Source of the DNA: an uncultured Enterobacteriaceae bacterium
GTDB taxonomy: Bacteria; Desulfobacterota; Binatia; Bin18
NCBI GenBank assembly: GCA_964495015.1
Contig: CAZBUD010000011.1
Location: 10,350-68,507, forward strand
DNA length: 58,158 nt
Direction: 5' to 3'
This document shows, piece by piece, positions 1 through 58,158 of the stretch; the stretch's first letter is position 1, and every line of letters begins with the position of its first letter. The notes beneath the pieces are model-generated. The model was not told the origin of the DNA, searched no databases, and saw nothing but the letters and a program-made list of their open reading frames with translations. Made by a program: the position numbers and the translations under genes.

Positions 1-46
1 CATACCATGTGAATTCTTCTTCTCGCAATCACCCGCAATCAAGCAC

Positions 47-219
47 TCCCCTCAGCACGACGGCCTGACGGCCTTCAAGAGGGAGCGAGCGTCTGGGAGC
101 GTCACCAAAAAGCTGAGGGGAACGAATAATCTGGCCTGCTCCCTCTTCTCCGCTTGACTCACCTTCCTAATTCCCATGAAGTGCGAAGAGCTTCAGACGT
201 GCTTCAAACATGAGGAGGG
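47..219 (+). promoter_or_regulatory. Candidate structured 5' leader with alternative helices upstream of the LLM gene
   Basis: Perfect 10-bp complements at 47-56/112-121 (TCCCCTCAGC/GCTGAGGGGA) and 77-86/138-147 (AAGAGGGAGC/GCTCCCTCTT). 141-148 can also pair with the SD GAGGAGGG at 212-219. Confidence 0.35.
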
Positions 220-223
220 TGGT

Positions 224-1069
224 GTGAAATTCGGCATTGTGATGTTTGCGACCGATTATGCGATCCGGCCGGACGAGATCGCCAAGGCGTGCGAAGACCG
301 AGGCTTTGAGTCTGTCTGGTTTCCGGAACATACTCATATTCCGGCCAGTCGGCGCAGTCCGTGGCCCGGCGGGGCTGAGTTGCCCAAAGAGTATTGGCAT
401 ACCCACGACCTGTTCGCCTCGCTTATGGCGGCCGCGGCAGCCACCAAAACGATCAAGGTCGGGAGTGGCATTTGCCTGGTGCAGGAGCACCATCCCATCA
501 AGCTGGCTAAGGAAGTTGCCACGGTGGACCAACTCTCGAACGGGCGCCTGCTGTTTGGGATTGGCGGCGGCTGGAATGCCGAGGAGATGGAAAACCATGG
601 CACGCCTTTTGATCGACGGTGGAAGATCTTGCGGGAAAAGATCGAAGCTATGAAAGCGATCTGGACTGAGGAAGAAGCAGAATATCACGGGGAGTTTGTT
701 AACTTTGATCCCATCTGGTCGTACCCCAAGCCGTTCCAGGAACCCCATCCCCCAATTCTATTAGGCGCCCATACCCCAGGTGGTCTGAATCGGGTCGTCA
801 ACTACTGTGACGGCTGGATTCCCATTGGGCCGAGGGTACAGGACCTCAAGACCTCTATCAGCGATATGCGCGGGCGGGCGGAAAAGTTTGGGCGTCTGGC
901 ATCGGACTTCTCAGTCTCAGCTTTTATGGCACCAGCCGAAGAAGCCGTCCTCAATCAGTATCAAGAACTGGGGATAGAGCGGGCGATCTTTGCAGTCCCG
1001 TCTGAGAGCAAAGAGAAGGTTCTGCCTATTTTAGATAACTACGCCACACTGATTCCAACGGTTCGTTAA
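224..1069 (+). CDS. LLM class (probable F420-dependent) oxidoreductase, Rv2161c-like
   Basis: GFESVWFPEHTH, AKEVATVDQLSNGRLLFGIGGGW and PKPFQEPHPPILLG motifs. GTG start at 224 follows SD GAGGAGG (ORF track starts at 176). Confidence 0.9.
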   Translation: MKFGIVMFATDYAIRPDEIAKACEDRGFESVWFPEHTHIPASRRSPWPGGAELPKEYWHTHDLFASLMAAAAATKTIKVGSGICLVQEHHPIKLAKEVATVDQLSNGRLLFGIGGGWNAEEMENHGTPFDRRWKILREKIEAMKAIWTEEEAEYHGEFVNFDPIWSYPKPFQEPHPPILLGAHTPGGLNRVVNYCDGWIPIGPRVQDLKTSISDMRGRAEKFGRLASDFSVSAFMAPAEEAVLNQYQELGIERAIFAVPSESKEKVLPILDNYATLIPTVR

Positions 1070-1088
1070 CTGTCAGGAGGAACACAGT

Positions 1089-1811
1089 ATGATCGATTTG
1101 CACTACTGGCCCACTCCCAACGGCAAGAAGGTGACCATTCTGCTGGAAGAATGCGGCATGCCGTACAAGATGATCCCGTGTCACATCGGCCAAGGGGATC
1201 AGTTCACAGATGAATTTCTCAATATCTGTCCGAATAATCGCATGCCCGCGCTGGTAGACCACGAGCCACTCGGCGGGGGTGAGCCGATCAGCATTTTCGA
1301 GTCCGGGGCGATGATGATGTATATCGCTGAGAAAGCCGGACAGTTTTATCCTCAGGATATCCGCGTCCGGTACGATGTGAATCAGTGGGTTATGTGGCAG
1401 ATGGCCAACCAAGGCCCCAAGAGTGGCGAGTGTGGCCATTTTCGTCGCTTGGGTGACGACCAAGGTGATCAGACCTATGCAGTGCGGCGATTCACGGATG
1501 AAGTCAATCGATTGTTTGGCGTCCTCAATAACCGCTTATATAAGAGTGCCTATCTAGCCGGGGACGAATACACCATCGCCGATATGATTAGTTATCCCTG
1601 GACGGTCAATTGGGAATCCCAAGGCCAGGACATCAATGAGTTTAAATACTTCAAGCGTTGGTTCGACGAACTCGCAGAGCGAGACGGCGTGAAAAAAGGC
1701 ATGGCCGTTGGCAGCGACCTGTCTATGGACCTCTCCAAACTCTCGCAGGAAGAAAAGGATAGCCTGCGTAAGATGCTCTACAACCAGCGGGCCCGACCGG
1801 TTCCGGAATAG
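1089..1811 (+). CDS. Glutathione S-transferase, Nu class (YfcG/YghU-like)
   Basis: MIDLHYWPTPNGKK, PNNRMPAL and IFESGA motifs; SD AGGAGG upstream. Confidence 0.9.
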   Translation: MIDLHYWPTPNGKKVTILLEECGMPYKMIPCHIGQGDQFTDEFLNICPNNRMPALVDHEPLGGGEPISIFESGAMMMYIAEKAGQFYPQDIRVRYDVNQWVMWQMANQGPKSGECGHFRRLGDDQGDQTYAVRRFTDEVNRLFGVLNNRLYKSAYLAGDEYTIADMISYPWTVNWESQGQDINEFKYFKRWFDELAERDGVKKGMAVGSDLSMDLSKLSQEEKDSLRKMLYNQRARPVPE

Positions 1812-1828
1812 CCTTATTCCCGTCCCCC

Positions 1829-1911
1829 CCTGGATTCCCGTTTCCACGGGCCCGTATCCACGGGAATGACATTCCTTTTTGTGTCATACCTGCGCAAGCA
1901 TGTATCCAGGC
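1829..1911. repeat. REP-like palindromic doublet, copy 1
   Basis: CTGGATTCCCGTTTCCACGGG...GGGAATGACA plus TGTCATACCTGCGCAAGCATGTATCCAGG. An inverted copy lies at 6970-7037. Confidence 0.75.
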
Positions 1912-1944
1912 CTACGGGACCAGACGGGGTTTTTCAGGGGCTTA

Positions 1945-2103
1945 GAGGCTTATCCGAATAACAGTTTCACGGTGTCATGTTGAGCCCTTCGACTGCGCTC
2001 AGGATAAACTCCGCGAAACCTCTCACCTCCACGACAAGGGGAGAGATTCTTCGCTCCTCTCAGGATGACAGAACCGGACGCCTATGGTTATTCGGATAGG
2101 CAC
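1945..2103. mobile_element. MITE-like element with ~15-bp terminal inverted repeats, a TTA duplication and an internal REP-like palindrome
   Basis: GCTTATCCGAATAAC (1948-1962) vs GTTATTCGGATAGGC (2087-2101), one mismatch. TTA at 1942-1944 and 2104-2106. Internal CCCTTCGACTGCGCTCAGG...CTCAGGATGACA. Confidence 0.6.
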
Positions 2104-2113
2104 TTAGTAGCTC

Positions 2114-3271
2114 TTAGAGTCCGTAGACGCGAGCTACATTTTCTCCCAGGACCTTCTGGCGAGTGGATGCCGACATCGGCGTCACCAGCTCACCCAATTC
2201 TTCCATATAATTATCCGGGTGGTCAGGATGGGGAAAATCCGAGGCCCAAAAAAACTTGTCTGCACCCACAAAATCCACCACATGGCCGAAGGCTTTTTCG
2301 TCTGGGTCACCGGAAATCCAGCACTGACGCTGAAAGTAATAGCTCGGCTTTTCTTTGAGCCGCACAGTGTCACCGAGCGGACTGTCATATACCGCATCCA
2401 TCCGGTTCAGCAGATAGCCGGCCCAGCCCGCACCCGACTCTAAGACGACTACCTTGATCTTTGGAAAACGCTCAAACAGGCCATATTGAAACATGGCCGT
2501 GAACGCTTGCAGCGGACCTTGACCGCCGTGCACGTTGAAATGCCACATCGCCCACCTCTGCATATCTTTGAAGCGTTGGTGGACGCGTTTGGACGGCGGC
2601 TCACTAGCCGGGTGAATACCAACGGGCACATCAAGTTCTTGGGCCATGGTCCAGAAGGGATCGTAATCCGGATGCGCGTGGGATTTGCTCGTTGGCGTGA
2701 ACGGAGCAAAGAATGCACCTTTGGCCCCCGCTTTGACGGATCGCTCCAATTCCCGGGCTGCTTCTTGTGGAACGCCCATAGAAATGTGGGCAATCGGGAT
2801 CAGCCGGCCGTTCGTATCAGCGCAGAAGTCGATAATCCAGCGGTTATACGCTTGTGTCAGGGCCGCCTGGTAAGCTAGATCGCCAACCTCCTCAGTTTCC
2901 CAAATAAGTCCGATGCTCGGGTAGAGAATGGCTTTCTCCAATCCTTCTTGATCCAGACGTTGCACTCGTTCCTGGGCATCCATAGAGCCAAACGGTGCTT
3001 CGCCGACATAGGTGAGGCTCGGATCGGGTTCGCTTCTGTTGGGCGTACTTTTGCCCATGGCCCCAAACGCCGACAAGGTGCCGGCCGGCATATACTTGAA
3101 AGGCCGGCGATCGATTTCCAGGTATTCTAAGCCCTTCTCGTTAACACGTACCCGAATCGCCCGGTCACGATATTGAGGGTCGATATATTTCTCCCAAATA
3201 TCGGGCGGTTCAAGGATATGGCCATCGGCGTCTATCGCACCGGTGTACGGGAATTTATTTTGGACTGACAT
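2114..3271 (-). CDS. Amidohydrolase family protein (Amidohydro_2)
   Basis: IDADGHILEPPD metal-binding motif, HP, LESGAGW and WASDFPHPD motifs. Confidence 0.9.
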   Translation of the reverse strand: MSVQNKFPYTGAIDADGHILEPPDIWEKYIDPQYRDRAIRVRVNEKGLEYLEIDRRPFKYMPAGTLSAFGAMGKSTPNRSEPDPSLTYVGEAPFGSMDAQERVQRLDQEGLEKAILYPSIGLIWETEEVGDLAYQAALTQAYNRWIIDFCADTNGRLIPIAHISMGVPQEAARELERSVKAGAKGAFFAPFTPTSKSHAHPDYDPFWTMAQELDVPVGIHPASEPPSKRVHQRFKDMQRWAMWHFNVHGGQGPLQAFTAMFQYGLFERFPKIKVVVLESGAGWAGYLLNRMDAVYDSPLGDTVRLKEKPSYYFQRQCWISGDPDEKAFGHVVDFVGADKFFWASDFPHPDHPDNYMEELGELVTPMSASTRQKVLGENVARVYGL

Positions 3272-3356
3272 CGCACCTCCCGCGAAAAAATGAACTTCAA
3301 AAATAGATTAAATACAACTACCCTAGAGAACTCTCTCGCTCTCCGTTCTAGAATCC

Positions 3357-4100
3357 TTAGCCGGGCAGATACACCCCACCGTTCACGTGAATCGTCTGTC
3401 CAGTGATATAGGCTGCATCGTCTGACAACAAGAACGACACGGCCGCCGCGATCTCCTCCGGTTTACCCGCCCGCCCAGCGGGAATGGGTCGAGCCAGCTT
3501 TTCAAGTTCTGCATCAGAGAACACAACTTTCAACCCGTCGTGCAAGATGAGGCCCGGAGCGAGCGCGTTGACCGTTACCCCATACGGCGCCAATTCCAGC
3601 GCGATGGATCGCGTATAACCCGTAATCCCAGCTTTGGCTGCCGCATAAGGACCTTGCTCTCCGGCTGCTTGATAGGCGGCCTGCGAAGCGAGGTTCACAA
3701 TACGCCCAAATCCGCGCTCTTTCATGGCTAGGCTGAACGCGCGCGTCAGGTAGAACGTGCCATGCAGATTGACCCGCAGCGTCCGCTCCCAAACTCGGGA
3801 CTCCTGTCCTGCTCCGTGAATGCCGGCGTTATTGACGAGATAGGCGATGTGGACATTCTTTGTCTGCAGCTCCTCAGCCAAAGCGATCACCTGGTCTTCT
3901 TTGGTGACATCCAGTGGATAAAAACTCACCCGGTCCTGCTGGTCCGTCGGAAAGCGCTCTAGCCATTCGGGCGCCTGCTGTGCCGCTCGGTCACAGGCCA
4001 CGATGGTGTGTCCTTCATCCAACAGCCGCTGGGTCATGGCTGTGCCTAAGCCACCTACTGCGCCTGTTATGAGTATTTGTCCGTGTGGTTGGCGAGACAT
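3357..4100 (-). CDS. SDR oxidoreductase, FabG-like
   Basis: TGAVGGLG, NNAG and YAAAK catalytic motifs. Confidence 0.9.
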   Translation of the reverse strand: MSRQPHGQILITGAVGGLGTAMTQRLLDEGHTIVACDRAAQQAPEWLERFPTDQQDRVSFYPLDVTKEDQVIALAEELQTKNVHIAYLVNNAGIHGAGQESRVWERTLRVNLHGTFYLTRAFSLAMKERGFGRIVNLASQAAYQAAGEQGPYAAAKAGITGYTRSIALELAPYGVTVNALAPGLILHDGLKVVFSDAELEKLARPIPAGRAGKPEEIAAAVSFLLSDDAAYITGQTIHVNGGVYLPG

Positions 4101-4307
4101 AGATTATCCCTCTTATCTTTTGCGCTGGGTAAAGAAGCCGTCCAAGGATTTTGCCCCAATAAAACTATGCCAGACAGGAGAGAGACCAGTCAGGCAGACG
4201 GAGGGATGCTCGCCACAGGCCGAATCGAAGCGCTGGGGTCTCGCTCCAGATTTTCACCCGCGCCCCCGGGCCGCTGCGCGCGCGCCCGAAGGACAGCGCA
4301 TCGTACT

Positions 4308-5492
4308 TCAGATGCGCTCGATCAAGGTACCCGTCCCGAGGCCCCCTCCGCAGCACATCGTGATCAGCCCGCAGCGGTCCTGCGACCGCTTGAGCTCGTG
4401 GACTGCCTTGGTGATGAGAAAGCAGCCGGTCGCGCCGAGCGGGTGACCCAGCGAGATGGCGCCACCGTTGGGATTCACGCGTGCCATGTCGGGCTTGATC
4501 TCCTTGGCCCAGGCTAGCACGACCGAAGCAAAGGCCTCGTTGATTTCGACGACATCGATGTCGTCGATCGAGAGACCTGCGCGATCAAGCAGTCGGCGGG
4601 TAGCCGGGATCGGCCCTTCGAGCATCAACACCGGGTCGCAGCCGACAAGGGCCGTCTCGACAATCCGTGCCATTGGCTCACAGCCACGCTCGCGTGCGCG
4701 CTCTTCGCTCATTAATAGTATCGCCGCCGCACCGTCAGCGATCTGGGACGAGGAACCTGCGGTGTGGATGCCGTCTTCGCGGGCGACGGGCCTGAGGCCG
4801 GCGAGGGCTTCGAGACTCGTTCTGCGTGGGATCTCGTCGGCGGTGACGGTCTTCATCTCGTCGGTGCGTTTCCCGTCTTCATCCATGACCGGCGCCTTGA
4901 CGGGAATGATCTGCGCGTCGAAGCGGCCCTCGGAGATCGCACGTGCCGCGCGCAGCTGCGATTCAAGTCCGAAAGCGTCGGTCTCCGTCCGCGAGATACC
5001 ATACTTATCGGCGATCCGCTCGGCGCCCTCGAACTGGCTGACGAAATCGTAGTGCTCGAAGTAGCTGCGCGCGACGGGCTTGCCGTAACCGGCTTTCGCG
5101 CCGGCGACGGCGTCGGAGCCGATCGGCAGCCGGCTCATGTTCTCGACTCCGCAGGCAAGCACGACATCTTCCACCCCTGAGGCGATCAGGCTGTAAGCGA
5201 GGTTGGTGGCTTCCTGCGAAGAGCCGCACTGCGAATCGACGGTGATACAGGGCACTTCTTCGGCGCCGCCGTGAGCGAGCCAGGCGGTACGGGTGACGTT
5301 CATCGCCTGGGCGCCGACCTTGTTGATACAACCGCCGACGATCTGTCCTACATCGGCGGTGGCCACCCCGGCGCGCCCGAGCACGCCGTTCATGATCTGA
5401 CCCAGAACGTCGGTCGGGTGAGCCCCGGCCAGAGATCCATACTTCTTCCCTACCGGCGACCGGCCGGCCTCAACAATAACGACTTCGCTCAT
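4308..5492 (-). CDS. Thiolase (acetyl-CoA C-acyltransferase)
   Basis: SQCGSS catalytic Cys, NEAF, GHPLGATG and MCCGGG motifs. Confidence 0.93.
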   Translation of the reverse strand: MSEVVIVEAGRSPVGKKYGSLAGAHPTDVLGQIMNGVLGRAGVATADVGQIVGGCINKVGAQAMNVTRTAWLAHGGAEEVPCITVDSQCGSSQEATNLAYSLIASGVEDVVLACGVENMSRLPIGSDAVAGAKAGYGKPVARSYFEHYDFVSQFEGAERIADKYGISRTETDAFGLESQLRAARAISEGRFDAQIIPVKAPVMDEDGKRTDEMKTVTADEIPRRTSLEALAGLRPVAREDGIHTAGSSSQIADGAAAILLMSEERARERGCEPMARIVETALVGCDPVLMLEGPIPATRRLLDRAGLSIDDIDVVEINEAFASVVLAWAKEIKPDMARVNPNGGAISLGHPLGATGCFLITKAVHELKRSQDRCGLITMCCGGGLGTGTLIERI

Positions 5493-5615
5493 AATCTTTC
5501 CTCCTAAGGGGCGTCCTGGTCCTTCCCTATGAGATGCCTCGTTCTAATCTATGAAAAATGATTTGGCAACGCCGAAAAGTGTGTCAGGCACTAAGGAGCA
5601 ACGACCGAAGGATTG

Positions 5616-5640
5616 GGAGTAGGCAGGACGTGCCTACTCC
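5616..5640. terminator. Strong hairpin downstream of the serine hydrolase gene
   Basis: GGAGTAGGCA-ggacg-TGCCTACTCC, 10-bp perfect stem, no clear U tract. Confidence 0.4.
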
Positions 5641-5686
5641 ACCGAACAGGATCGCTATTTCAATGCTGCCGCCTGGGAATCCTCCC

Positions 5687-6895
5687 CTATCTCCAGGCTC
5701 CTGATGCGTCGGATTGGTAACCAAGCCCACGATAGACGGCATCCACTAAGCTCTGTCCCCGCTCGTTGAGCGACAGGCCCGGCCCCATCTTATTCATGGT
5801 GTACCCAAAGGAAATACCCGCTTTGGGATCGGCAAAACCGAACGAGCCGCCGGCGCCAACATGGCCGAACGCTTCCTCAGAGATCAAGACGCTGTCCTGT
5901 ACTCCAGCTGGCTCGTTGCGGTTGTCCATCGTTTTCATGAAACCCAGGGCAAATCGGGTAGGCATTATCAGCACCGCGTCTTCGCCGGTTGCGGATGATA
6001 CGCAGCCCATCCGACCCAGCGTTTCACTGTTGACGATTTCGACGTTGCCCTTTTTTCCACCAAGAGCGAGCGGTTCATACATGCCCGCCAGTCCACGCGC
6101 GTTGGTGACGCCGCCAGCGCCGCCAATTTCTGCTGCATGCGCAGCGCGAGAATCAAACATCGGCGGAGGACCCATATAACCGCCCATATTGCCCATGGTT
6201 AAGGCCTGTATCGTGCCCGGTTTGGCAAGCTCTTGAAACAGCCGGCGTGCGGGATCAGGCTTGGCCGGAATCATGGGTGCAACCCGAGACTCCTTGTCTT
6301 CGGGTAAGCCTATCCAGAAGTCTAATCCGAGGGGCTGCGCGATCTCTTCTTTGAAAAAAGTTCCGAGCGATTTTCCGGATACGCGTCGCACAACCTCGCC
6401 GTTCAGCCAGCCAAAGGTCAGGGCGTGATAGCCATTACGGGTTCCAGGCTCCCAAAACGGCTCTTCTTTGGCCAAGGCATTCACCACCAGATCCCAATCT
6501 GCGTAGGCGCCTTGCGGCAAAGTCTCGCGCACGGCTGGCAAACCGGCCTGGTGATTCAACAGCATCTTCACTGGAATATTCTCTTTGCCCGACTGGGCAA
6601 ACTCGGGCCAGTATTTCGCCACAGGCGCATCCAGATCGAGTTCGCCGCGCGACGCCAGGATATGGGCACAGATGGCTGTTGCGCCCTTCGTTGATGAAAA
6701 GACAATGCTGACCGTCTCATCCGTCCAGGGCGTCTCTGTTCTATTGTTTGCCAGTCCGCCCCACAAGTCGACAACCGTCTCTCCGCCGACGGTCACACAC
6801 ACTGACGCACCAACTTCACCGCGCTCTTTAAAATTGCGCTCGAACTCCTGACGGACATATTGAAACTTCCGATCGCATGTTCCCTTAACAGCCAT
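5687..6895 (-). CDS. Serine hydrolase, beta-lactamase-fold (family VIII esterase-like)
   Basis: FSSTK (SxxK), LLNHQAG, GYHALTFG and FGHVGAGG motifs. Confidence 0.9.
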   Translation of the reverse strand: MAVKGTCDRKFQYVRQEFERNFKERGEVGASVCVTVGGETVVDLWGGLANNRTETPWTDETVSIVFSSTKGATAICAHILASRGELDLDAPVAKYWPEFAQSGKENIPVKMLLNHQAGLPAVRETLPQGAYADWDLVVNALAKEEPFWEPGTRNGYHALTFGWLNGEVVRRVSGKSLGTFFKEEIAQPLGLDFWIGLPEDKESRVAPMIPAKPDPARRLFQELAKPGTIQALTMGNMGGYMGPPPMFDSRAAHAAEIGGAGGVTNARGLAGMYEPLALGGKKGNVEIVNSETLGRMGCVSSATGEDAVLIMPTRFALGFMKTMDNRNEPAGVQDSVLISEEAFGHVGAGGSFGFADPKAGISFGYTMNKMGPGLSLNERGQSLVDAVYRGLGYQSDASGAWR

Positions 6896-6969
6896 TGAAC
6901 TCCCTCCTTATATATTCTCTATTATCGGACTCTCAGCGCTCCTCACCAAACTCGGTCTTGCCCCAGAAG

Positions 6970-7037
6970 CCTGGATGCCTGCTTGTGCAGGTATGACACA
7001 GTATGGAATGTCATTCCCGTGGAAACAGGAATCCAGG
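6970..7037. repeat. REP-like palindromic doublet, copy 2 (inverted relative to 1829-1911)
   Basis: CCTGGATGCCTGCTTGTGCAGGTATGACA plus TGTCATTCCCGTGGAAACAGGAATCCAGG. Confidence 0.75.
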
Positions 7038-7075
7038 CTGGAAGCCCAGAGAAGCGGAAGAGCGGCGGTACTTAT

Positions 7076-8707
7076 TCAGCACAGCGCAAACCCCTCATAG
7101 CCGCTGGCGGCGACCTCCCCACACTTCTTCCGATATTCTCGGGCGCTGTTCGCATACAAGAGAACGGCGCGTTTCTTACCGGGAATATTCGCCCCCATAA
7201 ACCAGGAGTCCGCAGCGCTCAATATCGTACCAGCGGCCAATTCGTTGGAGTGCTCCACCCAGGCATCTTCCGCCTCTAGGGTAGGTACAATGCTCGCCAG
7301 GTTCTTCCCACGCAGATGGCCGATGCAATCAGCAATCCATTCCACGACCATCTCGGCGCATACGGTGTAGTTGCATAACGCGGAGTTCGTGCCAATAAAG
7401 AAATTCGGGAAGCCGGCAGTTTGTAGGCCCAGGTAGCTGCGCGGCCCGTCAGCCCATTTGTCCTTGAACGTCTGCCCGCCTTCGCCCCGAATATCGATCC
7501 GGGTTAACGGCCCAGACACCGCGTCAAACCCTGTGGCATAGATGATGATGTCGAATTCGTACTCGGCGCCACCCTGGAGCTTCACGCCTTTTTGGGTGAT
7601 ACGTTCGATCGGTGCATTACGGATATCAACCAGTTTCACATTGTCCCGGTTGTAGGCTTCGTAATACTCCGTCTCCAGGGGGATGCGTTTGGAGCCGAAA
7701 GGATGATCCTTGGGTGCCAGCAATTCAGCCACGACCGGATCGTTGACACGCGCGCGGATCTTGTTGCGAACGAACTCGGCAAAGGTCTCGTTAGCCTCCA
7801 TATTGGTCATGATGTCGTAGTAATTTCCCAGCCATTTCTTAAAACCGGGTAGCGCCCACAACTCCTCGTACTGTGCCATTCGCTCTTCCTCGGAGGCCTC
7901 CAGGGCCGACCGTGGGTCAAAGTCGTGCATAAAGCCGACCGGAGTTTCGCGGCATCTTTTGTGGATTTCCGGGTAGCTGGCCTTCCAGGCCGCCTGGGTC
8001 TCTGGGTTGACCTCTGAATTTCGCAACGGCGCACAGTAGTTCGGCGTACGCTGAAAGACCGTCATATGGCCGACTTCCTTGGCGACAATCGGGATGAGTT
8101 GGACAGCCGTAGCGCCCGTGCCGATGACGCCCGCGCGCTTACCGCTAAAGTCCACCTTTTCCTTCGGCCAGCGGGATGTATGAAACGATTGGCCTTCGAA
8201 GCTGTCGATCCCTTCAAATGGGGGCGTATACTTCGCAGACAGAATGCCCACCGCTCCGATGAGAAATTGCGCGCTCGCGCGCTGGCCATCCTCAATCTGG
8301 ACCTCCCACTGACTCCTGCTCTCATCGTAAACCGCCGAGCTAACCCGAGAATTGAGCTGGATGTCTTTGCGCAGGTCGAACTTATCGGCGACAAAGTTGA
8401 GGTAGCGCTCGTTCTCTCGCTGGCCGGAGAAGTGCTCTTTCCAGTCCCATTCTTGCAACAGTTCCTCCGAGAAGGAGTAACCATAGGTTTCACTCTCGGA
8501 ATCGAAGCGGCAACCTGGGTAACGGTTCCAATACCAGGTGCCACCCACGCCGCCAGCGTCCTCAAAGGACCGCACCGAAAGCCCCATCTTCCGCAGACGA
8601 TACAATTGATATAATCCCACTACCCCGGCGCCAATAATGATCGCGTCGTATTGCTCGACCCCTCCTTTAGCGCGTGGTTTCTGTGGGTGTTGTTCAATCT
8701 TTGCCAT
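7076..8707 (-). CDS. Baeyer-Villiger monooxygenase (type I, PAMO/CHMO-like)
   Basis: [29 protein letters not shown] (FxGxxxHxxxW) and GTGATA motifs. Confidence 0.95.
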   Translation of the reverse strand: MAKIEQHPQKPRAKGGVEQYDAIIIGAGVVGLYQLYRLRKMGLSVRSFEDAGGVGGTWYWNRYPGCRFDSESETYGYSFSEELLQEWDWKEHFSGQRENERYLNFVADKFDLRKDIQLNSRVSSAVYDESRSQWEVQIEDGQRASAQFLIGAVGILSAKYTPPFEGIDSFEGQSFHTSRWPKEKVDFSGKRAGVIGTGATAVQLIPIVAKEVGHMTVFQRTPNYCAPLRNSEVNPETQAAWKASYPEIHKRCRETPVGFMHDFDPRSALEASEEERMAQYEELWALPGFKKWLGNYYDIMTNMEANETFAEFVRNKIRARVNDPVVAELLAPKDHPFGSKRIPLETEYYEAYNRDNVKLVDIRNAPIERITQKGVKLQGGAEYEFDIIIYATGFDAVSGPLTRIDIRGEGGQTFKDKWADGPRSYLGLQTAGFPNFFIGTNSALCNYTVCAEMVVEWIADCIGHLRGKNLASIVPTLEAEDAWVEHSNELAAGTILSAADSWFMGANIPGKKRAVLLYANSAREYRKKCGEVAASGYEGFALC

Positions 8708-8841
8708 AGGATTCCCTCCCTACCGTCCTACTTCTACTCTTCAGCTGTTCTTGTATATCTCACTCCCGCCATTGTTGTGAATGGTGAGGCGCAACAATAA
8801 AGTCCGACAAATTTGGTGCGTGTGTCTTGCTGCGCGCGTCA

Positions 8842-9972
8842 TCATTTCAGCGAGGCATAGGTCGCCTCGATAAGCCCTACCGCCCGCTGATCACCTAGCA
8901 TACTTTCGCCCATTCGGTTCATCACATAGGCGATCGAAGTGCGGGTATCGGGGTCGACCACGGCAATTGACCCGCCCCAACCACCCCAGTAGAAGGCCCC
9001 GGTGCTCGGCGTAAACGGAACCCTCGGGTTCATCAACCCAAAGCCCATTCCGAAAAGCATCCACGCGCCGAGCACGAGATCCTTGCCGTTGGTCTGTTGT
9101 TGCTGTGCCATCGCCACCGTCTCGGGTGCCATCAACCGGACGCCATCGAGCACGCCTCCCGAAGCCAGTGCGCCATGCACGCGTGCCACGGCGCGTGCAT
9201 TACCGATCCCTCCTGCAGCGGGAATTTCCGCCGCGCGCCAGGCTCGCGTTTGCGGCTCCAGCCCCGTCAATGACGCGGACCGAAACGTCCGCACAGCGAT
9301 CGAATTCGGATCGCCAGAAGTCTGATCCATCCTCGCCGCGGGAGGCACCATCTCGCCAACGCGATCATCGTGTTGGGCGCCGAGCCCGATGTGAAAATCA
9401 ACGTCGAGCGGCGTAGCAACTTCCTCGCGGAAAAACGTACCGAGACTGCGGCCGTCTACCCGGCGCAGGATTTCTCCCTGAAGATAGCCTTGCGTGATGG
9501 CATGGTATCCCGAGGCGGTACCAGGCTCCCACCACGGTGCTTGGCGGGCCAACCTGCTGCAGACGTCGTCCCAGTTGTAGAGTTCCTCGATCTGGATAGG
9601 TGTGTCGAAGCCAGACATCCCTGCCGAGTGGCTCATCACATGCCGAACTAGCACGCCTTCCTTGCCGTTCTGAGCGAACTCAGGCCAGTAGCGCGCAACA
9701 GGAGCATCGAAATCGATCAGACCGCGGTCAGCGAGCATCAACATGCAGACGGCGGCCATGGTTTTCGTGGTGGAGTACACATTGACGATGGTGTCCTGCT
9801 GCCATGGCTTACCACTCGGCGCTGAGGAGCCGCCCCACAGATCAACAGCCACCTGTCCGTCGTGTACGACACAAACACTAGCGCCAATCTCATTGTTCGT
9901 CGCGAAGTTCTGGATAAACGCATCGCGGACGGCCTCGAAGCCGTCCGCACAATATCCCTGGGGTTCTACCAT
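8842..9972 (-). CDS. Serine hydrolase, beta-lactamase-fold (family VIII esterase-like)
   Basis: YSTTK (SxxK), MSHSAG, GYHAITQG and WGGWGGS motifs. Confidence 0.9.
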   Translation of the reverse strand: MVEPQGYCADGFEAVRDAFIQNFATNNEIGASVCVVHDGQVAVDLWGGSSAPSGKPWQQDTIVNVYSTTKTMAAVCMLMLADRGLIDFDAPVARYWPEFAQNGKEGVLVRHVMSHSAGMSGFDTPIQIEELYNWDDVCSRLARQAPWWEPGTASGYHAITQGYLQGEILRRVDGRSLGTFFREEVATPLDVDFHIGLGAQHDDRVGEMVPPAARMDQTSGDPNSIAVRTFRSASLTGLEPQTRAWRAAEIPAAGGIGNARAVARVHGALASGGVLDGVRLMAPETVAMAQQQQTNGKDLVLGAWMLFGMGFGLMNPRVPFTPSTGAFYWGGWGGSIAVVDPDTRTSIAYVMNRMGESMLGDQRAVGLIEATYASLK

Positions 9973-9981
9973 AGCTTTCCT

Positions 9982-10746
9982 TCACTGCGTCAATTCTCTG
10001 AGTTTTTCCTTCAAGGCGCTGAGCGCGCTTTTGTTTGCGTTTCTAATAGCCTCCATAGTCGGCGGTTCGACACTGATATCGCCGAGTTCCGCGAGAACGA
10101 CGTGCACTTCGTCATGTCCATCAACGCGTTTCATCTCGCCCAACCAGCGTTGTACATTGGGGAAGGGTGCGAAATCGAAGACGTTGGTAAAACCCGGTTG
10201 CAGTTGCCCAATCTCCACGTACGCGGCAAAGTCGGCCAGCGTGAGGTGCGCGCCCGTCATATAGCGAGATTCCGCGAGCCAACCTGACTCTAATGCGTGC
10301 AGTGCCTTCGTCAGCGTCGCACGTGCGGCCTGTTGCGTGACGTCCGGAATATCCAGATCCTTGCGGATCTTCGGTGCGACCAACCCGATGGAAGCGTCGC
10401 GGACATTGCGATGGTGGTAATGCAAATACCAGTCCACCTTGGCGCGCAGCCGATGATCCGTCGGGTACACGTCATCCCAGCCGTGCCTATTACTCAAATA
10501 ACACATGATGGTGTGCGCCTCACCAAGCACAAAGCCGGTGTCCGGCTCTTCGATCGTCGGAATCGTCCCGCCGGGATTTTTGGCCAGATAGGCCGGATTT
10601 CGGCTACCGGTTTCCCCTTTTGAGCCTGGGTTAATCAGCACCATTTCAAACGGCGTCCGCTTATACAGCATCAGCCACATGACCGCGCGTACCGGTTGGG
10701 AAAACGGCACGCCATACAAGATGAGAGGCTGCGTTGGACTACTCAT
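9982..10746 (-). CDS. Glutathione S-transferase, theta-like
   Basis: SQPVRAV, NPGGTIPTI, LGEA and LTLADFA motifs. Confidence 0.85.
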   Translation of the reverse strand: MSSPTQPLILYGVPFSQPVRAVMWLMLYKRTPFEMVLINPGSKGETGSRNPAYLAKNPGGTIPTIEEPDTGFVLGEAHTIMCYLSNRHGWDDVYPTDHRLRAKVDWYLHYHHRNVRDASIGLVAPKIRKDLDIPDVTQQAARATLTKALHALESGWLAESRYMTGAHLTLADFAAYVEIGQLQPGFTNVFDFAPFPNVQRWLGEMKRVDGHDEVHVVLAELGDISVEPPTMEAIRNANKSALSALKEKLRELTQ

Positions 10747-12573
<1,827 letters not shown>

Positions 12574-12676
12574 TGTGTTAGTCCTCCTTTTTCGATTACA
12601 ATTCTTCAGACACTGTTAGGCAGACAGCATATCGTTTGGAGCGAAAGAAATCTTGACCTGATTTCTTTGGCCCGGA

Positions 12677-13699
12677 CTAATACAGACCCGGCATAACTTC
12701 TTTCGCAAATAGCTCCATAGACCGTTGACTCGTAACTGGACTTAAACCCGGCAGATGCATGCCCATGACAAGATGGGTCGTCCGCATTTTGCTTGTCATG
12801 GCTTCAATCTCACGTCCAACTTCGTCAGGCGTGCCAACCATTGGAGCACCAATGAGCTGATCAGCCACATTACGCAGTTCTGATGGTGGTGGCAGCTGCG
12901 CAAATTTTTCTGCGCCAGCAAAATCCTTGGCTTCAGCCAGCCAGCGGCCGTACCAGGTTAACATATAGTGCAGATGCTCTTGGACATTGCTCCAGGCTTC
13001 CTCTCGCGTCGGGGCTACATGTGCCCAGCGGAGCTGGGCGGCGTGAAAGTCTTTAGGATCACGTCCGTGGGTACGCAGGGCCTTATCATAGGTCTCCTGG
13101 GCAAAGGCGTCATTTGTGCCCAGAAAATGGCAGCCCATCCGGCCGGCGCGCTCGACGGCTTTGGGCTGCCCCGCCCCAATCCACAGTGGTGGATGTGGCG
13201 TCTGCGCAGGCTTGGGGACCAAACTGATGTTCTTGAGGTTGTAGTGCTTGCCTTCATACGAAAACGGATCTTGGGTCCACATGCCTCGGATGACTTCAAT
13301 GCCTTCCTCTAGCAGGGACGCACGTTGTTTGCGCGGAATACCGTAGCCTTCGAACTCGGACGGCGAATAGCCTTGTCCAAAACCCATGTCAAAACGGCCA
13401 TTGGAAATGATATCGACTGTTGCTGCATCTTCTCCAACGCGAACAGCATTGTGCAGCGGCAACAGCAACAGAAACGTACCGATCCGGACCCGACTGGTCA
13501 TGGTCGCCACGGCGCTGGCAATCGGTAAAAGGGAAGGAGAGTAGCCATCTTCCGCAAAGTGATGTTCGGTCAGCCAAACAGTATCATAGCCAAGTTCTTC
13601 TGCTACCTGAGTTTGTTTGAGTTGCTCAGCATAAAACAGGGGCCACGGTTTGCGCCACTGGGGCGGATTGCGAAACGGAAATAATAATCCTACGTCCAT
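12677..13699 (-). CDS. LLM class flavin-dependent oxidoreductase
   Basis: AEELGYDTVWLTEHHF, ATVDIISNGRF and PKPAQTPHPPLWIG motifs. Confidence 0.9.
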   Translation of the reverse strand: MDVGLLFPFRNPPQWRKPWPLFYAEQLKQTQVAEELGYDTVWLTEHHFAEDGYSPSLLPIASAVATMTSRVRIGTFLLLLPLHNAVRVGEDAATVDIISNGRFDMGFGQGYSPSEFEGYGIPRKQRASLLEEGIEVIRGMWTQDPFSYEGKHYNLKNISLVPKPAQTPHPPLWIGAGQPKAVERAGRMGCHFLGTNDAFAQETYDKALRTHGRDPKDFHAAQLRWAHVAPTREEAWSNVQEHLHYMLTWYGRWLAEAKDFAGAEKFAQLPPPSELRNVADQLIGAPMVGTPDEVGREIEAMTSKMRTTHLVMGMHLPGLSPVTSQRSMELFAKEVMPGLY

Positions 13700-13784
13700 G
13701 TCATCCTCCTTGACTTGACATCATAATCCTCAAGAGTGTGACAGATTGACAATCTCCTGAAGGTAGCCATTCTGCTGCTCGCTC

Positions 13785-14020
13785 TCAACGACGGGAACTG
13801 TCCATTCGCGAGATTTTCCGAAATTTGCGTGGCGACATTCCGGTCCAGTGCTAGGAGGCACGTGAGAAAGCGACCGCGTCTTCGAAACCGAGGCGGTCGG
13901 CGATGTCGTCGAGCAAGACATCGCCTCGCCGTAATAATTCCTGAGCCCACACGATGCGGTCCTGCCTTAATAGTGTGGGGAATCGTTTACCCTCGGCCGC
14001 CACCCTCTCTCCGGAAACGA
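13785..14020 (-). pseudogene. AraC-family HTH remnant
   Basis: AQELLRRGDVLLDDIADRLGFEDAVAFSRAS*HWTGMSPRKFRK: the AraC C-terminal signature with a TAG at 13851-13853 and no N-terminal domain. Confidence 0.8.
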
Positions 14021-14034
14021 GAGATCGGCTCTCT

Positions 14035-15663
14035 TTATCGCAGCACAAATTCCTCATAACCGCTGGCGGCAGCCTCAGCACATCTCCTCCGATATTCCGG
14101 GACGGTGTTGGCATACAGGAGTAGAGCAGGGGCTTTGCCGGGAATATTCGTCCCCATAAACCAAGACTTCGTATCGGTCAGGAGCGTATACGAAGCCAGC
14201 TCGTTCGAGTGATCTACCCATTCCTGCTCTACCTGTAGAGTGGGAGCAATGCTTGACAAGTTCTTCTCACGCATATGACCGATACAATCCGCAATCCATT
14301 CCACAATCATCTCAGCGCAGACCATGTAGTTGCAGAACGCTGTACTGGCGGCAATAAAGAAATTCGGGAAACCGGCAGTCTGAATACCGAGGTAGCTGCG
14401 TGGCCCATCGGCCCATTTATCCTTGAACGTCTGACCGGCTTCGCCACGAATATCCATCCGAGTCAGCGGCCCAGACACCGCGTCAAAACCGGTCGCATAG
14501 ATGATGACGTCGAATTCGTATTCGGCATCCTGGGTCTTTACCCCTTTAGCGGTAATACGTTCGATCGAGGCCTTACGTACGTCAACCAATTTCACATTGT
14601 CCCGGTTGTAGGCCTCGTAATAGTACGTTTCCAAGGGGATACGCTTCGCACCGAACGGATGGTCCTTGGGGGCCAGCAGTTCTGCTACTTCAGGATCATG
14701 CACGCGCTCGCGGATCTTGTTGCGGACGAACTCGGCAAACGTCTCATTGGCTTCCCGGTTGGTCATGATGTCCTGGAAATTACCCAGCCATTTCGTGAAC
14801 CCAGGTAGCGCCCACAACTCTTCATATAGTGCCAGCCGTTCCTCCTCCGAGACCTCTAGGGCCGAGCGTGGGTCGAATTCATGTTCAAAACCTGCCGAGG
14901 TTTCGCGACACTTTTTATGGATTTTTGGATAGTTGGCCTTCCATGCGGCCTGGGTCTCTGGATTGACCTCCGAATTGCGCAATGGCGCGGCATAGTTCGC
15001 GGTACGCTGAAAGACAGTCAGATGGCCGGCTTCCTCCGCGACGATCGGGATAAGCTGAATTGCCGTAGCACCTGTACCAATGACGCCGACCCGCTTACCA
15101 CTCAAGTCCACCTTTTCCTTTGGCCAGTTAAATGTGTGAAATGATTCGCCAGCGAAACTGTCGATGCCTTCAAATGGAGGCGTATACTTCGCGGACAGGA
15201 CACCGACCGCGCCAATGAGAAATTGCGCTCGAACGCGTTGGCCCCCCTCGACCTGGACCTCCCAGCAATGCTCGTTCTCATCATAGACCGCCGATCTCAC
15301 CCAAGAATTGAGCTGGATGTGTGGGCGCAGATTGAATTTGTCCGCGACAAAGTTGAGGTAGCGCTCGTTCTCCGGCTGGCCGGAAAAGTGCTCTTTCCAG
15401 TCCCATTCTTGCAGCAGCTCCTCTGACCATGAATACCCATAGGTTTCACTTTCGGAATCAAAGCGACAGCCTGGATAGCGGTTCCAATACCAGGTACCAC
15501 CCACGCCGCCAGCGTCCTCAAAGACCCGCACCGAAAGCCCCATCTCCCGGAGCTTGTACAGTTGGTATAATCCCGATACCCCGGCGCCGATAATGATCGC
15601 GTCATATTGCTCAACCGCTCCGTTCCCGTTTGGCTTCTGTGGATGTTGATCAGTGTTCGCCAT
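14035..15663 (-). CDS. Baeyer-Villiger monooxygenase, close paralog of 7076-8707
   Basis: Same BVMO motifs (FAGESFHTFNWP) and long identical peptide stretches shared with 7076-8707. Confidence 0.95.
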   Translation of the reverse strand: MANTDQHPQKPNGNGAVEQYDAIIIGAGVSGLYQLYKLREMGLSVRVFEDAGGVGGTWYWNRYPGCRFDSESETYGYSWSEELLQEWDWKEHFSGQPENERYLNFVADKFNLRPHIQLNSWVRSAVYDENEHCWEVQVEGGQRVRAQFLIGAVGVLSAKYTPPFEGIDSFAGESFHTFNWPKEKVDLSGKRVGVIGTGATAIQLIPIVAEEAGHLTVFQRTANYAAPLRNSEVNPETQAAWKANYPKIHKKCRETSAGFEHEFDPRSALEVSEEERLALYEELWALPGFTKWLGNFQDIMTNREANETFAEFVRNKIRERVHDPEVAELLAPKDHPFGAKRIPLETYYYEAYNRDNVKLVDVRKASIERITAKGVKTQDAEYEFDVIIYATGFDAVSGPLTRMDIRGEAGQTFKDKWADGPRSYLGIQTAGFPNFFIAASTAFCNYMVCAEMIVEWIADCIGHMREKNLSSIAPTLQVEQEWVDHSNELASYTLLTDTKSWFMGTNIPGKAPALLLYANTVPEYRRRCAEAAASGYEEFVLR

Positions 15664-15742
15664 AGTATTCCCTCCTTACAGTTCTACTTAGATTTTCAAG
15701 CGACTCTCGTCTCTCTTTCCTGCGATTGACGTGCCTTCGCGG

Positions 15743-16510
15743 TCAAAAAGGCTCGAAGGCCAGCCCGCAATCAATTCGCTCCCCTAACCCCAAATTGAAA
15801 GCGGCGAGCGTTTTGCCCAGCGTACCGCGGGCCATCATATCAATCTTTGACGTATACTCCACTTTGTCGAGGACTTCGGCTAGACGCCGGGCAGGGATAG
15901 CACCCGTCATCTCAGTTGCCTGCATACCCGTCCGCGCTCGACTCAATGCGCAGCCGATACTGAATGCTATCTGGCCCTCTTTTGCCATCGCCACGATATG
16001 ACACTGCGGCTTGCCCTCGACCTTGAGGTCAGCCAGAGCATCCGACAGCACCATACCCGCATATGGGTTGATGCGGAGTAACACAACGTCTGGCTCAATG
16101 GGCGTTTCCGCCAGGGGGCCATAGGTAATGGCACCAGGCTTCTCCGGTACCACCGGGATATGAGGAAATACCTCTTCCGCTACCCAGCCACTCTCCAGCA
16201 AGGTCGCCACATCAGCACCTTCGGCTGCCTCTTCTAAGGTCTTAAGGCCATGAGTAAGGCTGCCCACGCTACAGTTGCCACGGTCTTCGGCAACTGTACT
16301 AAACGTTCGCTCCCCAGCTTTGATCCAGAACACACAACCAGCCGGGACCCGCCCAGTCCGTCCGTCGTCTGTTGGCTCGGCCAGCGGCTCGTCAAAGGCG
16401 GGGACGTCCTCTGGACGTTCGGGACTAAAAGTAATCGCAAGCGGCGCTGCGACTGGCCGCAACGCCTTGATGAGTCGTTCAGATAAGCTGTTCCAATCCG
16501 GTGCTGTCAT
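15743..16510 (-). CDS. DUF169-like Cys-containing protein (possible C-terminal frameshift near 15825)
   Basis: VPAGCVFW, NCSVG, YGPLAETPIEPDVV, GKPQC and GCALSR pattern. Starts 33 bp after the LinD-like stop. Confidence 0.7.
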   Translation of the reverse strand: MTAPDWNSLSERLIKALRPVAAPLAITFSPERPEDVPAFDEPLAEPTDDGRTGRVPAGCVFWIKAGERTFSTVAEDRGNCSVGSLTHGLKTLEEAAEGADVATLLESGWVAEEVFPHIPVVPEKPGAITYGPLAETPIEPDVVLLRINPYAGMVLSDALADLKVEGKPQCHIVAMAKEGQIAFSIGCALSRARTGMQATEMTGAIPARRLAEVLDKVEYTSKIDMMARGTLGKTLAAFNLGLGERIDCGLAFEPF

Positions 16511-16543
16511 TCTGCTAATTCCTTTGCAGGGAGGAAAAGGTTC

Positions 16544-18082
16544 TCACCCTTCAATAATATGAAACGCCTGTGCACCGATCTCGGTTGAGATCTCGATCTC
16601 ACCATCCTGCACAGTCCAAGTGTCACACGGCTGCCCATCGATGAGTACACGACAGGCATCGGGCTGCTGCAGATTTTTGATGCGGAAGTTAGTCGGTCGT
16701 CCATTAGCCGCTGGGTCAGCAATATATGTCTGCAAGACCAGCGTTTTCTTCTCTTGATCGTAATATGCCTGAGATAAGCCCACGCTCGGAAAGTCCACAC
16801 CATAGACTGTGGGTTGATCAAACTTTTCCAGGTTCGGATCGGTAAACATGCGTGACCAGGAGCCTTGCCCCCCGACTTCAGGCACCATAAGATTGGCGTT
16901 GTACTGCCCACGTGGATACGGCTCGTTCAATCCAAAGCCATAGTAAAATTCGCCAGCGTCACGATCCCAGGTAGGCTCGTAGTGAGCCTCGACATGGGCC
17001 TGTAGTTTTTTGACCGTCTCCGTGTCCCCAAGCTCGTTAGCCATGGCCAGCATACGGACTGTCATATATTGATGATCGTCTGTTGCCCCCGGTACGAGGA
17101 TCACATGCGCCGTGCCATCGGGTTTTTCAATCAGATAGTCTCTCTTGATCGCTTCGTAGAAGCGGGTTGCCATAGCCGGGTCATTCGGCAGCAGGTAAAA
17201 ACCCCACATAAGCCAGCCAAATACCGCAGGAATGGTGTGATTCAGATCAACCAGTGGATCGTAATACATCGTGACCCACTCGGGAGGGATTGGATCTTCA
17301 GACGGAGCGATAAAATTTTTCTTGGCGTACTCGTACCACTGCTCAAAAGCGCGAAACGTATTCCCATCGTAGAACGTGTCGGAAAGCCTCAAACCGAGGC
17401 TGGTGACCGTGAGTCAAAGCGGCCACACTTTAGTGTTCTCTCAATGCGAGCCTTCGGGTCTGCCACACCATTGTTCGCTGATGAACTCATTCATGCTGGT
17501 GTGGGTATAATGAAACGTGTGCTCGCCATTATTCACAACCGAGAAGCCGTCATTATATTTTTTGTCACCAGACGCATACAGGTGTAAGCCCATAGTCAGC
17601 GACAGAAAGCCTTTGTAGTAGATTGCTCCAGCGGCCTTGATCGGATCGGGTTCATACCCCCACGGGTCAACGCCATTGGCCGCCCAGCCTGGCGAGTCGT
17701 ATTTGCCACGCAGTTCGTTCGGAATGAGCAAGGGGAAAAATTCATCCGGATACTTCTCTCGCTGTGGGTCCGGGCCGATCTGTTGGGACCAATCGTAGGT
17801 ACCCCAATACGCGGTAATCCGGTCAACCAGGCTTTCAAGAATCTCACTATACACCTCGCGCCAGGCAGGCGTGATGTCACTCATCATTGCCACTGCATAG
17901 GATGAGTCCACGGCATCGAAGCGATGAAAATTACCCATGGGTGGCAGGCTTTTATCGTCCCACATATCAGATGGCCGACCGTCTTTGGACCAGTCATCGT
18001 CCACCATGGCCTTACGGTAAAGATATTTCAGCCAGCCGCGCGCCTTTTCAGACAGCTCGGTCTGGACGGTGTCTTGCGCCAT
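16544..18082 (-). CDS. Linalool dehydratase/isomerase-like protein with two in-frame TGA codons (predicted Sec214 and Sec223)
   Basis: One continuous frame from ATG 18082 (SD GAGGAGG) to 16544, reading ...EGSH-TGA-ENTKVWPL-TGA-LTVTSLGLRLSD.... LinD-like segments TPAWREVY, DPIKAAGAIYYKGFLSL and GDKKY. The U-x8-U spacing matches LinD's catalytic C-x8-C. Confidence 0.85.
17385..17416 (-). promoter_or_regulatory. SECIS-like hairpin for the second UGA (17416-17414)
   Basis: UGA + 12 nt + AGCCUC-gguuu-GAGGCU: perfect 6-bp stem with a G-initiated loop. Confidence 0.7.
17416..17443 (-). promoter_or_regulatory. SECIS-like hairpin for the first UGA (17443-17441)
   Basis: UGA + 9 nt + AAAGUG-uggc-CGCUUU (6 bp including one G-U pair, G at loop position 2). 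The stem ends on the U of the second UGA. Confidence 0.55.
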
Positions 18083-18240
18083 ACTTCCCTCCTCTTTTGT
18101 TTCGCGAAGCAGGACCACGCTGTGTTGTGTCCTCAATAGCAGCTCAACAGAGCAAATGAAACGAGTTTGCCTATCGCTATTTACGATCTGACCTAGTAAT
18201 GACACTAGACAGAACGTCACAACCACCGGAGAAAACTGGC

Positions 18241-19299
18241 ATGGCGAAAGACCAAAATGAACTTAATGGACCTGATAAATTTGCGACAACAGCTATCGAG
18301 TCGATTAATGCTCTATCATTTCCGTGGCAGACTCGTGATCCCTTCCTCTTTTGTGTCTTCCATAATGACCCCTATCCAAAAGGCAACGACAAGCTTGGTC
18401 CTGCAGCGTCCTTAGCAGGCCGTGACATCGGACAGGACTTCGACCCCAGGAACGGCTGGCGCATGTACCACGGCGATGTGGTTCCCGGCTTCCCACAGCA
18501 TCCCCATAGAGGTTTTGAGACTGTCACCATTGTGAACCAGGGCTTTGTGGACCATTCCGACTCACTGGGGGCAACTGCCAGATACGGGGCTGGAGACGTG
18601 CAGTGGTTGACTGCGGGGAGAGGCATAGTCCATGCCGAAATGTTTCCGCTGGTGAGCAGCGATGCCGACAATCCGCTTGAGCTCTTTCAGATTTGGCTGA
18701 ACCTGCCAGCCAAGGACAAGATGGTCGATCCTCACTTCACCATGTTGTGGGAAGAGTCTATCCCGGGCAGGGAGGTGAAGGATGCCGAGGATCGTTGCAC
18801 GCAGCTGAAAACCGTCGCAGGATCGTACGGCGATATCAAAGCACCGTCCCCGCCCCCGGATTCATGGGCTGCAGCTCCCGAAACGAACGTCAGCATTTGG
18901 ACTATCAAGATGGAAGCGAACGCTACCTGGACCTTGCCCGCCACAAAGCCAGGAGTTAGCCGGACGCTGTATTTCTACGCAGGATCAGACCTCCACATCG
19001 GGCGGGAGCGTATCCCTGCCAATCACATGGTAGCGCTGAAGGCAGATGTAGCACTGCCTCTCCGTGCGAGCTCAACTTCTGCTGAGCTGCTCCTTCTCGA
19101 AGGCCGTCCGATCCAAGAGCCCGTCGCCCACTATGGACCCTTTGTTATGAACACACGTCAAGAACTCCAACAAGCGTTTGCTGATTATCAGCGCACCCAG
19201 TTCGGTGGCTGGCCGTGGGCTAATAATGCGCCAGTGCATGCCCGACAAGAGGGACGATTCGCCAAACATGTCGATGGCCGGCTTGAGAAGCCGGTGTAG
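18241..19299 (+). CDS. Pirin family protein
   Basis: DPFL, GFPQHPHRGFETVT, AGRGIVHAEMF, QIWLNLP and YGPFVMNT motifs. Start is uncertain (18199 or 18241). Confidence 0.92.
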   Translation: MAKDQNELNGPDKFATTAIESINALSFPWQTRDPFLFCVFHNDPYPKGNDKLGPAASLAGRDIGQDFDPRNGWRMYHGDVVPGFPQHPHRGFETVTIVNQGFVDHSDSLGATARYGAGDVQWLTAGRGIVHAEMFPLVSSDADNPLELFQIWLNLPAKDKMVDPHFTMLWEESIPGREVKDAEDRCTQLKTVAGSYGDIKAPSPPPDSWAAAPETNVSIWTIKMEANATWTLPATKPGVSRTLYFYAGSDLHIGRERIPANHMVALKADVALPLRASSTSAELLLLEGRPIQEPVAHYGPFVMNTRQELQQAFADYQRTQFGGWPWANNAPVHARQEGRFAKHVDGRLEKPV

Positions 19300-19326
19300 G
19301 CTTGGGTCATGTTTCCATGTTTCCTT

Positions 19327-19406
19327 GTGTAGGGGCGAGGTATCCTCACCCGGACGTCTAGCCGAGAGGCAGCGAAGCGGAGTACAGGAACGCCCTGCCC
19401 ACAGGG
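19327..19406. repeat. Degenerate GTAG-type REP-like element between convergent genes
   Basis: GTGTAGGGGCGAGG...CGCCCTGCCCACAGG. A related GTAGGGGCAATTCATGAATTACCC occurs near 39762. Confidence 0.4.
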
Positions 19407-19468
19407 AGAAACCTCCGCTCGAATCTCCCGGATTCCAATCCGTTCCATCCCGATTACACTGATCACGA

Positions 19469-20638
19469 TCAGCCACGCAGTGGCCGAAAGAAGGCACGGA
19501 TATCTTCGACCAAGCTTTCGGGTTCCTCCATTGACGCAAAGTGTCCGCCTGACGGCATCACGGTCCAGCGCTGGAGATTATAATAGCGTTCGGCCCAGCT
19601 GCGTGGCATCAACGCAACCTCTTCCAGAAATACTGCACAGCCCGTAGGTGCTTCGACTACTGGCGAACGATCGTGGGCCGGCTGCCACACATGATGGGCA
19701 GCTTCGTAATAATAACGCGCCGAAGTGCCGAAACTATTTGTGAGCCAATACAGCATGACCGTATTGAGCAAATCGTCTTTGCTAAAACGAGACTCAACGT
19801 CACCCTTGCAGTCACTCCACGTACGACGCTTTTCTACCAGCCAGGCCGCTAGACCGGCCGGCGAGTCATTCAACCCGAAGGCCAGCGTCTGCGGTTTGGT
19901 CGATTGCAGTCGGAAGTAGCCGGCTTCCGCTTCAAAGAAATGCGCGGTCTTTTCGAACCACCCCTCTTCGTCCCGTCCATATTCTGATGCCTCGGGCATA
20001 CCTGCGCTGAAGAAATCGAGCGGGACCATCAGATGAATATGCAGCCCAATGAGGTGCTCAGCATACTTGTGGCCCAGTTGGGCAGACAGAATAGCTCCCC
20101 AGTCTCCGCCTTGGGTAGCGAACTTCTCATAACCGAGCACATCTTGCATGAGTTTGACCCACAGGTCGGCCGTGCGCGAATAGTTAATGCCCGGAACGTT
20201 CAGGGGTGAGGAGAAGCCGTAGCCAGGCAAAGACGGCACGACCACATCAAAAGAGTCAGTAGGATCTCCACCAAACGCAGCCGGATCGGTAAGCGGGCGA
20301 ATCACCTTGCGCAGATCCCAGAATGTCCACGGCCAGCCGTGATTCAAAATAAGGGGCATGGGGTTCGGCCCTTTGCCTGGCTCATGAATGAAGTGGATGG
20401 GCACATCCTCAATCGTAGTCTTAAAGTGGGAGAAGGCGTTCATCTCCCGTTCATGTTTGCGCCAGTCGTACTGCTCGATCCAATACTCCACCAACTCCTT
20501 AAGATAGGCTGCGTTCGTGCCATACTCCCACCCGTCGTTGGCGAAGTCCTGCGCCCAGCGGATTTTAGTCAAACGCTCGCGTAGGTCGGTCAGAGCTTCT
20601 TCTGGGATACTGATCGTGAAAGGTTCTGAGGTACTCAT
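19469..20638 (-). CDS. Epoxide hydrolase (microsomal/EHN-type alpha/beta hydrolase)
   Basis: HGWPW, PSLPGYGFS, QGGDWG and GGHFASME motifs. ATG 20638 follows SD AAGGAGG. Confidence 0.93.
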   Translation of the reverse strand: MSTSEPFTISIPEEALTDLRERLTKIRWAQDFANDGWEYGTNAAYLKELVEYWIEQYDWRKHEREMNAFSHFKTTIEDVPIHFIHEPGKGPNPMPLILNHGWPWTFWDLRKVIRPLTDPAAFGGDPTDSFDVVVPSLPGYGFSSPLNVPGINYSRTADLWVKLMQDVLGYEKFATQGGDWGAILSAQLGHKYAEHLIGLHIHLMVPLDFFSAGMPEASEYGRDEEGWFEKTAHFFEAEAGYFRLQSTKPQTLAFGLNDSPAGLAAWLVEKRRTWSDCKGDVESRFSKDDLLNTVMLYWLTNSFGTSARYYYEAAHHVWQPAHDRSPVVEAPTGCAVFLEEVALMPRSWAERYYNLQRWTVMPSGGHFASMEEPESLVEDIRAFFRPLRG

Positions 20639-20804
20639 ACGCGCCTCCTTGGTATGCTCTTCGAGGTAGGCTGCAACGCTTCCTGCATCCGTAGTCTGTA
20701 GCAGTTTTCTCCGTTCATGTATCAGACTCACGCCGCGTGTCATGACGAGGTGTGACCCAACTCGGTAGAAACCGCCGCTCTGTTTCCGCATTTGCGCTTA
20801 CATA

Positions 20805-21176
20805 CTATATGCAGCAGCTCGTGTCTGAGTAAGCCAGAATGCGAACTGAGGTAGAAGCTTTCAGGATGGTAACCTCTCTTAGGGAGACAGCGGCAATCAA
20901 TAGCTCATTAAATCTGCGGTGCAGCTTAAAGTGTTGCGCTTCCTGCCCCATCCAGGCTTTGGCTTCTTCCCGGAGCGCAGAGCCGGTGATGTGCTTCGAC
21001 GCTTGACAGATCGAATCAGTAATAAAGGGCTCCATATGTGGCAGCGGCACTGAGGCACCGTTGGCCAATTGGCTGAACACAGGTTTGGCGGGATTCCAGC
21101 ACGGCTTTAAGTTCTCCGGAAACTCAAACTGCACCTTACGAACCAAGATCCCTTGAGACGTTTACTGTTCGCTCAT
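20805..21176 (-). pseudogene. Truncated predicted metal-dependent hydrolase remnant
   Basis: MSEQ*TSQGILVRKVQFEF...PHMEPF...GQEAQHFKLHRRFN: stop at codon 5, and similarity is lost after about 85 aa. Confidence 0.7.
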
Positions 21177-21247
21177 AGTCTCACCTTCGCTTTGTGCTAG
21201 CAATCAGACGGCCTTTTCTGCCTCTGTCTTTGCAGTTCCCACGATTC

Positions 21248-22426
21248 TCATACTGCAAATTGAACGGGCAGGGTCTGCGGGCCTCGGACAATGAGCGACG
21301 CTACCTGAGCGATCTGTTCGGTCGCACAGGTGAATGGGGGACAGTCAAACAAGAGCGCCTCTAATGCCTTCCGACCTTCCAGACGAGCGAGCGGGGCGCC
21401 TAAGCAATAGTGGATACCATAACCAAATCCGACATGATCCTGAGGATTGCGTTCTACATCAAAGCGATTCGGTTCAGAGAATTTCCGCTCATCACGGTTG
21501 GCGGAACCCAGTAGCAGGAAAACGTTCTGTCCTGCCGGGATCTTCCCGCCTTTCAACTCCACGTCCTGCGCGGCCCGGCGAAAAATCACCTGGACAGGAG
21601 ATTCATAACGCAAAACTTCTTCCACGAGTGCAGGCACGAGGGCACAATCAGCGCGGACTTTTGCCAATTCATCTGGATGGTCGATCAGGCTAAGGACCGC
21701 GTTGCCAATCAAGTTCGTCGTAGTCTCGTTCCCCGCTAACAGTAGCAAGACGGCCAAGGCGAGGATCTCAGCTGAAGAAAGCATATCGCGCTCTTCCTCC
21801 GCTTGCACAAGAGCGGTAATCACGTCGTCTCCAGGGTCGGTCCGTCGGCGTTCGATCATGCGCTCAAAGTAGGCACGCAACTCAACTTCGCTCTTTCGAA
21901 TCTGAGCCCGATCAGCCTCGTCAGTCGGACGACTGGTGGCGCTAACCACGTCATCTGACCAACGCTTAAAATCATCGCGCCGCTCGGGCTCGACGCCGAG
22001 CATCTCCGCAATCACAATGGTAGGCAGCGGTCCGGAAAATGTCGAGACTAAGTCGCCCTCCGGTTGCCCGCGCAGCGCTTCCAGCAGCTCTTGCGTAATC
22101 GCCTGCACGCGCGGCTCAAGTGCGCGGATGAGACGCGGCGTAAAGCCTTTATTGGCCAACTTCCGTAACCGAGTATGATCGGGAGGATTCATGTCAAGAA
22201 TCCACGGCACTTCTGGAACGGGATTGAGATCACCCAAAGCCTCTGTGGTGAATACGGAAGATGAGAAGAGATGTGGATTGCGCAAGGCAAAGTCCACATC
22301 CGCATAGCGGCTCAGCGCCCAGCACTGAAAAGATTCAAGCCAGATAACTGGTGCTTTGTCTCTCAGCTCAGCATAATACGGATACGGATTGGCAATCACT
22401 TCTGGGGCAAGAGGGTTGAAGTTCAT
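21248..22426 (-). CDS. Cytochrome P450
   Basis: AGNETT I-helix, EEVLR (ExxR) and FGYGIHYCLG heme-binding motifs. Confidence 0.97.
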   Translation of the reverse strand: MNFNPLAPEVIANPYPYYAELRDKAPVIWLESFQCWALSRYADVDFALRNPHLFSSSVFTTEALGDLNPVPEVPWILDMNPPDHTRLRKLANKGFTPRLIRALEPRVQAITQELLEALRGQPEGDLVSTFSGPLPTIVIAEMLGVEPERRDDFKRWSDDVVSATSRPTDEADRAQIRKSEVELRAYFERMIERRRTDPGDDVITALVQAEEERDMLSSAEILALAVLLLLAGNETTTNLIGNAVLSLIDHPDELAKVRADCALVPALVEEVLRYESPVQVIFRRAAQDVELKGGKIPAGQNVFLLLGSANRDERKFSEPNRFDVERNPQDHVGFGYGIHYCLGAPLARLEGRKALEALLFDCPPFTCATEQIAQVASLIVRGPQTLPVQFAV

Positions 22427-22456
22427 GCAAAAATCTCTCCTTATGTATTCTCACTC

Positions 22457-22780
22457 TCATCCAAGGCGCTGCTGGCGCTCACGGAGGAGGAGGAACAGCG
22501 GCAGTCCCGCCGCAAATGCTACCAGCCACGAGACCCCCACACAGATCCAAACGTTGCGTGCGCCGAGTGTGGGACCTTCTGCAAACAGCAATACATTGAA
22601 GGCTGCAAACGCGATCAAGAGGTCGAACAGCAGCGACGCGGTTACCGCGCTTTCCATCGGTACAGTCCAGAAACCGACTAAGAGATTACCGCCTGCGCCA
22701 ATATACTGGAAGTTAAAATACATGGGGATGATCACCCCTAGGCCAACAAGAACCGCATAGACCATCTCGCGTGTCGTCAT
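22457..22780 (-). CDS. Small membrane protein, DUF2834-like
   Basis: Three hydrophobic segments, FDLLIA and GLPLFLLLRER. SD AAGGAG before ATG 22780. Confidence 0.7.
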   Translation of the reverse strand: MTTREMVYAVLVGLGVIIPMYFNFQYIGAGGNLLVGFWTVPMESAVTASLLFDLLIAFAAFNVLLFAEGPTLGARNVWICVGVSWLVAFAAGLPLFLLLRERQQRLG

Positions 22781-22848
22781 AATGCTCTCCTTACAAAAGA
22801 TTGAGTAAGACAATCTTTCGAAAATATCAGTCCGTGTGAGATATAATA

Positions 22849-24594
22849 TTAGGCCGCTCGACCGCGGCGCAGCAGCCCTCCCGGTGTAGCGCCAGTACAG
22901 TTGCCGTCCCGGACTGTCTCAACCCCGTTGACCATAATATGGCGGTAGCCTTCTGCTTTCTGCACCCGCCGCCACTCGCCAGCTGGCAGGTCATGGGCAA
23001 CCTCGACGGGCAGCAGTTTGAGATTGGCGAGATCGTAGACCACAATATCTGCGGCCAAGCCTTCCCGCAGGATACCGCGATCCTTGAACTGCGCAGCCCA
23101 CGCCGGTAGTGCGCTTAAGCGGAAATGGGCTTCTTCCAAGGTCAGTGAATGAGTATCGCGCACCAGCCAGGTCAGCATATCTGTGGGATACACCCCTAAC
23201 GTCAGAAACTTGATATGTGCCCCACCGTCAGACGAACCAGGAATGGCGACCGGAGAGCTCATCATCTCCTTATGGACTTGGGCATCACCATTGACGACAG
23301 GTCCTAACCAGTCTGCCTCAAGGTCGTCCGCCACGCTGATGTCCAAGATGACGTCAATGACATGCTTATTTTCCCGTTTGGCGATCTTTCCGACCGACTG
23401 GTTCAGATATTTCTCACGTAGCTCTGGATTATTGATCGTAATCGCAATGAACTTATGCAGTTCACCAAAGATAAAATCACGCGCCGGCGTGCCGGCGTCG
23501 TACTCTGCCCGCATAGGTTTACGCCTGTTCGGATCGGCTAATTTTGTTCGCTTCTCTTCGACCGTGCCCAGGGTTGCCTCGCGCCAGGTCTCATTGTCAT
23601 CAAAGAGATTCCAGTCTTTAAAATTGATGGTAAATGGCGCGCGGACCGTTGCCGCTTGTCCATATACTGGAATCCCTTGCTCGACCATGTCGTTCAGCCA
23701 CCTGAGCTGTATGCGCAGCGGTTCAATAGCCTGTTCGTGTGCCACCAGGGCATTATAAAGCACAGCGTGATTGCTCTGTTTCGCCAGTTGCGTATTAAAG
23801 TCCATATCGCGACCCATACCGATGCCTTCGTCATTCGACGACGCGCTCGACTGGGTAAACTGGATGAAGCCAATACCATGTGAGTCTAACGCTTGGGCCA
23901 TAGTCAGATAGAACTCATCCGACAGGACGTCCGAGATCATCAGCGTGCCATCCTAGTCGCGCTGCACCGAGGCTGCACTGTCCGGGAAAAGTCGCTGCGC
24001 GCCCCAGCCGACGGCACCCGCTTGCATGGCTTCGTGGAATAGCTGCACCGCATTTCGCACTTCTTTTTCGTTTGGTAAGCGTTTCTTAGCCTCAGCAAAT
24101 CCGCCCTTCACGTAGGCAACCAGGGGCGTGACAGGAACAAGCTGCGAGAGATTAATGCCTAGCGGCAGACGGTCAAGATGATCCATCCACTCGGGGAAGG
24201 TCTCCCAATCCGGTGCCATGGACACTTTCATGGGTGCGAGTGGGATGGCTTCGTTGCACGACAGGGACAGCAGAGCGCGATCAAAGTCTTTGCCATGCAC
24301 CTGCGCGAAACCAAAACCACAGTTGCCGATGGTTACAGAAGTGACGCCATGCAAGCCGCCGATGGAGCAGTACGGGTCCCAGTGAACCTGCGCATCGTAG
24401 TGTGTATGCAGGTCAATAAAACCAGGCGCGACGATCATGCCGCCCGCATCTATGACCTTGCCCCCATCACTCTTCTTGAGTCGCCCAATCTGAGCAATCT
24501 TGCCGTTCTTGAGCCCGATATCCGCCTTGTAGCGCGGCACCCGCGTGCCGTCGACAATCATACCACCGGTAATGATGGTATCGAACTGTGGCAT
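22849..24594 (-). pseudogene. N-acyl-D-amino-acid deacylase-family amidohydrolase interrupted by one in-frame TAG
   Basis: ORFs 23953-24594 and 22849-23940 share a frame: ...VQRD-TAG-DGTLMISD.... Motifs PGFIDLHTHYD and SDGGAH are intact. Confidence 0.85.
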
Positions 24595-24813
24595 AGTCTC
24601 TCTCCCCTCAAGGGATGAGCTTGGTGCGTGACTCCTTGGGAAACCTGTTGCCTCTAGAATCTATTACACTGAAGCTTGGGGTCTACAAGCTTTAGGAGAA
24701 AAATATTTTCGCCTTCATATTGTCACACAACCCCATTTGTTCCTGGTAGAATTCGGTGTACCTGACAGAGGCGTAGTATGCACGCATCGTATGGAAGAGG
24801 GAAGCTTTGCCGC

Positions 24814-25296
24814 ATGGCAAAGAAAAGAAAACCCGTTCTGGAAGATCTCGCCACCGCCTTGACGAATCTCTTCTTGCCCGTTCCCTACCGGATCGGCGTC
24901 GCATTTGAAGAGACCCTCCGGTGTGGCCGACTCCACCGCAAACAGGTCGCCATCTTGTGGCTTATGCAGGCCGCGGGTGGAGCAGCATGCAGCATGCGTC
25001 GCAAAGATATTGAACGCTTACTCGCAGCATGGTTTGAAACGAGTAGTTCGACGATCACGCCTGCCCTTGGCACACTCGCGCAGTCTCCGTTGCAGTTCGT
25101 CCGCATTGGTGAAGACCCAGATTTGGGCTGCGAGAAGCGCGTCACCCTCACCACCAAAGGCAAGAAGTTCCTGCTCACGATGGACGCGGCAAGCCGAACG
25201 TTTGCCCAACGGGTACTGGAACGAATGCCAAAGGCAGAAATCCGAGCGATGGTACGCCTGATGAACAGAAGTATTGAGGCGCTTGAGCAGGGATAA
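24814..25296 (+). CDS. MarR-like winged-helix regulator
   Basis: DPDLGCEKRVTLTTKGK wing motif; transcribed divergently from the amidohydrolase/P450 genes. Confidence 0.7.
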   Translation: MAKKRKPVLEDLATALTNLFLPVPYRIGVAFEETLRCGRLHRKQVAILWLMQAAGGAACSMRRKDIERLLAAWFETSSSTITPALGTLAQSPLQFVRIGEDPDLGCEKRVTLTTKGKKFLLTMDAASRTFAQRVLERMPKAEIRAMVRLMNRSIEALEQG

Positions 25297-25311
25297 AAGA
25301 GGAGGAGCAGC

Positions 25312-26382
25312 ATGTTACAAACAATGATTACCGGCAGTTTGCCAAGACCAACCTGGCTGGCCCCCCCGCGCCAAATTTCTTCTGTCTCATTGCGGCTAAA
25401 AGACACTGCGTTACAAGAAGGCCAAGACGACGCGGTTTGCCTGGCGCTGACCGATCAGCAGGAAGCCGGCCTGGATATTGTAACCGACGGAGAACAACGC
25501 CGCCGTCACTACATCTGGGGATTGACCGAAGGACTCTGCGGCATCGATTTTAGCAATATGGTTAAAAAAGACACTCGTGGTGGGCGCTATAAGACGTTAG
25601 TAGATGTCGCGCGCGTAACAGAACCGGTCCGCCGACCAGGCTCCATTTTCCTTGACGCCTTGCGCTTCCTCAAGCAACGCACGACGCTGCCGGTCAAAGT
25701 CACACTGCCGGGTCCGATGACGACGACGGACACGCTTGCCGACGAACATTACGGCGAGACACGCCGCTTGGCTGCGGATCTTGCCCAGGCGCTGAACGAA
25801 GAAGCGTGTGAACTGGCAGAAAACGGTTGTGACATTATTCAGTTCGATGAACCGTGTTTTAATATCTATCTCGACGAGGTTGAGGACTGGGGCATCGAGA
25901 TGCTTCAGGTAGCCGCCAAGGGCGTGCAAGCAAAAACCGCCGTCCATATCTGCTACGGCTATGGAATTCCCCTGGTCTTAGCATGGAAGACAAAAAATAC
26001 AGATTGGAGTCATTACCAGCGGACACTGCCTCTGCTCCGCACCAGCAGCATTGATATGATCTCGGTTGAATGTGCGGCCTCAGGCGTTGATCCGTCCGTC
26101 CTCGGGCTCGCCAAGGGGAAGGACATCATGGTTGGCGTCATTGATGTTGGGACAGAAGAAATTGAAACACCGGAAACCGTCGCTGAGCGCATTCGAGCCG
26201 CGCTCGCCCATGTTGCCCCCGACCAGCTCTACCCGTGTACGGACTGCGGCATGATCCCACGCTCTCGGGCGGCCGCACGCGGCAAAATGAAAGCATTGGC
26301 AGATGGCGCCTGGCTTGTACGCACGGAGCTGGTGAGCGGAATGATCGCGGGCATTCCCAGGGTAGGCCGACCGGAGAAATAG
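25312..26382 (+). CDS. Cobalamin-independent methionine synthase II family (catalytic domain only)
   Basis: GSLPRP, TDGEQRR, QFDEP, HICYG and DCG Zn-ligand motifs. Confidence 0.9.
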   Translation: MLQTMITGSLPRPTWLAPPRQISSVSLRLKDTALQEGQDDAVCLALTDQQEAGLDIVTDGEQRRRHYIWGLTEGLCGIDFSNMVKKDTRGGRYKTLVDVARVTEPVRRPGSIFLDALRFLKQRTTLPVKVTLPGPMTTTDTLADEHYGETRRLAADLAQALNEEACELAENGCDIIQFDEPCFNIYLDEVEDWGIEMLQVAAKGVQAKTAVHICYGYGIPLVLAWKTKNTDWSHYQRTLPLLRTSSIDMISVECAASGVDPSVLGLAKGKDIMVGVIDVGTEEIETPETVAERIRAALAHVAPDQLYPCTDCGMIPRSRAAARGKMKALADGAWLVRTELVSGMIAGIPRVGRPEK

Positions 26383-26583
26383 ATCATTGCATATGAAGAA
26401 ACGCGAGAAGTACACGGAAGCTGAGGTTGCGGACAATTGGCTCATCCACGACAGCACGGAGGAAATTGATTAGACTAAGCCAGGAGTCCGTCTAGAGTTT
26501 GATCCGGCTCTTAGGAGTGGTATAGATCCAGAGATTAGGGCGATAGTACATAAACGAAGCCCCTCCATCCAGAAGAATTCCAA

Positions 26584-27462
26584 ATGTCACATATGAAGAT
26601 TAATGGCGTCAACCTTTATGTTGAAGACGCAGGCACTGGCGATCCCATTATCTTTGCACACGAGTTCGGCGGGGATGCCCGGAGCTGGCAGCCGCAGGTC
26701 ACGCACTTTTCCAGCCGGTATCGTTGCATCACTTTTAACGCACGAGGATATCCGCCCTCCGACGTACCCGCAGACGAAACTCTCTACGGTCAGCAGATCG
26801 CAACCAACGATCTCAAGGGCGTGCTTGACGCGCTCGACATCGAGCGGGCGTTCGTCGTTGGTCTAAGTATGGGCGCCTATACCGGCTTAATGTTCGCCAT
26901 GCAGCATCCCGAACGCGTACATAGTCTTATATTTGCCAGCGGGGGATCAGGTGCATATCCAGACACACGTCAGCAGTTCCTAGCCGACTCGAACGCGCTG
27001 GCCGATACAATGCTGCAAGCGGACTCAGTCGATGTGTCGGGGATTTCTTCTGGCCCGAGCCGGGTACAACTTCAGAACAAAAATTACAAAGTCTGGGAAC
27101 AGTTCGCAGCCCATTTCTCCGAGCATTCCGCCGTCGGTTCGGCTTATACCTTGCGCCACGTACAAGCCGAACGACCGTCGCTGTACGAGCTCACCGATGA
27201 TCTCCACGCCATGACCACGCCCACGCTCCTGGTTGTGGGTGACGAAGATGAGTCTTGTCTCGATGTCAATCTGTATCTCAAACGAACCATGCCGTACTCC
27301 GGTTTCAGCATCTTGCCCAAAAGCGGCCACCTCTTGAATCTTGAGGAACCGGAACGCTTCAACGCCCTACTGGACAAATTTTTCCAGGCTATCACGGCTG
27401 GGCAGTGGAGCCGCAGAGACCCACGCTCTGAGAACGTAAGTGCGTTTGGACAGAAGACGTAG
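26584..27462 (+). CDS. Alpha/beta hydrolase
   Basis: HEFGG, GLSMG nucleophile elbow, GDED and GHLLNLE motifs. Confidence 0.9.
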   Translation: MSHMKINGVNLYVEDAGTGDPIIFAHEFGGDARSWQPQVTHFSSRYRCITFNARGYPPSDVPADETLYGQQIATNDLKGVLDALDIERAFVVGLSMGAYTGLMFAMQHPERVHSLIFASGGSGAYPDTRQQFLADSNALADTMLQADSVDVSGISSGPSRVQLQNKNYKVWEQFAAHFSEHSAVGSAYTLRHVQAERPSLYELTDDLHAMTTPTLLVVGDEDESCLDVNLYLKRTMPYSGFSILPKSGHLLNLEEPERFNALLDKFFQAITAGQWSRRDPRSENVSAFGQKT

Positions 27463-27605
27463 TAAGAAGTTCGGGAGAGAACGTTTGTTCCCTGAGCAAG
27501 GGAGAAATAGTTTCTCTTCCGTCCTCCGCAAAGAACTGACGCCGACGCCGCTAAGGAAACCGGGAAACGTCTCAAGGACCGGATTCACAAATACGCTCGC
27601 TTCGT

Positions 27606-28243
27606 ATGGTGGATGGGTGGGCTGCTTGTCGCCCTCTTCGTTTTACTTGCATCCATGGGCTATGGGAATTTCAACGCCGCTGTAACACAAGCGCGAGCCC
27701 CGAAAAAATCTACGTGCAGCTTGGAAAGGAGCTTGAGGGCGTCTCGGCCCAGTCCAAGGCAGAGATCCAGAGAGACGTAAAGGCAGCTAAAAGCGTAGTG
27801 ACACGCATCGGAGAGACTGCTGACGAGGCCGAGCACAAGTCCTAGAGAATCACGGACAAGCCCCTGAGTTAGCGCAACTATACCCTCGACGGAACGTATA
27901 GGCCTATATCACCCAAGGGAGTCGACAATGGCTGAGAAAGAACCACTACGAAGCCCTCATCGCCTACGACAAAGCCCTCACTCTCGACCCCGGCTATGCC
28001 GCTGCCTGGAGGAATAAAGGCGACACGTATTCGCGCTTAGGCGACCGAGACCAGGCGCTGGATCATCTTCGCAAAGTCATCGAACTCGATCCGACCATGG
28101 CCACTGTGGCAGTTGAAAGGGGACTTTATCAGGCTCTTTGGGAGGATGAAGTCTTTAGGCGGCTCGTGGAGAACGCCGAAATGGAAGACTCCGAACCGGA
28201 GGGCACAAAAGCAGAGGACGCCACACAGGCAGCAGGGGAATGA
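27606..28243 (+). pseudogene. Decayed TPR-containing protein
   Basis: Frame 27902-28243 reads AYITQG...YEALIAYDKALTLDPGYAAAWRNKGDTYSRLGDRDQALDHLRKVIELDP (TPR consensus) but has no start. The upstream part is broken by stops. Confidence 0.7.
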
Positions 28244-28368
28244 CATCGTTGCGGCTCGAAGACGCCGGGATACAAAAAGGCCAATCTGACGGCGGCTACC
28301 CCAGAGCCCACACAAGAGCACTAACCGGCTTTGGGGCCAAGCATCCACCTGTAGGCAGAAGAGTCCAG

Positions 28369-29130
28369 CTACTGGGCGACCCAGCCGCCGTCGACTACCA
28401 TGGGATGACCAGTCACAAACGATGCCGCGTCTGAACACAGCCACACGACTGCTTCAGCAATCTCTTCAGGCTTGCCCAAACGACCGATTGGCTCTTTAGC
28501 AGTCATGCCGTCTTCTATGCGCGGGTCGAGCTCCATACCTCGCTCGAACATCGGAGTCCGGATGACACCTGGACACACCGCGTTCACCCGAATGCCAGCC
28601 TTGGCGTATTCCAAGGCCGCTGTCTTTGTCAGTCCGAGCACACCATGCTTTGCCGCGACATAGGCGGGCCCACTCCGAAAGCCTACTAAGCCGGCAACCG
28701 AAGCCGTATTCACAATAGCGCCGCTGCCTTGTGCCAGCATGTGTTGGAGTTCGTACTTCATACACAGCCATACGCCCGTCAGGTTAATAGAGATGACCCG
28801 ATCCCAGTGTTTCTCCTTGTAATCTCCGGTCCTGGCGGCAGCGCCAGCTATGCCGGCATTATTAAACGCACAGTCGAGTCGCCCATACGTACCGACGGCG
28901 TGTTTGACTAATGTCTCGACTTGCACGGCCTGGGCAACATCGGTCTGAACAAATGAGGCTTCTCCACCGGCGTCTGTGATGAGCTTGGCCGTCTCGAGCC
29001 CACCTTCAACAACCACATCAGAAACTACGACCTTCGCTCCTTCGCGTGCTAAAGCCAAAGACGCCGAGCGCCCAATACCGGACCCTCCGCCGGTGACAAG
29101 TGCAATTTTGCCGTCTACATGTCCTGCCAT
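28369..29130 (-). CDS. SDR oxidoreductase (glucose 1-dehydrogenase/cyclic alcohol dehydrogenase-like)
   Basis: TGGGSGIG, FNNAG and YVAAK motifs. Confidence 0.93.
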   Translation of the reverse strand: MAGHVDGKIALVTGGGSGIGRSASLALAREGAKVVVSDVVVEGGLETAKLITDAGGEASFVQTDVAQAVQVETLVKHAVGTYGRLDCAFNNAGIAGAAARTGDYKEKHWDRVISINLTGVWLCMKYELQHMLAQGSGAIVNTASVAGLVGFRSGPAYVAAKHGVLGLTKTAALEYAKAGIRVNAVCPGVIRTPMFERGMELDPRIEDGMTAKEPIGRLGKPEEIAEAVVWLCSDAASFVTGHPMVVDGGWVAQ

Positions 29131-29203
29131 TTCTTTATCCCCCCATATCTATCAGAGAGTTTCTTCTAGCGTGTTGGCGAGGTAACCTCGGCCCTCTGGC
29201 CCT

Positions 29204-30334
29204 TCATTCCCCATTTGGAGTGAGCTTCACAATAAACCCATCCGGCAGCTCACGCTTGCCAGCAATGAAATCGCCGTTGATGTCCGTTACCCATAACGTG
29301 CCATCAACGACCTGTAATCCAGCCGGATTCATGAATCCACTCGCTACCAGGTGTAGCTGTCCGTCCCCGGTCACGCGGTAGATCTTGCCATCTGTCTCTA
29401 GCACTTGCGTCATGGGAACAGGCGCTTGGATATTCGCAACGTCAGAGACAAATATCTGCCCGCCGTATGACCCAAAACCATCCGGAGCGAGGGTAATCCC
29501 CATAGGCTGGGCGAGCCCCTCAGCAACAGGCTGCACATCAACTGTGCCGTCAGCCGAAATCCGAATGATCATGCCACTGCCGGCTGTCGGTGGTTCGAGT
29601 ATGCCGCCCTTTTTGAGCGTGACCAGCATCCATTGACCATCCGACGAGAACGCGATCCCCATGGGTGCCCCTGTAACCCTACCGTTAAGGGTGACAAACG
29701 CTGAGCACGCACCATCGGCCGTCACCTGGTAGATCGAATTGTTAAAAGCGGTGACCGCAAAAAATCTATCCCCAAACGCACTGCCTGACGGGCCAAAACG
29801 CGCATCCACCCCAAAGCCGCTCACCCCTTGGTTGGTTTTGCCGGTTTCTGCCAGCGTGCATACGACTTCTGCAACGTCTTTCGATTTCGGATTGACCCGT
29901 TGAATGACATGATTGGCCGTCGCACCCGGTGCAGCCACCTTGGCTTGGGCAATGGCATAAATGTGACCGGCAGTCGCACCAAAACTCTCCGGAGCCACAC
30001 CAAATCCCGTCGTTGGCAGCAAACGTCCAAGGCCAACCAGCTCAGATATTTGCCCATCCTTACTGATCGAAACAATGCGGCTGCCCTTCTCGCCTTCCTC
30101 TCCACCGTCGTCGTTCAGCCACACCGAGTCGCCTTGAGGATGAGGCCATAGCGGGTCATAGAACTCACCCGGAGGGATGAACATTTCAGCGCTAAATCCG
30201 GCCTCGGCTTCAATTGTTGGGGCCGCCATCAAGCGGTCGAGTAACCCTTCGACCTCTTCTGCTGCGAAAGCAGAAGTCCAGCAGACTCCCCAGCTCATAC
30301 CAAGCGCGACAATCAATCTGTGTCCTACGTACAT
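29204..30334 (-). CDS. Secreted beta-propeller-like hypothetical protein
   Basis: Signal-like N-terminus ending SAFA; repeated PMGIAF/PMGITL/PAGLQV blade-like motifs. Confidence 0.7.
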   Translation of the reverse strand: MYVGHRLIVALGMSWGVCWTSAFAAEEVEGLLDRLMAAPTIEAEAGFSAEMFIPPGEFYDPLWPHPQGDSVWLNDDGGEEGEKGSRIVSISKDGQISELVGLGRLLPTTGFGVAPESFGATAGHIYAIAQAKVAAPGATANHVIQRVNPKSKDVAEVVCTLAETGKTNQGVSGFGVDARFGPSGSAFGDRFFAVTAFNNSIYQVTADGACSAFVTLNGRVTGAPMGIAFSSDGQWMLVTLKKGGILEPPTAGSGMIIRISADGTVDVQPVAEGLAQPMGITLAPDGFGSYGGQIFVSDVANIQAPVPMTQVLETDGKIYRVTGDGQLHLVASGFMNPAGLQVVDGTLWVTDINGDFIAGKRELPDGFIVKLTPNGE

Positions 30335-30556
30335 TGTTCCCCTCCCTGTAAAAATGAAGGCCCAATTTTGGCACATGTAGGGCTATTTTGCACCAGGTCC
30401 AAATTCTTGACTGAACATGCGCAGACGCACACAGTCTGGGCGGTCGATTTCAACGGGGAAAATATGACTAGCAATGTGCCGCCTTGCAAACCGCGACCTT
30501 TTCAGCGGGATCACGTGTCTCCCGAATCCAGCGTAAATTGTGCGGGAAGAGTTATC

Positions 30557-31051
30557 ATGCATGCAAAATGGCCTAGAATCCCTTATTGTACCCGTCTGCT
30601 CAGCCTTGCCAGCATCATGGTCGGACGTGGGACTGGCCATGCTCAAGAGACGTTTACTCCCCCGCTTCCCTCGTACGGCCCATTTGCGGCGCAGGAACTA
30701 CAAGGGCACGATTTCAGCGTCTTTGATTCGTTTCAAATCCAACCCAGTTTGAAAGTCGATCTCGAAGATCTGCAGTATCTGCTCGATGCCATCGAGGCCG
30801 GGCGGTTCACAGCTCTCCCATCTGCGGATGTTGTGGGCGACGACTCAACGACAACGGCTATAGTGTTTGTGTCCGTTGCGTTTGAGCATTTGCTGTTATT
30901 TCCAACAGAAGACGGGCAAGACATCAAAGGACCGACCTCACGCCTCACGGTCTTCACGTCTGTCATGGACAATTCCTCTGCGCCCCCCAGTCGGGAATTT
31001 GCGGTCCTCGGCGTCTACGCCCCCAACCCTAGTGTCCTCAACACTGTGTAA
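30557..31051 (+). CDS. Hypothetical protein, possibly exported and truncated
   Basis: Open frame with a GHAQE signal-like site. Overlaps the 3' end of the convergent membrane gene. Confidence 0.4.
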   Translation: MHAKWPRIPYCTRLLSLASIMVGRGTGHAQETFTPPLPSYGPFAAQELQGHDFSVFDSFQIQPSLKVDLEDLQYLLDAIEAGRFTALPSADVVGDDSTTTAIVFVSVAFEHLLLFPTEDGQDIKGPTSRLTVFTSVMDNSSAPPSREFAVLGVYAPNPSVLNTV

Positions 31052-32779
31052 GGAGGGAGGACCCACTCGTACAATGGTGAACACACCGCGCTGAAAGAGA
31101 ATGCGCTCTGCGGGCGGGTCACGCAGCACGAAGCCCGCGCGACGCCCCTGCCTCCACTGCTCCCGGACACTGTCGAGGAACGGCTCATAATACAGACTAG
31201 CGCCAGGGACGTAGCGACCCTGGTTCACCACAAAAACATCGACACCGTAGCGATCGTATAGCAGATCAACAGCTGCAAAATCACTCGCGTGATAGGCGGC
31301 CAGAACTGCTGCGATCCGTTCCGCCATCGTCTGGTAATATCCCACGTATAAGGGCAGAGACGTCTCCATAGAAGCAAGCACACTGCGCCGTGATCTCAGC
31401 GGAATATTGTCCGCGTCGTATGGATGCGCCGCCACGAGGGTATCTTTGGGCAAAGTCTCAAGAAAAAGATAGACGGCCTCGAGGTCCTGGTCGGGCGGAG
31501 TGTGGAGCACGGAGACAAGTTTCGTTGTAGCTTCTGTCCCGTAAGCCGCCAGAACAAGACAGCCGACCGGAACGAGTATCGCGCGTTTCAACTGTTTACT
31601 CAAAAAAATACGCATGCCTCCAGCTGGGGGATAGGCGCGTAGCCTCGCAATGAACGCGGGGATTACCGCGGCGACGACGAGCAGACCAAACACAGGCAAG
31701 GCGTAGAGCGTATAGCGATTTGGGTGATGCAAAACAAACAGAGTCAGGTGTGCGCTCACAAAGAGCCCAAGCGCAGTGCCGGCTAGGGCCCATGATTCTA
31801 CGCCAATCACACCAGGGAAAGACCGCCAGACCACGACCAGGAGGCAGGTAAGGAGCAACGCCAGCCAAGGATTGATGCCCAAACCATCCCGCTTGCTGAA
31901 ATAGAATCGCCACGGGTCGTGATCGAAGAAATGACTGCGCCCTCCACTCCAAAACTCCGGCATGGCATAGGCTTGCTCAAAGGTAACTTTCTGACCGAGT
32001 CCGGGCGGCATCGGCCGAAGATACGCCAGGCCCAGCACCACCAGCGCAAGGCAGCCGATTGCAATAAGCACGGGCCACCGAGCAGGAAGCTTGCGCTCTT
32101 TCCATACACGAAGCACCAGGACGATGGCGGCACACAGGCCCAGGTTGGCGACAACCGGGGGGTAGAAAAGCACTGCCAAGAGCAGCGCACAACCAAGCGC
32201 AATCTGCCGCTGTGTGAGCAAGGCCCACATCCCGAACAACAAAATCGGGGTGGCAAAGGACCTGGGAAGACCCGCATGCAGGAAGCGCAATTCGGCCAGA
32301 ATGAAGAAAACGGCTGCCACGACTCCACCCAGCAGTCCCTGGCCAACACGCTGCCCAATCTGAAACGCGAGTGCAGTCGCAACCAGAACCAAGATAAACG
32401 GGAGCGACTCGGCAAGGAGTTGTGGATCGACGAAGGGCACCAGGGTACGGAAGAGGAATTGATAACCGTAGGGTGCCAGGATCGGCTGAGAAAAGAATAA
32501 ATGGGCCAGATCATCCGGAAAGAGTTGCGAATCGACCCAGTGATACAGCCACCAGATGTGGTGGGCGAAGTCCTCATCATGAAGATCGCAGCGCAAGAGC
32601 GGCGGCAGGAATTCGCGGCCTGCCACAATAGCAGCCAGACAAGAGATCCAGACAATCGCGAACCGTCGCCCCTGGGGGTTTTCCTGCATAGGCTGCATCA
32701 ACTGATTCGAGTAATGGCCGCAAAGATATAAGCGGAGTCTCAGACTGGCAAGGCTAGGCGTAAAGGGGAAAAGCCCCAT
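30938..32779 (-). CDS. Multi-pass membrane protein (GT-C glycosyltransferase-like architecture)
   Basis: About 11-13 hydrophobic segments, an acidic first loop (DEDF, LFPDD) and a soluble C-terminal domain. True start is probably near 32690. Confidence 0.7.
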   Translation of the reverse strand: MGLFPFTPSLASLRLRLYLCGHYSNQLMQPMQENPQGRRFAIVWISCLAAIVAGREFLPPLLRCDLHDEDFAHHIWWLYHWVDSQLFPDDLAHLFFSQPILAPYGYQFLFRTLVPFVDPQLLAESLPFILVLVATALAFQIGQRVGQGLLGGVVAAVFFILAELRFLHAGLPRSFATPILLFGMWALLTQRQIALGCALLLAVLFYPPVVANLGLCAAIVLVLRVWKERKLPARWPVLIAIGCLALVVLGLAYLRPMPPGLGQKVTFEQAYAMPEFWSGGRSHFFDHDPWRFYFSKRDGLGINPWLALLLTCLLVVVWRSFPGVIGVESWALAGTALGLFVSAHLTLFVLHHPNRYTLYALPVFGLLVVAAVIPAFIARLRAYPPAGGMRIFLSKQLKRAILVPVGCLVLAAYGTEATTKLVSVLHTPPDQDLEAVYLFLETLPKDTLVAAHPYDADNIPLRSRRSVLASMETSLPLYVGYYQTMAERIAAVLAAYHASDFAAVDLLYDRYGVDVFVVNQGRYVPGASLYYEPFLDSVREQWRQGRRAGFVLRDPPAERILFQRGVFTIVRVGPPSLHSVEDTRVGGVDAEDRKFPTGGRRGIVHDRREDREA

Positions 32780-32937
32780 GACCTCTCAGCCCAATATGTT
32801 AGAGAGATGTTGGAGGGATGACCGCAAACGGTCACAACGACGGACAAACATGCGGCTTGCTCTCGGCGCGAAAAGCAGCTAGAGCGGGGCGTCGGTCAGC
32901 GAGACGTTGGCCAAGACTTTGTTACTGCAGATGCGCT

Positions 32938-34395
32938 ATGGCAGAAAGTCCAATCGTAATCATTGGGGCTGGTCCGGCGGGCCTCACCGCAGCCTACGAG
33001 CTCATGAAACATGGCCGACGGGCGACTATCGTAGAAGCAGATAATCGCGTGGGAGGCTTGTCCCGTACGGAACGCTATCAGGGCTATCGCTTTGATATCG
33101 GCGGCCATCGCTTTTTCTCGAAGGTGCCGCTTATTAACGACGTATGGCGAGAGATTCTGGACGAGGATTTCTTGCTCCGACCCCGGCTATCGCGTATCTA
33201 TTACCGGGGTCACTTTTTTGATTACCCGCTGAAAGCCTCGAACGCCATAACCGGACTTGGTCTGGTCGAGGCCCTGCGCGTCATTTTGAGTTACACCAAG
33301 GCCCAACTCTTCCCATATAAGCCGGAGGAAAATTTAGAAGAGTGGGTGGCGAACCGTTTTGGGTATCGACTGTATCAAATCTTTTTTCGGACCTACACGG
33401 AAAAAGTGTGGGGTATGCCGTGTACCGAAATTGCCGCAGACTGGGCAGCCCAACGCATCAAGAATCTCTCCCTGTGGAAGGCACTGCGGGCTGCGTTGAT
33501 CGGGTCGTGGGGAACACGTAGCGACCAAGTGATTACTACGCTGATCGACCAGTTTCATTATCCCCGCCTGGGACCAGGCATGATGTGGGAAACGTGCGAG
33601 TCCCGGCTGAGTGCCGGTGGCAGCGAGACTCTGCGTGGTGTGCGCGTTGAGCAGATTGCTCACTACAATGACCGCGTGACTCAGATCGTAGGCCGGACGT
33701 CCCAAGGCGAACGCCCGAGCTTTGAGACGCACGCCTGCATTTCAACCATGCCCCTGCAAGAACTCATTTTGGCCCTGACCCCGGCACCCCCTTCCGAAGT
33801 CACGCAGGCGGCACGCCAACTGCGCTACCGTGACTACCTGACCGTTGTTCTGATTGTCAAACAAGCCGATGTTTTTCCGGATAACTGGATATACATCCAC
33901 TCCCCGGAGGTACGCATGGGCCGTATCCAGAATTATAAAAACTGGAGCCCGGAGATGGTTCCCGATCCGAGCCGAACCTCACTCGGACTCGAATACTTCC
34001 TGTGGGACACCGATGACGAGTGGACATGGTCAGATGAACGACTTACTGAACGAGGCATTCGGGAGGTCGCCCAGATTGGTTTGGTTCAGCCGCGCGATGT
34101 CGAGGATAGTACGGTCGTTCGCATGAAAAAAGCCTATCCCGTATACGATCAACACTACGTTCAGCACGTAGCAACCATCCGGCGCTATCTTGAACGCTTT
34201 CAGAATCTACAGACAGTCGGGCGCAATGGTTTGCATCGTTATAATAATCAGGACCATTCGATGTTGACCGGCATCTATGCAGCCCGAAACATCGTGGGAC
34301 AAGTCTGTGATGTGTGGTCGGTGAATACCGAAGAGACCTACCATGAGGAGGGACGCGCTGTCCCCGCTACAGCGGAAGATCGCCTTGTCCCGTAA
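32938..34395 (+). CDS. FAD-dependent oxidoreductase (protoporphyrinogen oxidase/UDP-galactopyranose mutase-like)
   Basis: IIGAGPAGLTAA, FDIGGHRF, AYPVY and GRNGLHRYNNQDHSM motifs. Confidence 0.85.
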   Translation: MAESPIVIIGAGPAGLTAAYELMKHGRRATIVEADNRVGGLSRTERYQGYRFDIGGHRFFSKVPLINDVWREILDEDFLLRPRLSRIYYRGHFFDYPLKASNAITGLGLVEALRVILSYTKAQLFPYKPEENLEEWVANRFGYRLYQIFFRTYTEKVWGMPCTEIAADWAAQRIKNLSLWKALRAALIGSWGTRSDQVITTLIDQFHYPRLGPGMMWETCESRLSAGGSETLRGVRVEQIAHYNDRVTQIVGRTSQGERPSFETHACISTMPLQELILALTPAPPSEVTQAARQLRYRDYLTVVLIVKQADVFPDNWIYIHSPEVRMGRIQNYKNWSPEMVPDPSRTSLGLEYFLWDTDDEWTWSDERLTERGIREVAQIGLVQPRDVEDSTVVRMKKAYPVYDQHYVQHVATIRRYLERFQNLQTVGRNGLHRYNNQDHSMLTGIYAARNIVGQVCDVWSVNTEETYHEEGRAVPATAEDRLVP

Positions 34396-34523
34396 TAGAT
34401 TCCTGTTCCCCGGATATAGCGGGCCAGTGTAAGAAGATGCCAGACATAGAAATGTCCGGGATAACGACTGATTGAAAAAAAGATGCTATGCTCCCTGGCC
34501 TACGCATGAGGAGGCGAGGAACT

Positions 34524-36389
34524 ATGCAACATCGAGGATTCCGCAGCAGCATCACGACCCAAGGGCGACGCATGGCAGGTGCGCGTGCCCTGTGGCGGGC
34601 GACCGGCATGAAAACGGAAGATTTCCAGAAACCGATTATTGCCATTGCCAACTCGTTTACGCAGTTCGTACCCGGCCACGTACACCTCCACCCGGTTGGC
34701 CAGCAGGTGAAGAAAATTATCGATGCCAACGGCGGCTATGGCGTGGAGTTCAACACCATAGCCGTGGATGACGGAATCGCCATGGGCCACGACGGCATGC
34801 TGTATTCCCTGCCCAGCCGTGAGTTGATCGCCGACAGTGTTGAATACATGGTCCAGGCGCATAAGGCGGATGCCATGATCTGCATCTCCAACTGCGACAA
34901 GATTACGCCCGGGATGCTGCTGGCAGCTCTGCGACTGAATATTCCAGCCATCTTTGTCTCCGGTGGTCCCATGGAGGCGGGTAAAACCGAGCTGTCCACC
35001 GGCCCGGCCAAGCTCGACTTGGTGAATGCCATGATCGGTGCGGGCGATGACTCGATTAGTGATGAAGATGTCCAGAAGATGGAAGAATCAGCCTGCCCCA
35101 CCTGCGGCTCATGCTCGGGTATGTTTACCGCCAACAGCATGAACTGTCTCAATGAAGCCATAGGCTTGGCTCTGCCCGGCAATGGCACCATACTCGCCAC
35201 GCACGCCCTGCGCTGGGAACTCTTTGAGCGAGCAGCCAAACGCATTGTCGACATGGCGAAGGCCTATTATATCGAAGGCGACGAATCGGTTCTGCCGCGC
35301 AGTATTGCCACCTTTGAAGCATTTGAAAACGCAATTACTCTTGACATCGCCATGGGCGGCTCGACCAACACCGTGCTGCACCTATTGGCTGCAGCACAAG
35401 AGGCCGAAGTCAATTTCAGCATGGCTGACATCGACCGGCTGTCACGCCAAGTGCCGTGTATTTGCAAACTGGCTCCGGCCTCAGCCACATACCACATGGA
35501 AGACTGCGCCCGGGCGGGTGGCATTGCCACCATCCTGGGTGAATTAGAATGCGCCGGGAAACTACATACCAATGTCAGAACAGTATCGGGACAGACCATG
35601 GGCGAGCTGCTCGACAGCAATGACATTCGACGCGAGAATACGGACGAATTCGCCCGCAAGCGCAGCCTGGCCGCCCCAAGCAATATCCGGACGAAAGAAG
35701 CTTTTTCGCAGAACCCGTATTACGACACATCGGATAAGGATGCGATCAACGGCTGTATTCGTTCCACCGATTTTGCCTACAGCCAAGACGGCGGCCTGGC
35801 CGTGCTATACGGGAACCTGGCTGAAGACGGCTGCATCGTGAAAACCGCCGGAGTAGATGAATCCATCTGGGTCATGGAAGGTCCGGCTCGGATTTTTGAA
35901 TCTCAGGATGAAGCGTGTGAGAGCATTCTGGGCGACCAACTCCAGCCTGGTGACGTGGTTGTCATTCGCTACGAAGGTCCACGTGGAGGGCCGGGCATGC
36001 AGGAGATGCTGTATCCCACTTCCTATATTAAATCCAAGCATCTCGGCACGAAGTGCGCGCTGCTGACCGACGGTCGTTTTAGTGGCGGCACCAGCGGTTT
36101 GTCGATCGGTCATGTGTCCCCGGAAGCGGCAGAGGGCGGTGCCATCGCCCTGGTCGCGGATGGCGATATCATCAAGATTGATATTCCCAACCGTTCGGTC
36201 AATGTCATGCTTTCAGACGAGGAGCTGGCCGAGCGGCGCAAAAAAATGGAAGCGAAAGGCAAAGACGCCTATCGGCCAATAAAACGCAAACGCCATGTAT
36301 CGGCAGCGCTGCAAGCCTATGCGGCTCTCACCACGAGTGCAGCACGGGGCGCGGTGCGCGATGTGACCCAGGTACAGCAGGGACGATAA
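34524..36389 (+). CDS. ilvD: Dihydroxy-acid dehydratase
   Basis: [35 protein letters not shown] and TDGRFSGG motifs. Confidence 0.97.
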
Positions 36390-36477
36390 GATTTCCCGGC
36401 ATCCATCTACGCCTACTCGTAGGGCGGGTAGGACGTAGTGAAACCGACCCTCCCTCATACAAGACAAGGACCACGGC

Positions 36478-37851
36478 ATGAGCGACCAAATCAAATTCCT
36501 GCTTGACGAAAGCCAGATGCCGAAGGCGTGGTATAACATCAACGCCGATATGCCAGTGCCGATGCTGCCGCCGCTGCATCCGGAAACAAAACAGCCGGTC
36601 ACGCCCGAGTACCTCAATACCTTTACGCCGACGGCCCTGCTCGCTCAGGATGTGAGCCAGGAACGCTATATTGAGATTCCTGGGCCGGTGAGCGATATTT
36701 ATAAACTCTGGCGTCCGACACCTTTTCTTCGCGCTCGGCGCCTAGAGCTAACGCTCCAGACTCCGGCGCACATCTATTACAAATACGAGGGCGTCAGTCC
36801 GGTCGGCTCACACAAACCCAATACGGCCGTGGCTCAGGCATTTTACGCGAAAGAAGAAGGCATCAAGACCTTGACGACGGAGACTGGTGCGGGCCAATGG
36901 GGGACGGCGCTGGCTATGGCCTGCAATATGTTCGGCCTTGGCTGCGAAGTATATATGGTCCGTATCTCGTACCAGCAGAAGCCGTATCGTCGCTATGTCA
37001 TCGAGACCTATGGAGGCGAGGTGTATGCCAGCCCGTCGGACCGGACCGAGGTCGGGCGCAGATTTCTGGCTGAAGACCCAGAGCACCCCGGCTCACTCGG
37101 TTTGGCTGTCTCAGAGGGGATTGAGGCTGCCCAGAAATCCAGCGGCACGAAGAAATACTGCTTGGGCTCTTTCCTGCCTCACGTTCTGCTGCACCAAACC
37201 ATCATCGGGGAAGAGACGTTACTCCAGCTGGAAATGGCGGGCGAGTATCCGGACATTGTGATCGGCTGCGCCGGGGGAGGATCAAATTTCGCCGGCTTTG
37301 CCTTTCCGTTTATCCGAGAAAATCTGAAGCACGGCAAGAATACGCGGATTATTGCCGTGGAACCGGCCGCGTGCCCGACCTTGACGAAAGGCTCGTTCAC
37401 CTGGGATTGGGCCGACGCTGGTGGCGTCGCACCCGTCTGTCAGATGTATACCCTGGGCCATTCGTTTATGCCGGCAAACATTCACGCCGGCGGGCTACGC
37501 TATCACGGCATGGCCCCGCATGTGAGTGCCCTGGTCAATGGTGGATATATTGAGGCAACGGCCATTGACCAAGTCGATACCTTTGAGGCTGGGGTTACGT
37601 TTGCCCAAGCGGAAGGCATTGTACCGGCGCCGGAATCCAATCACGCGATCCGTGCCGCTATCAATGAGGCCGTCAAATGTCGCGAGAGCGGTGAGAAGAA
37701 AGTCATTGCCTTTAATCTGAGCGGGCACGGCCACCTCGATATGACCGCGTATGCCGACTACCATGCCGGCAAGCTGGAGCGGTATGAGTATCCGACTGAG
37801 GCAATAGAAAAGGCCTTGCAGTCCTTGCCTGAGGTGTCGTTTCCGGGGTAA
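36478..37851 (+). CDS. trpB2: TrpB2 (tryptophan synthase beta-like PLP enzyme)
   Basis: [30 protein letters not shown] and NLSGHG motifs; stand-alone gene without trpA. Confidence 0.93.
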
Positions 37852-37852
37852 C

Positions 37853-39076
37853 TTATTTCGCCCACCCCACCGCCTGCCGCACGCGCTCCAATAAAGTTTC
37901 CCGCTCTCCTTGCCACCAGCGTTTGGACTGCATGCGGCTGCCAAAGCCTAGAGCGATATCGAGCTGCAGCATCGCCTGCCGGAGCCAGGTTCCGGCCAAC
38001 CAACGGCCGACACGCGTGTACCAACTTGAGAAGTCTTTGTTGTACGGACAGACTCGAATACAGATCGAACAGTCGCTATTCTGCGCAGCCCAATAACCAA
38101 AACACTTCTCGCCATCAACCGTCCATTTGACTACTCCTTTGATGTTGGATTGGTTGTAGACTGTATCTGAGGGTGGGCTTGAAGGGATAGCATTAACCGG
38201 ACAGCCAGCCGAACACCGCTGACAGATATTGCAAAATTCCTTGACGCCAAACTGAATCGGTTTATCAAGCGCAAGCGGCAAGTTCGTAAAGATTTTCCCG
38301 AGCCGTACCCGGGGCCCGAACTCTTTCGTTATCAAGAGGCCAAGACGACCATACTCACCCAGGCCGGCTTTGATCGCATATGGAATCGCCAACGCCGTAT
38401 CATTCATGCTGGCGATGGCGTCATAGCCTAGGTTGCGGAGGTATTGAGCGAGCGAGAGCACCACGAGTGCGTCGTGTGAATACCCCAAGCCGGTCGCTGC
38501 GCCGCTGAGGGCTGAGGGAACGGTCCGGATCAGGTCATAGTCCATGGCCTGTGCGACCACGATGACATACAGCAGCCCTTCAGGAATTTCTTGCGGCTTC
38601 TCGCGTTTACTCATGTCGCTGAATTTGTTGACGTACATCCAGCGTTCGTCATAGTCGGTAATGCCAATCAGGTCTGCGCCGAATCCTTTGCCGACTCGTT
38701 TGATCTCAGCCGCAGCCTCTTCCGGGCTGCCGACGTCCATCTGTTCTTCAGCAACATCCCGGTACAGAGTAAATTCGTCGGAGAAGCCTTCACGACGACC
38801 TTCGTCCTGTTTGAGTTCCGTAAAAATATCGCTCACATGCCAGGTGGCATTGCGCAGCGCATAGTCCTTTTGCGTAAAGCCATCGACCTTGCGCCAGGTC
38901 TTGAGCGGCTCACGATAGGTTTCGTAGAACAGCTCAGTCTTCTGATTGCGAATGCGCTTATCCCACCACGAGCGACGAAAGACATCGTCTTTTTGATTGA
39001 ACCGCTCAAAGGTCGGGAGCAGCTGAAATCCAGCCGCCTTCTCCGAGACCAGAATATCGTCTTTAGTCGCGCTCAT
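37853..39076 (-). CDS. Reductive dehalogenase-family cobalamin/4Fe-4S protein (no TAT leader)
   Basis: FGADLIGI, AGLGEYGRLG, FGPRVRL, CNICQRCSAGCP and C-x8-CSICIRVCP motifs. Confidence 0.85.
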   Translation of the reverse strand: MSATKDDILVSEKAAGFQLLPTFERFNQKDDVFRRSWWDKRIRNQKTELFYETYREPLKTWRKVDGFTQKDYALRNATWHVSDIFTELKQDEGRREGFSDEFTLYRDVAEEQMDVGSPEEAAAEIKRVGKGFGADLIGITDYDERWMYVNKFSDMSKREKPQEIPEGLLYVIVVAQAMDYDLIRTVPSALSGAATGLGYSHDALVVLSLAQYLRNLGYDAIASMNDTALAIPYAIKAGLGEYGRLGLLITKEFGPRVRLGKIFTNLPLALDKPIQFGVKEFCNICQRCSAGCPVNAIPSSPPSDTVYNQSNIKGVVKWTVDGEKCFGYWAAQNSDCSICIRVCPYNKDFSSWYTRVGRWLAGTWLRQAMLQLDIALGFGSRMQSKRWWQGERETLLERVRQAVGWAK

Positions 39077-39483
39077 TTGGAACCCCCATCATGCGTAGCT
39101 CACTATCCTGCAACCTCAAGAAGGTGAACCTCCCTGTCGATCTGTCGTTCATAAAAGAAGACCAGAAAATGTTAATTTATCTATACGAATGACGCTTGGC
39201 TGCCTGCATTGCGCACGAAGTCCGTCACCCACTTGGCATCATCCGTGCGTCTCCGTCCATGGAACGCAGAGGTCCCAACGTTTGGCGGTCTTCATATGTT
39301 CGTACCTTAGCATTCTCTTCAAAAGAAGTGAGCAAAGAGTATGCCTGACCGCCCGTGCCATCTGAAAACGGTTTTCTGGCATTGTCCCTGTGCGGCCAAC
39401 GTCCAATGTGGAACGTAACAACCAGCCGTACTCGCGCGCAGTGGAGTAGGGTGTCTGCGTTAAAACCGTGCGTGGTCCCGCTC

Positions 39484-39540
39484 CCGTTCCCCCCTTCGGC
39501 CTTGCTCAGGACAGGCTTCGACAAACTCAGGGCGAACGGG
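39484..39540. repeat. REP-like palindrome (CCTTCG...GCTCAGG family)
   Basis: CCTTCGGCCTTGCTCAGGACAGGCTTCGACAAACTCAGGGCGAACGG; related to the copies near 1985-2003 and 44811-44850. Confidence 0.7.
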
Positions 39541-39628
39541 GAAAAGCCATGGCCCCAGGGGGCCGATCGTGCTGAGCCCCGTCAAAGTATGAACGGTAAG
39601 GGACGCACAGTTTAGGACTGGACACGGT

Positions 39629-39664
39629 AGAAGGGGCAACTCCATGTGGCTGCCCCTTCTTTTT
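39629..39664 (+). terminator. Intrinsic terminator-like hairpin
   Basis: AGAAGGGGCA...TGCCCCTTCT followed by TTTT. Confidence 0.55.
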
Positions 39665-39889
39665 GTCGCCGTGCCGCAACATCTGTTGTACAGCTGCAAC
39701 GTATCCATAGAAGCAGAATGGCCGGCCCTCAAAAACTCAACAAGTCAATTTCACAAAGAATGTAGGGGCAATTCATGAATTACCCGGACTCTGCACAACA
39801 AGAGCATATCCGGCACATGGCTTGCTGATTAGGTCTGTCTATCACATGCGACTGTTTTATTTTGATCGTAACTTCGAAAGGAGAGAACT

Positions 39890-40312
39890 AGGAATGCAAA
39901 GCAGATCGGTCTCTTGGTTACGTTTGTGGGGTTTTTGACGCTCAATATCTTCGTAGTCTTTCAAGACGGGTATATCGGATTTATTGAAGCAGTCCTGGTG
40001 AACAACGTAACGATCGCAGTCCTTGTTGACCTCTGTATGGCCCTCAGCTTAGTCCTCATCTGGATGTGGCAGGGTGCACACAACCGAGAAACAACCCCAC
40101 TCCTGCAGACTATTTTGACGCTCTTCTTCGGCAGCATTGGGCCGCTGCTGTATCTCATCCAGCGCGAGGGAAAGGAGAGCGATGTCACGGCCCACCCGGC
40201 CATGAGACCGGCCAGCATATTCCGACATCGCCCAACGTGGGAGGCAGCAATCTCGATGTATGACAGCAGACGCTCCCGTATGCTGATGACAATGCTTCCT
40301 CCCTACCTGTAG
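39890..40312 (+). CDS. DUF2834-like membrane protein; start codon apparently mutated
   Basis: VLVDLCMALSL...LTLFFGSIGPLLYL. SD AAGGAG precedes in-frame AGG-AAT-GCA-AAG at 39890 where an ATG would be expected. Confidence 0.6.
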   Translation, partial: RNAKQIGLLVTFVGFLTLNIFVVFQDGYIGFIEAVLVNNVTIAVLVDLCMALSLVLIWMWQGAHNRETTPLLQTILTLFFGSIGPLLYLIQREGKESDVTAHPAMRPASIFRHRPTWEAAISMYDSRRSRMLMTMLPPYL

Positions 40313-40535
40313 AATAGCCCGTCATCATCACTGCATCACCACACTCGTCCTAAGCGTTCTGCTCATCTCTCTTCCATAAATTCCCAACGATTGCGGGAAC
40401 TTCTTCACGTTTCCCACGGTTCTTGTTGTGAAACCGTCACCAATAGTTCCAGCATCGGAACTCTAGCATCTTGACGACGAAATACGATACTATCTCTGCG
40501 CAGTCACACGGATATAAATCAGGAAGGAGACCGAG

Positions 40536-41705
40536 ATGGCGGAATTGTCGACAGAACACCTCAATGTTGAGCTAGCGGTCATGGAACGGTACGCAGCCGG
40601 CGCGCAGCAAGCTGAGGCTGCGCTGTGTTGCCAAATTGACTACAACCCTGACTTTCTAAAGATTATCCCAGAAGAAATTATTAAGCGCGACTATGGGTGT
40701 GGAGACCCTTCTCAACACCTCCAAGTAGGCGAGACTGTGCTTGATCTGGGCTCAGGCGCAGGCAAGATCTGTTATATCGCGGCCCAAGTCGTGGGCGCCA
40801 AGGGCAAGGTCATCGGCGTGGATATGACACCGGACATGTTGAGTTTGGCTGAGAAATACCGTGATTCCATTGGCGACCAGCTCGGCTATCACAACGTCGA
40901 ATTTCACCGCGGCAAGATTCAGGATCTGCGCGCAGACGTGAACGCTGCGGACGCTTATCTGCGCCAGCATCCGGTCGCTTCGGTCGAAGATTTTCTGGCA
41001 TTTGAGGCCGCAATGAACGAGCAGCGCACGCGCCGGCCACTGATTATAGACGATTCGGTTGATGTGGTGGTCTCCAACTGTGTGTTGAACCTGGTCCAGG
41101 ACACTGACAAACGGCAACTGTTTAGTGAAATCTTCCGCGTGCTGCGCAAAGGCGGGCGCGCAGTTATATCCGATATCGTTGCAGATGAACCAGTACCCGC
41201 CCATCTCAAGGAAGACCCGGAACTCTGGAGCGGCTGTGTGTCCGGTGCGATGCAGGAAAAAGAATTTATCGAAGCGTTCGAAGCCGCCGGCTTCTACGGC
41301 ATGGCTGTTCTCAAACGCGATGAGCAACCGTGGCGCACAGTCGAAGGGGTCCAGTTCCGGTCCATGACCCTAGTCGCGTACAAAGGCAAACAAGGCCCGT
41401 GCTGGGATCGTAATCAGGCGGTCGTTTATCGCGGTCCGTGGAGCGAGGTCAAAGACGACGACGGCCACACCCTTATTCGCGGCGTGCCCATGGCAGTATG
41501 TCAGAAGACGCTCGACATCTACGCTAGAGCGCCCTACGCTCAGGAAATCATCCCGATTCAACCCTTGGCTCCAATCGCGCTGGAAGACGCTCCGCCGTTC
41601 GACTGCGGTCGAGACAGTGTGCGCAACCCGCGCGAAACCAAAGGGCTCGAATATCGCGCCACAACAGACGCCTCAGCGCGTTGTGAACCAGGAGAGTGCT
41701 GTTAG
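40536..41705 (+). CDS. ArsM-like SAM-dependent methyltransferase
   Basis: YGCGDP, VLDLGSGAG, SNCVLNL and WSGCVSGA (conserved ArsM Cys positions); C-terminal CC. Confidence 0.8.
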   Translation: MAELSTEHLNVELAVMERYAAGAQQAEAALCCQIDYNPDFLKIIPEEIIKRDYGCGDPSQHLQVGETVLDLGSGAGKICYIAAQVVGAKGKVIGVDMTPDMLSLAEKYRDSIGDQLGYHNVEFHRGKIQDLRADVNAADAYLRQHPVASVEDFLAFEAAMNEQRTRRPLIIDDSVDVVVSNCVLNLVQDTDKRQLFSEIFRVLRKGGRAVISDIVADEPVPAHLKEDPELWSGCVSGAMQEKEFIEAFEAAGFYGMAVLKRDEQPWRTVEGVQFRSMTLVAYKGKQGPCWDRNQAVVYRGPWSEVKDDDGHTLIRGVPMAVCQKTLDIYARAPYAQEIIPIQPLAPIALEDAPPFDCGRDSVRNPRETKGLEYRATTDASARCEPGECC

Positions 41706-41728
41706 TCGGAGAGTATGGGGACAAGAGC

Positions 41729-42718
41729 ATGCAAGCTGCTGAGCAACCGTTTCAGCCCTTTACAGACCGTGTCCGTCAAGAGGGATTCCCCCTCAAGCGG
41801 ACCACTATTGAGATTGTCCAAATCAATGTGGGGAAACTATGTAACCAAGCCTGCCTGCATTGTCATGTGGACGCCGGCCCTCAACGCACGGAGATCATGG
41901 ATCGTCGAACAGCTGAGCTGGCACTCGATCTGACGCGGGCGGCCAACGCACAAACTGTTGATATCACTGGTGGTGCACCAGAGCTGAATGCCTCTTTTCG
42001 TTTTCTTGTTGAGCAAACGCGCCGAGACGGTCGGCATGTCATCGACCGCTGCAATTTGACGGTACTGCTTGAACCAGGCCAAGAAGATTTGGGCGAATTT
42101 CTGGCTGAACAGCGTATTGAAATTATTGCCAGCTTACCCTGCTACTCAGAAGAAAACGTTACGGCCCAACGCGGCCAGGGTGTGTATGACAAATCGGTTC
42201 AGGCTCTGCGTCGCTTAAATGCGCTCGGCTATGGCCAGGAAGGGTCAGGCCTGCTGCTCAACCTCGTCTATAATCCGGTTGGCACCCATCTACCCCCGCC
42301 CCAGGACCAGTTAGAGGCGGATTATAAAAGAGAGCTGGGCCAACGCTTCGGTATCTCCTTTAACAGTCTGTACACCATCACCAATATGCCGATCGCTCGG
42401 TTTGCCCATAGTCTTGAACGAGATGGAAAGCTCGCCGCGTATATGGAGCTGCTCGCAACGTCCTTTAATCCTGGCACCCTCGACAGTCTGATGTGCCGCC
42501 ACCTGGTCAGCGTCTCGTGGGATGGCTATCTGTTTGACTGCGATTTTAATCAGATGCTCGACCTGCGGCTAGAAAACGGCAGGCCGCTACGGCTGGGCAA
42601 TCAATCTGCAGATGATCTCGTACACCTGCTTGTGGGGCGAGACATTAGGCTCGACTCGCACTGCTACGGCTGCACGGCTGGTGCGGGTAGTTCGTGCGGC
42701 GGGGCATTGGCTGAGTAA
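41729..42718 (+). CDS. arsS: Arsenosugar biosynthesis radical SAM protein ArsS family (Cys form)
   Basis: NVGKLCNQACLHCHVDAGP, ASLPCY, DCDFNQML and HCYGCTAGAGSSCGG motifs. Confidence 0.88.
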   Translation: MQAAEQPFQPFTDRVRQEGFPLKRTTIEIVQINVGKLCNQACLHCHVDAGPQRTEIMDRRTAELALDLTRAANAQTVDITGGAPELNASFRFLVEQTRRDGRHVIDRCNLTVLLEPGQEDLGEFLAEQRIEIIASLPCYSEENVTAQRGQGVYDKSVQALRRLNALGYGQEGSGLLLNLVYNPVGTHLPPPQDQLEADYKRELGQRFGISFNSLYTITNMPIARFAHSLERDGKLAAYMELLATSFNPGTLDSLMCRHLVSVSWDGYLFDCDFNQMLDLRLENGRPLRLGNQSADDLVHLLVGRDIRLDSHCYGCTAGAGSSCGGALAE

Positions 42719-42799
42719 GTGCTGCCTTTGGGGGAGAATATAGGCCTCGCTATCCGGACTGCTGTCTGCGTATTCTGCTTTCTTGGAGTCTTTCTCGTC

Positions 42800-42970
42800 G
42801 TGATCGTAACCCACAACCTCCAGCAGGCACACCGGCTGAGCGATTCCGCAGCGCTATTCTGAAACACAAACGGCTACGAGGAACTCATCGAAGCCGGTCC
42901 TACAACCGTCCTCTTCGCCGATCCCCGACGCGAAGAAGCCCGCAAATACACGCAGGGTACGGTGGGGTAG
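42800..42970 (+). pseudogene. C-terminal remnant of a PstB-like ABC ATPase
   Basis: VIVTHNLQQAHRLSDSAALF*NTNGYEELIEAGPTTVLFADPRREEARKYTQGTVG* matches the PstB H-loop and tail. Confidence 0.75.
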
Positions 42971-43053
42971 ATAATTTAGCCGTGTGGTGTCGGGTTACGC
43001 TACGCTAACCAGACCTACGGGATTGATCTCACTGAGATGTTTTTCCGCCTAGC

Positions 43054-44739
43054 TTAAGCCTCCACGTTCGATCGGAGGACTCGACCAGACAACCGGCCTG
43101 TTTGTTCCCCGTCAGAGAACAAGACCTGTCCATTGAGAATAGTATGCGCAATACCCGCTGATTTCTCGATATAGCGTAGGCCCCCGCCAGGAAAGTCATT
43201 GAGGGGTTCCTGCTTCCCACACCCAACGGTATCAGGATCGAACACGACGAGGTCAGCAATCATGCCCGAAGCGACAGTCCCACGTAGCGGGACGCCGAAA
43301 ACTTGCGCGGGGACAGATGTAATACGGCGGATTGCTTCTTCAAGTGCGAGCATTTTCCTGTCCCGAACAAGGGTTCCCAGTAAATACGTCGAATAGCCGG
43401 CTTCACAGCGCATATCGGCATGCGCCCCTCCGTCAGACAACCCAACCAGAGTGTTCGGATGCGTAATCATTTCCTGATTCACATCGCCGAACTGAAACAG
43501 GAACTGCATGTCGAGGTTGTCTTCAAGCGCCAGGTCAAAGAAGAGATCCAGCGGATCTTGTCCACGCTCCTGGCCCAGGTCTGCCAAGCTTCGCTCCAGC
43601 AGCGGTTCCAGCTGTCGGGAATTCACCGTAAACACGCTCATCTGGTCCCAGTGGCCGGTAAACAATCGCGGTTGTTTCAGTTCCTCGCGGAACGCGGTAC
43701 GAAAGACTGGGTTAGCATACAGGCGACGTTGCTCTTCCAATGGTCGGTCAAAGACCTGTTTCCAACAGTCGAAATTTCCAAAGATAAACGGACGTTTGAG
43801 ACTGAAGCGGGCGCTCTTATAATGACACGGGACTTGGCCCAAAGGCAGATAGCCACGGTCAAATAACGGAATGACACGATTGATCGTATCCTTCCAGGCA
43901 TCAGGCGGCGCTTCGGGTTTTTGCAGCAATGCCAACCAGGTCACAGGCCGTTCGCTCTTGGTGAGCAGAAAGGTCAACAGATCATATTCTTCATCCGAGA
44001 TTGAGCCGGGGCTGCGAGTCAAGGCAATCTCAATGCAGCCGCGCCCGAGTTCCCGCAGGCTGCTCGCCAAAGCATCCAGCTCATTCCGACTGGCCAAGCG
44101 GCAGGGTAAAGGTCGTCCTTGAAAACCCAGGTGCTGCGGCAGAACCGTGGTAGAAAATCCAAATGCACCCGCGTCCATAGCTTCTCGGAAAAGCACTTGC
44201 AGCAGCTGCGTTTCCGCTTCCGTCGCTACCCGCTCTTTGCTTTCAGCCCCCAGAACGTATTGGCGCAGAGGCGAAAGCGGCAGCATGGCGCCAACATTCA
44301 TCCCCAGACCGTTGACAGCAATCGCATTCAGATATTCGCCGAAGCTTTCCCAAGACCACTCAACACCTTTTTGCAAAACGTCCAAGGACATACCTTCAAC
44401 GTTGACTAGATCGCCAACCAGAGATTCTCGATCTTCAGGCTTGCACGGGGCAAGGCCCACGCCACAATTACCCATGATAATGGAAGTCACCCCATGCCAG
44501 GACGAACACGTTGCCAACGGGTCCCACAAAATTTGGGCGTCGTAATGGGTATGATGATCAATAAAGCCTGGACACACGATCAGCCCACCGACGTCGAGTA
44601 CCTGAGAGGCCTGGCTTGCCGAAATATGGGCCTCCACTGCGACAATCCGGTCTCCCGTTATTGCCACGTCCGCCGCAAACCGTTCTCGCCCACTGCCATC
44701 AATGACCGTCCCCCCTTTGAGCACTACATCGCAGGCCAT
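43054..44739 (-). CDS. N-acyl-D-amino-acid deacylase-family amidohydrolase
   Basis: PGFIDHHTHYD, GNCG, SDGGAH and ADLVVFDP motifs. Confidence 0.92.
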   Translation of the reverse strand: MACDVVLKGGTVIDGSGRERFAADVAITGDRIVAVEAHISASQASQVLDVGGLIVCPGFIDHHTHYDAQILWDPLATCSSWHGVTSIIMGNCGVGLAPCKPEDRESLVGDLVNVEGMSLDVLQKGVEWSWESFGEYLNAIAVNGLGMNVGAMLPLSPLRQYVLGAESKERVATEAETQLLQVLFREAMDAGAFGFSTTVLPQHLGFQGRPLPCRLASRNELDALASSLRELGRGCIEIALTRSPGSISDEEYDLLTFLLTKSERPVTWLALLQKPEAPPDAWKDTINRVIPLFDRGYLPLGQVPCHYKSARFSLKRPFIFGNFDCWKQVFDRPLEEQRRLYANPVFRTAFREELKQPRLFTGHWDQMSVFTVNSRQLEPLLERSLADLGQERGQDPLDLFFDLALEDNLDMQFLFQFGDVNQEMITHPNTLVGLSDGGAHADMRCEAGYSTYLLGTLVRDRKMLALEEAIRRITSVPAQVFGVPLRGTVASGMIADLVVFDPDTVGCGKQEPLNDFPGGGLRYIEKSAGIAHTILNGQVLFSDGEQTGRLSGRVLRSNVEA

Positions 44740-44810
44740 GTTTCTCCCCTTTTTTCTGACGAGTTCTGCTTGCGTTAGTCCAGTATCTGCTCGCGTTTAC
44801 TAACAGGTCA

Positions 44811-44912
44811 ACCCTTCGACTTCGCTCACGCTACGCTCAGGGCGAACAGACTGAGCACGGACGCCACCGCCGTTCGTATTGAGCGTCGCCACGTAAGCGG
44901 CGGAGTCGAGGT
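44811..44912. repeat. REP-like palindromic doublet
   Basis: CCCTTCGACTTCGCTCACGCTACGCTCAGGGCGAAC...CGTTCGTATTGAGCG...GGAGTCGAGG. Confidence 0.65.
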
Positions 44913-44964
44913 ACCGCGTCCTTGCCTTGCCTCTTCCAGGGGGTAAATGTATCTGCAAATTGCG

Positions 44965-45414
44965 TTAGGACTCGGGCCTTTTCTTAATCAAATAAGCGTG
45001 CATACCCTTAAGCACAACTTCGCCGCGTTGGTTCATGATGCGTATTGTAAGCCTGAGCAGCCCAACATCGGTCTTTGGGATCAGTTCGCTTACTTCCAGT
45101 TCCGGTTTAATGGTATCGCCAATCAGAACGGGTTTCAAAAAATGCGAAGATTGTTCGATAAAGGCAACCATGGACCCTTCAACTAATGGCGAAAGGGCCG
45201 AAGCCCCCATCGCGCCCATGGCCGTGACCAGTAGCCCATGCGCGACTCGTTTGCCAAAACGCGTTGCCTGAGCGTATTCGTCATCGTAGTGGATGGGATG
45301 ATTGTCGCCGGTCATTCCAGAGAAGAAAAGGAAATGGGCGTCGGTGAGCGTCTTGGATGGAATAGAAAACTTCTCACCAAGTCTAAAGTCTTCGAAGTAT
45401 TTGCTTGCTGCCAT
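44965..45414 (-). CDS. MaoC-family (R)-specific enoyl-CoA hydratase-like protein
   Basis: TGDNHPIHYD, VAHGLL and PVLIGDTI motifs. Confidence 0.92.
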   Translation of the reverse strand: MAASKYFEDFRLGEKFSIPSKTLTDAHFLFFSGMTGDNHPIHYDDEYAQATRFGKRVAHGLLVTAMGAMGASALSPLVEGSMVAFIEQSSHFLKPVLIGDTIKPELEVSELIPKTDVGLLRLTIRIMNQRGEVVLKGMHAYLIKKRPES

Positions 45415-45417
45415 CGG

Positions 45418-45810
45418 CTATTTCTCATCGAGAACGGCAATGGCGTCAATCTCAATGAGCGCTTCCGGTCGCAGCAGCTCCTTGACCACAATGCCAGTGG
45501 CTGCCGGGAAGCCGTTTTTAAAGAATTCGCGCCGCACGCCGGCCGTCCCCCTATAGCCTTGCTTGGTCGTAATATAATCCACGGTCTTCACAATGTCGTC
45601 GAAGCTTGCGCCCGCTTCTTCCAGGATCTTTCCTATCTTTTTGAATATCTCGCGAGTTTGAACAACGATATCGTCTTCACCAACGACCTCTCCTCTAGAA
45701 TTTGTGGCGGTGAGGCCGGAGATAAAGAGCAAGTTTCCCTTGCGGACTGCCGGCGAAAAGGTATAGCGCGCATCAAAACCCCACGGATCAACTATTTCGA
45801 GTTTGGGCAT
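45418..45810 (-). CDS. RidA/YjgF family protein
   Basis: FSPAV, LFISG, FPAAT and LIEIDAIA motifs. Confidence 0.9.
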   Translation of the reverse strand: MPKLEIVDPWGFDARYTFSPAVRKGNLLFISGLTATNSRGEVVGEDDIVVQTREIFKKIGKILEEAGASFDDIVKTVDYITTKQGYRGTAGVRREFFKNGFPAATGIVVKELLRPEALIEIDAIAVLDEK

Positions 45811-45845
45811 ATCGCGGTTTCCTCTCTTACTTTCTTCTTTTACGC

Positions 45846-46391
45846 CTAGCCAACGACCTGGATGTTTGGCGTATCCAACTCAAGATGTCCGGCAATCTCA
45901 GCCAGCGCATTCTCGGCCCGGACACGAAAATTCTCAGGCTTCTCACCTGCCTTGATATGCGGGATGACCACAATTGGGATGTCCGGCATGCCCATAGCCT
46001 TGGCTTGATCCTGGGCCGCGACCAAAAAGGTGTCAAAAGTCACGGCGACCGTTCTGACTCCCCGCTTCCACAGTTTTGCTGAGTCGAGCATACAGCCCGA
46101 CGTGCACGATCCTCACGCACACAGGCCAACGACGGCCTGCTGCGATGCAGCCGCAACCTCATCGATCAAGTGTTCGGGTGAAGGGCGGGTGAACATGGGC
46201 TTACGCCAGATCGAAACCTGGCTCACTTGCGGTTTCACGAGCAAGAGTTCTTGCAGGCGCTCGAAGAACATGCCTGCGATCTCGTTCCCAAAGCCGTTAT
46301 TCACCAAACCGATCATGCGGCCTTGAGTGTCATTGTCAATCTGTTTCTCCACGAATTGCCGCCGTTCGCCGACGGGACTGAATATGCGCAT
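45846..46391 (-). CDS. UGSC-family selenoprotein (Sec at TGA 46115-46113)
   Basis: The in-frame join of ORFs 46113-46601 and 45846-46091 reads VVGLCA-TGA-GSCTSGCMLD. ATG 46391 directly follows the upstream stop. Confidence 0.9.
46083..46115 (-). promoter_or_regulatory. SECIS-like hairpin for the UGSC UGA
   Basis: UGA + 11 nt + GUCGGGC-uguau-GCUCGAC (7 bp, G at loop position 2). Confidence 0.7.
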
Positions 46392-46392
46392 T

Positions 46393-47451
46393 TTAAACCT
46401 CGTGAGTCTGTCGAATTTCTTTTGTGACCGCAAAACCACCCAGCCCGCCCCAGCCCGGACACAGGGCTGCAAAATAGGTCTCCCCGCCGGCGACCACAAT
46501 GTGAATGTTTCGCGGACGCTCGGTGATGGGGACGAGGTAGTCGTCATTCTCTTTTTCAACCCAACTCGGCCAAAACTGGTCGGCAATACCGAGGGCGTCA
46601 ACTTCTCTGATACTGCCGAGTCTGGCCCGGGCGTGTTCCCACAAATACACTCGGATTTCCGGCTTGGACCAGCCTTCTTTATGAAACTGTCGGGCTTGCC
46701 ACGGATTGAGCACGACCAGCGTTTCGCCCATGGCCTGTACGTTATTGCTGCCCAGCGTGCTCAGTGAGCTGACTAAAGGCGCCAGCATCTGTTTGACCGT
46801 GCCGTAACACAACACCGAGTGCGGAGCCTCGCAGCTGAAGACGGTGACTGCGTTCTTGCCCGTTTCGATGCCCCGCTCCGCATGAAAAGGCGACCACGGA
46901 CTCGCGTCCTCTTTTTCAGCAATGCAAAAACTCCACTTACCCGGATGGGCCTGGGTCGATTTATCCACTTCACCCGGCACATTCCCGCCCAAATTCCACA
47001 GAATGAGTCGGATCGCCCGGCCGACCGTTCCGTTAGCGCGAAAGCCGTTGCCAAACACGCCATCGCTGGCATTAAACTTGAGCTGGGTTGCAATCGGCCC
47101 GTTGACGATTACCAAAGGCACACAGCAGTGCGTGGTAGTCTGCACCCCATTCAGATTGTGTTCGGGTACCAACATGGCCTCAACCGCCGCAATTACAATC
47201 GGGAAGTACTCGGACCGACAGCCTGCCATGACACTGTTTATCGCCAGCTTTTCAATGGTCGCAATGCCTTGGACAGGGGGAATCTCACCTATTTCTTCTT
47301 GTGGCTCCCGGCCAGAAGCCCGAATCATGGCCTCAACCAGATCTTGGGTTGGCGGCACGATCGCCAGGCCATCGGTCCACCCGCGCTCAAAGAACAGCTC
47401 AACCGCCGCGTGGTAGTCGTCAACGTCGACAGGTTCGGATGTGAACTGCAT
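46393..47451 (-). CDS. Conserved hypothetical protein of the type found beside UGSC selenoproteins
   Basis: GWTDGLAIVPPT, EKLAINSVMAGC, RANGTVGRA and IVVAGG motifs; directly upstream of the UGSC gene. Confidence 0.85.
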   Translation of the reverse strand: MQFTSEPVDVDDYHAAVELFFERGWTDGLAIVPPTQDLVEAMIRASGREPQEEIGEIPPVQGIATIEKLAINSVMAGCRSEYFPIVIAAVEAMLVPEHNLNGVQTTTHCCVPLVIVNGPIATQLKFNASDGVFGNGFRANGTVGRAIRLILWNLGGNVPGEVDKSTQAHPGKWSFCIAEKEDASPWSPFHAERGIETGKNAVTVFSCEAPHSVLCYGTVKQMLAPLVSSLSTLGSNNVQAMGETLVVLNPWQARQFHKEGWSKPEIRVYLWEHARARLGSIREVDALGIADQFWPSWVEKENDDYLVPITERPRNIHIVVAGGETYFAALCPGWGGLGGFAVTKEIRQTHEV

Positions 47452-47633
47452 ATATCCCTCCAGGCTGTCTTTTGATGTCTACACAGCGGAGAGGGACAGC
47501 GTCAAGGGTTGACGCCTCTATGAGGAAGACACTCTTTCCAGCGGAAGGCAGGTCTATGTCTTCGCCCAGGGCCGGCTGGTGGGGTCAACAAATAAGGCAC
47601 CGGTCTCCGTACAAGCGGCTCTCTTCTCAGAGA

Positions 47634-48788
47634 TCAACGCACAGCCGGCTTAGGCGTTAGAACCTCTTCTGCGTTCCCAGCCTGCTGCAGGTTGACGCCC
47701 TCGGGTACGTGTATCGTTGAGGTCGGGAAGGCGGCTTCCGCGCCGTGGGACTCGATAACCTCTAGGATCTTGAGTAATACGTCTTGCTTGACCTTGTGGT
47801 AATAGGTCCAGCTCGTCGTCTTTGTAAACGTATACACAAAGAAATCCAAAGACGATGGCGCGAAGGAGTTGAAGTTGACCATTAAGGTTCGGGTGGTGTC
47901 GATCTCAGGATGGGAGCGCAGCATCTGCTCGACATCGTGAACAACGGCGGCCATCTTGTTAGCATCGTCGTAACGGACGCCAATAGTCTCATAGATACGG
48001 CGATTAAACATGCGCGAAGGGTTTTCAACCGAGATGTTCGTAAAGGTCGCATTCGGCACATACAACGGTCGCATGTCGAAGGTCCGAATCCGTGTCTGTC
48101 GCCAACCTATTTGTTCAACCGTACCCTCAATCTCACGGTCCGGAGACCGTACCCAATCCCCCACCGCAAACGGGCGGTCAAGATAGACCATCAAGCCACC
48201 AAAAAAGTTAGCCAATAAATCCTTAGCTGCAAAGCCAATCGCAACGCCGCCAATGCCGCCGAATGCGAGCACCCCGGATACACTAAACCCTAGCGTCTGC
48301 AAAATGACCAAAGTCGCCGTGATCGTCACCGACATGCGTAGCAACTTGGCAATCGCATCCATGGTTGTGCGGTCATAGGACTCTCCTTCATCTTTGTATT
48401 TGGAAATGATGCCTAATTCACCTTCTTTGATGAGACGCACCAAGAACCAGGCCAGCATGGCAATCACACCCACGACGCGCAGAGGGCCAACCACGCTCAG
48501 GAGCGCCATCCCTGCCTGGCCGCCGACAATATCAAGCGCAAAGCTCATGCCGACAATGAGCAACAAAAAGGCGAGCGGTTTTCTCAGAGCCTGAACAACC
48601 ACATCATCCCAGTAGGCTTTTGAGTCTACGGCCTTTTTGTGCAGCCGATTCAACATCTGCCGCAGCACGAAATGGATGAGCAGGGTGCAAAAAACAATGA
48701 TAAAGACCTGGACCGCCCAAGACGTGGCCAAGCCGCGACCACCGTCTACAAAATTCAGGATTGTGGTAACAAAGGGGGTGTCGTTCAT
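47634..48788 (-). CDS. Small-conductance mechanosensitive channel (MscS family)
   Basis: GGIGGVAIGFAAKDLLANFFGG, RPFAVGDWV and AFPT motifs. Confidence 0.93.
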   Translation of the reverse strand: MNDTPFVTTILNFVDGGRGLATSWAVQVFIIVFCTLLIHFVLRQMLNRLHKKAVDSKAYWDDVVVQALRKPLAFLLLIVGMSFALDIVGGQAGMALLSVVGPLRVVGVIAMLAWFLVRLIKEGELGIISKYKDEGESYDRTTMDAIAKLLRMSVTITATLVILQTLGFSVSGVLAFGGIGGVAIGFAAKDLLANFFGGLMVYLDRPFAVGDWVRSPDREIEGTVEQIGWRQTRIRTFDMRPLYVPNATFTNISVENPSRMFNRRIYETIGVRYDDANKMAAVVHDVEQMLRSHPEIDTTRTLMVNFNSFAPSSLDFFVYTFTKTTSWTYYHKVKQDVLLKILEVIESHGAEAAFPTSTIHVPEGVNLQQAGNAEEVLTPKPAVR

Positions 48789-48824
48789 TGCTCTTCTCTC
48801 CAGATATCTCTCAGGTCAGCTTCA

Positions 48825-49766
48825 CTACCCAAGCAGCGGCATTACGCCCTCAGCAAATCGCTGCAACATCTCGCCATCCTGCTTGTAGGGAAACATAATC
48901 TGAAAGTAGTCAAACCCGAGGGTCTGATATTCGCGTAGGGTAGCTGCAATTTTTTCCGGGGTGCCTGCAGTGCCGGCTTTCTGCGCCGCGTAGATAAGTC
49001 TTCCCGATCCAAGGTCTTTCTTTAAATCTGTCGCGCGTGGAGCGAATTCCTTTTCGTCCTCAACCAAACACACAAAGATAAACAGCGATTTATCAATCGT
49101 GGCATAACCTCGCCCCAGCGCATCACAGTGCTGTTGCAAAGCTTCTACGCGCTGCTTGATTTCCGGCAAGGGAAAGCCAATCAGCATATTCCACCCATCC
49201 GCATGTTCGGCCACGATACGTAGCAGTTTTTTCTTGCCCGCCCCACCAATCCACAGCTTGGGTGATTGTTGGACGGGCTTGGGGGCAAACATGGCATTGT
49301 CGAGATGATAGTACTCACCCTGAAAACTCGCCCGTTCCTGGGTCCACAATCGTCGAATGACCTGGACGGCTTCTTCGAGCTGGGCGAGTCGGGTGCCGGC
49401 TGACGGAAAGGGAATGCCGTAGGCTGTGTATTCCATCTCTTTCCAACCCGCACCAATGCCGAACTCTACCCGCCCATTGCTGATGTGGTCACAGCTTGCC
49501 GCCGTCTTTGCCAGCACGCCGGGCAAACGGTATGAATTACAGCTCACAAGAGTTCCTAAACGGAGTGACGTGGTGACCGGCGCGAGAGCAGACAGGAGCG
49601 CCCAAGCGTCTAAGCAGTTGCGCTGCTCAGACTGTTCATCCCAAAACAAATGGTCTGAGAGCCACATCGAGGTAAAGCCGAGCCGTTCAGCATCTTGAGC
49701 TAGGCTGACAACCTCCTGGTAGGTAAAACCAAACTGTGGTTCGATCTGGATCCCAAAGCGAGTCAT
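48825..49766 (-). CDS. LLM class probable F420-dependent oxidoreductase
   Basis: WLSDH, LRLGTLVSCNSYR, DHISNGRVEFGIGAGW and PKPVQ motifs. Confidence 0.9.
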   Translation of the reverse strand: MTRFGIQIEPQFGFTYQEVVSLAQDAERLGFTSMWLSDHLFWDEQSEQRNCLDAWALLSALAPVTTSLRLGTLVSCNSYRLPGVLAKTAASCDHISNGRVEFGIGAGWKEMEYTAYGIPFPSAGTRLAQLEEAVQVIRRLWTQERASFQGEYYHLDNAMFAPKPVQQSPKLWIGGAGKKKLLRIVAEHADGWNMLIGFPLPEIKQRVEALQQHCDALGRGYATIDKSLFIFVCLVEDEKEFAPRATDLKKDLGSGRLIYAAQKAGTAGTPEKIAATLREYQTLGFDYFQIMFPYKQDGEMLQRFAEGVMPLLG

Positions 49767-49781
49767 ACGTTTTCTATCCTC

Positions 49782-50405
49782 TTAGGCTGGAGCCTTTCCG
49801 GCTGTAGCCCGGGCTTCAATAACCTTCACCACATCAAGAAAAATATTTGTGACCCGCGTGATGCTAAATCCCGCGCGTTCAACATTTCGGACAGTCTCTC
49901 GATTCATATCGGGCCCAAACCGACGGGAAAGCGGGGTCATCATATTGAGAAGCATATTAAACGGGAAGTAGTGGCTGCCTGTGTGCTCAAACATACACAG
50001 TTGCCCGCCCGGCTTCAGCACGCGCTTGAGCGCTTCCAAACCACGGATCGGGCCGGGCACGGAGCAGAACGTACACGAGGTAAACACCTGGTCGAAAGTG
50101 TTATCGGCAAAGGTAAGTTCATGCACATCCATCTCAAGAAGCTCAAGTTTGCCTTGATACTGAGCGGCCCGGAGCTGGGCCTTCTCCAACATCTTGGTAC
50201 TAATATCAATGCCGGTGATATCCTGATCGGACGGAAGGAACTGGATATCGAGCCCGGTCCCAACGGCAAGGAAAAGCACCTTGCCGTGCATTTTGGAGAA
50301 CAGCTCTCGCTTGCGTAGAGCCCAGCGTTTCTCTGGACCATAGGCTGACATCAGATCAAAGGCCGCCGCTGCGTTGTCCCATTTCTGTTTGGTGACGAGA
50401 TCCAT
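49782..50405 (-). CDS. Class I SAM-dependent methyltransferase
   Basis: LAVGTG, GIDIS, FCSV and RVLKPGG motifs. Confidence 0.9.
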   Translation of the reverse strand: MDLVTKQKWDNAAAAFDLMSAYGPEKRWALRKRELFSKMHGKVLFLAVGTGLDIQFLPSDQDITGIDISTKMLEKAQLRAAQYQGKLELLEMDVHELTFADNTFDQVFTSCTFCSVPGPIRGLEALKRVLKPGGQLCMFEHTGSHYFPFNMLLNMMTPLSRRFGPDMNRETVRNVERAGFSITRVTNIFLDVVKVIEARATAGKAPA

Positions 50406-50776
50406 TAGCCTACCTCACCCTGAAGTTTCGCATTGAACATAAAAACCACCAGCATGGCCCCAATGCCGATCATCGCACCGATCCCTGCCGCCTGACTCAG
50501 ATACAGCGTCTGCATCGTCGCCGCCATACCGAGCGCCATGCCTGACAGCATGCCAGTCAACATCGTCGGTAGCATCACTTCCATTGCGCCGAAGAATGGG
50601 CAAAAAATGACCAGAGCCAAAAAGGACACTCCCATGCCGGCGATCATCCCCATACCCATACCGATAAGCATGTGCCATCCCGCGCTCACGAGTCCGGCTG
50701 CCCCCAGACCGGCCAGGCCACCTATCGCAGCATTGGACAACACATCTCCAAAGATGAAATACAGACGTTTCTCCAC
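50405..50776 (-). CDS. Met/Gly-rich small membrane protein
   Basis: Four hydrophobic segments (GMGMGMIAGM, GMLSGMALGM). Its stop overlaps the next ATG (TAATG). Confidence 0.75.
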   Translation of the reverse strand: MEKRLYFIFGDVLSNAAIGGLAGLGAAGLVSAGWHMLIGMGMGMIAGMGVSFLALVIFCPFFGAMEVMLPTMLTGMLSGMALGMAATMQTLYLSQAAGIGAMIGIGAMLVVFMFNAKLQGEVG

Positions 50777-50794
50777 TGCTCTCTCCCTATGGAA

Positions 50795-51436
50795 TTATAT
50801 GCCCCGCGACACGATCACAAACCAGCGCGCACTCCAATAGATGAGGAACAATGCCACTGCCTGCAGGACATGGTAAAGCGCATTATGGCTCAAGTACACC
50901 GGGTGAAAGCTCAGCTGGGCCTGTTGTACGCCCGCGGCAATAAACGTCAAGATGAGACCCAGCAAGCCACCCAGGACTGCCGTCTCTTGCGTCTGTTGAT
51001 ACACTAGAACATAAACGACCAAGAGAAATATAGTTGCCGGCAGATAGTGGATGATGGCCACAAGGAAGTCGCGTGTGACAAAAAGAGCCACGAGGCAATA
51101 CAGCCCAAATACAATAACAGCTCCTCGGGTAATCCACGCGGCGATAGCCTCCGAAAAATACAACTGCGCCCCGATCGCCCAGCCGGAAAGCGCGGTCATG
51201 CCAATCGCGATCAAAGTCATTACCCATAAGGGCGTATGACCTGGTGTACCCTCAATGGGGAAGTAGCCATGGACGGTACCACCCGTGAAGGCGGCTAAGC
51301 CAATGGAGACAAAGAAGATGATGAACCATAAACATAGGGGATGGTCGGATTGTCCATCTGCCAAGAGCCACAAGGCAAAAAACGCGCATTCAAGACCGAG
51401 GGCATAGTCGGTCAGAGTGACACCCGGTTCATTCAT
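50795..51436 (-). CDS. Membrane protein, DUF6962-like
   Basis: EPGVTLTDY, GGTVHG and HNALYH His-containing transmembrane motifs. Confidence 0.7.
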   Translation of the reverse strand: MNEPGVTLTDYALGLECAFFALWLLADGQSDHPLCLWFIIFFVSIGLAAFTGGTVHGYFPIEGTPGHTPLWVMTLIAIGMTALSGWAIGAQLYFSEAIAAWITRGAVIVFGLYCLVALFVTRDFLVAIIHYLPATIFLLVVYVLVYQQTQETAVLGGLLGLILTFIAAGVQQAQLSFHPVYLSHNALYHVLQAVALFLIYWSARWFVIVSRGI

Positions 51437-51590
51437 ATCCTTCTCTCGTTAGCCGTCCAGAGCCATGCTGGGCTGTGCTTCGCCCCTACTTCTTGTGCCG
51501 GCTAGGGCTTTCCGCTAGGACGTTTGCGAGTCTGCAACAAGACGTGTGCAAGCGTGCAGCCAACAATACCGGAAATAGGAGGACAAGGCG

Positions 51591-52475
51591 ATGAAATATG
51601 GAGTACAACTTGGTGGTGGCGCGTCGGTGTCCCAACGAGACTCGCTGAAGAAGGTAGCGGCCGCAGCAGAAGAGCTCGGTTTTGATTCGGTGCTGATCGG
51701 TGATCACATTGTCATTCCAAAGAAGATCAACGCGCCGTGGCCTTATGACGAGTATGTTGGTGGGCAGACGCCTTACGCAGTCTATACAGAGATGGAGTGG
51801 CTCGACCCCTTCGATACTATGGCGTTTATAGCTGCGATTACCGAAAGGATACGCCTCGGCGTCAGCGTAGTGATTGTTCCGTATCGCCATCCGTTTGACG
51901 TGGCTCGTCGCGTGGCGACCGTTGATGTCCTTTCCGGCGGACGTTTCGTCATGGGCATCGGAGTCGGGTGGTTGGAGGACGAATTCCGCCTGCTCAATAT
52001 TCCATTTAAGGAACGCGGCGCCCGCACGCGCGAATATATCACCGTAATGCAAGCGCTGTGGACCCAGGATGCTCCGCGCTTTTCCGGCAAATTCGTCGAG
52101 TTGAACGAAGACGTAAACGTCCTGCCTCGTCCGCTCCAAAAACCGCATCCGCCTATTTGGGTCGGGGGAGAATCCAAGCCGGCCATGCGACGCGTAGCCT
52201 CCTTTGGTAATGGCTGGCATTGTGGCCTGGTGCTGCCCAAACGCATTCCGGGCCTACTTGATCAAATAAAAGGTCTGATGGAAGAAGCAAGACGGGATTT
52301 TAACGAACTAGAGATCACCGCTCTTGCGGTATCCAATCGAGCCGGCGACAAGGAGATCGGCGAATATCACACCGCCGGCGTCGACGTGCTGTATATGCTT
52401 CCGCTGAGCAACGATACAGACGCCGTTATTGAGGAAATGTACAGTTTTGCAGATAGGGTGAAGGCGGCGAATTAA
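51591..52475 (+). CDS. LLM class probable F420-dependent oxidoreductase
   Basis: AEELGFDSVLIGDH, ATVDVLSGGR and PLQKPHPPIWVGG motifs. Confidence 0.9.
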   Translation: MKYGVQLGGGASVSQRDSLKKVAAAAEELGFDSVLIGDHIVIPKKINAPWPYDEYVGGQTPYAVYTEMEWLDPFDTMAFIAAITERIRLGVSVVIVPYRHPFDVARRVATVDVLSGGRFVMGIGVGWLEDEFRLLNIPFKERGARTREYITVMQALWTQDAPRFSGKFVELNEDVNVLPRPLQKPHPPIWVGGESKPAMRRVASFGNGWHCGLVLPKRIPGLLDQIKGLMEEARRDFNELEITALAVSNRAGDKEIGEYHTAGVDVLYMLPLSNDTDAVIEEMYSFADRVKAAN

Positions 52476-52476
52476 A

Positions 52477-53094
52477 CTACAACGGCGCTCGCGCCTGCGT
52501 CACCCCGATCATACTATCCCGCGTAACCAATTCTGCGAGTTCTCCTTCGCTCATGTGTTGTGTTCCAGCTGGTCTGGCCGGAATGACTAGGTAGCGCATA
52601 TCCGCCGTACTATCGTACACACGAATGTCTATACCGGACTCTAGTTCCAAGCCGAACTCTTTGAGCACCGTGCGTGGCTCTTTCACTACCCGCGCACGAT
52701 AGTTCAGGCTTTTATACCAATCAGGCGGAAGACCCAGTAGCGAGCGCGGATAGCACGAACACAAGGTGCACACGACCACATTATGAGTGGCAGCCGTATT
52801 CTCCACAGCGACCAGCGTGCTCCACGTGTCCACATTAATGCCGAGTTCTGCAATCGTCGCTTTCGCATCCGTCAGCAGGCGTTGCTTAAAAGCTGGATCA
52901 ACCCACGCGTGCGCCACCACCTGAGCTCCTACAGCTGGAGAGCGGGCATCCATGTCTTCGACCGCCCGTCGCACCTCATCAGCCGCCAGTATGCCTTTGT
53001 CAATAAGCAGCGCCTGTATGGCCTCAACACGCTGTTCATAATAAGTCAATTCATGTCCTTCTCCCGCCGGAGCATGGGGCTCGTGTTCGTGCAT
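52477..53094 (-). CDS. nthA: Nitrile hydratase alpha / thiocyanate hydrolase gamma-like subunit (Co-type motif)
   Basis: VVVCTLCSCYP, GLPPDWYKS, YRARVV and RYLVIPARP motifs. Confidence 0.93.
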   Translation of the reverse strand: MHEHEPHAPAGEGHELTYYEQRVEAIQALLIDKGILAADEVRRAVEDMDARSPAVGAQVVAHAWVDPAFKQRLLTDAKATIAELGINVDTWSTLVAVENTAATHNVVVCTLCSCYPRSLLGLPPDWYKSLNYRARVVKEPRTVLKEFGLELESGIDIRVYDSTADMRYLVIPARPAGTQHMSEGELAELVTRDSMIGVTQARAPL

Positions 53095-53106
53095 AGATCC
53101 TTCCTC

Positions 53107-53391
53107 TTATGCTGGCTCAATCCAGTGTTCATAAATGTCAATCAATAATTGATCCCGAGCGGCAGCGTTATACCGATCCCAGATGTGCGCTTGGTCAAAG
53201 CGCACTAGGTACAGTGATTGTTTTGGTAGCCCGTCTGCATCGTGAGCTAGCGACTCTGGATTTCGAAATGCGCCGTGAACGGTTTCGATCACGCCGACTT
53301 TGCCCTGAATATAGGTCGGCGTTCGAAAATGCCCGGTCGGTGTATCGACTCGAATGCGGACGCGATCACCTGGTTTATATTTTTCTGCCAT
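53107..53391 (-). CDS. Nitrile hydratase beta C-terminal (SH3-like) half / ScnA-like subunit
   Basis: GDRVRI, GHFRTPTYIQGKVG, YLVRF and DIYEHWIEPA motifs. Confidence 0.88.
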   Translation of the reverse strand: MAEKYKPGDRVRIRVDTPTGHFRTPTYIQGKVGVIETVHGAFRNPESLAHDADGLPKQSLYLVRFDQAHIWDRYNAAARDQLLIDIYEHWIEPA

Positions 53392-53402
53392 TATTTGTGA
53401 AC

Positions 53403-54188
53403 CTAGTAGGCCGACAACCCGCCATCAACGGGCACGACTGCACCCGTCATCATGCGCGCTTCGTCCGAAGCCAGAAAGAGTGCAACCCGGGCAATATCTT
53501 CAGGCTCGCCCACAGAAAATGGGTATTTCTTCATCTGCGATTCTAGATTCACGACATGCGGCTTATCATACGACTGCGGCGTATCTACGCCCAGGCGTTG
53601 ACGCACGCGGTCGGTCATAATCACACCGGGACAAATGACGTTGGCTCGAATCTTCTCTTTTGCATACGTCCCAGCTAACACCTGGGTCAAAGAGATTACG
53701 CCACCCTTTGCCGCCGTATACACATGAATGGGGAACGAACCACGTAGCGCAACGACTGACGACATATTCACAATGGCTCCGCCGCCCGTCTTAATTAGTT
53801 CTGGGATACCATGCCGGCAGCACAAAAACGGGCCGAGCAGATCGAGCGATTGGGTATGCTGCCAAACGGACATATCGACCTCCGTCACCGTCTTATCTTC
53901 GGCAATTGATCCGCCTGCGCAGTTGTACAAGATGTCGAGCTTGCCATACCGTTCAACCGTTTTTTGTATGGCGGCCTTGACACTGTCCTCTTGGGTGACG
54001 TCGGTTTCAATACAGATGGCATCGCCGCCCGCGTCGCGGACCAATTGTTCGGTTGCCCGCCCCAACTCAGGCTTCAGCTCGGCAATCGCCACCTTTGCAC
54101 CTTCTCGAGTAAAGAGCTCGGCCGCAGAGCGAGCAATGCCTGACCCCGCCCCGGTAATGAATGCTACCTTTCCATCTAGTCGTCCCAT
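53403..54188 (-). CDS. SDR oxidoreductase
   Basis: TGAGSGIA, YTAAK and VDGG motifs. Confidence 0.92.
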   Translation of the reverse strand: MGRLDGKVAFITGAGSGIARSAAELFTREGAKVAIAELKPELGRATEQLVRDAGGDAICIETDVTQEDSVKAAIQKTVERYGKLDILYNCAGGSIAEDKTVTEVDMSVWQHTQSLDLLGPFLCCRHGIPELIKTGGGAIVNMSSVVALRGSFPIHVYTAAKGGVISLTQVLAGTYAKEKIRANVICPGVIMTDRVRQRLGVDTPQSYDKPHVVNLESQMKKYPFSVGEPEDIARVALFLASDEARMMTGAVVPVDGGLSAY

Positions 54189-54218
54189 TGAGTCCCCTCC
54201 GTTGTCTAGCGTACCGAT

Positions 54219-54530
54219 CTACACCTTTCTACGGGCAACAATCTCTTCAGCTTTGTGATCAATCTCCGTTTTGGTGAGGACACCTTTTTCGATCAGCAGC
54301 GTTTCAATCGCCGTGAGCCAGCGTTCGTAATACGTCATGGTTTCATACGCATCAGGCGGAAGACTCTCGATCGCACGGCGCAGTTCATCAACCCGGATAG
54401 CGCGTTTGTCCGGACTGCCAAGCAGGACTAAGAGGGCGTCCGTACGTTTCTCCCAAAACGACAGCTCATGATCGGTCTTATCGATAGGTCCGGCATCAGG
54501 CCAGCCACCACGGTCATGGACACCAGGCAT
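54219..54530 (-). CDS. Nitrile hydratase beta N-terminal half / ScnB-like subunit
   Basis: VHDRGG, WEKR, DELRRAIE and YYERW motifs. Confidence 0.88.
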   Translation of the reverse strand: MPGVHDRGGWPDAGPIDKTDHELSFWEKRTDALLVLLGSPDKRAIRVDELRRAIESLPPDAYETMTYYERWLTAIETLLIEKGVLTKTEIDHKAEEIVARRKV

Positions 54531-54579
54531 ACGTATATCCTCCTCTTTCCAGATCTTCCTTTTTCAATATCACGTGGCA

Positions 54580-55248
54580 TCACACAGCTTGAAGGTGCCC
54601 GAAAAGCTGCGCAAATGGAAGCGTTAAAAAAGAAGCGATCTGATAGTCTGCGTGCCCTAACGATAACTGCCGCGTCACACGATTCGGCACCGCTACACAG
54701 TAAATCCCGGCTCGCTGCGCAGCGGTCACACCATGTGGCGAGTCTTCAAATGCGACGACCTGTCCAGGCCCGAGACCGAGAACCCTAAGCGTACGTTGAT
54801 ACACCTCCGGATCAGGTTTAATACGCGAGACCTCGTCCGCGCTCGTAATGCAATCGAAGTAGCTATGAAGGTCAAACTTGTGCAGATGGCCTTCAACCCA
54901 TACCCGCGGAGAACCGGAGGCAATACCCAACGCCAGACCGTGTCGTTTCGCGCCAGCCAGGTAGTCTTGTACGCCAGGGAAAGGCTGCTGGTCGACGGTG
55001 AGTTCATTATAACGCTGACGCCGTTTTTCCGTCAGCGTTAGTCGGTCGAGCGACCGCCCGACCTGCGCCTCCAAATGGGCAAACAGATCATATGCACCGG
55101 GCGAACCGATATGTTTTGCATAGGTCGGCATGGAAAGCACGCAACCGTGCGCTTCATACAGCTCGGACCACCCTTGGAATGAGGGAAATTCCGTATCCAC
55201 GATCAGCCCATCAAAGTCGAAGATCAATCCTTGTATGGTGTTGGTAAT
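54580..55248 (-). CDS. HAD-superfamily hydrolase (subfamily IA)
   Basis: FDFDGLIVDTE, KPDP and FEDS motifs. The start positioned by SD GAGGA is ATT at 55248 (TTG at 55227 in the ORF track). Confidence 0.88.
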   Translation of the reverse strand: MTNTIQGLIFDFDGLIVDTEFPSFQGWSELYEAHGCVLSMPTYAKHIGSPGAYDLFAHLEAQVGRSLDRLTLTEKRRQRYNELTVDQQPFPGVQDYLAGAKRHGLALGIASGSPRVWVEGHLHKFDLHSYFDCITSADEVSRIKPDPEVYQRTLRVLGLGPGQVVAFEDSPHGVTAAQRAGIYCVAVPNRVTRQLSLGHADYQIASFLTLPFAQLFGHLQAV

Positions 55249-55290
55249 CGCGTGGTCCTCTTTTTCAGCAAGAATAGACGGGCTGTCTAT

Positions 55291-55986
55291 TTATTTCTCA
55301 TCCGGGGGAACTTGGGAAAGCAACTCTTCTATTTTTCGTGGAGTCTCGTTGAAGATAGGCGCAATCGCAGCAAGCAAACTGTCATCACCACTGGCCTTCC
55401 ACAGGCGGGTTAAACTGTGGATCACAGTAGCAATATTGTGCTCATCGCCAGACCCAGCCATGATCGGTTAAGCTTTGAGAAAGAAATCAGATGCCCGAGC
55501 CCGCTGCACCTGCGCCACGCTCCTTAATTGATGGTAGATTGATGTACTCCCCTTTGCTTTTTGTTCAGTGTCAAGACTTCTATTGTCCAGATAGAGCGAA
55601 AGCGCCTTTTGATATTGTCTGAGTAAGAGCTGACGTCCGAGAAAGTCATCACTAACAATGGTGAATGATACTCCTAGAGGGCCCGTCAAGCTCTCCGTCG
55701 GATATGCTTCCAAGTACAAGAGAACAGTCTCGCCAAGCTCCAATCCTCCATTTTGATTTTGAGTCGCGTCTATGTAGCGAGACAGAGCACCATAAAAACT
55801 CAGGATGGAACCATGAGCTTCCTGAGTAAGGTTCAGCGCGTTGCTTATATTTTCGTATTCTAGATTAACAATTGCCTGCCCCAGCTGTCTCTCTTTAGCC
55901 TCTTTGGAATTTAAGAGCTGCCCGAGAGCTCCGCTGAGCTCGTCATAGTACTGGACTATCATTCCAGGCAGTAATAAAATCGGCAA
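55291..55986 (-). pseudogene. AT-rich decayed TPR protein remnant
   Basis: YQKALSL...STSIYHQLRSVAQ...FFLKA*PIMAGSGDEHNIATVIHSLTRLWKASGDDSLLAAIA continues in frame past TAA 55468-55470. Confidence 0.6.
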
Positions 55987-56172
55987 AATTCAGACCTAAG
56001 TCGGGTGGTAGAGCAATACGATAATCCATTTTTCCCTTCTGATCAGCCTATGAAGAAGAGACTTTCTGAGCCTAAAATTCAGAAGGGAATTATCAGCTAT
56101 TGTGAGAGAAAGTATAATGTTTCTAATAGGTTGTGTTACTTTTCTGGACCGAAGCAGTAATTCCGTCCTCTT

Positions 56173-56976
56173 TTACGAAAATGCCTCATCCAAAAGCCCG
56201 ATATGGGCCACGGAGAGACGCCAGCCAGAGGCTCCACAGTTCTCTTCGGTACGCGCAAGACTATTGGACCTTGGAATCGCAATGACATTGGGGCGCGAGA
56301 TACACCAATTGAGCGCGACCTGAGCGAGCGTCTTCTCAGCTTCTCCAGCAATCCGCTCCAAAGCCCGCATGCCACGAGTTCGTGTCAGACGCGGCTCGGT
56401 CACCAGACGCCCATCATCCAACGGCGTATAGGCCAGAATTGTAACGTTATGCTGTTGGCAATATGGCAGTAAGTCCTGCTCGATCTCTCGGGCTTTCAGG
56501 TTGTACAAGACCTGATTTGAGACGATCGGATAATGGCGCATTGCCGCTCGGGCCTCACGCAGTTCATCGGTGGAAAAATTGCTGACGCCTATGTATTTGA
56601 CTTGACCGCGATCGACCAGCTGCTCCATGGCTCGCAGCGTATCCTGAATTGGCACAGACCGGCTCGGCCAATGGATTTGGTACAAATCGATGCAGGCGGT
56701 ATCAAGCTGGCGCAAGCTCGCTTCTGCTGCGCGGAGGACATCGTCGTATTTCAGATGGCTGCCTAAAACTTTCGTGGCAAGCAGAACCTGGTCACGGACA
56801 TCTTTGATCGCCTGCCCAACCACGTCTTCGGTACGATACATTTCTGCGGTGTCGATCAGGTTCGCTCCGAGTTCAATACCCCGGCGGAGTGGTTCCACAC
56901 CGCCTTTATACTTCCAGGCCCCGAGTCCAATCTCTGGAACCATCACATCGGTATTGCCGAGCTGTTTATACTCCAT
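56173..56976 (-). CDS. Aldo/keto reductase
   Basis: IDTAEMY, ATK, IDLYQIHWP and IGVSNF motifs. Confidence 0.95.
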   Translation of the reverse strand: MEYKQLGNTDVMVPEIGLGAWKYKGGVEPLRRGIELGANLIDTAEMYRTEDVVGQAIKDVRDQVLLATKVLGSHLKYDDVLRAAEASLRQLDTACIDLYQIHWPSRSVPIQDTLRAMEQLVDRGQVKYIGVSNFSTDELREARAAMRHYPIVSNQVLYNLKAREIEQDLLPYCQQHNVTILAYTPLDDGRLVTEPRLTRTRGMRALERIAGEAEKTLAQVALNWCISRPNVIAIPRSNSLARTEENCGASGWRLSVAHIGLLDEAFS

Positions 56977-57042
56977 ACCCAGTCTTTCGCTACCTTACGG
57001 AGCAGAAAAATGTGGTCGTTCTCTTCTCCTGCTACGAGGTCT

Positions 57043-58098
57043 CTATAGCCCCACCGCGTGCAGCCTGCGTGGATTTTCGACCATCATCATATCGACATCT
57101 GCATCCGAAGCGCCCAACGATTTAAGCCAGGGGATAATATTGTCGTACACGTGCGAATAGCCCCAGCCCCCGTAGTTTTTATAACACGTCTTCATGGCCA
57201 CCTCAGCACACAGCAGCACCCGGTCGGCATAACCGGCATCCAAAAGATCCCGTACGACACGGACTTCTTCTTTATCTGGCGAGAAGCCAAATCCAGGCCC
57301 ACCGGTATTTTCAAACAGCTCTTCATGTCCAAAATGGTCGTAGGAGACAAAGCCAACGCCTTTATCCAGGATACGCTTGGGTACGTCAGCGTTGGGAAAG
57401 AGGCCCAAATGGGACATATAACATTTTCCCAGATCAGCGCCTTCCTTTTCCAAAATATCGATATACGTATCCCAATGATCAGTCGGAAAATTCGGATGAA
57501 CTGTCAGCGACACTCCCGTCGCTTTTTGGGCGCGTGCTGATGCGCGTAGGACTTTCTCTTCGCCCGGTTGAAACGGCTCATGGGGTTGGCCGCTCATCGC
57601 AATCTCACCGATGTTGCCAGCTTTGATCCCCGTGTTGCCGATGCCCTGGGTGATTTCTTTGATCATAATGTCCGAGAGTTCTTCGATACCCTTGTCGGCA
57701 ATTTCAGGCGGATGGGAAAACTGCACATACCAGCCCGTTGAGGTAACAATATTCAGGCCCGTAGCACGTGCAATTCTCTGCAGCGCTATAGGGTCACGGC
57801 CCATGCCGGGCAGATCGACATTAATCAACGTTTGCCCGCCGGCGAACTTGTACTCGGCCGATTCACTGATAGCCAGATCCAAGTCATCCTGCACCAGGTT
57901 ATCTTTAAACAGCATGGCGTTGCGGCGCACCTGTCCAAGATTTTGCATCGTGATCTTACTTTCACTCAGACCCCTGAGCACTCCGGAATCCGGCGGCTGG
58001 TGCCAACACAGGATATCGATGGTCAGATGTACATGGGACATGGTGCCCCCAATCTGGCCGTCATCAATCGACCCTAAAACCGTGTTGAGCGTTGCCAT
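57043..58098 (-). CDS. Phosphotriesterase-related (PTE/PHP) metallohydrolase
   Basis: SHVH, GRDP, STGWY, KAGNIGE, VH, SH and NPRR motifs. Confidence 0.9.
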   Translation of the reverse strand: MATLNTVLGSIDDGQIGGTMSHVHLTIDILCWHQPPDSGVLRGLSESKITMQNLGQVRRNAMLFKDNLVQDDLDLAISESAEYKFAGGQTLINVDLPGMGRDPIALQRIARATGLNIVTSTGWYVQFSHPPEIADKGIEELSDIMIKEITQGIGNTGIKAGNIGEIAMSGQPHEPFQPGEEKVLRASARAQKATGVSLTVHPNFPTDHWDTYIDILEKEGADLGKCYMSHLGLFPNADVPKRILDKGVGFVSYDHFGHEELFENTGGPGFGFSPDKEEVRVVRDLLDAGYADRVLLCAEVAMKTCYKNYGGWGYSHVYDNIIPWLKSLGASDADVDMMMVENPRRLHAVGL

Positions 58099-58158
58099 AA
58101 TTCCCCTCCTTTTATGGGCGCGTTCCTACAGATTCATGACTCCCGAACGAGAGCAGGT

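Follow-up and report, generated by a model that had tools for sequence, protein, structure and literature searches.

The formate dehydrogenase genes of E. coli are the studied cases of bacterial SECIS elements. As set out in a 2026 review, the bSECIS model has an apical loop of 3–9 nt with G at its first or second position, or both, an upper stem of 4–16 bp, a distance of 16–37 nt from UGA to loop, and a minimum free energy (MFE) of ≤ −7.5 kcal/mol (PMC13188914). Bacterial double selenoproteins have UxxU or UxxxxU motifs (Table 1, PMC13188914). Their UGA codons are 9–15 nt apart. Hence, one hairpin could reach both. The eukaryotic selenoprotein P mRNA also has several UGAs and, according to PMC5727441, more than one RNA structure is said to affect UGA redefinition. 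The closest characterised enzyme is linalool dehydratase/isomerase (LDI) of Castellaniella defragrans (PDB 5HLR, 5G1U). Its residues Cys170 and Cys179 are reduced, catalytic and essential, as described in PMC6600392.

Here, we analysed a stretch of 58,158 nucleotides from a Candidatus Binatia genome, referred to as the window. An Ldi-family gene on the minus strand contains two in-frame UGA codons, UGA1 and UGA2, separated by 27 nt (U-x8-U). As in known bacterial cases, a hairpin (hairpin 2) lies in coding sequence just 3′ of UGA2 and its loop starts GGU. Unlike those cases, there is a second UGA 27 nt upstream and an extra stem (stem 1′), which encloses UGA2 and has no early loop G. The gene resembles those with UxxU or UxxxxU motifs in that a single short active-site motif contains both UGAs, but the 27 nt between them exceed the spacing found there. 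Selenoprotein P differs further. Its SECIS elements work from the 3′ UTR over a long distance, together with other factors, whereas the two structures described here lie inside 60 nt of coding sequence. The protein shares its Pfam family, and the 8-residue spacing of its two key positions, with LDI. However, the sequences are distant, Sec is predicted in place of Cys, and the lengths are 512 aa here and ~370 aa for LDI.

Results

An Ldi-family gene with two predicted Sec codons

The features of the locus are listed in Table 1. Standard ORF calling splits the gene, which runs from window position 18082 to 16544, into ORFs of 261 aa and 282 aa. Read-through translation places both internal TGAs in the frame of a single gene. 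The product matches Pfam Ldi with 75.6 bits, compared to a gathering cut-off of 26.1 (E 6e-21, residues 193–424). No family was matched in an NCBIfam scan of the protein. The ATG start is common to 16 orthologs. The terminal stop of the gene is also TGA and, hence, TGA is not reassigned throughout.

Table 1. Features of the Ldi-family locus, in window coordinates
Feature	Position	Strand	Details
Ldi-family (PF18566) gene	16544..18082	(-)	512 codons plus TGA stop; in-frame TGAs at codons 214 and 223
UGA1, predicted Sec	17441..17443	(-)	Codon 214; aligns to LDI Cys170
Stem 1′, 5′ arm GUGGCCG	17420..17426	(-)	14 nt after UGA1; covers Trp-Pro codons; invariant in 16/16 full-length orthologs
Stem 1′, loop, 10 nt, CUUUGACUCA	17410..17419	(-)	Contains UGA2
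UGA2, predicted Sec	17414..17416	(-)	Codon 223; aligns to LDI Cys179; in loop of stem 1′
Stem 1′, 3′ arm CGGUCAC	17403..17409	(-)	Single base 17402 between arm and hairpin 2
Hairpin 2, predicted SECIS of UGA2	17385..17401	(-)	AGCCUC-GGUUU-GAGGCU; encodes Ser-Leu-Gly-Leu-Arg-Leu

The two ORF calls are what would be expected if the TGAs were real stops, in a pseudogene or between two genes, and no Sec were made. This explanation is extremely improbable. Both TGAs, with an intact frame, recur in 18/18 orthologous places in related genomes. Among family HSPs, 57 have an in-frame stop at residue 214 and 117 have one at residue 223; the only others are 3 singletons. Paralogs encode Cys at codons 214 and 223 and the frame is conserved on either side. 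The host genome has selA, selB, selD and tRNA-Sec, all above score cut-offs, and ARAGORN calls a tRNA-SeC with anticodon tca. Furthermore, selA was found in 5/5 other genomes tested that have a gene with both TGAs. The covarying SECIS 3′ of UGA2, described below, also argues against real stops.

We aligned the protein to LDI chain 5hlr_A (E 1.7e-6, residues 190–419). Both TGAs are opposite the two Cys of LDI, the numbers of which were counted by hand on this alignment, starting at LDI residue 112, beyond the Cys48–Cys101 disulfide cap. Together with the Cys paralogs, this places both UGAs at active-site Cys positions, in line with a preliminary description of the locus, made from its letters, that spoke of active-site loop codons. 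We conclude that the minus-strand gene is predicted to encode an Ldi-family enzyme in which both catalytic Cys are replaced by UGA-encoded Sec, within the motif H-U-ENTKVWPL-U.

Beside this gene, the host genome has 14 or more likely selenoprotein genes. Briefly, of 20 TGA-plus-hairpin candidates tested, 14 belong to UGSC, CMD, AhpC-TSA, DsbA-like or GrdB-like families. The distance from UGA to loop in these 14 genes is 16–21 nt, with 18 nt the commonest (7/14). All 7 UGSC genes, which were identified without the use of RNA features, have NGUNN pentaloops. The remaining six candidates were unsupported as selenoprotein genes. For L227 and L228, the Pfam domain is wholly to one side of the TGA, while L222, L223, L224 and L232 have no family.

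Cys and Sec states in the family

We surveyed 184 loci. These were the best 80 per collection and, hence, the proportions of the classes should not be read as population frequencies. With the states of codons 214 and 223 given in order, there were 51 TGA/TGA, 57 Cys/TGA, 76 Cys/Cys and no TGA/Cys loci. Thus, TGA occurs at codon 223 in 108 of these best-scoring loci and at codon 214 in 51, always with TGA at codon 223. The 184 loci collapse to 144 distinct regions (27 TGA/TGA, 50 Cys/TGA and 67 Cys/Cys). The TGA/TGA genes are not one clade; trees need 4–5 state changes (AU test, p 1e-63). We also searched the order of a Dehalococcoidia TGA/TGA genome. Among 99 genomes, there were matches in 8, and these included six TGA/TGA genes.

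Hairpin 2 behaves as a bacterial SECIS

The 6-bp stem of hairpin 2 starts 12 nt after UGA2 and its 5-nt loop starts 18 nt after UGA2. Folded alone, hairpin 2 has an energy of −8.6 kcal/mol, and only 1/200 shuffles was as good. It agrees with the bSECIS model in loop and stem size, early G, spacing and MFE. An Rfam scan of window positions 17250–17550 gave no match at E up to 10. We built a covariance model from SECIS hairpins of the host genome, using 11 of 12. The GrdB-like hairpin was dropped because MAFFT misaligned it, and two hairpins with 4-nt loops (L230 and L231) were excluded. Hairpin 2 was the best match to this model in the whole gene (11.2 bits, rough E 0.064).

Conservation of hairpin 2 follows UGA2. 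The hairpin is present in 77/77 distinct UGA2-bearing genes of the survey. These 77 sequences give 65 distinct rows, in which 390/390 cells are paired; this was reached by 0/500 shuffles. Compensatory changes occur at one pair (CG 54, UA 7, GC 2 and UG 2). The loop is GGUYU, GGGYU or AGUUU across the 65 rows. Conversely, hairpin 2 is missing from 66/67 distinct Cys/Cys genes and kept only in L137. Mean energies are −8.3 kcal/mol for TGA/TGA and −8.2 kcal/mol for Cys/TGA genes, compared to −2.25 kcal/mol for Cys/Cys genes. The preliminary description had named this hairpin as a SECIS and suggested that conservation be compared between TGA and Cys orthologs; the comparison upholds its proposal (77/77 UGA2 genes against 1/67 Cys/Cys genes). 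The idea that this stretch carries a protein code and a recoding RNA in the same letters also gains support. We conclude that, on the pattern of sequence conservation, hairpin 2 behaves as a real bacterial SECIS and is the putative SelB-binding element of UGA2. Very probably, the gene encodes a selenoprotein with two Sec residues and hairpin 2 is its SECIS.

An element associated with UGA1

The preliminary description gave each UGA its own SECIS. For UGA1, this was hairpin 1, formed by AAAGUG (17431–17426), UGGC and CGCUUU (17421–17416). It starts 9 nt after UGA1 and ends on the U of UGA2. On re-reading the sequence, we found the letters and spacings of both drawn hairpins to be exact, on the minus strand. 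Six pairs of hairpin 1 can be drawn in the window, with a G at the second loop position, and the hairpin is intact in 5 distinct Binatia sequences that have CUU before UGA2. Against this, the energy of hairpin 1 alone is −2.7 kcal/mol, compared to the −7.5 kcal/mol threshold, and 27/200 shuffles are as good. At 15 nt from UGA1, its loop is closer than the minimum of 16 nt, and the hairpin departs from bacterial SECIS elements in spacing, MFE and conservation. Three sites in the arms vary among 16 distinct full-length orthologs and none is compensated. CUG or UUG breaks one pair in 13/16 orthologs and one AUG for GUG breaks another. The preliminary description would have abandoned hairpins no better conserved with TGA than with Cys, and by that measure hairpin 1 falls. 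A forced fold has positive energy in all non-Binatia TGA/TGA lineages. Finally, hairpin 1 competes for bases with the far more stable and conserved stem 1′, the two being mutually exclusive. Hairpin 1 is absent from the MFE and centroid structures of the region, which contain stem 1′. The ortholog comparisons uphold hairpin 2 and speak against hairpin 1 in the form first drawn. That AAAGUG-UGGC-CGCUUU (17431–17416) is the SECIS of UGA1 can be considered most improbable.

Stem 1′ has 7 bp and an energy of −8.6 kcal/mol in the window, and its loop is 21 nt after UGA1. Spacing and MFE are within the bSECIS model. The loop, with 10 nt, is larger than the 3–9 nt of the model and begins C, U, rather than with an early G. 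In 12/16 orthologs, which have a CUG codon, two inner pairs generate a UGACU pentaloop with G second. Elsewhere, the loops of equivalent stems are 6–7 nt. An early G is found in CGUGAY (Dehalococcoidia) and CGUGAC (L172), and is absent from CCUGAA (L052 and L122) and CAAUGAC (L188, L193 and L210). The 11-hairpin SECIS model of the host genome, which allows 5-nt loops only and would score a 10-nt loop poorly, does not report stem 1′.

Codons ACG, GTC and ACC of the 3′ arm are invariant in 16/16 orthologs, and sites that vary within the stem 1′ segment are only in the loop (codons 222 and 224). Synonymous variability among the 16 orthologs is 0.093 in codons 215–233, compared to 0.225 over the whole gene. 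Of 494 synonymous-variability windows, the 10 with the lowest values all start at codons 209–219. Every variable site in codons 215–233 is unpaired in the model with stem 1′ and hairpin 2.

The stem is also associated with UGA1 across the family. Using a threshold of −8.8 kcal/mol, chosen after the data were seen, an equivalent stem was found in 27/27 TGA/TGA, 4/50 Cys/TGA and 10/67 Cys/Cys distinct surveyed genes. Pairing is in three different registers among TGA/TGA lineages. The Cys/TGA sister L066 has ACC and ATC in the 3′ arm region and a weak stem (−3.4 kcal/mol). Three differences, CCA/CCG, ACC/ACG and ATC/GTC, separate it from the Binatia TGA/TGA clade, and each of them builds stem 1′. 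The six TGA/TGA genes from the Dehalococcoidia order have stems identical to those already surveyed and, hence, this set showed no within-lineage covariation. Three independent contrasts fall on well-supported branches (5 in total). The stem accompanies UGA1 in 3/3, for which a sign test on so few pairs gives p 0.25.

Synonymous recoding placed the observed stem in the lower tail for 7/7 TGA/TGA representatives (18 to 194 of 2000), with p-values above 0.05 in three of the seven. Corresponding values for 16 Cys/TGA representatives were 50 to 480 of 500. In some lineages, recoded controls already average −7 to −8 kcal/mol, because UGGCC (Trp-Pro) is fixed by the protein family-wide and is followed by GC-rich Gly/Ala codons. 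Taken alone, the folding energy of the region is unremarkable compared to shuffles. For the 59-nt stretch, with its MFE of −18.5 kcal/mol (z −1.30), 23/200 shuffles fold as well; for an 81-nt stretch, the number is 33/200. We conclude that stem 1′, and not hairpin 1, is probably the element tied to UGA1. Hence, of the claim that each UGA has its own SECIS, the association of a second hairpin with UGA1 stands, but the hairpin originally drawn does not.

Discussion

The loop of hairpin 2 is 45 nt from UGA1, outside the 16–37 nt range. We tentatively propose that stem 1′ may be an adapter, which would shorten the path from UGA1 to a single SelB-binding hairpin. With the ribosome at UGA1, stem 1′ would be folded and 24 nt looped out. 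This would bring SelB bound to hairpin 2 about as near to the ribosome as it is for UGA2. The ribosome would then melt stem 1′ and advance nine codons. Hairpin 2, by then at the canonical 18 nt, would bind another SelB complex, and UGA2 would be decoded in the ordinary bacterial way. The proposal fits the lack of TGA/Cys genes among the 184 loci (best 80 per collection), and the NGUNN pentaloops seen in 7/7 UGSC genes of the host but not in stem 1′. It also fits the host SECIS model, which ranks hairpin 2 first in the gene and leaves stem 1′ unreported. Against it, 14/117 distinct genes without UGA1 have equally strong stems. Our literature search found no precedent for a hairpin that collapses a spacer. 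A broader interpretation is more doubtful. Here, one SECIS could serve two distant UGAs via a collapsible stem, and such stems, in three registers, would have had more than one origin within a widespread and uncatalogued family.

Two other explanations for UGA1 decoding bear on the same observations. Stem 1′ could itself be the SelB site of UGA1, with hairpin 2 serving UGA2 only. This would retain the scheme of the preliminary description, with another first hairpin. To our knowledge, bacterial SECIS elements all act locally, as they would here. The stem 1′ loop, 21 nt from UGA1, is within 16–37 nt and at the edge of the 16–21 nt seen in 14 other genes of this genome, and the energy of −8.6 kcal/mol passes the −7.5 kcal/mol threshold. 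The UGACU pentaloop of 12/16 orthologs has G second, and the CGUGAY and CGUGAC loops have G second and U third. However, the loops of L052/L122 and L188/L193/L210 have no early G, and no motif except UGA2 itself is common to the loops of all lineages. Other SECIS elements of the host genome have NGUNN pentaloops, and stem 1′ is not among the matches to the model made from these hairpins. Independent elements should also allow TGA/Cys genes, but these account for 0/184 loci (best 80 per collection). We consider a pair of independent SECIS elements rather unlikely. Alternatively, stem 1′ could be a by-product of UGGCC and GC-rich codons, or have another role, such as mRNA stability. UGA1 would then be decoded via hairpin 2 at 45 nt or by unrecognised features. 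Equally strong stems in genes without UGA1 (14/117), recoded controls at −7 to −8 kcal/mol, the three recoding p-values above 0.05, the underpowered contrast test (p 0.25, 3–5 pairs) and ordinary folding z-scores all fit this explanation. It accounts poorly for a stem found in 27/27 distinct TGA/TGA genes, in three registers. All seven recoding tests were in the lower tail, whereas the 16 Cys/TGA controls were not. The three substitutions separating Binatia from L066 are all stem-building, the lowest synonymous variability of the gene is at this position with variation at unpaired sites only, and 45 nt is beyond the range of the model. We regard a stem without a role in recoding as unlikely.

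The family offers a natural experiment on a little-studied question, namely how two UGAs 27 nt apart are decoded when a SECIS must be near its UGA. Related genes in the surveyed loci show Cys/Cys, Cys/Sec and Sec/Sec states. Sec/Sec always occurs with the extra stem, and Sec/Cys was not seen. A spacing rule for two Sec codons would aid the production of recombinant multi-Sec proteins in bacteria.

The Ldi family is absent from the 119 prokaryotic selenoprotein families of the 2026 review (Table 1, PMC13188914). Searches of the literature identified no paper joining linalool dehydratase, or Binatia, and selenocysteine. Among the matches listed in searches for bacterial decoding of double UGAs, none dealt with it; they concerned Lokiarchaeota, selenoprotein P and other eukaryotic or general topics. 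No passage of PMC1794560 deals with two Sec residues. Ldi-like enzymes, from many phyla and with one or two predicted Sec, may thus be a new selenoprotein family. The predicted Sec residues are at positions used for acid/base or nucleophilic catalysis in LDI. Neighbouring genes encode flavin monooxygenases, an epoxide hydrolase and a P450.

An Ldi-family gene with two in-frame TGA codons

Standard ORF calling cuts the locus into frames of 261 and 282 aa. Read through both TGAs, it is a single frame with a terminal stop that is also TGA. An ATG at 18082, common to 16 orthologs, gives a gene of 512 codons. The product matches Pfam Ldi (PF18566; 75.6 bits, cut-off 26.1). Both TGAs, UGA1 at codon 214 and UGA2 at codon 223, align with cysteines of linalool dehydratase/isomerase chain 5hlr_A (residues 170 and 179, counted on the alignment). 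In that enzyme, Cys170 and Cys179 are described as reduced, catalytic and essential (PMC6600392). Among family loci, in-frame stops fall at the two TGA codons in 57 and 117 HSPs; elsewhere there are three singletons only (L091 residue 128, L191 residue 318 and L141 residue 509). Locus L239 (G065:C5, another genome searched) has two TGAs inside the family match; with TGC at codon 214, one of them must sit at another position of that match.

Both TGAs occur in 18 orthologous places across 61 related genomes (74-100% identity). A paralog at 46% identity also has both, and one at 40-41% identity has TGC and TGT. We added 160 loci from species genomes and metagenomes, the best 80 of 566 and the best 80 of 484 confirmed stretches. 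Classified by codons 214/223, the 184 motif-covering loci comprise 51 TGA/TGA, 57 Cys/TGA and 76 Cys/Cys, proportions that reflect which loci were kept; none is TGA/Cys. Some contigs are present twice; with identical regions removed, 27, 50 and 67 distinct genes remain, respectively.

Trees separate a clade of Cys/Cys genes only from a mixed clade dominated by Cys/TGA. The TGA/TGA state takes five changes on a FastTree tree (8 short rows left out), at least three of them forced by well-supported branches, and four on an IQ-TREE tree built from 52 selected rows. A single TGA/TGA clade, a group defined after the first tree had been seen, was rejected by the AU test (52 rows; log-likelihood difference 361.6, p 1e-63).

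No NCBIfam model matches this Ldi-like family. Table 1 of a 2026 review, covering 119 prokaryotic selenoprotein families (PMC13188914), contains neither an Ldi or PF18566 entry nor a U-x8-U motif. The new families named in the accessible part of the deep-Sep paper do not include it either. In mostly non-subscription journals, main texts only, we found nothing tying linalool dehydratase or Binatia to selenocysteine, and nothing on bacterial SECIS elements serving a pair of UGAs. The putative Ldi-like selenoprotein family is out of the ordinary; it may have been mentioned earlier.

The genome carries the selenocysteine trait

Matches to selA (586.5 bits), selB (379 bits, both parts counted), selD (303.8 bits) and tRNA-Sec (67.2 bits, adjoining selA) all exceed their cut-offs. 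ARAGORN also identifies a tRNA-SeC (anticodon tca). All five other TGA/TGA genomes tested have selA. The selD match (G000:C6:70540-71454, L018) lies inside a 762-aa open frame without internal stop; hence, this selD seems to be joined to a further domain and to be of the Cys, not the Sec, type.

We scanned the genome for TGAs flanked by open frame in both directions and followed by a hairpin whose loop has an early GU. This yielded 105 places, of which 20 were checked against Pfam. Known selenoprotein families account for 14 (7 UGSC, 3 CMD/AhpD-like, 2 AhpC-TSA, 1 DsbA-like and 1 GrdB-like), with the TGA at a UxxC-type motif as read off translations, not profile alignments. A family search blind to RNA found seven UGSC genes with one TGA apiece, and the scan had recovered all seven. 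Hence, this organism seems as a rule to use an NGUNN pentaloop that starts 16-21 nt past the UGA, as in the 14 members of known families. Selenoproteins seem abundant in this genome (candidates among L213-L231). One of the seven UGSC genes (PF24696) lies in the window, with its TGA at the UGSC motif and a hairpin, GUCGGGC-UGUAU-GCUCGAC, starting 11 nt after it. L224, which has no Pfam match, and the GrdB-like L225 have a U/C-PVCHQ motif in common.

Hairpin 2 is the probable SECIS element of UGA2

The preliminary description proposed two tandem SECIS-like hairpins, one per UGA. Its letters are exact when the minus strand is read.

Features of the window discussed in the text
Feature	Position	Strand	Detail
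Ldi-family gene	18082-16544	minus	
UGA1	17443-17441	minus	9 nt, then 5' arm of hairpin 1
Hairpin 1	17431-17426, 17421-17416	minus	AAAGUG, UGGC loop, CGCUUU
Stem 1'	17426-17420, 17409-17403	minus	GUGGCCG paired with CGGUCAC; UGA2 within 10-nt loop
UGA2	17416-17414	minus	12 nt, then hairpin 2
Hairpin 2	17401-17396, 17390-17385	minus	AGCCUC, GGUUU loop, GAGGCU
UGSC-family gene	45849-46760	minus	in-frame TGA 46115-46113
Amidohydro_3 amidohydrolase	22849-24594	minus	TAG 23955-23953
Gene neighbours	7076-22426		

All RNA energies are nearest-neighbour predictions. The 59-nt stretch folds at -18.5 kcal/mol (z -1.30) and is not distinguished by energy alone, because 23 of 200 shuffles are equally stable. 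Both the MFE and centroid structures contain hairpin 2 and an alternative upstream stem, stem 1', with one base between them; hairpin 1 is unused. Folded alone, hairpin 2 and stem 1' each give -8.6 kcal/mol (1 and 5 of 200 shuffles as good, respectively) and hairpin 1 gives -2.7 kcal/mol (27 of 200).

Published bSECIS criteria (PMC13188914) are a 3-9 nt loop, a 4-16 bp stem, G in the first two loop positions, a UGA-to-loop distance of 16-37 nt and an energy of at most -7.5 kcal/mol. Hairpin 2 falls within every one of these limits. It is present in 77/77 distinct UGA2-bearing genes. Over 65 distinct rows, 390/390 cells pair, which 0/500 shuffles equalled. One pair is CG in 54, UA in 7, GC in 2 and UG in 2; three others vary via G-U. 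Mean energies are -8.3 (TGA/TGA), -8.2 (Cys/TGA) and -2.25 kcal/mol (Cys/Cys). The hairpin imposes the peptide (S/G)LGLRL, including an AGG Arg codon, and Cys/Cys genes differ in residues there. A covariance model of 11 other SECIS hairpins from this genome, restricted to 5-nt loops, places hairpin 2 above everything else in the gene, both strands included (11.2 bits, rough E 0.064). By these sequence comparisons, hairpin 2 is predicted to be an ordinary bSECIS linked to UGA2, as first proposed.

Only one Cys/Cys gene keeps it. L137 (TGT/TGT, on a metagenome contig) has GGCCUC-GGUUU-GAGGCU intact and is nested among Cys/TGA genes; nearby L135 has a partly decayed hairpin 2. L137 seems to have changed from Sec to Cys recently and to have retained its SECIS as a fossil.

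A different stem accompanies UGA1

Hairpin 1, drawn originally as the SECIS of UGA1, does not hold up. Its fold is weak, with a loop beginning 15 nt after UGA1. Within its arms, 12 of 16 distinct full-length orthologs have CUG and one has UUG, versus CUU in the window; one has AUG instead of GUG. None of these three variable sites is compensated. When forced, hairpin 1 has positive energy in every non-Binatia TGA/TGA lineage.

We sought the best structure enclosing an unpaired codon 223 within the 39 nt from codon 214 to hairpin 2. Stem 1' reaches -8.8 kcal/mol or lower in 27/27 TGA/TGA genes (mean -10.8), 4/50 Cys/TGA (mean -5.2) and 10/67 Cys/Cys (mean -5.7), the threshold being the weakest TGA/TGA value, set afterwards. 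Its 5' arm always comes from UGGCC of invariant Trp-Pro codons, and the partner takes three registers: GUGGCCG/CGGUCAC in Binatia orthologs; GCCCA/UGGGC plus extensions in the Binatia paralog, Dehalococcoidia and L172; and UGGCCA/UGGCCA in L165, with a seventh pair (CUGGCCA/UGGCCGG) in L188, L193 and L210. What the lineages share is a shape reached by convergence, not column-by-column covariation.

L066, the Cys/TGA sister of the Binatia clade, has CCA, ACC and ATC versus the clade's CCG, ACG and GTC. Each of the three differences helps to form the stem, whose energy is -3.4 kcal/mol in L066 versus -9.4 to -11.6 in the clade. Across 16 orthologs, which average 0.893 nucleotide identity, codons 215-233 show a synonymous variability of 0.093 versus 0.225 gene-wide, and the ten lowest-variability windows of 494 all begin at codons 209-219. 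When stem 1' and hairpin 2 are modelled together, none of the variable sites in codons 215-233 is paired.

In seven TGA/TGA representatives, 59, 40, 194, 125, 47, 172 and 18 of 2000 synonymous recodings matched or beat stem 1'; in 16 Cys/TGA representatives, 50 to 480 of 500 did. Counting against the stem, three of the seven p-values exceed 0.05, some lineages have recoded controls that are stable to begin with, strong stems also occur in 14/117 genes without UGA1, and 99 genomes of the Dehalococcoidia order yielded no further stem variants. Independent contrasts number only 3 to 5; stem 1' goes with UGA1 in 3/3 (sign test p 0.25). Both hairpin 2 and stem 1' are conserved; the former is SECIS-like and goes with UGA2, the latter goes with UGA1. 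The idea of one hairpin per UGA survives to that extent, with a different hairpin from the one drawn.

Strong hairpins (-11.3 to -15.0 kcal/mol) that hold UGA2 in the apical loop, such as CCGCUC-UGACU-GAGCGG, occur in four Cys/TGA loci (L101, L113, L125 and L120). These could be chance, pre-adaptation or recent UGA1 loss.

Decoding of the two UGAs

The hairpin 2 loop is 18 nt from UGA2 and 45 nt from UGA1, outside the 16-37 nt range. Stem 1' starts 14 nt after UGA1, approximately where SECIS stems start in this genome, and ends one base from hairpin 2. SelB would bind hairpin 2 and decode UGA2 at 18 nt. With the ribosome at UGA1, folded stem 1' would take 24 nt out of the path, allowing SelB on hairpin 2 to reach the ribosome. 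Once stem 1' had melted, hairpin 2 would serve UGA2.

The chief alternative, which we consider somewhat less probable, is that stem 1' is a second SelB site. Its loop begins 21 nt after UGA1 and, in the 12/16 orthologs with CUG, can form a UGACU pentaloop whose second base is G. In the window, however, this loop has no G near its start, stem 1' does not resemble the SECIS elements found elsewhere in the genome, its loops share no motif besides UGA2, and no TGA/Cys gene was seen (0/184 loci). For these reasons we tentatively favour stem 1' as a possible adapter linking UGA1 to hairpin 2.

Neighbouring genes

The neighbours encode three FMO/Baeyer-Villiger-type flavin monooxygenases, a luciferase-like monooxygenase, an epoxide hydrolase, a P450, a beta-lactamase-fold hydrolase, a GST, a pirin and a DUF169 protein. 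The neighbourhood is compatible with an oxidative hydrocarbon or terpenoid pathway. The Amidohydro_3 amidohydrolase is divided by one in-frame TAG into two same-frame ORFs; a pseudogene, a sequencing error and recoding are all possible reasons.
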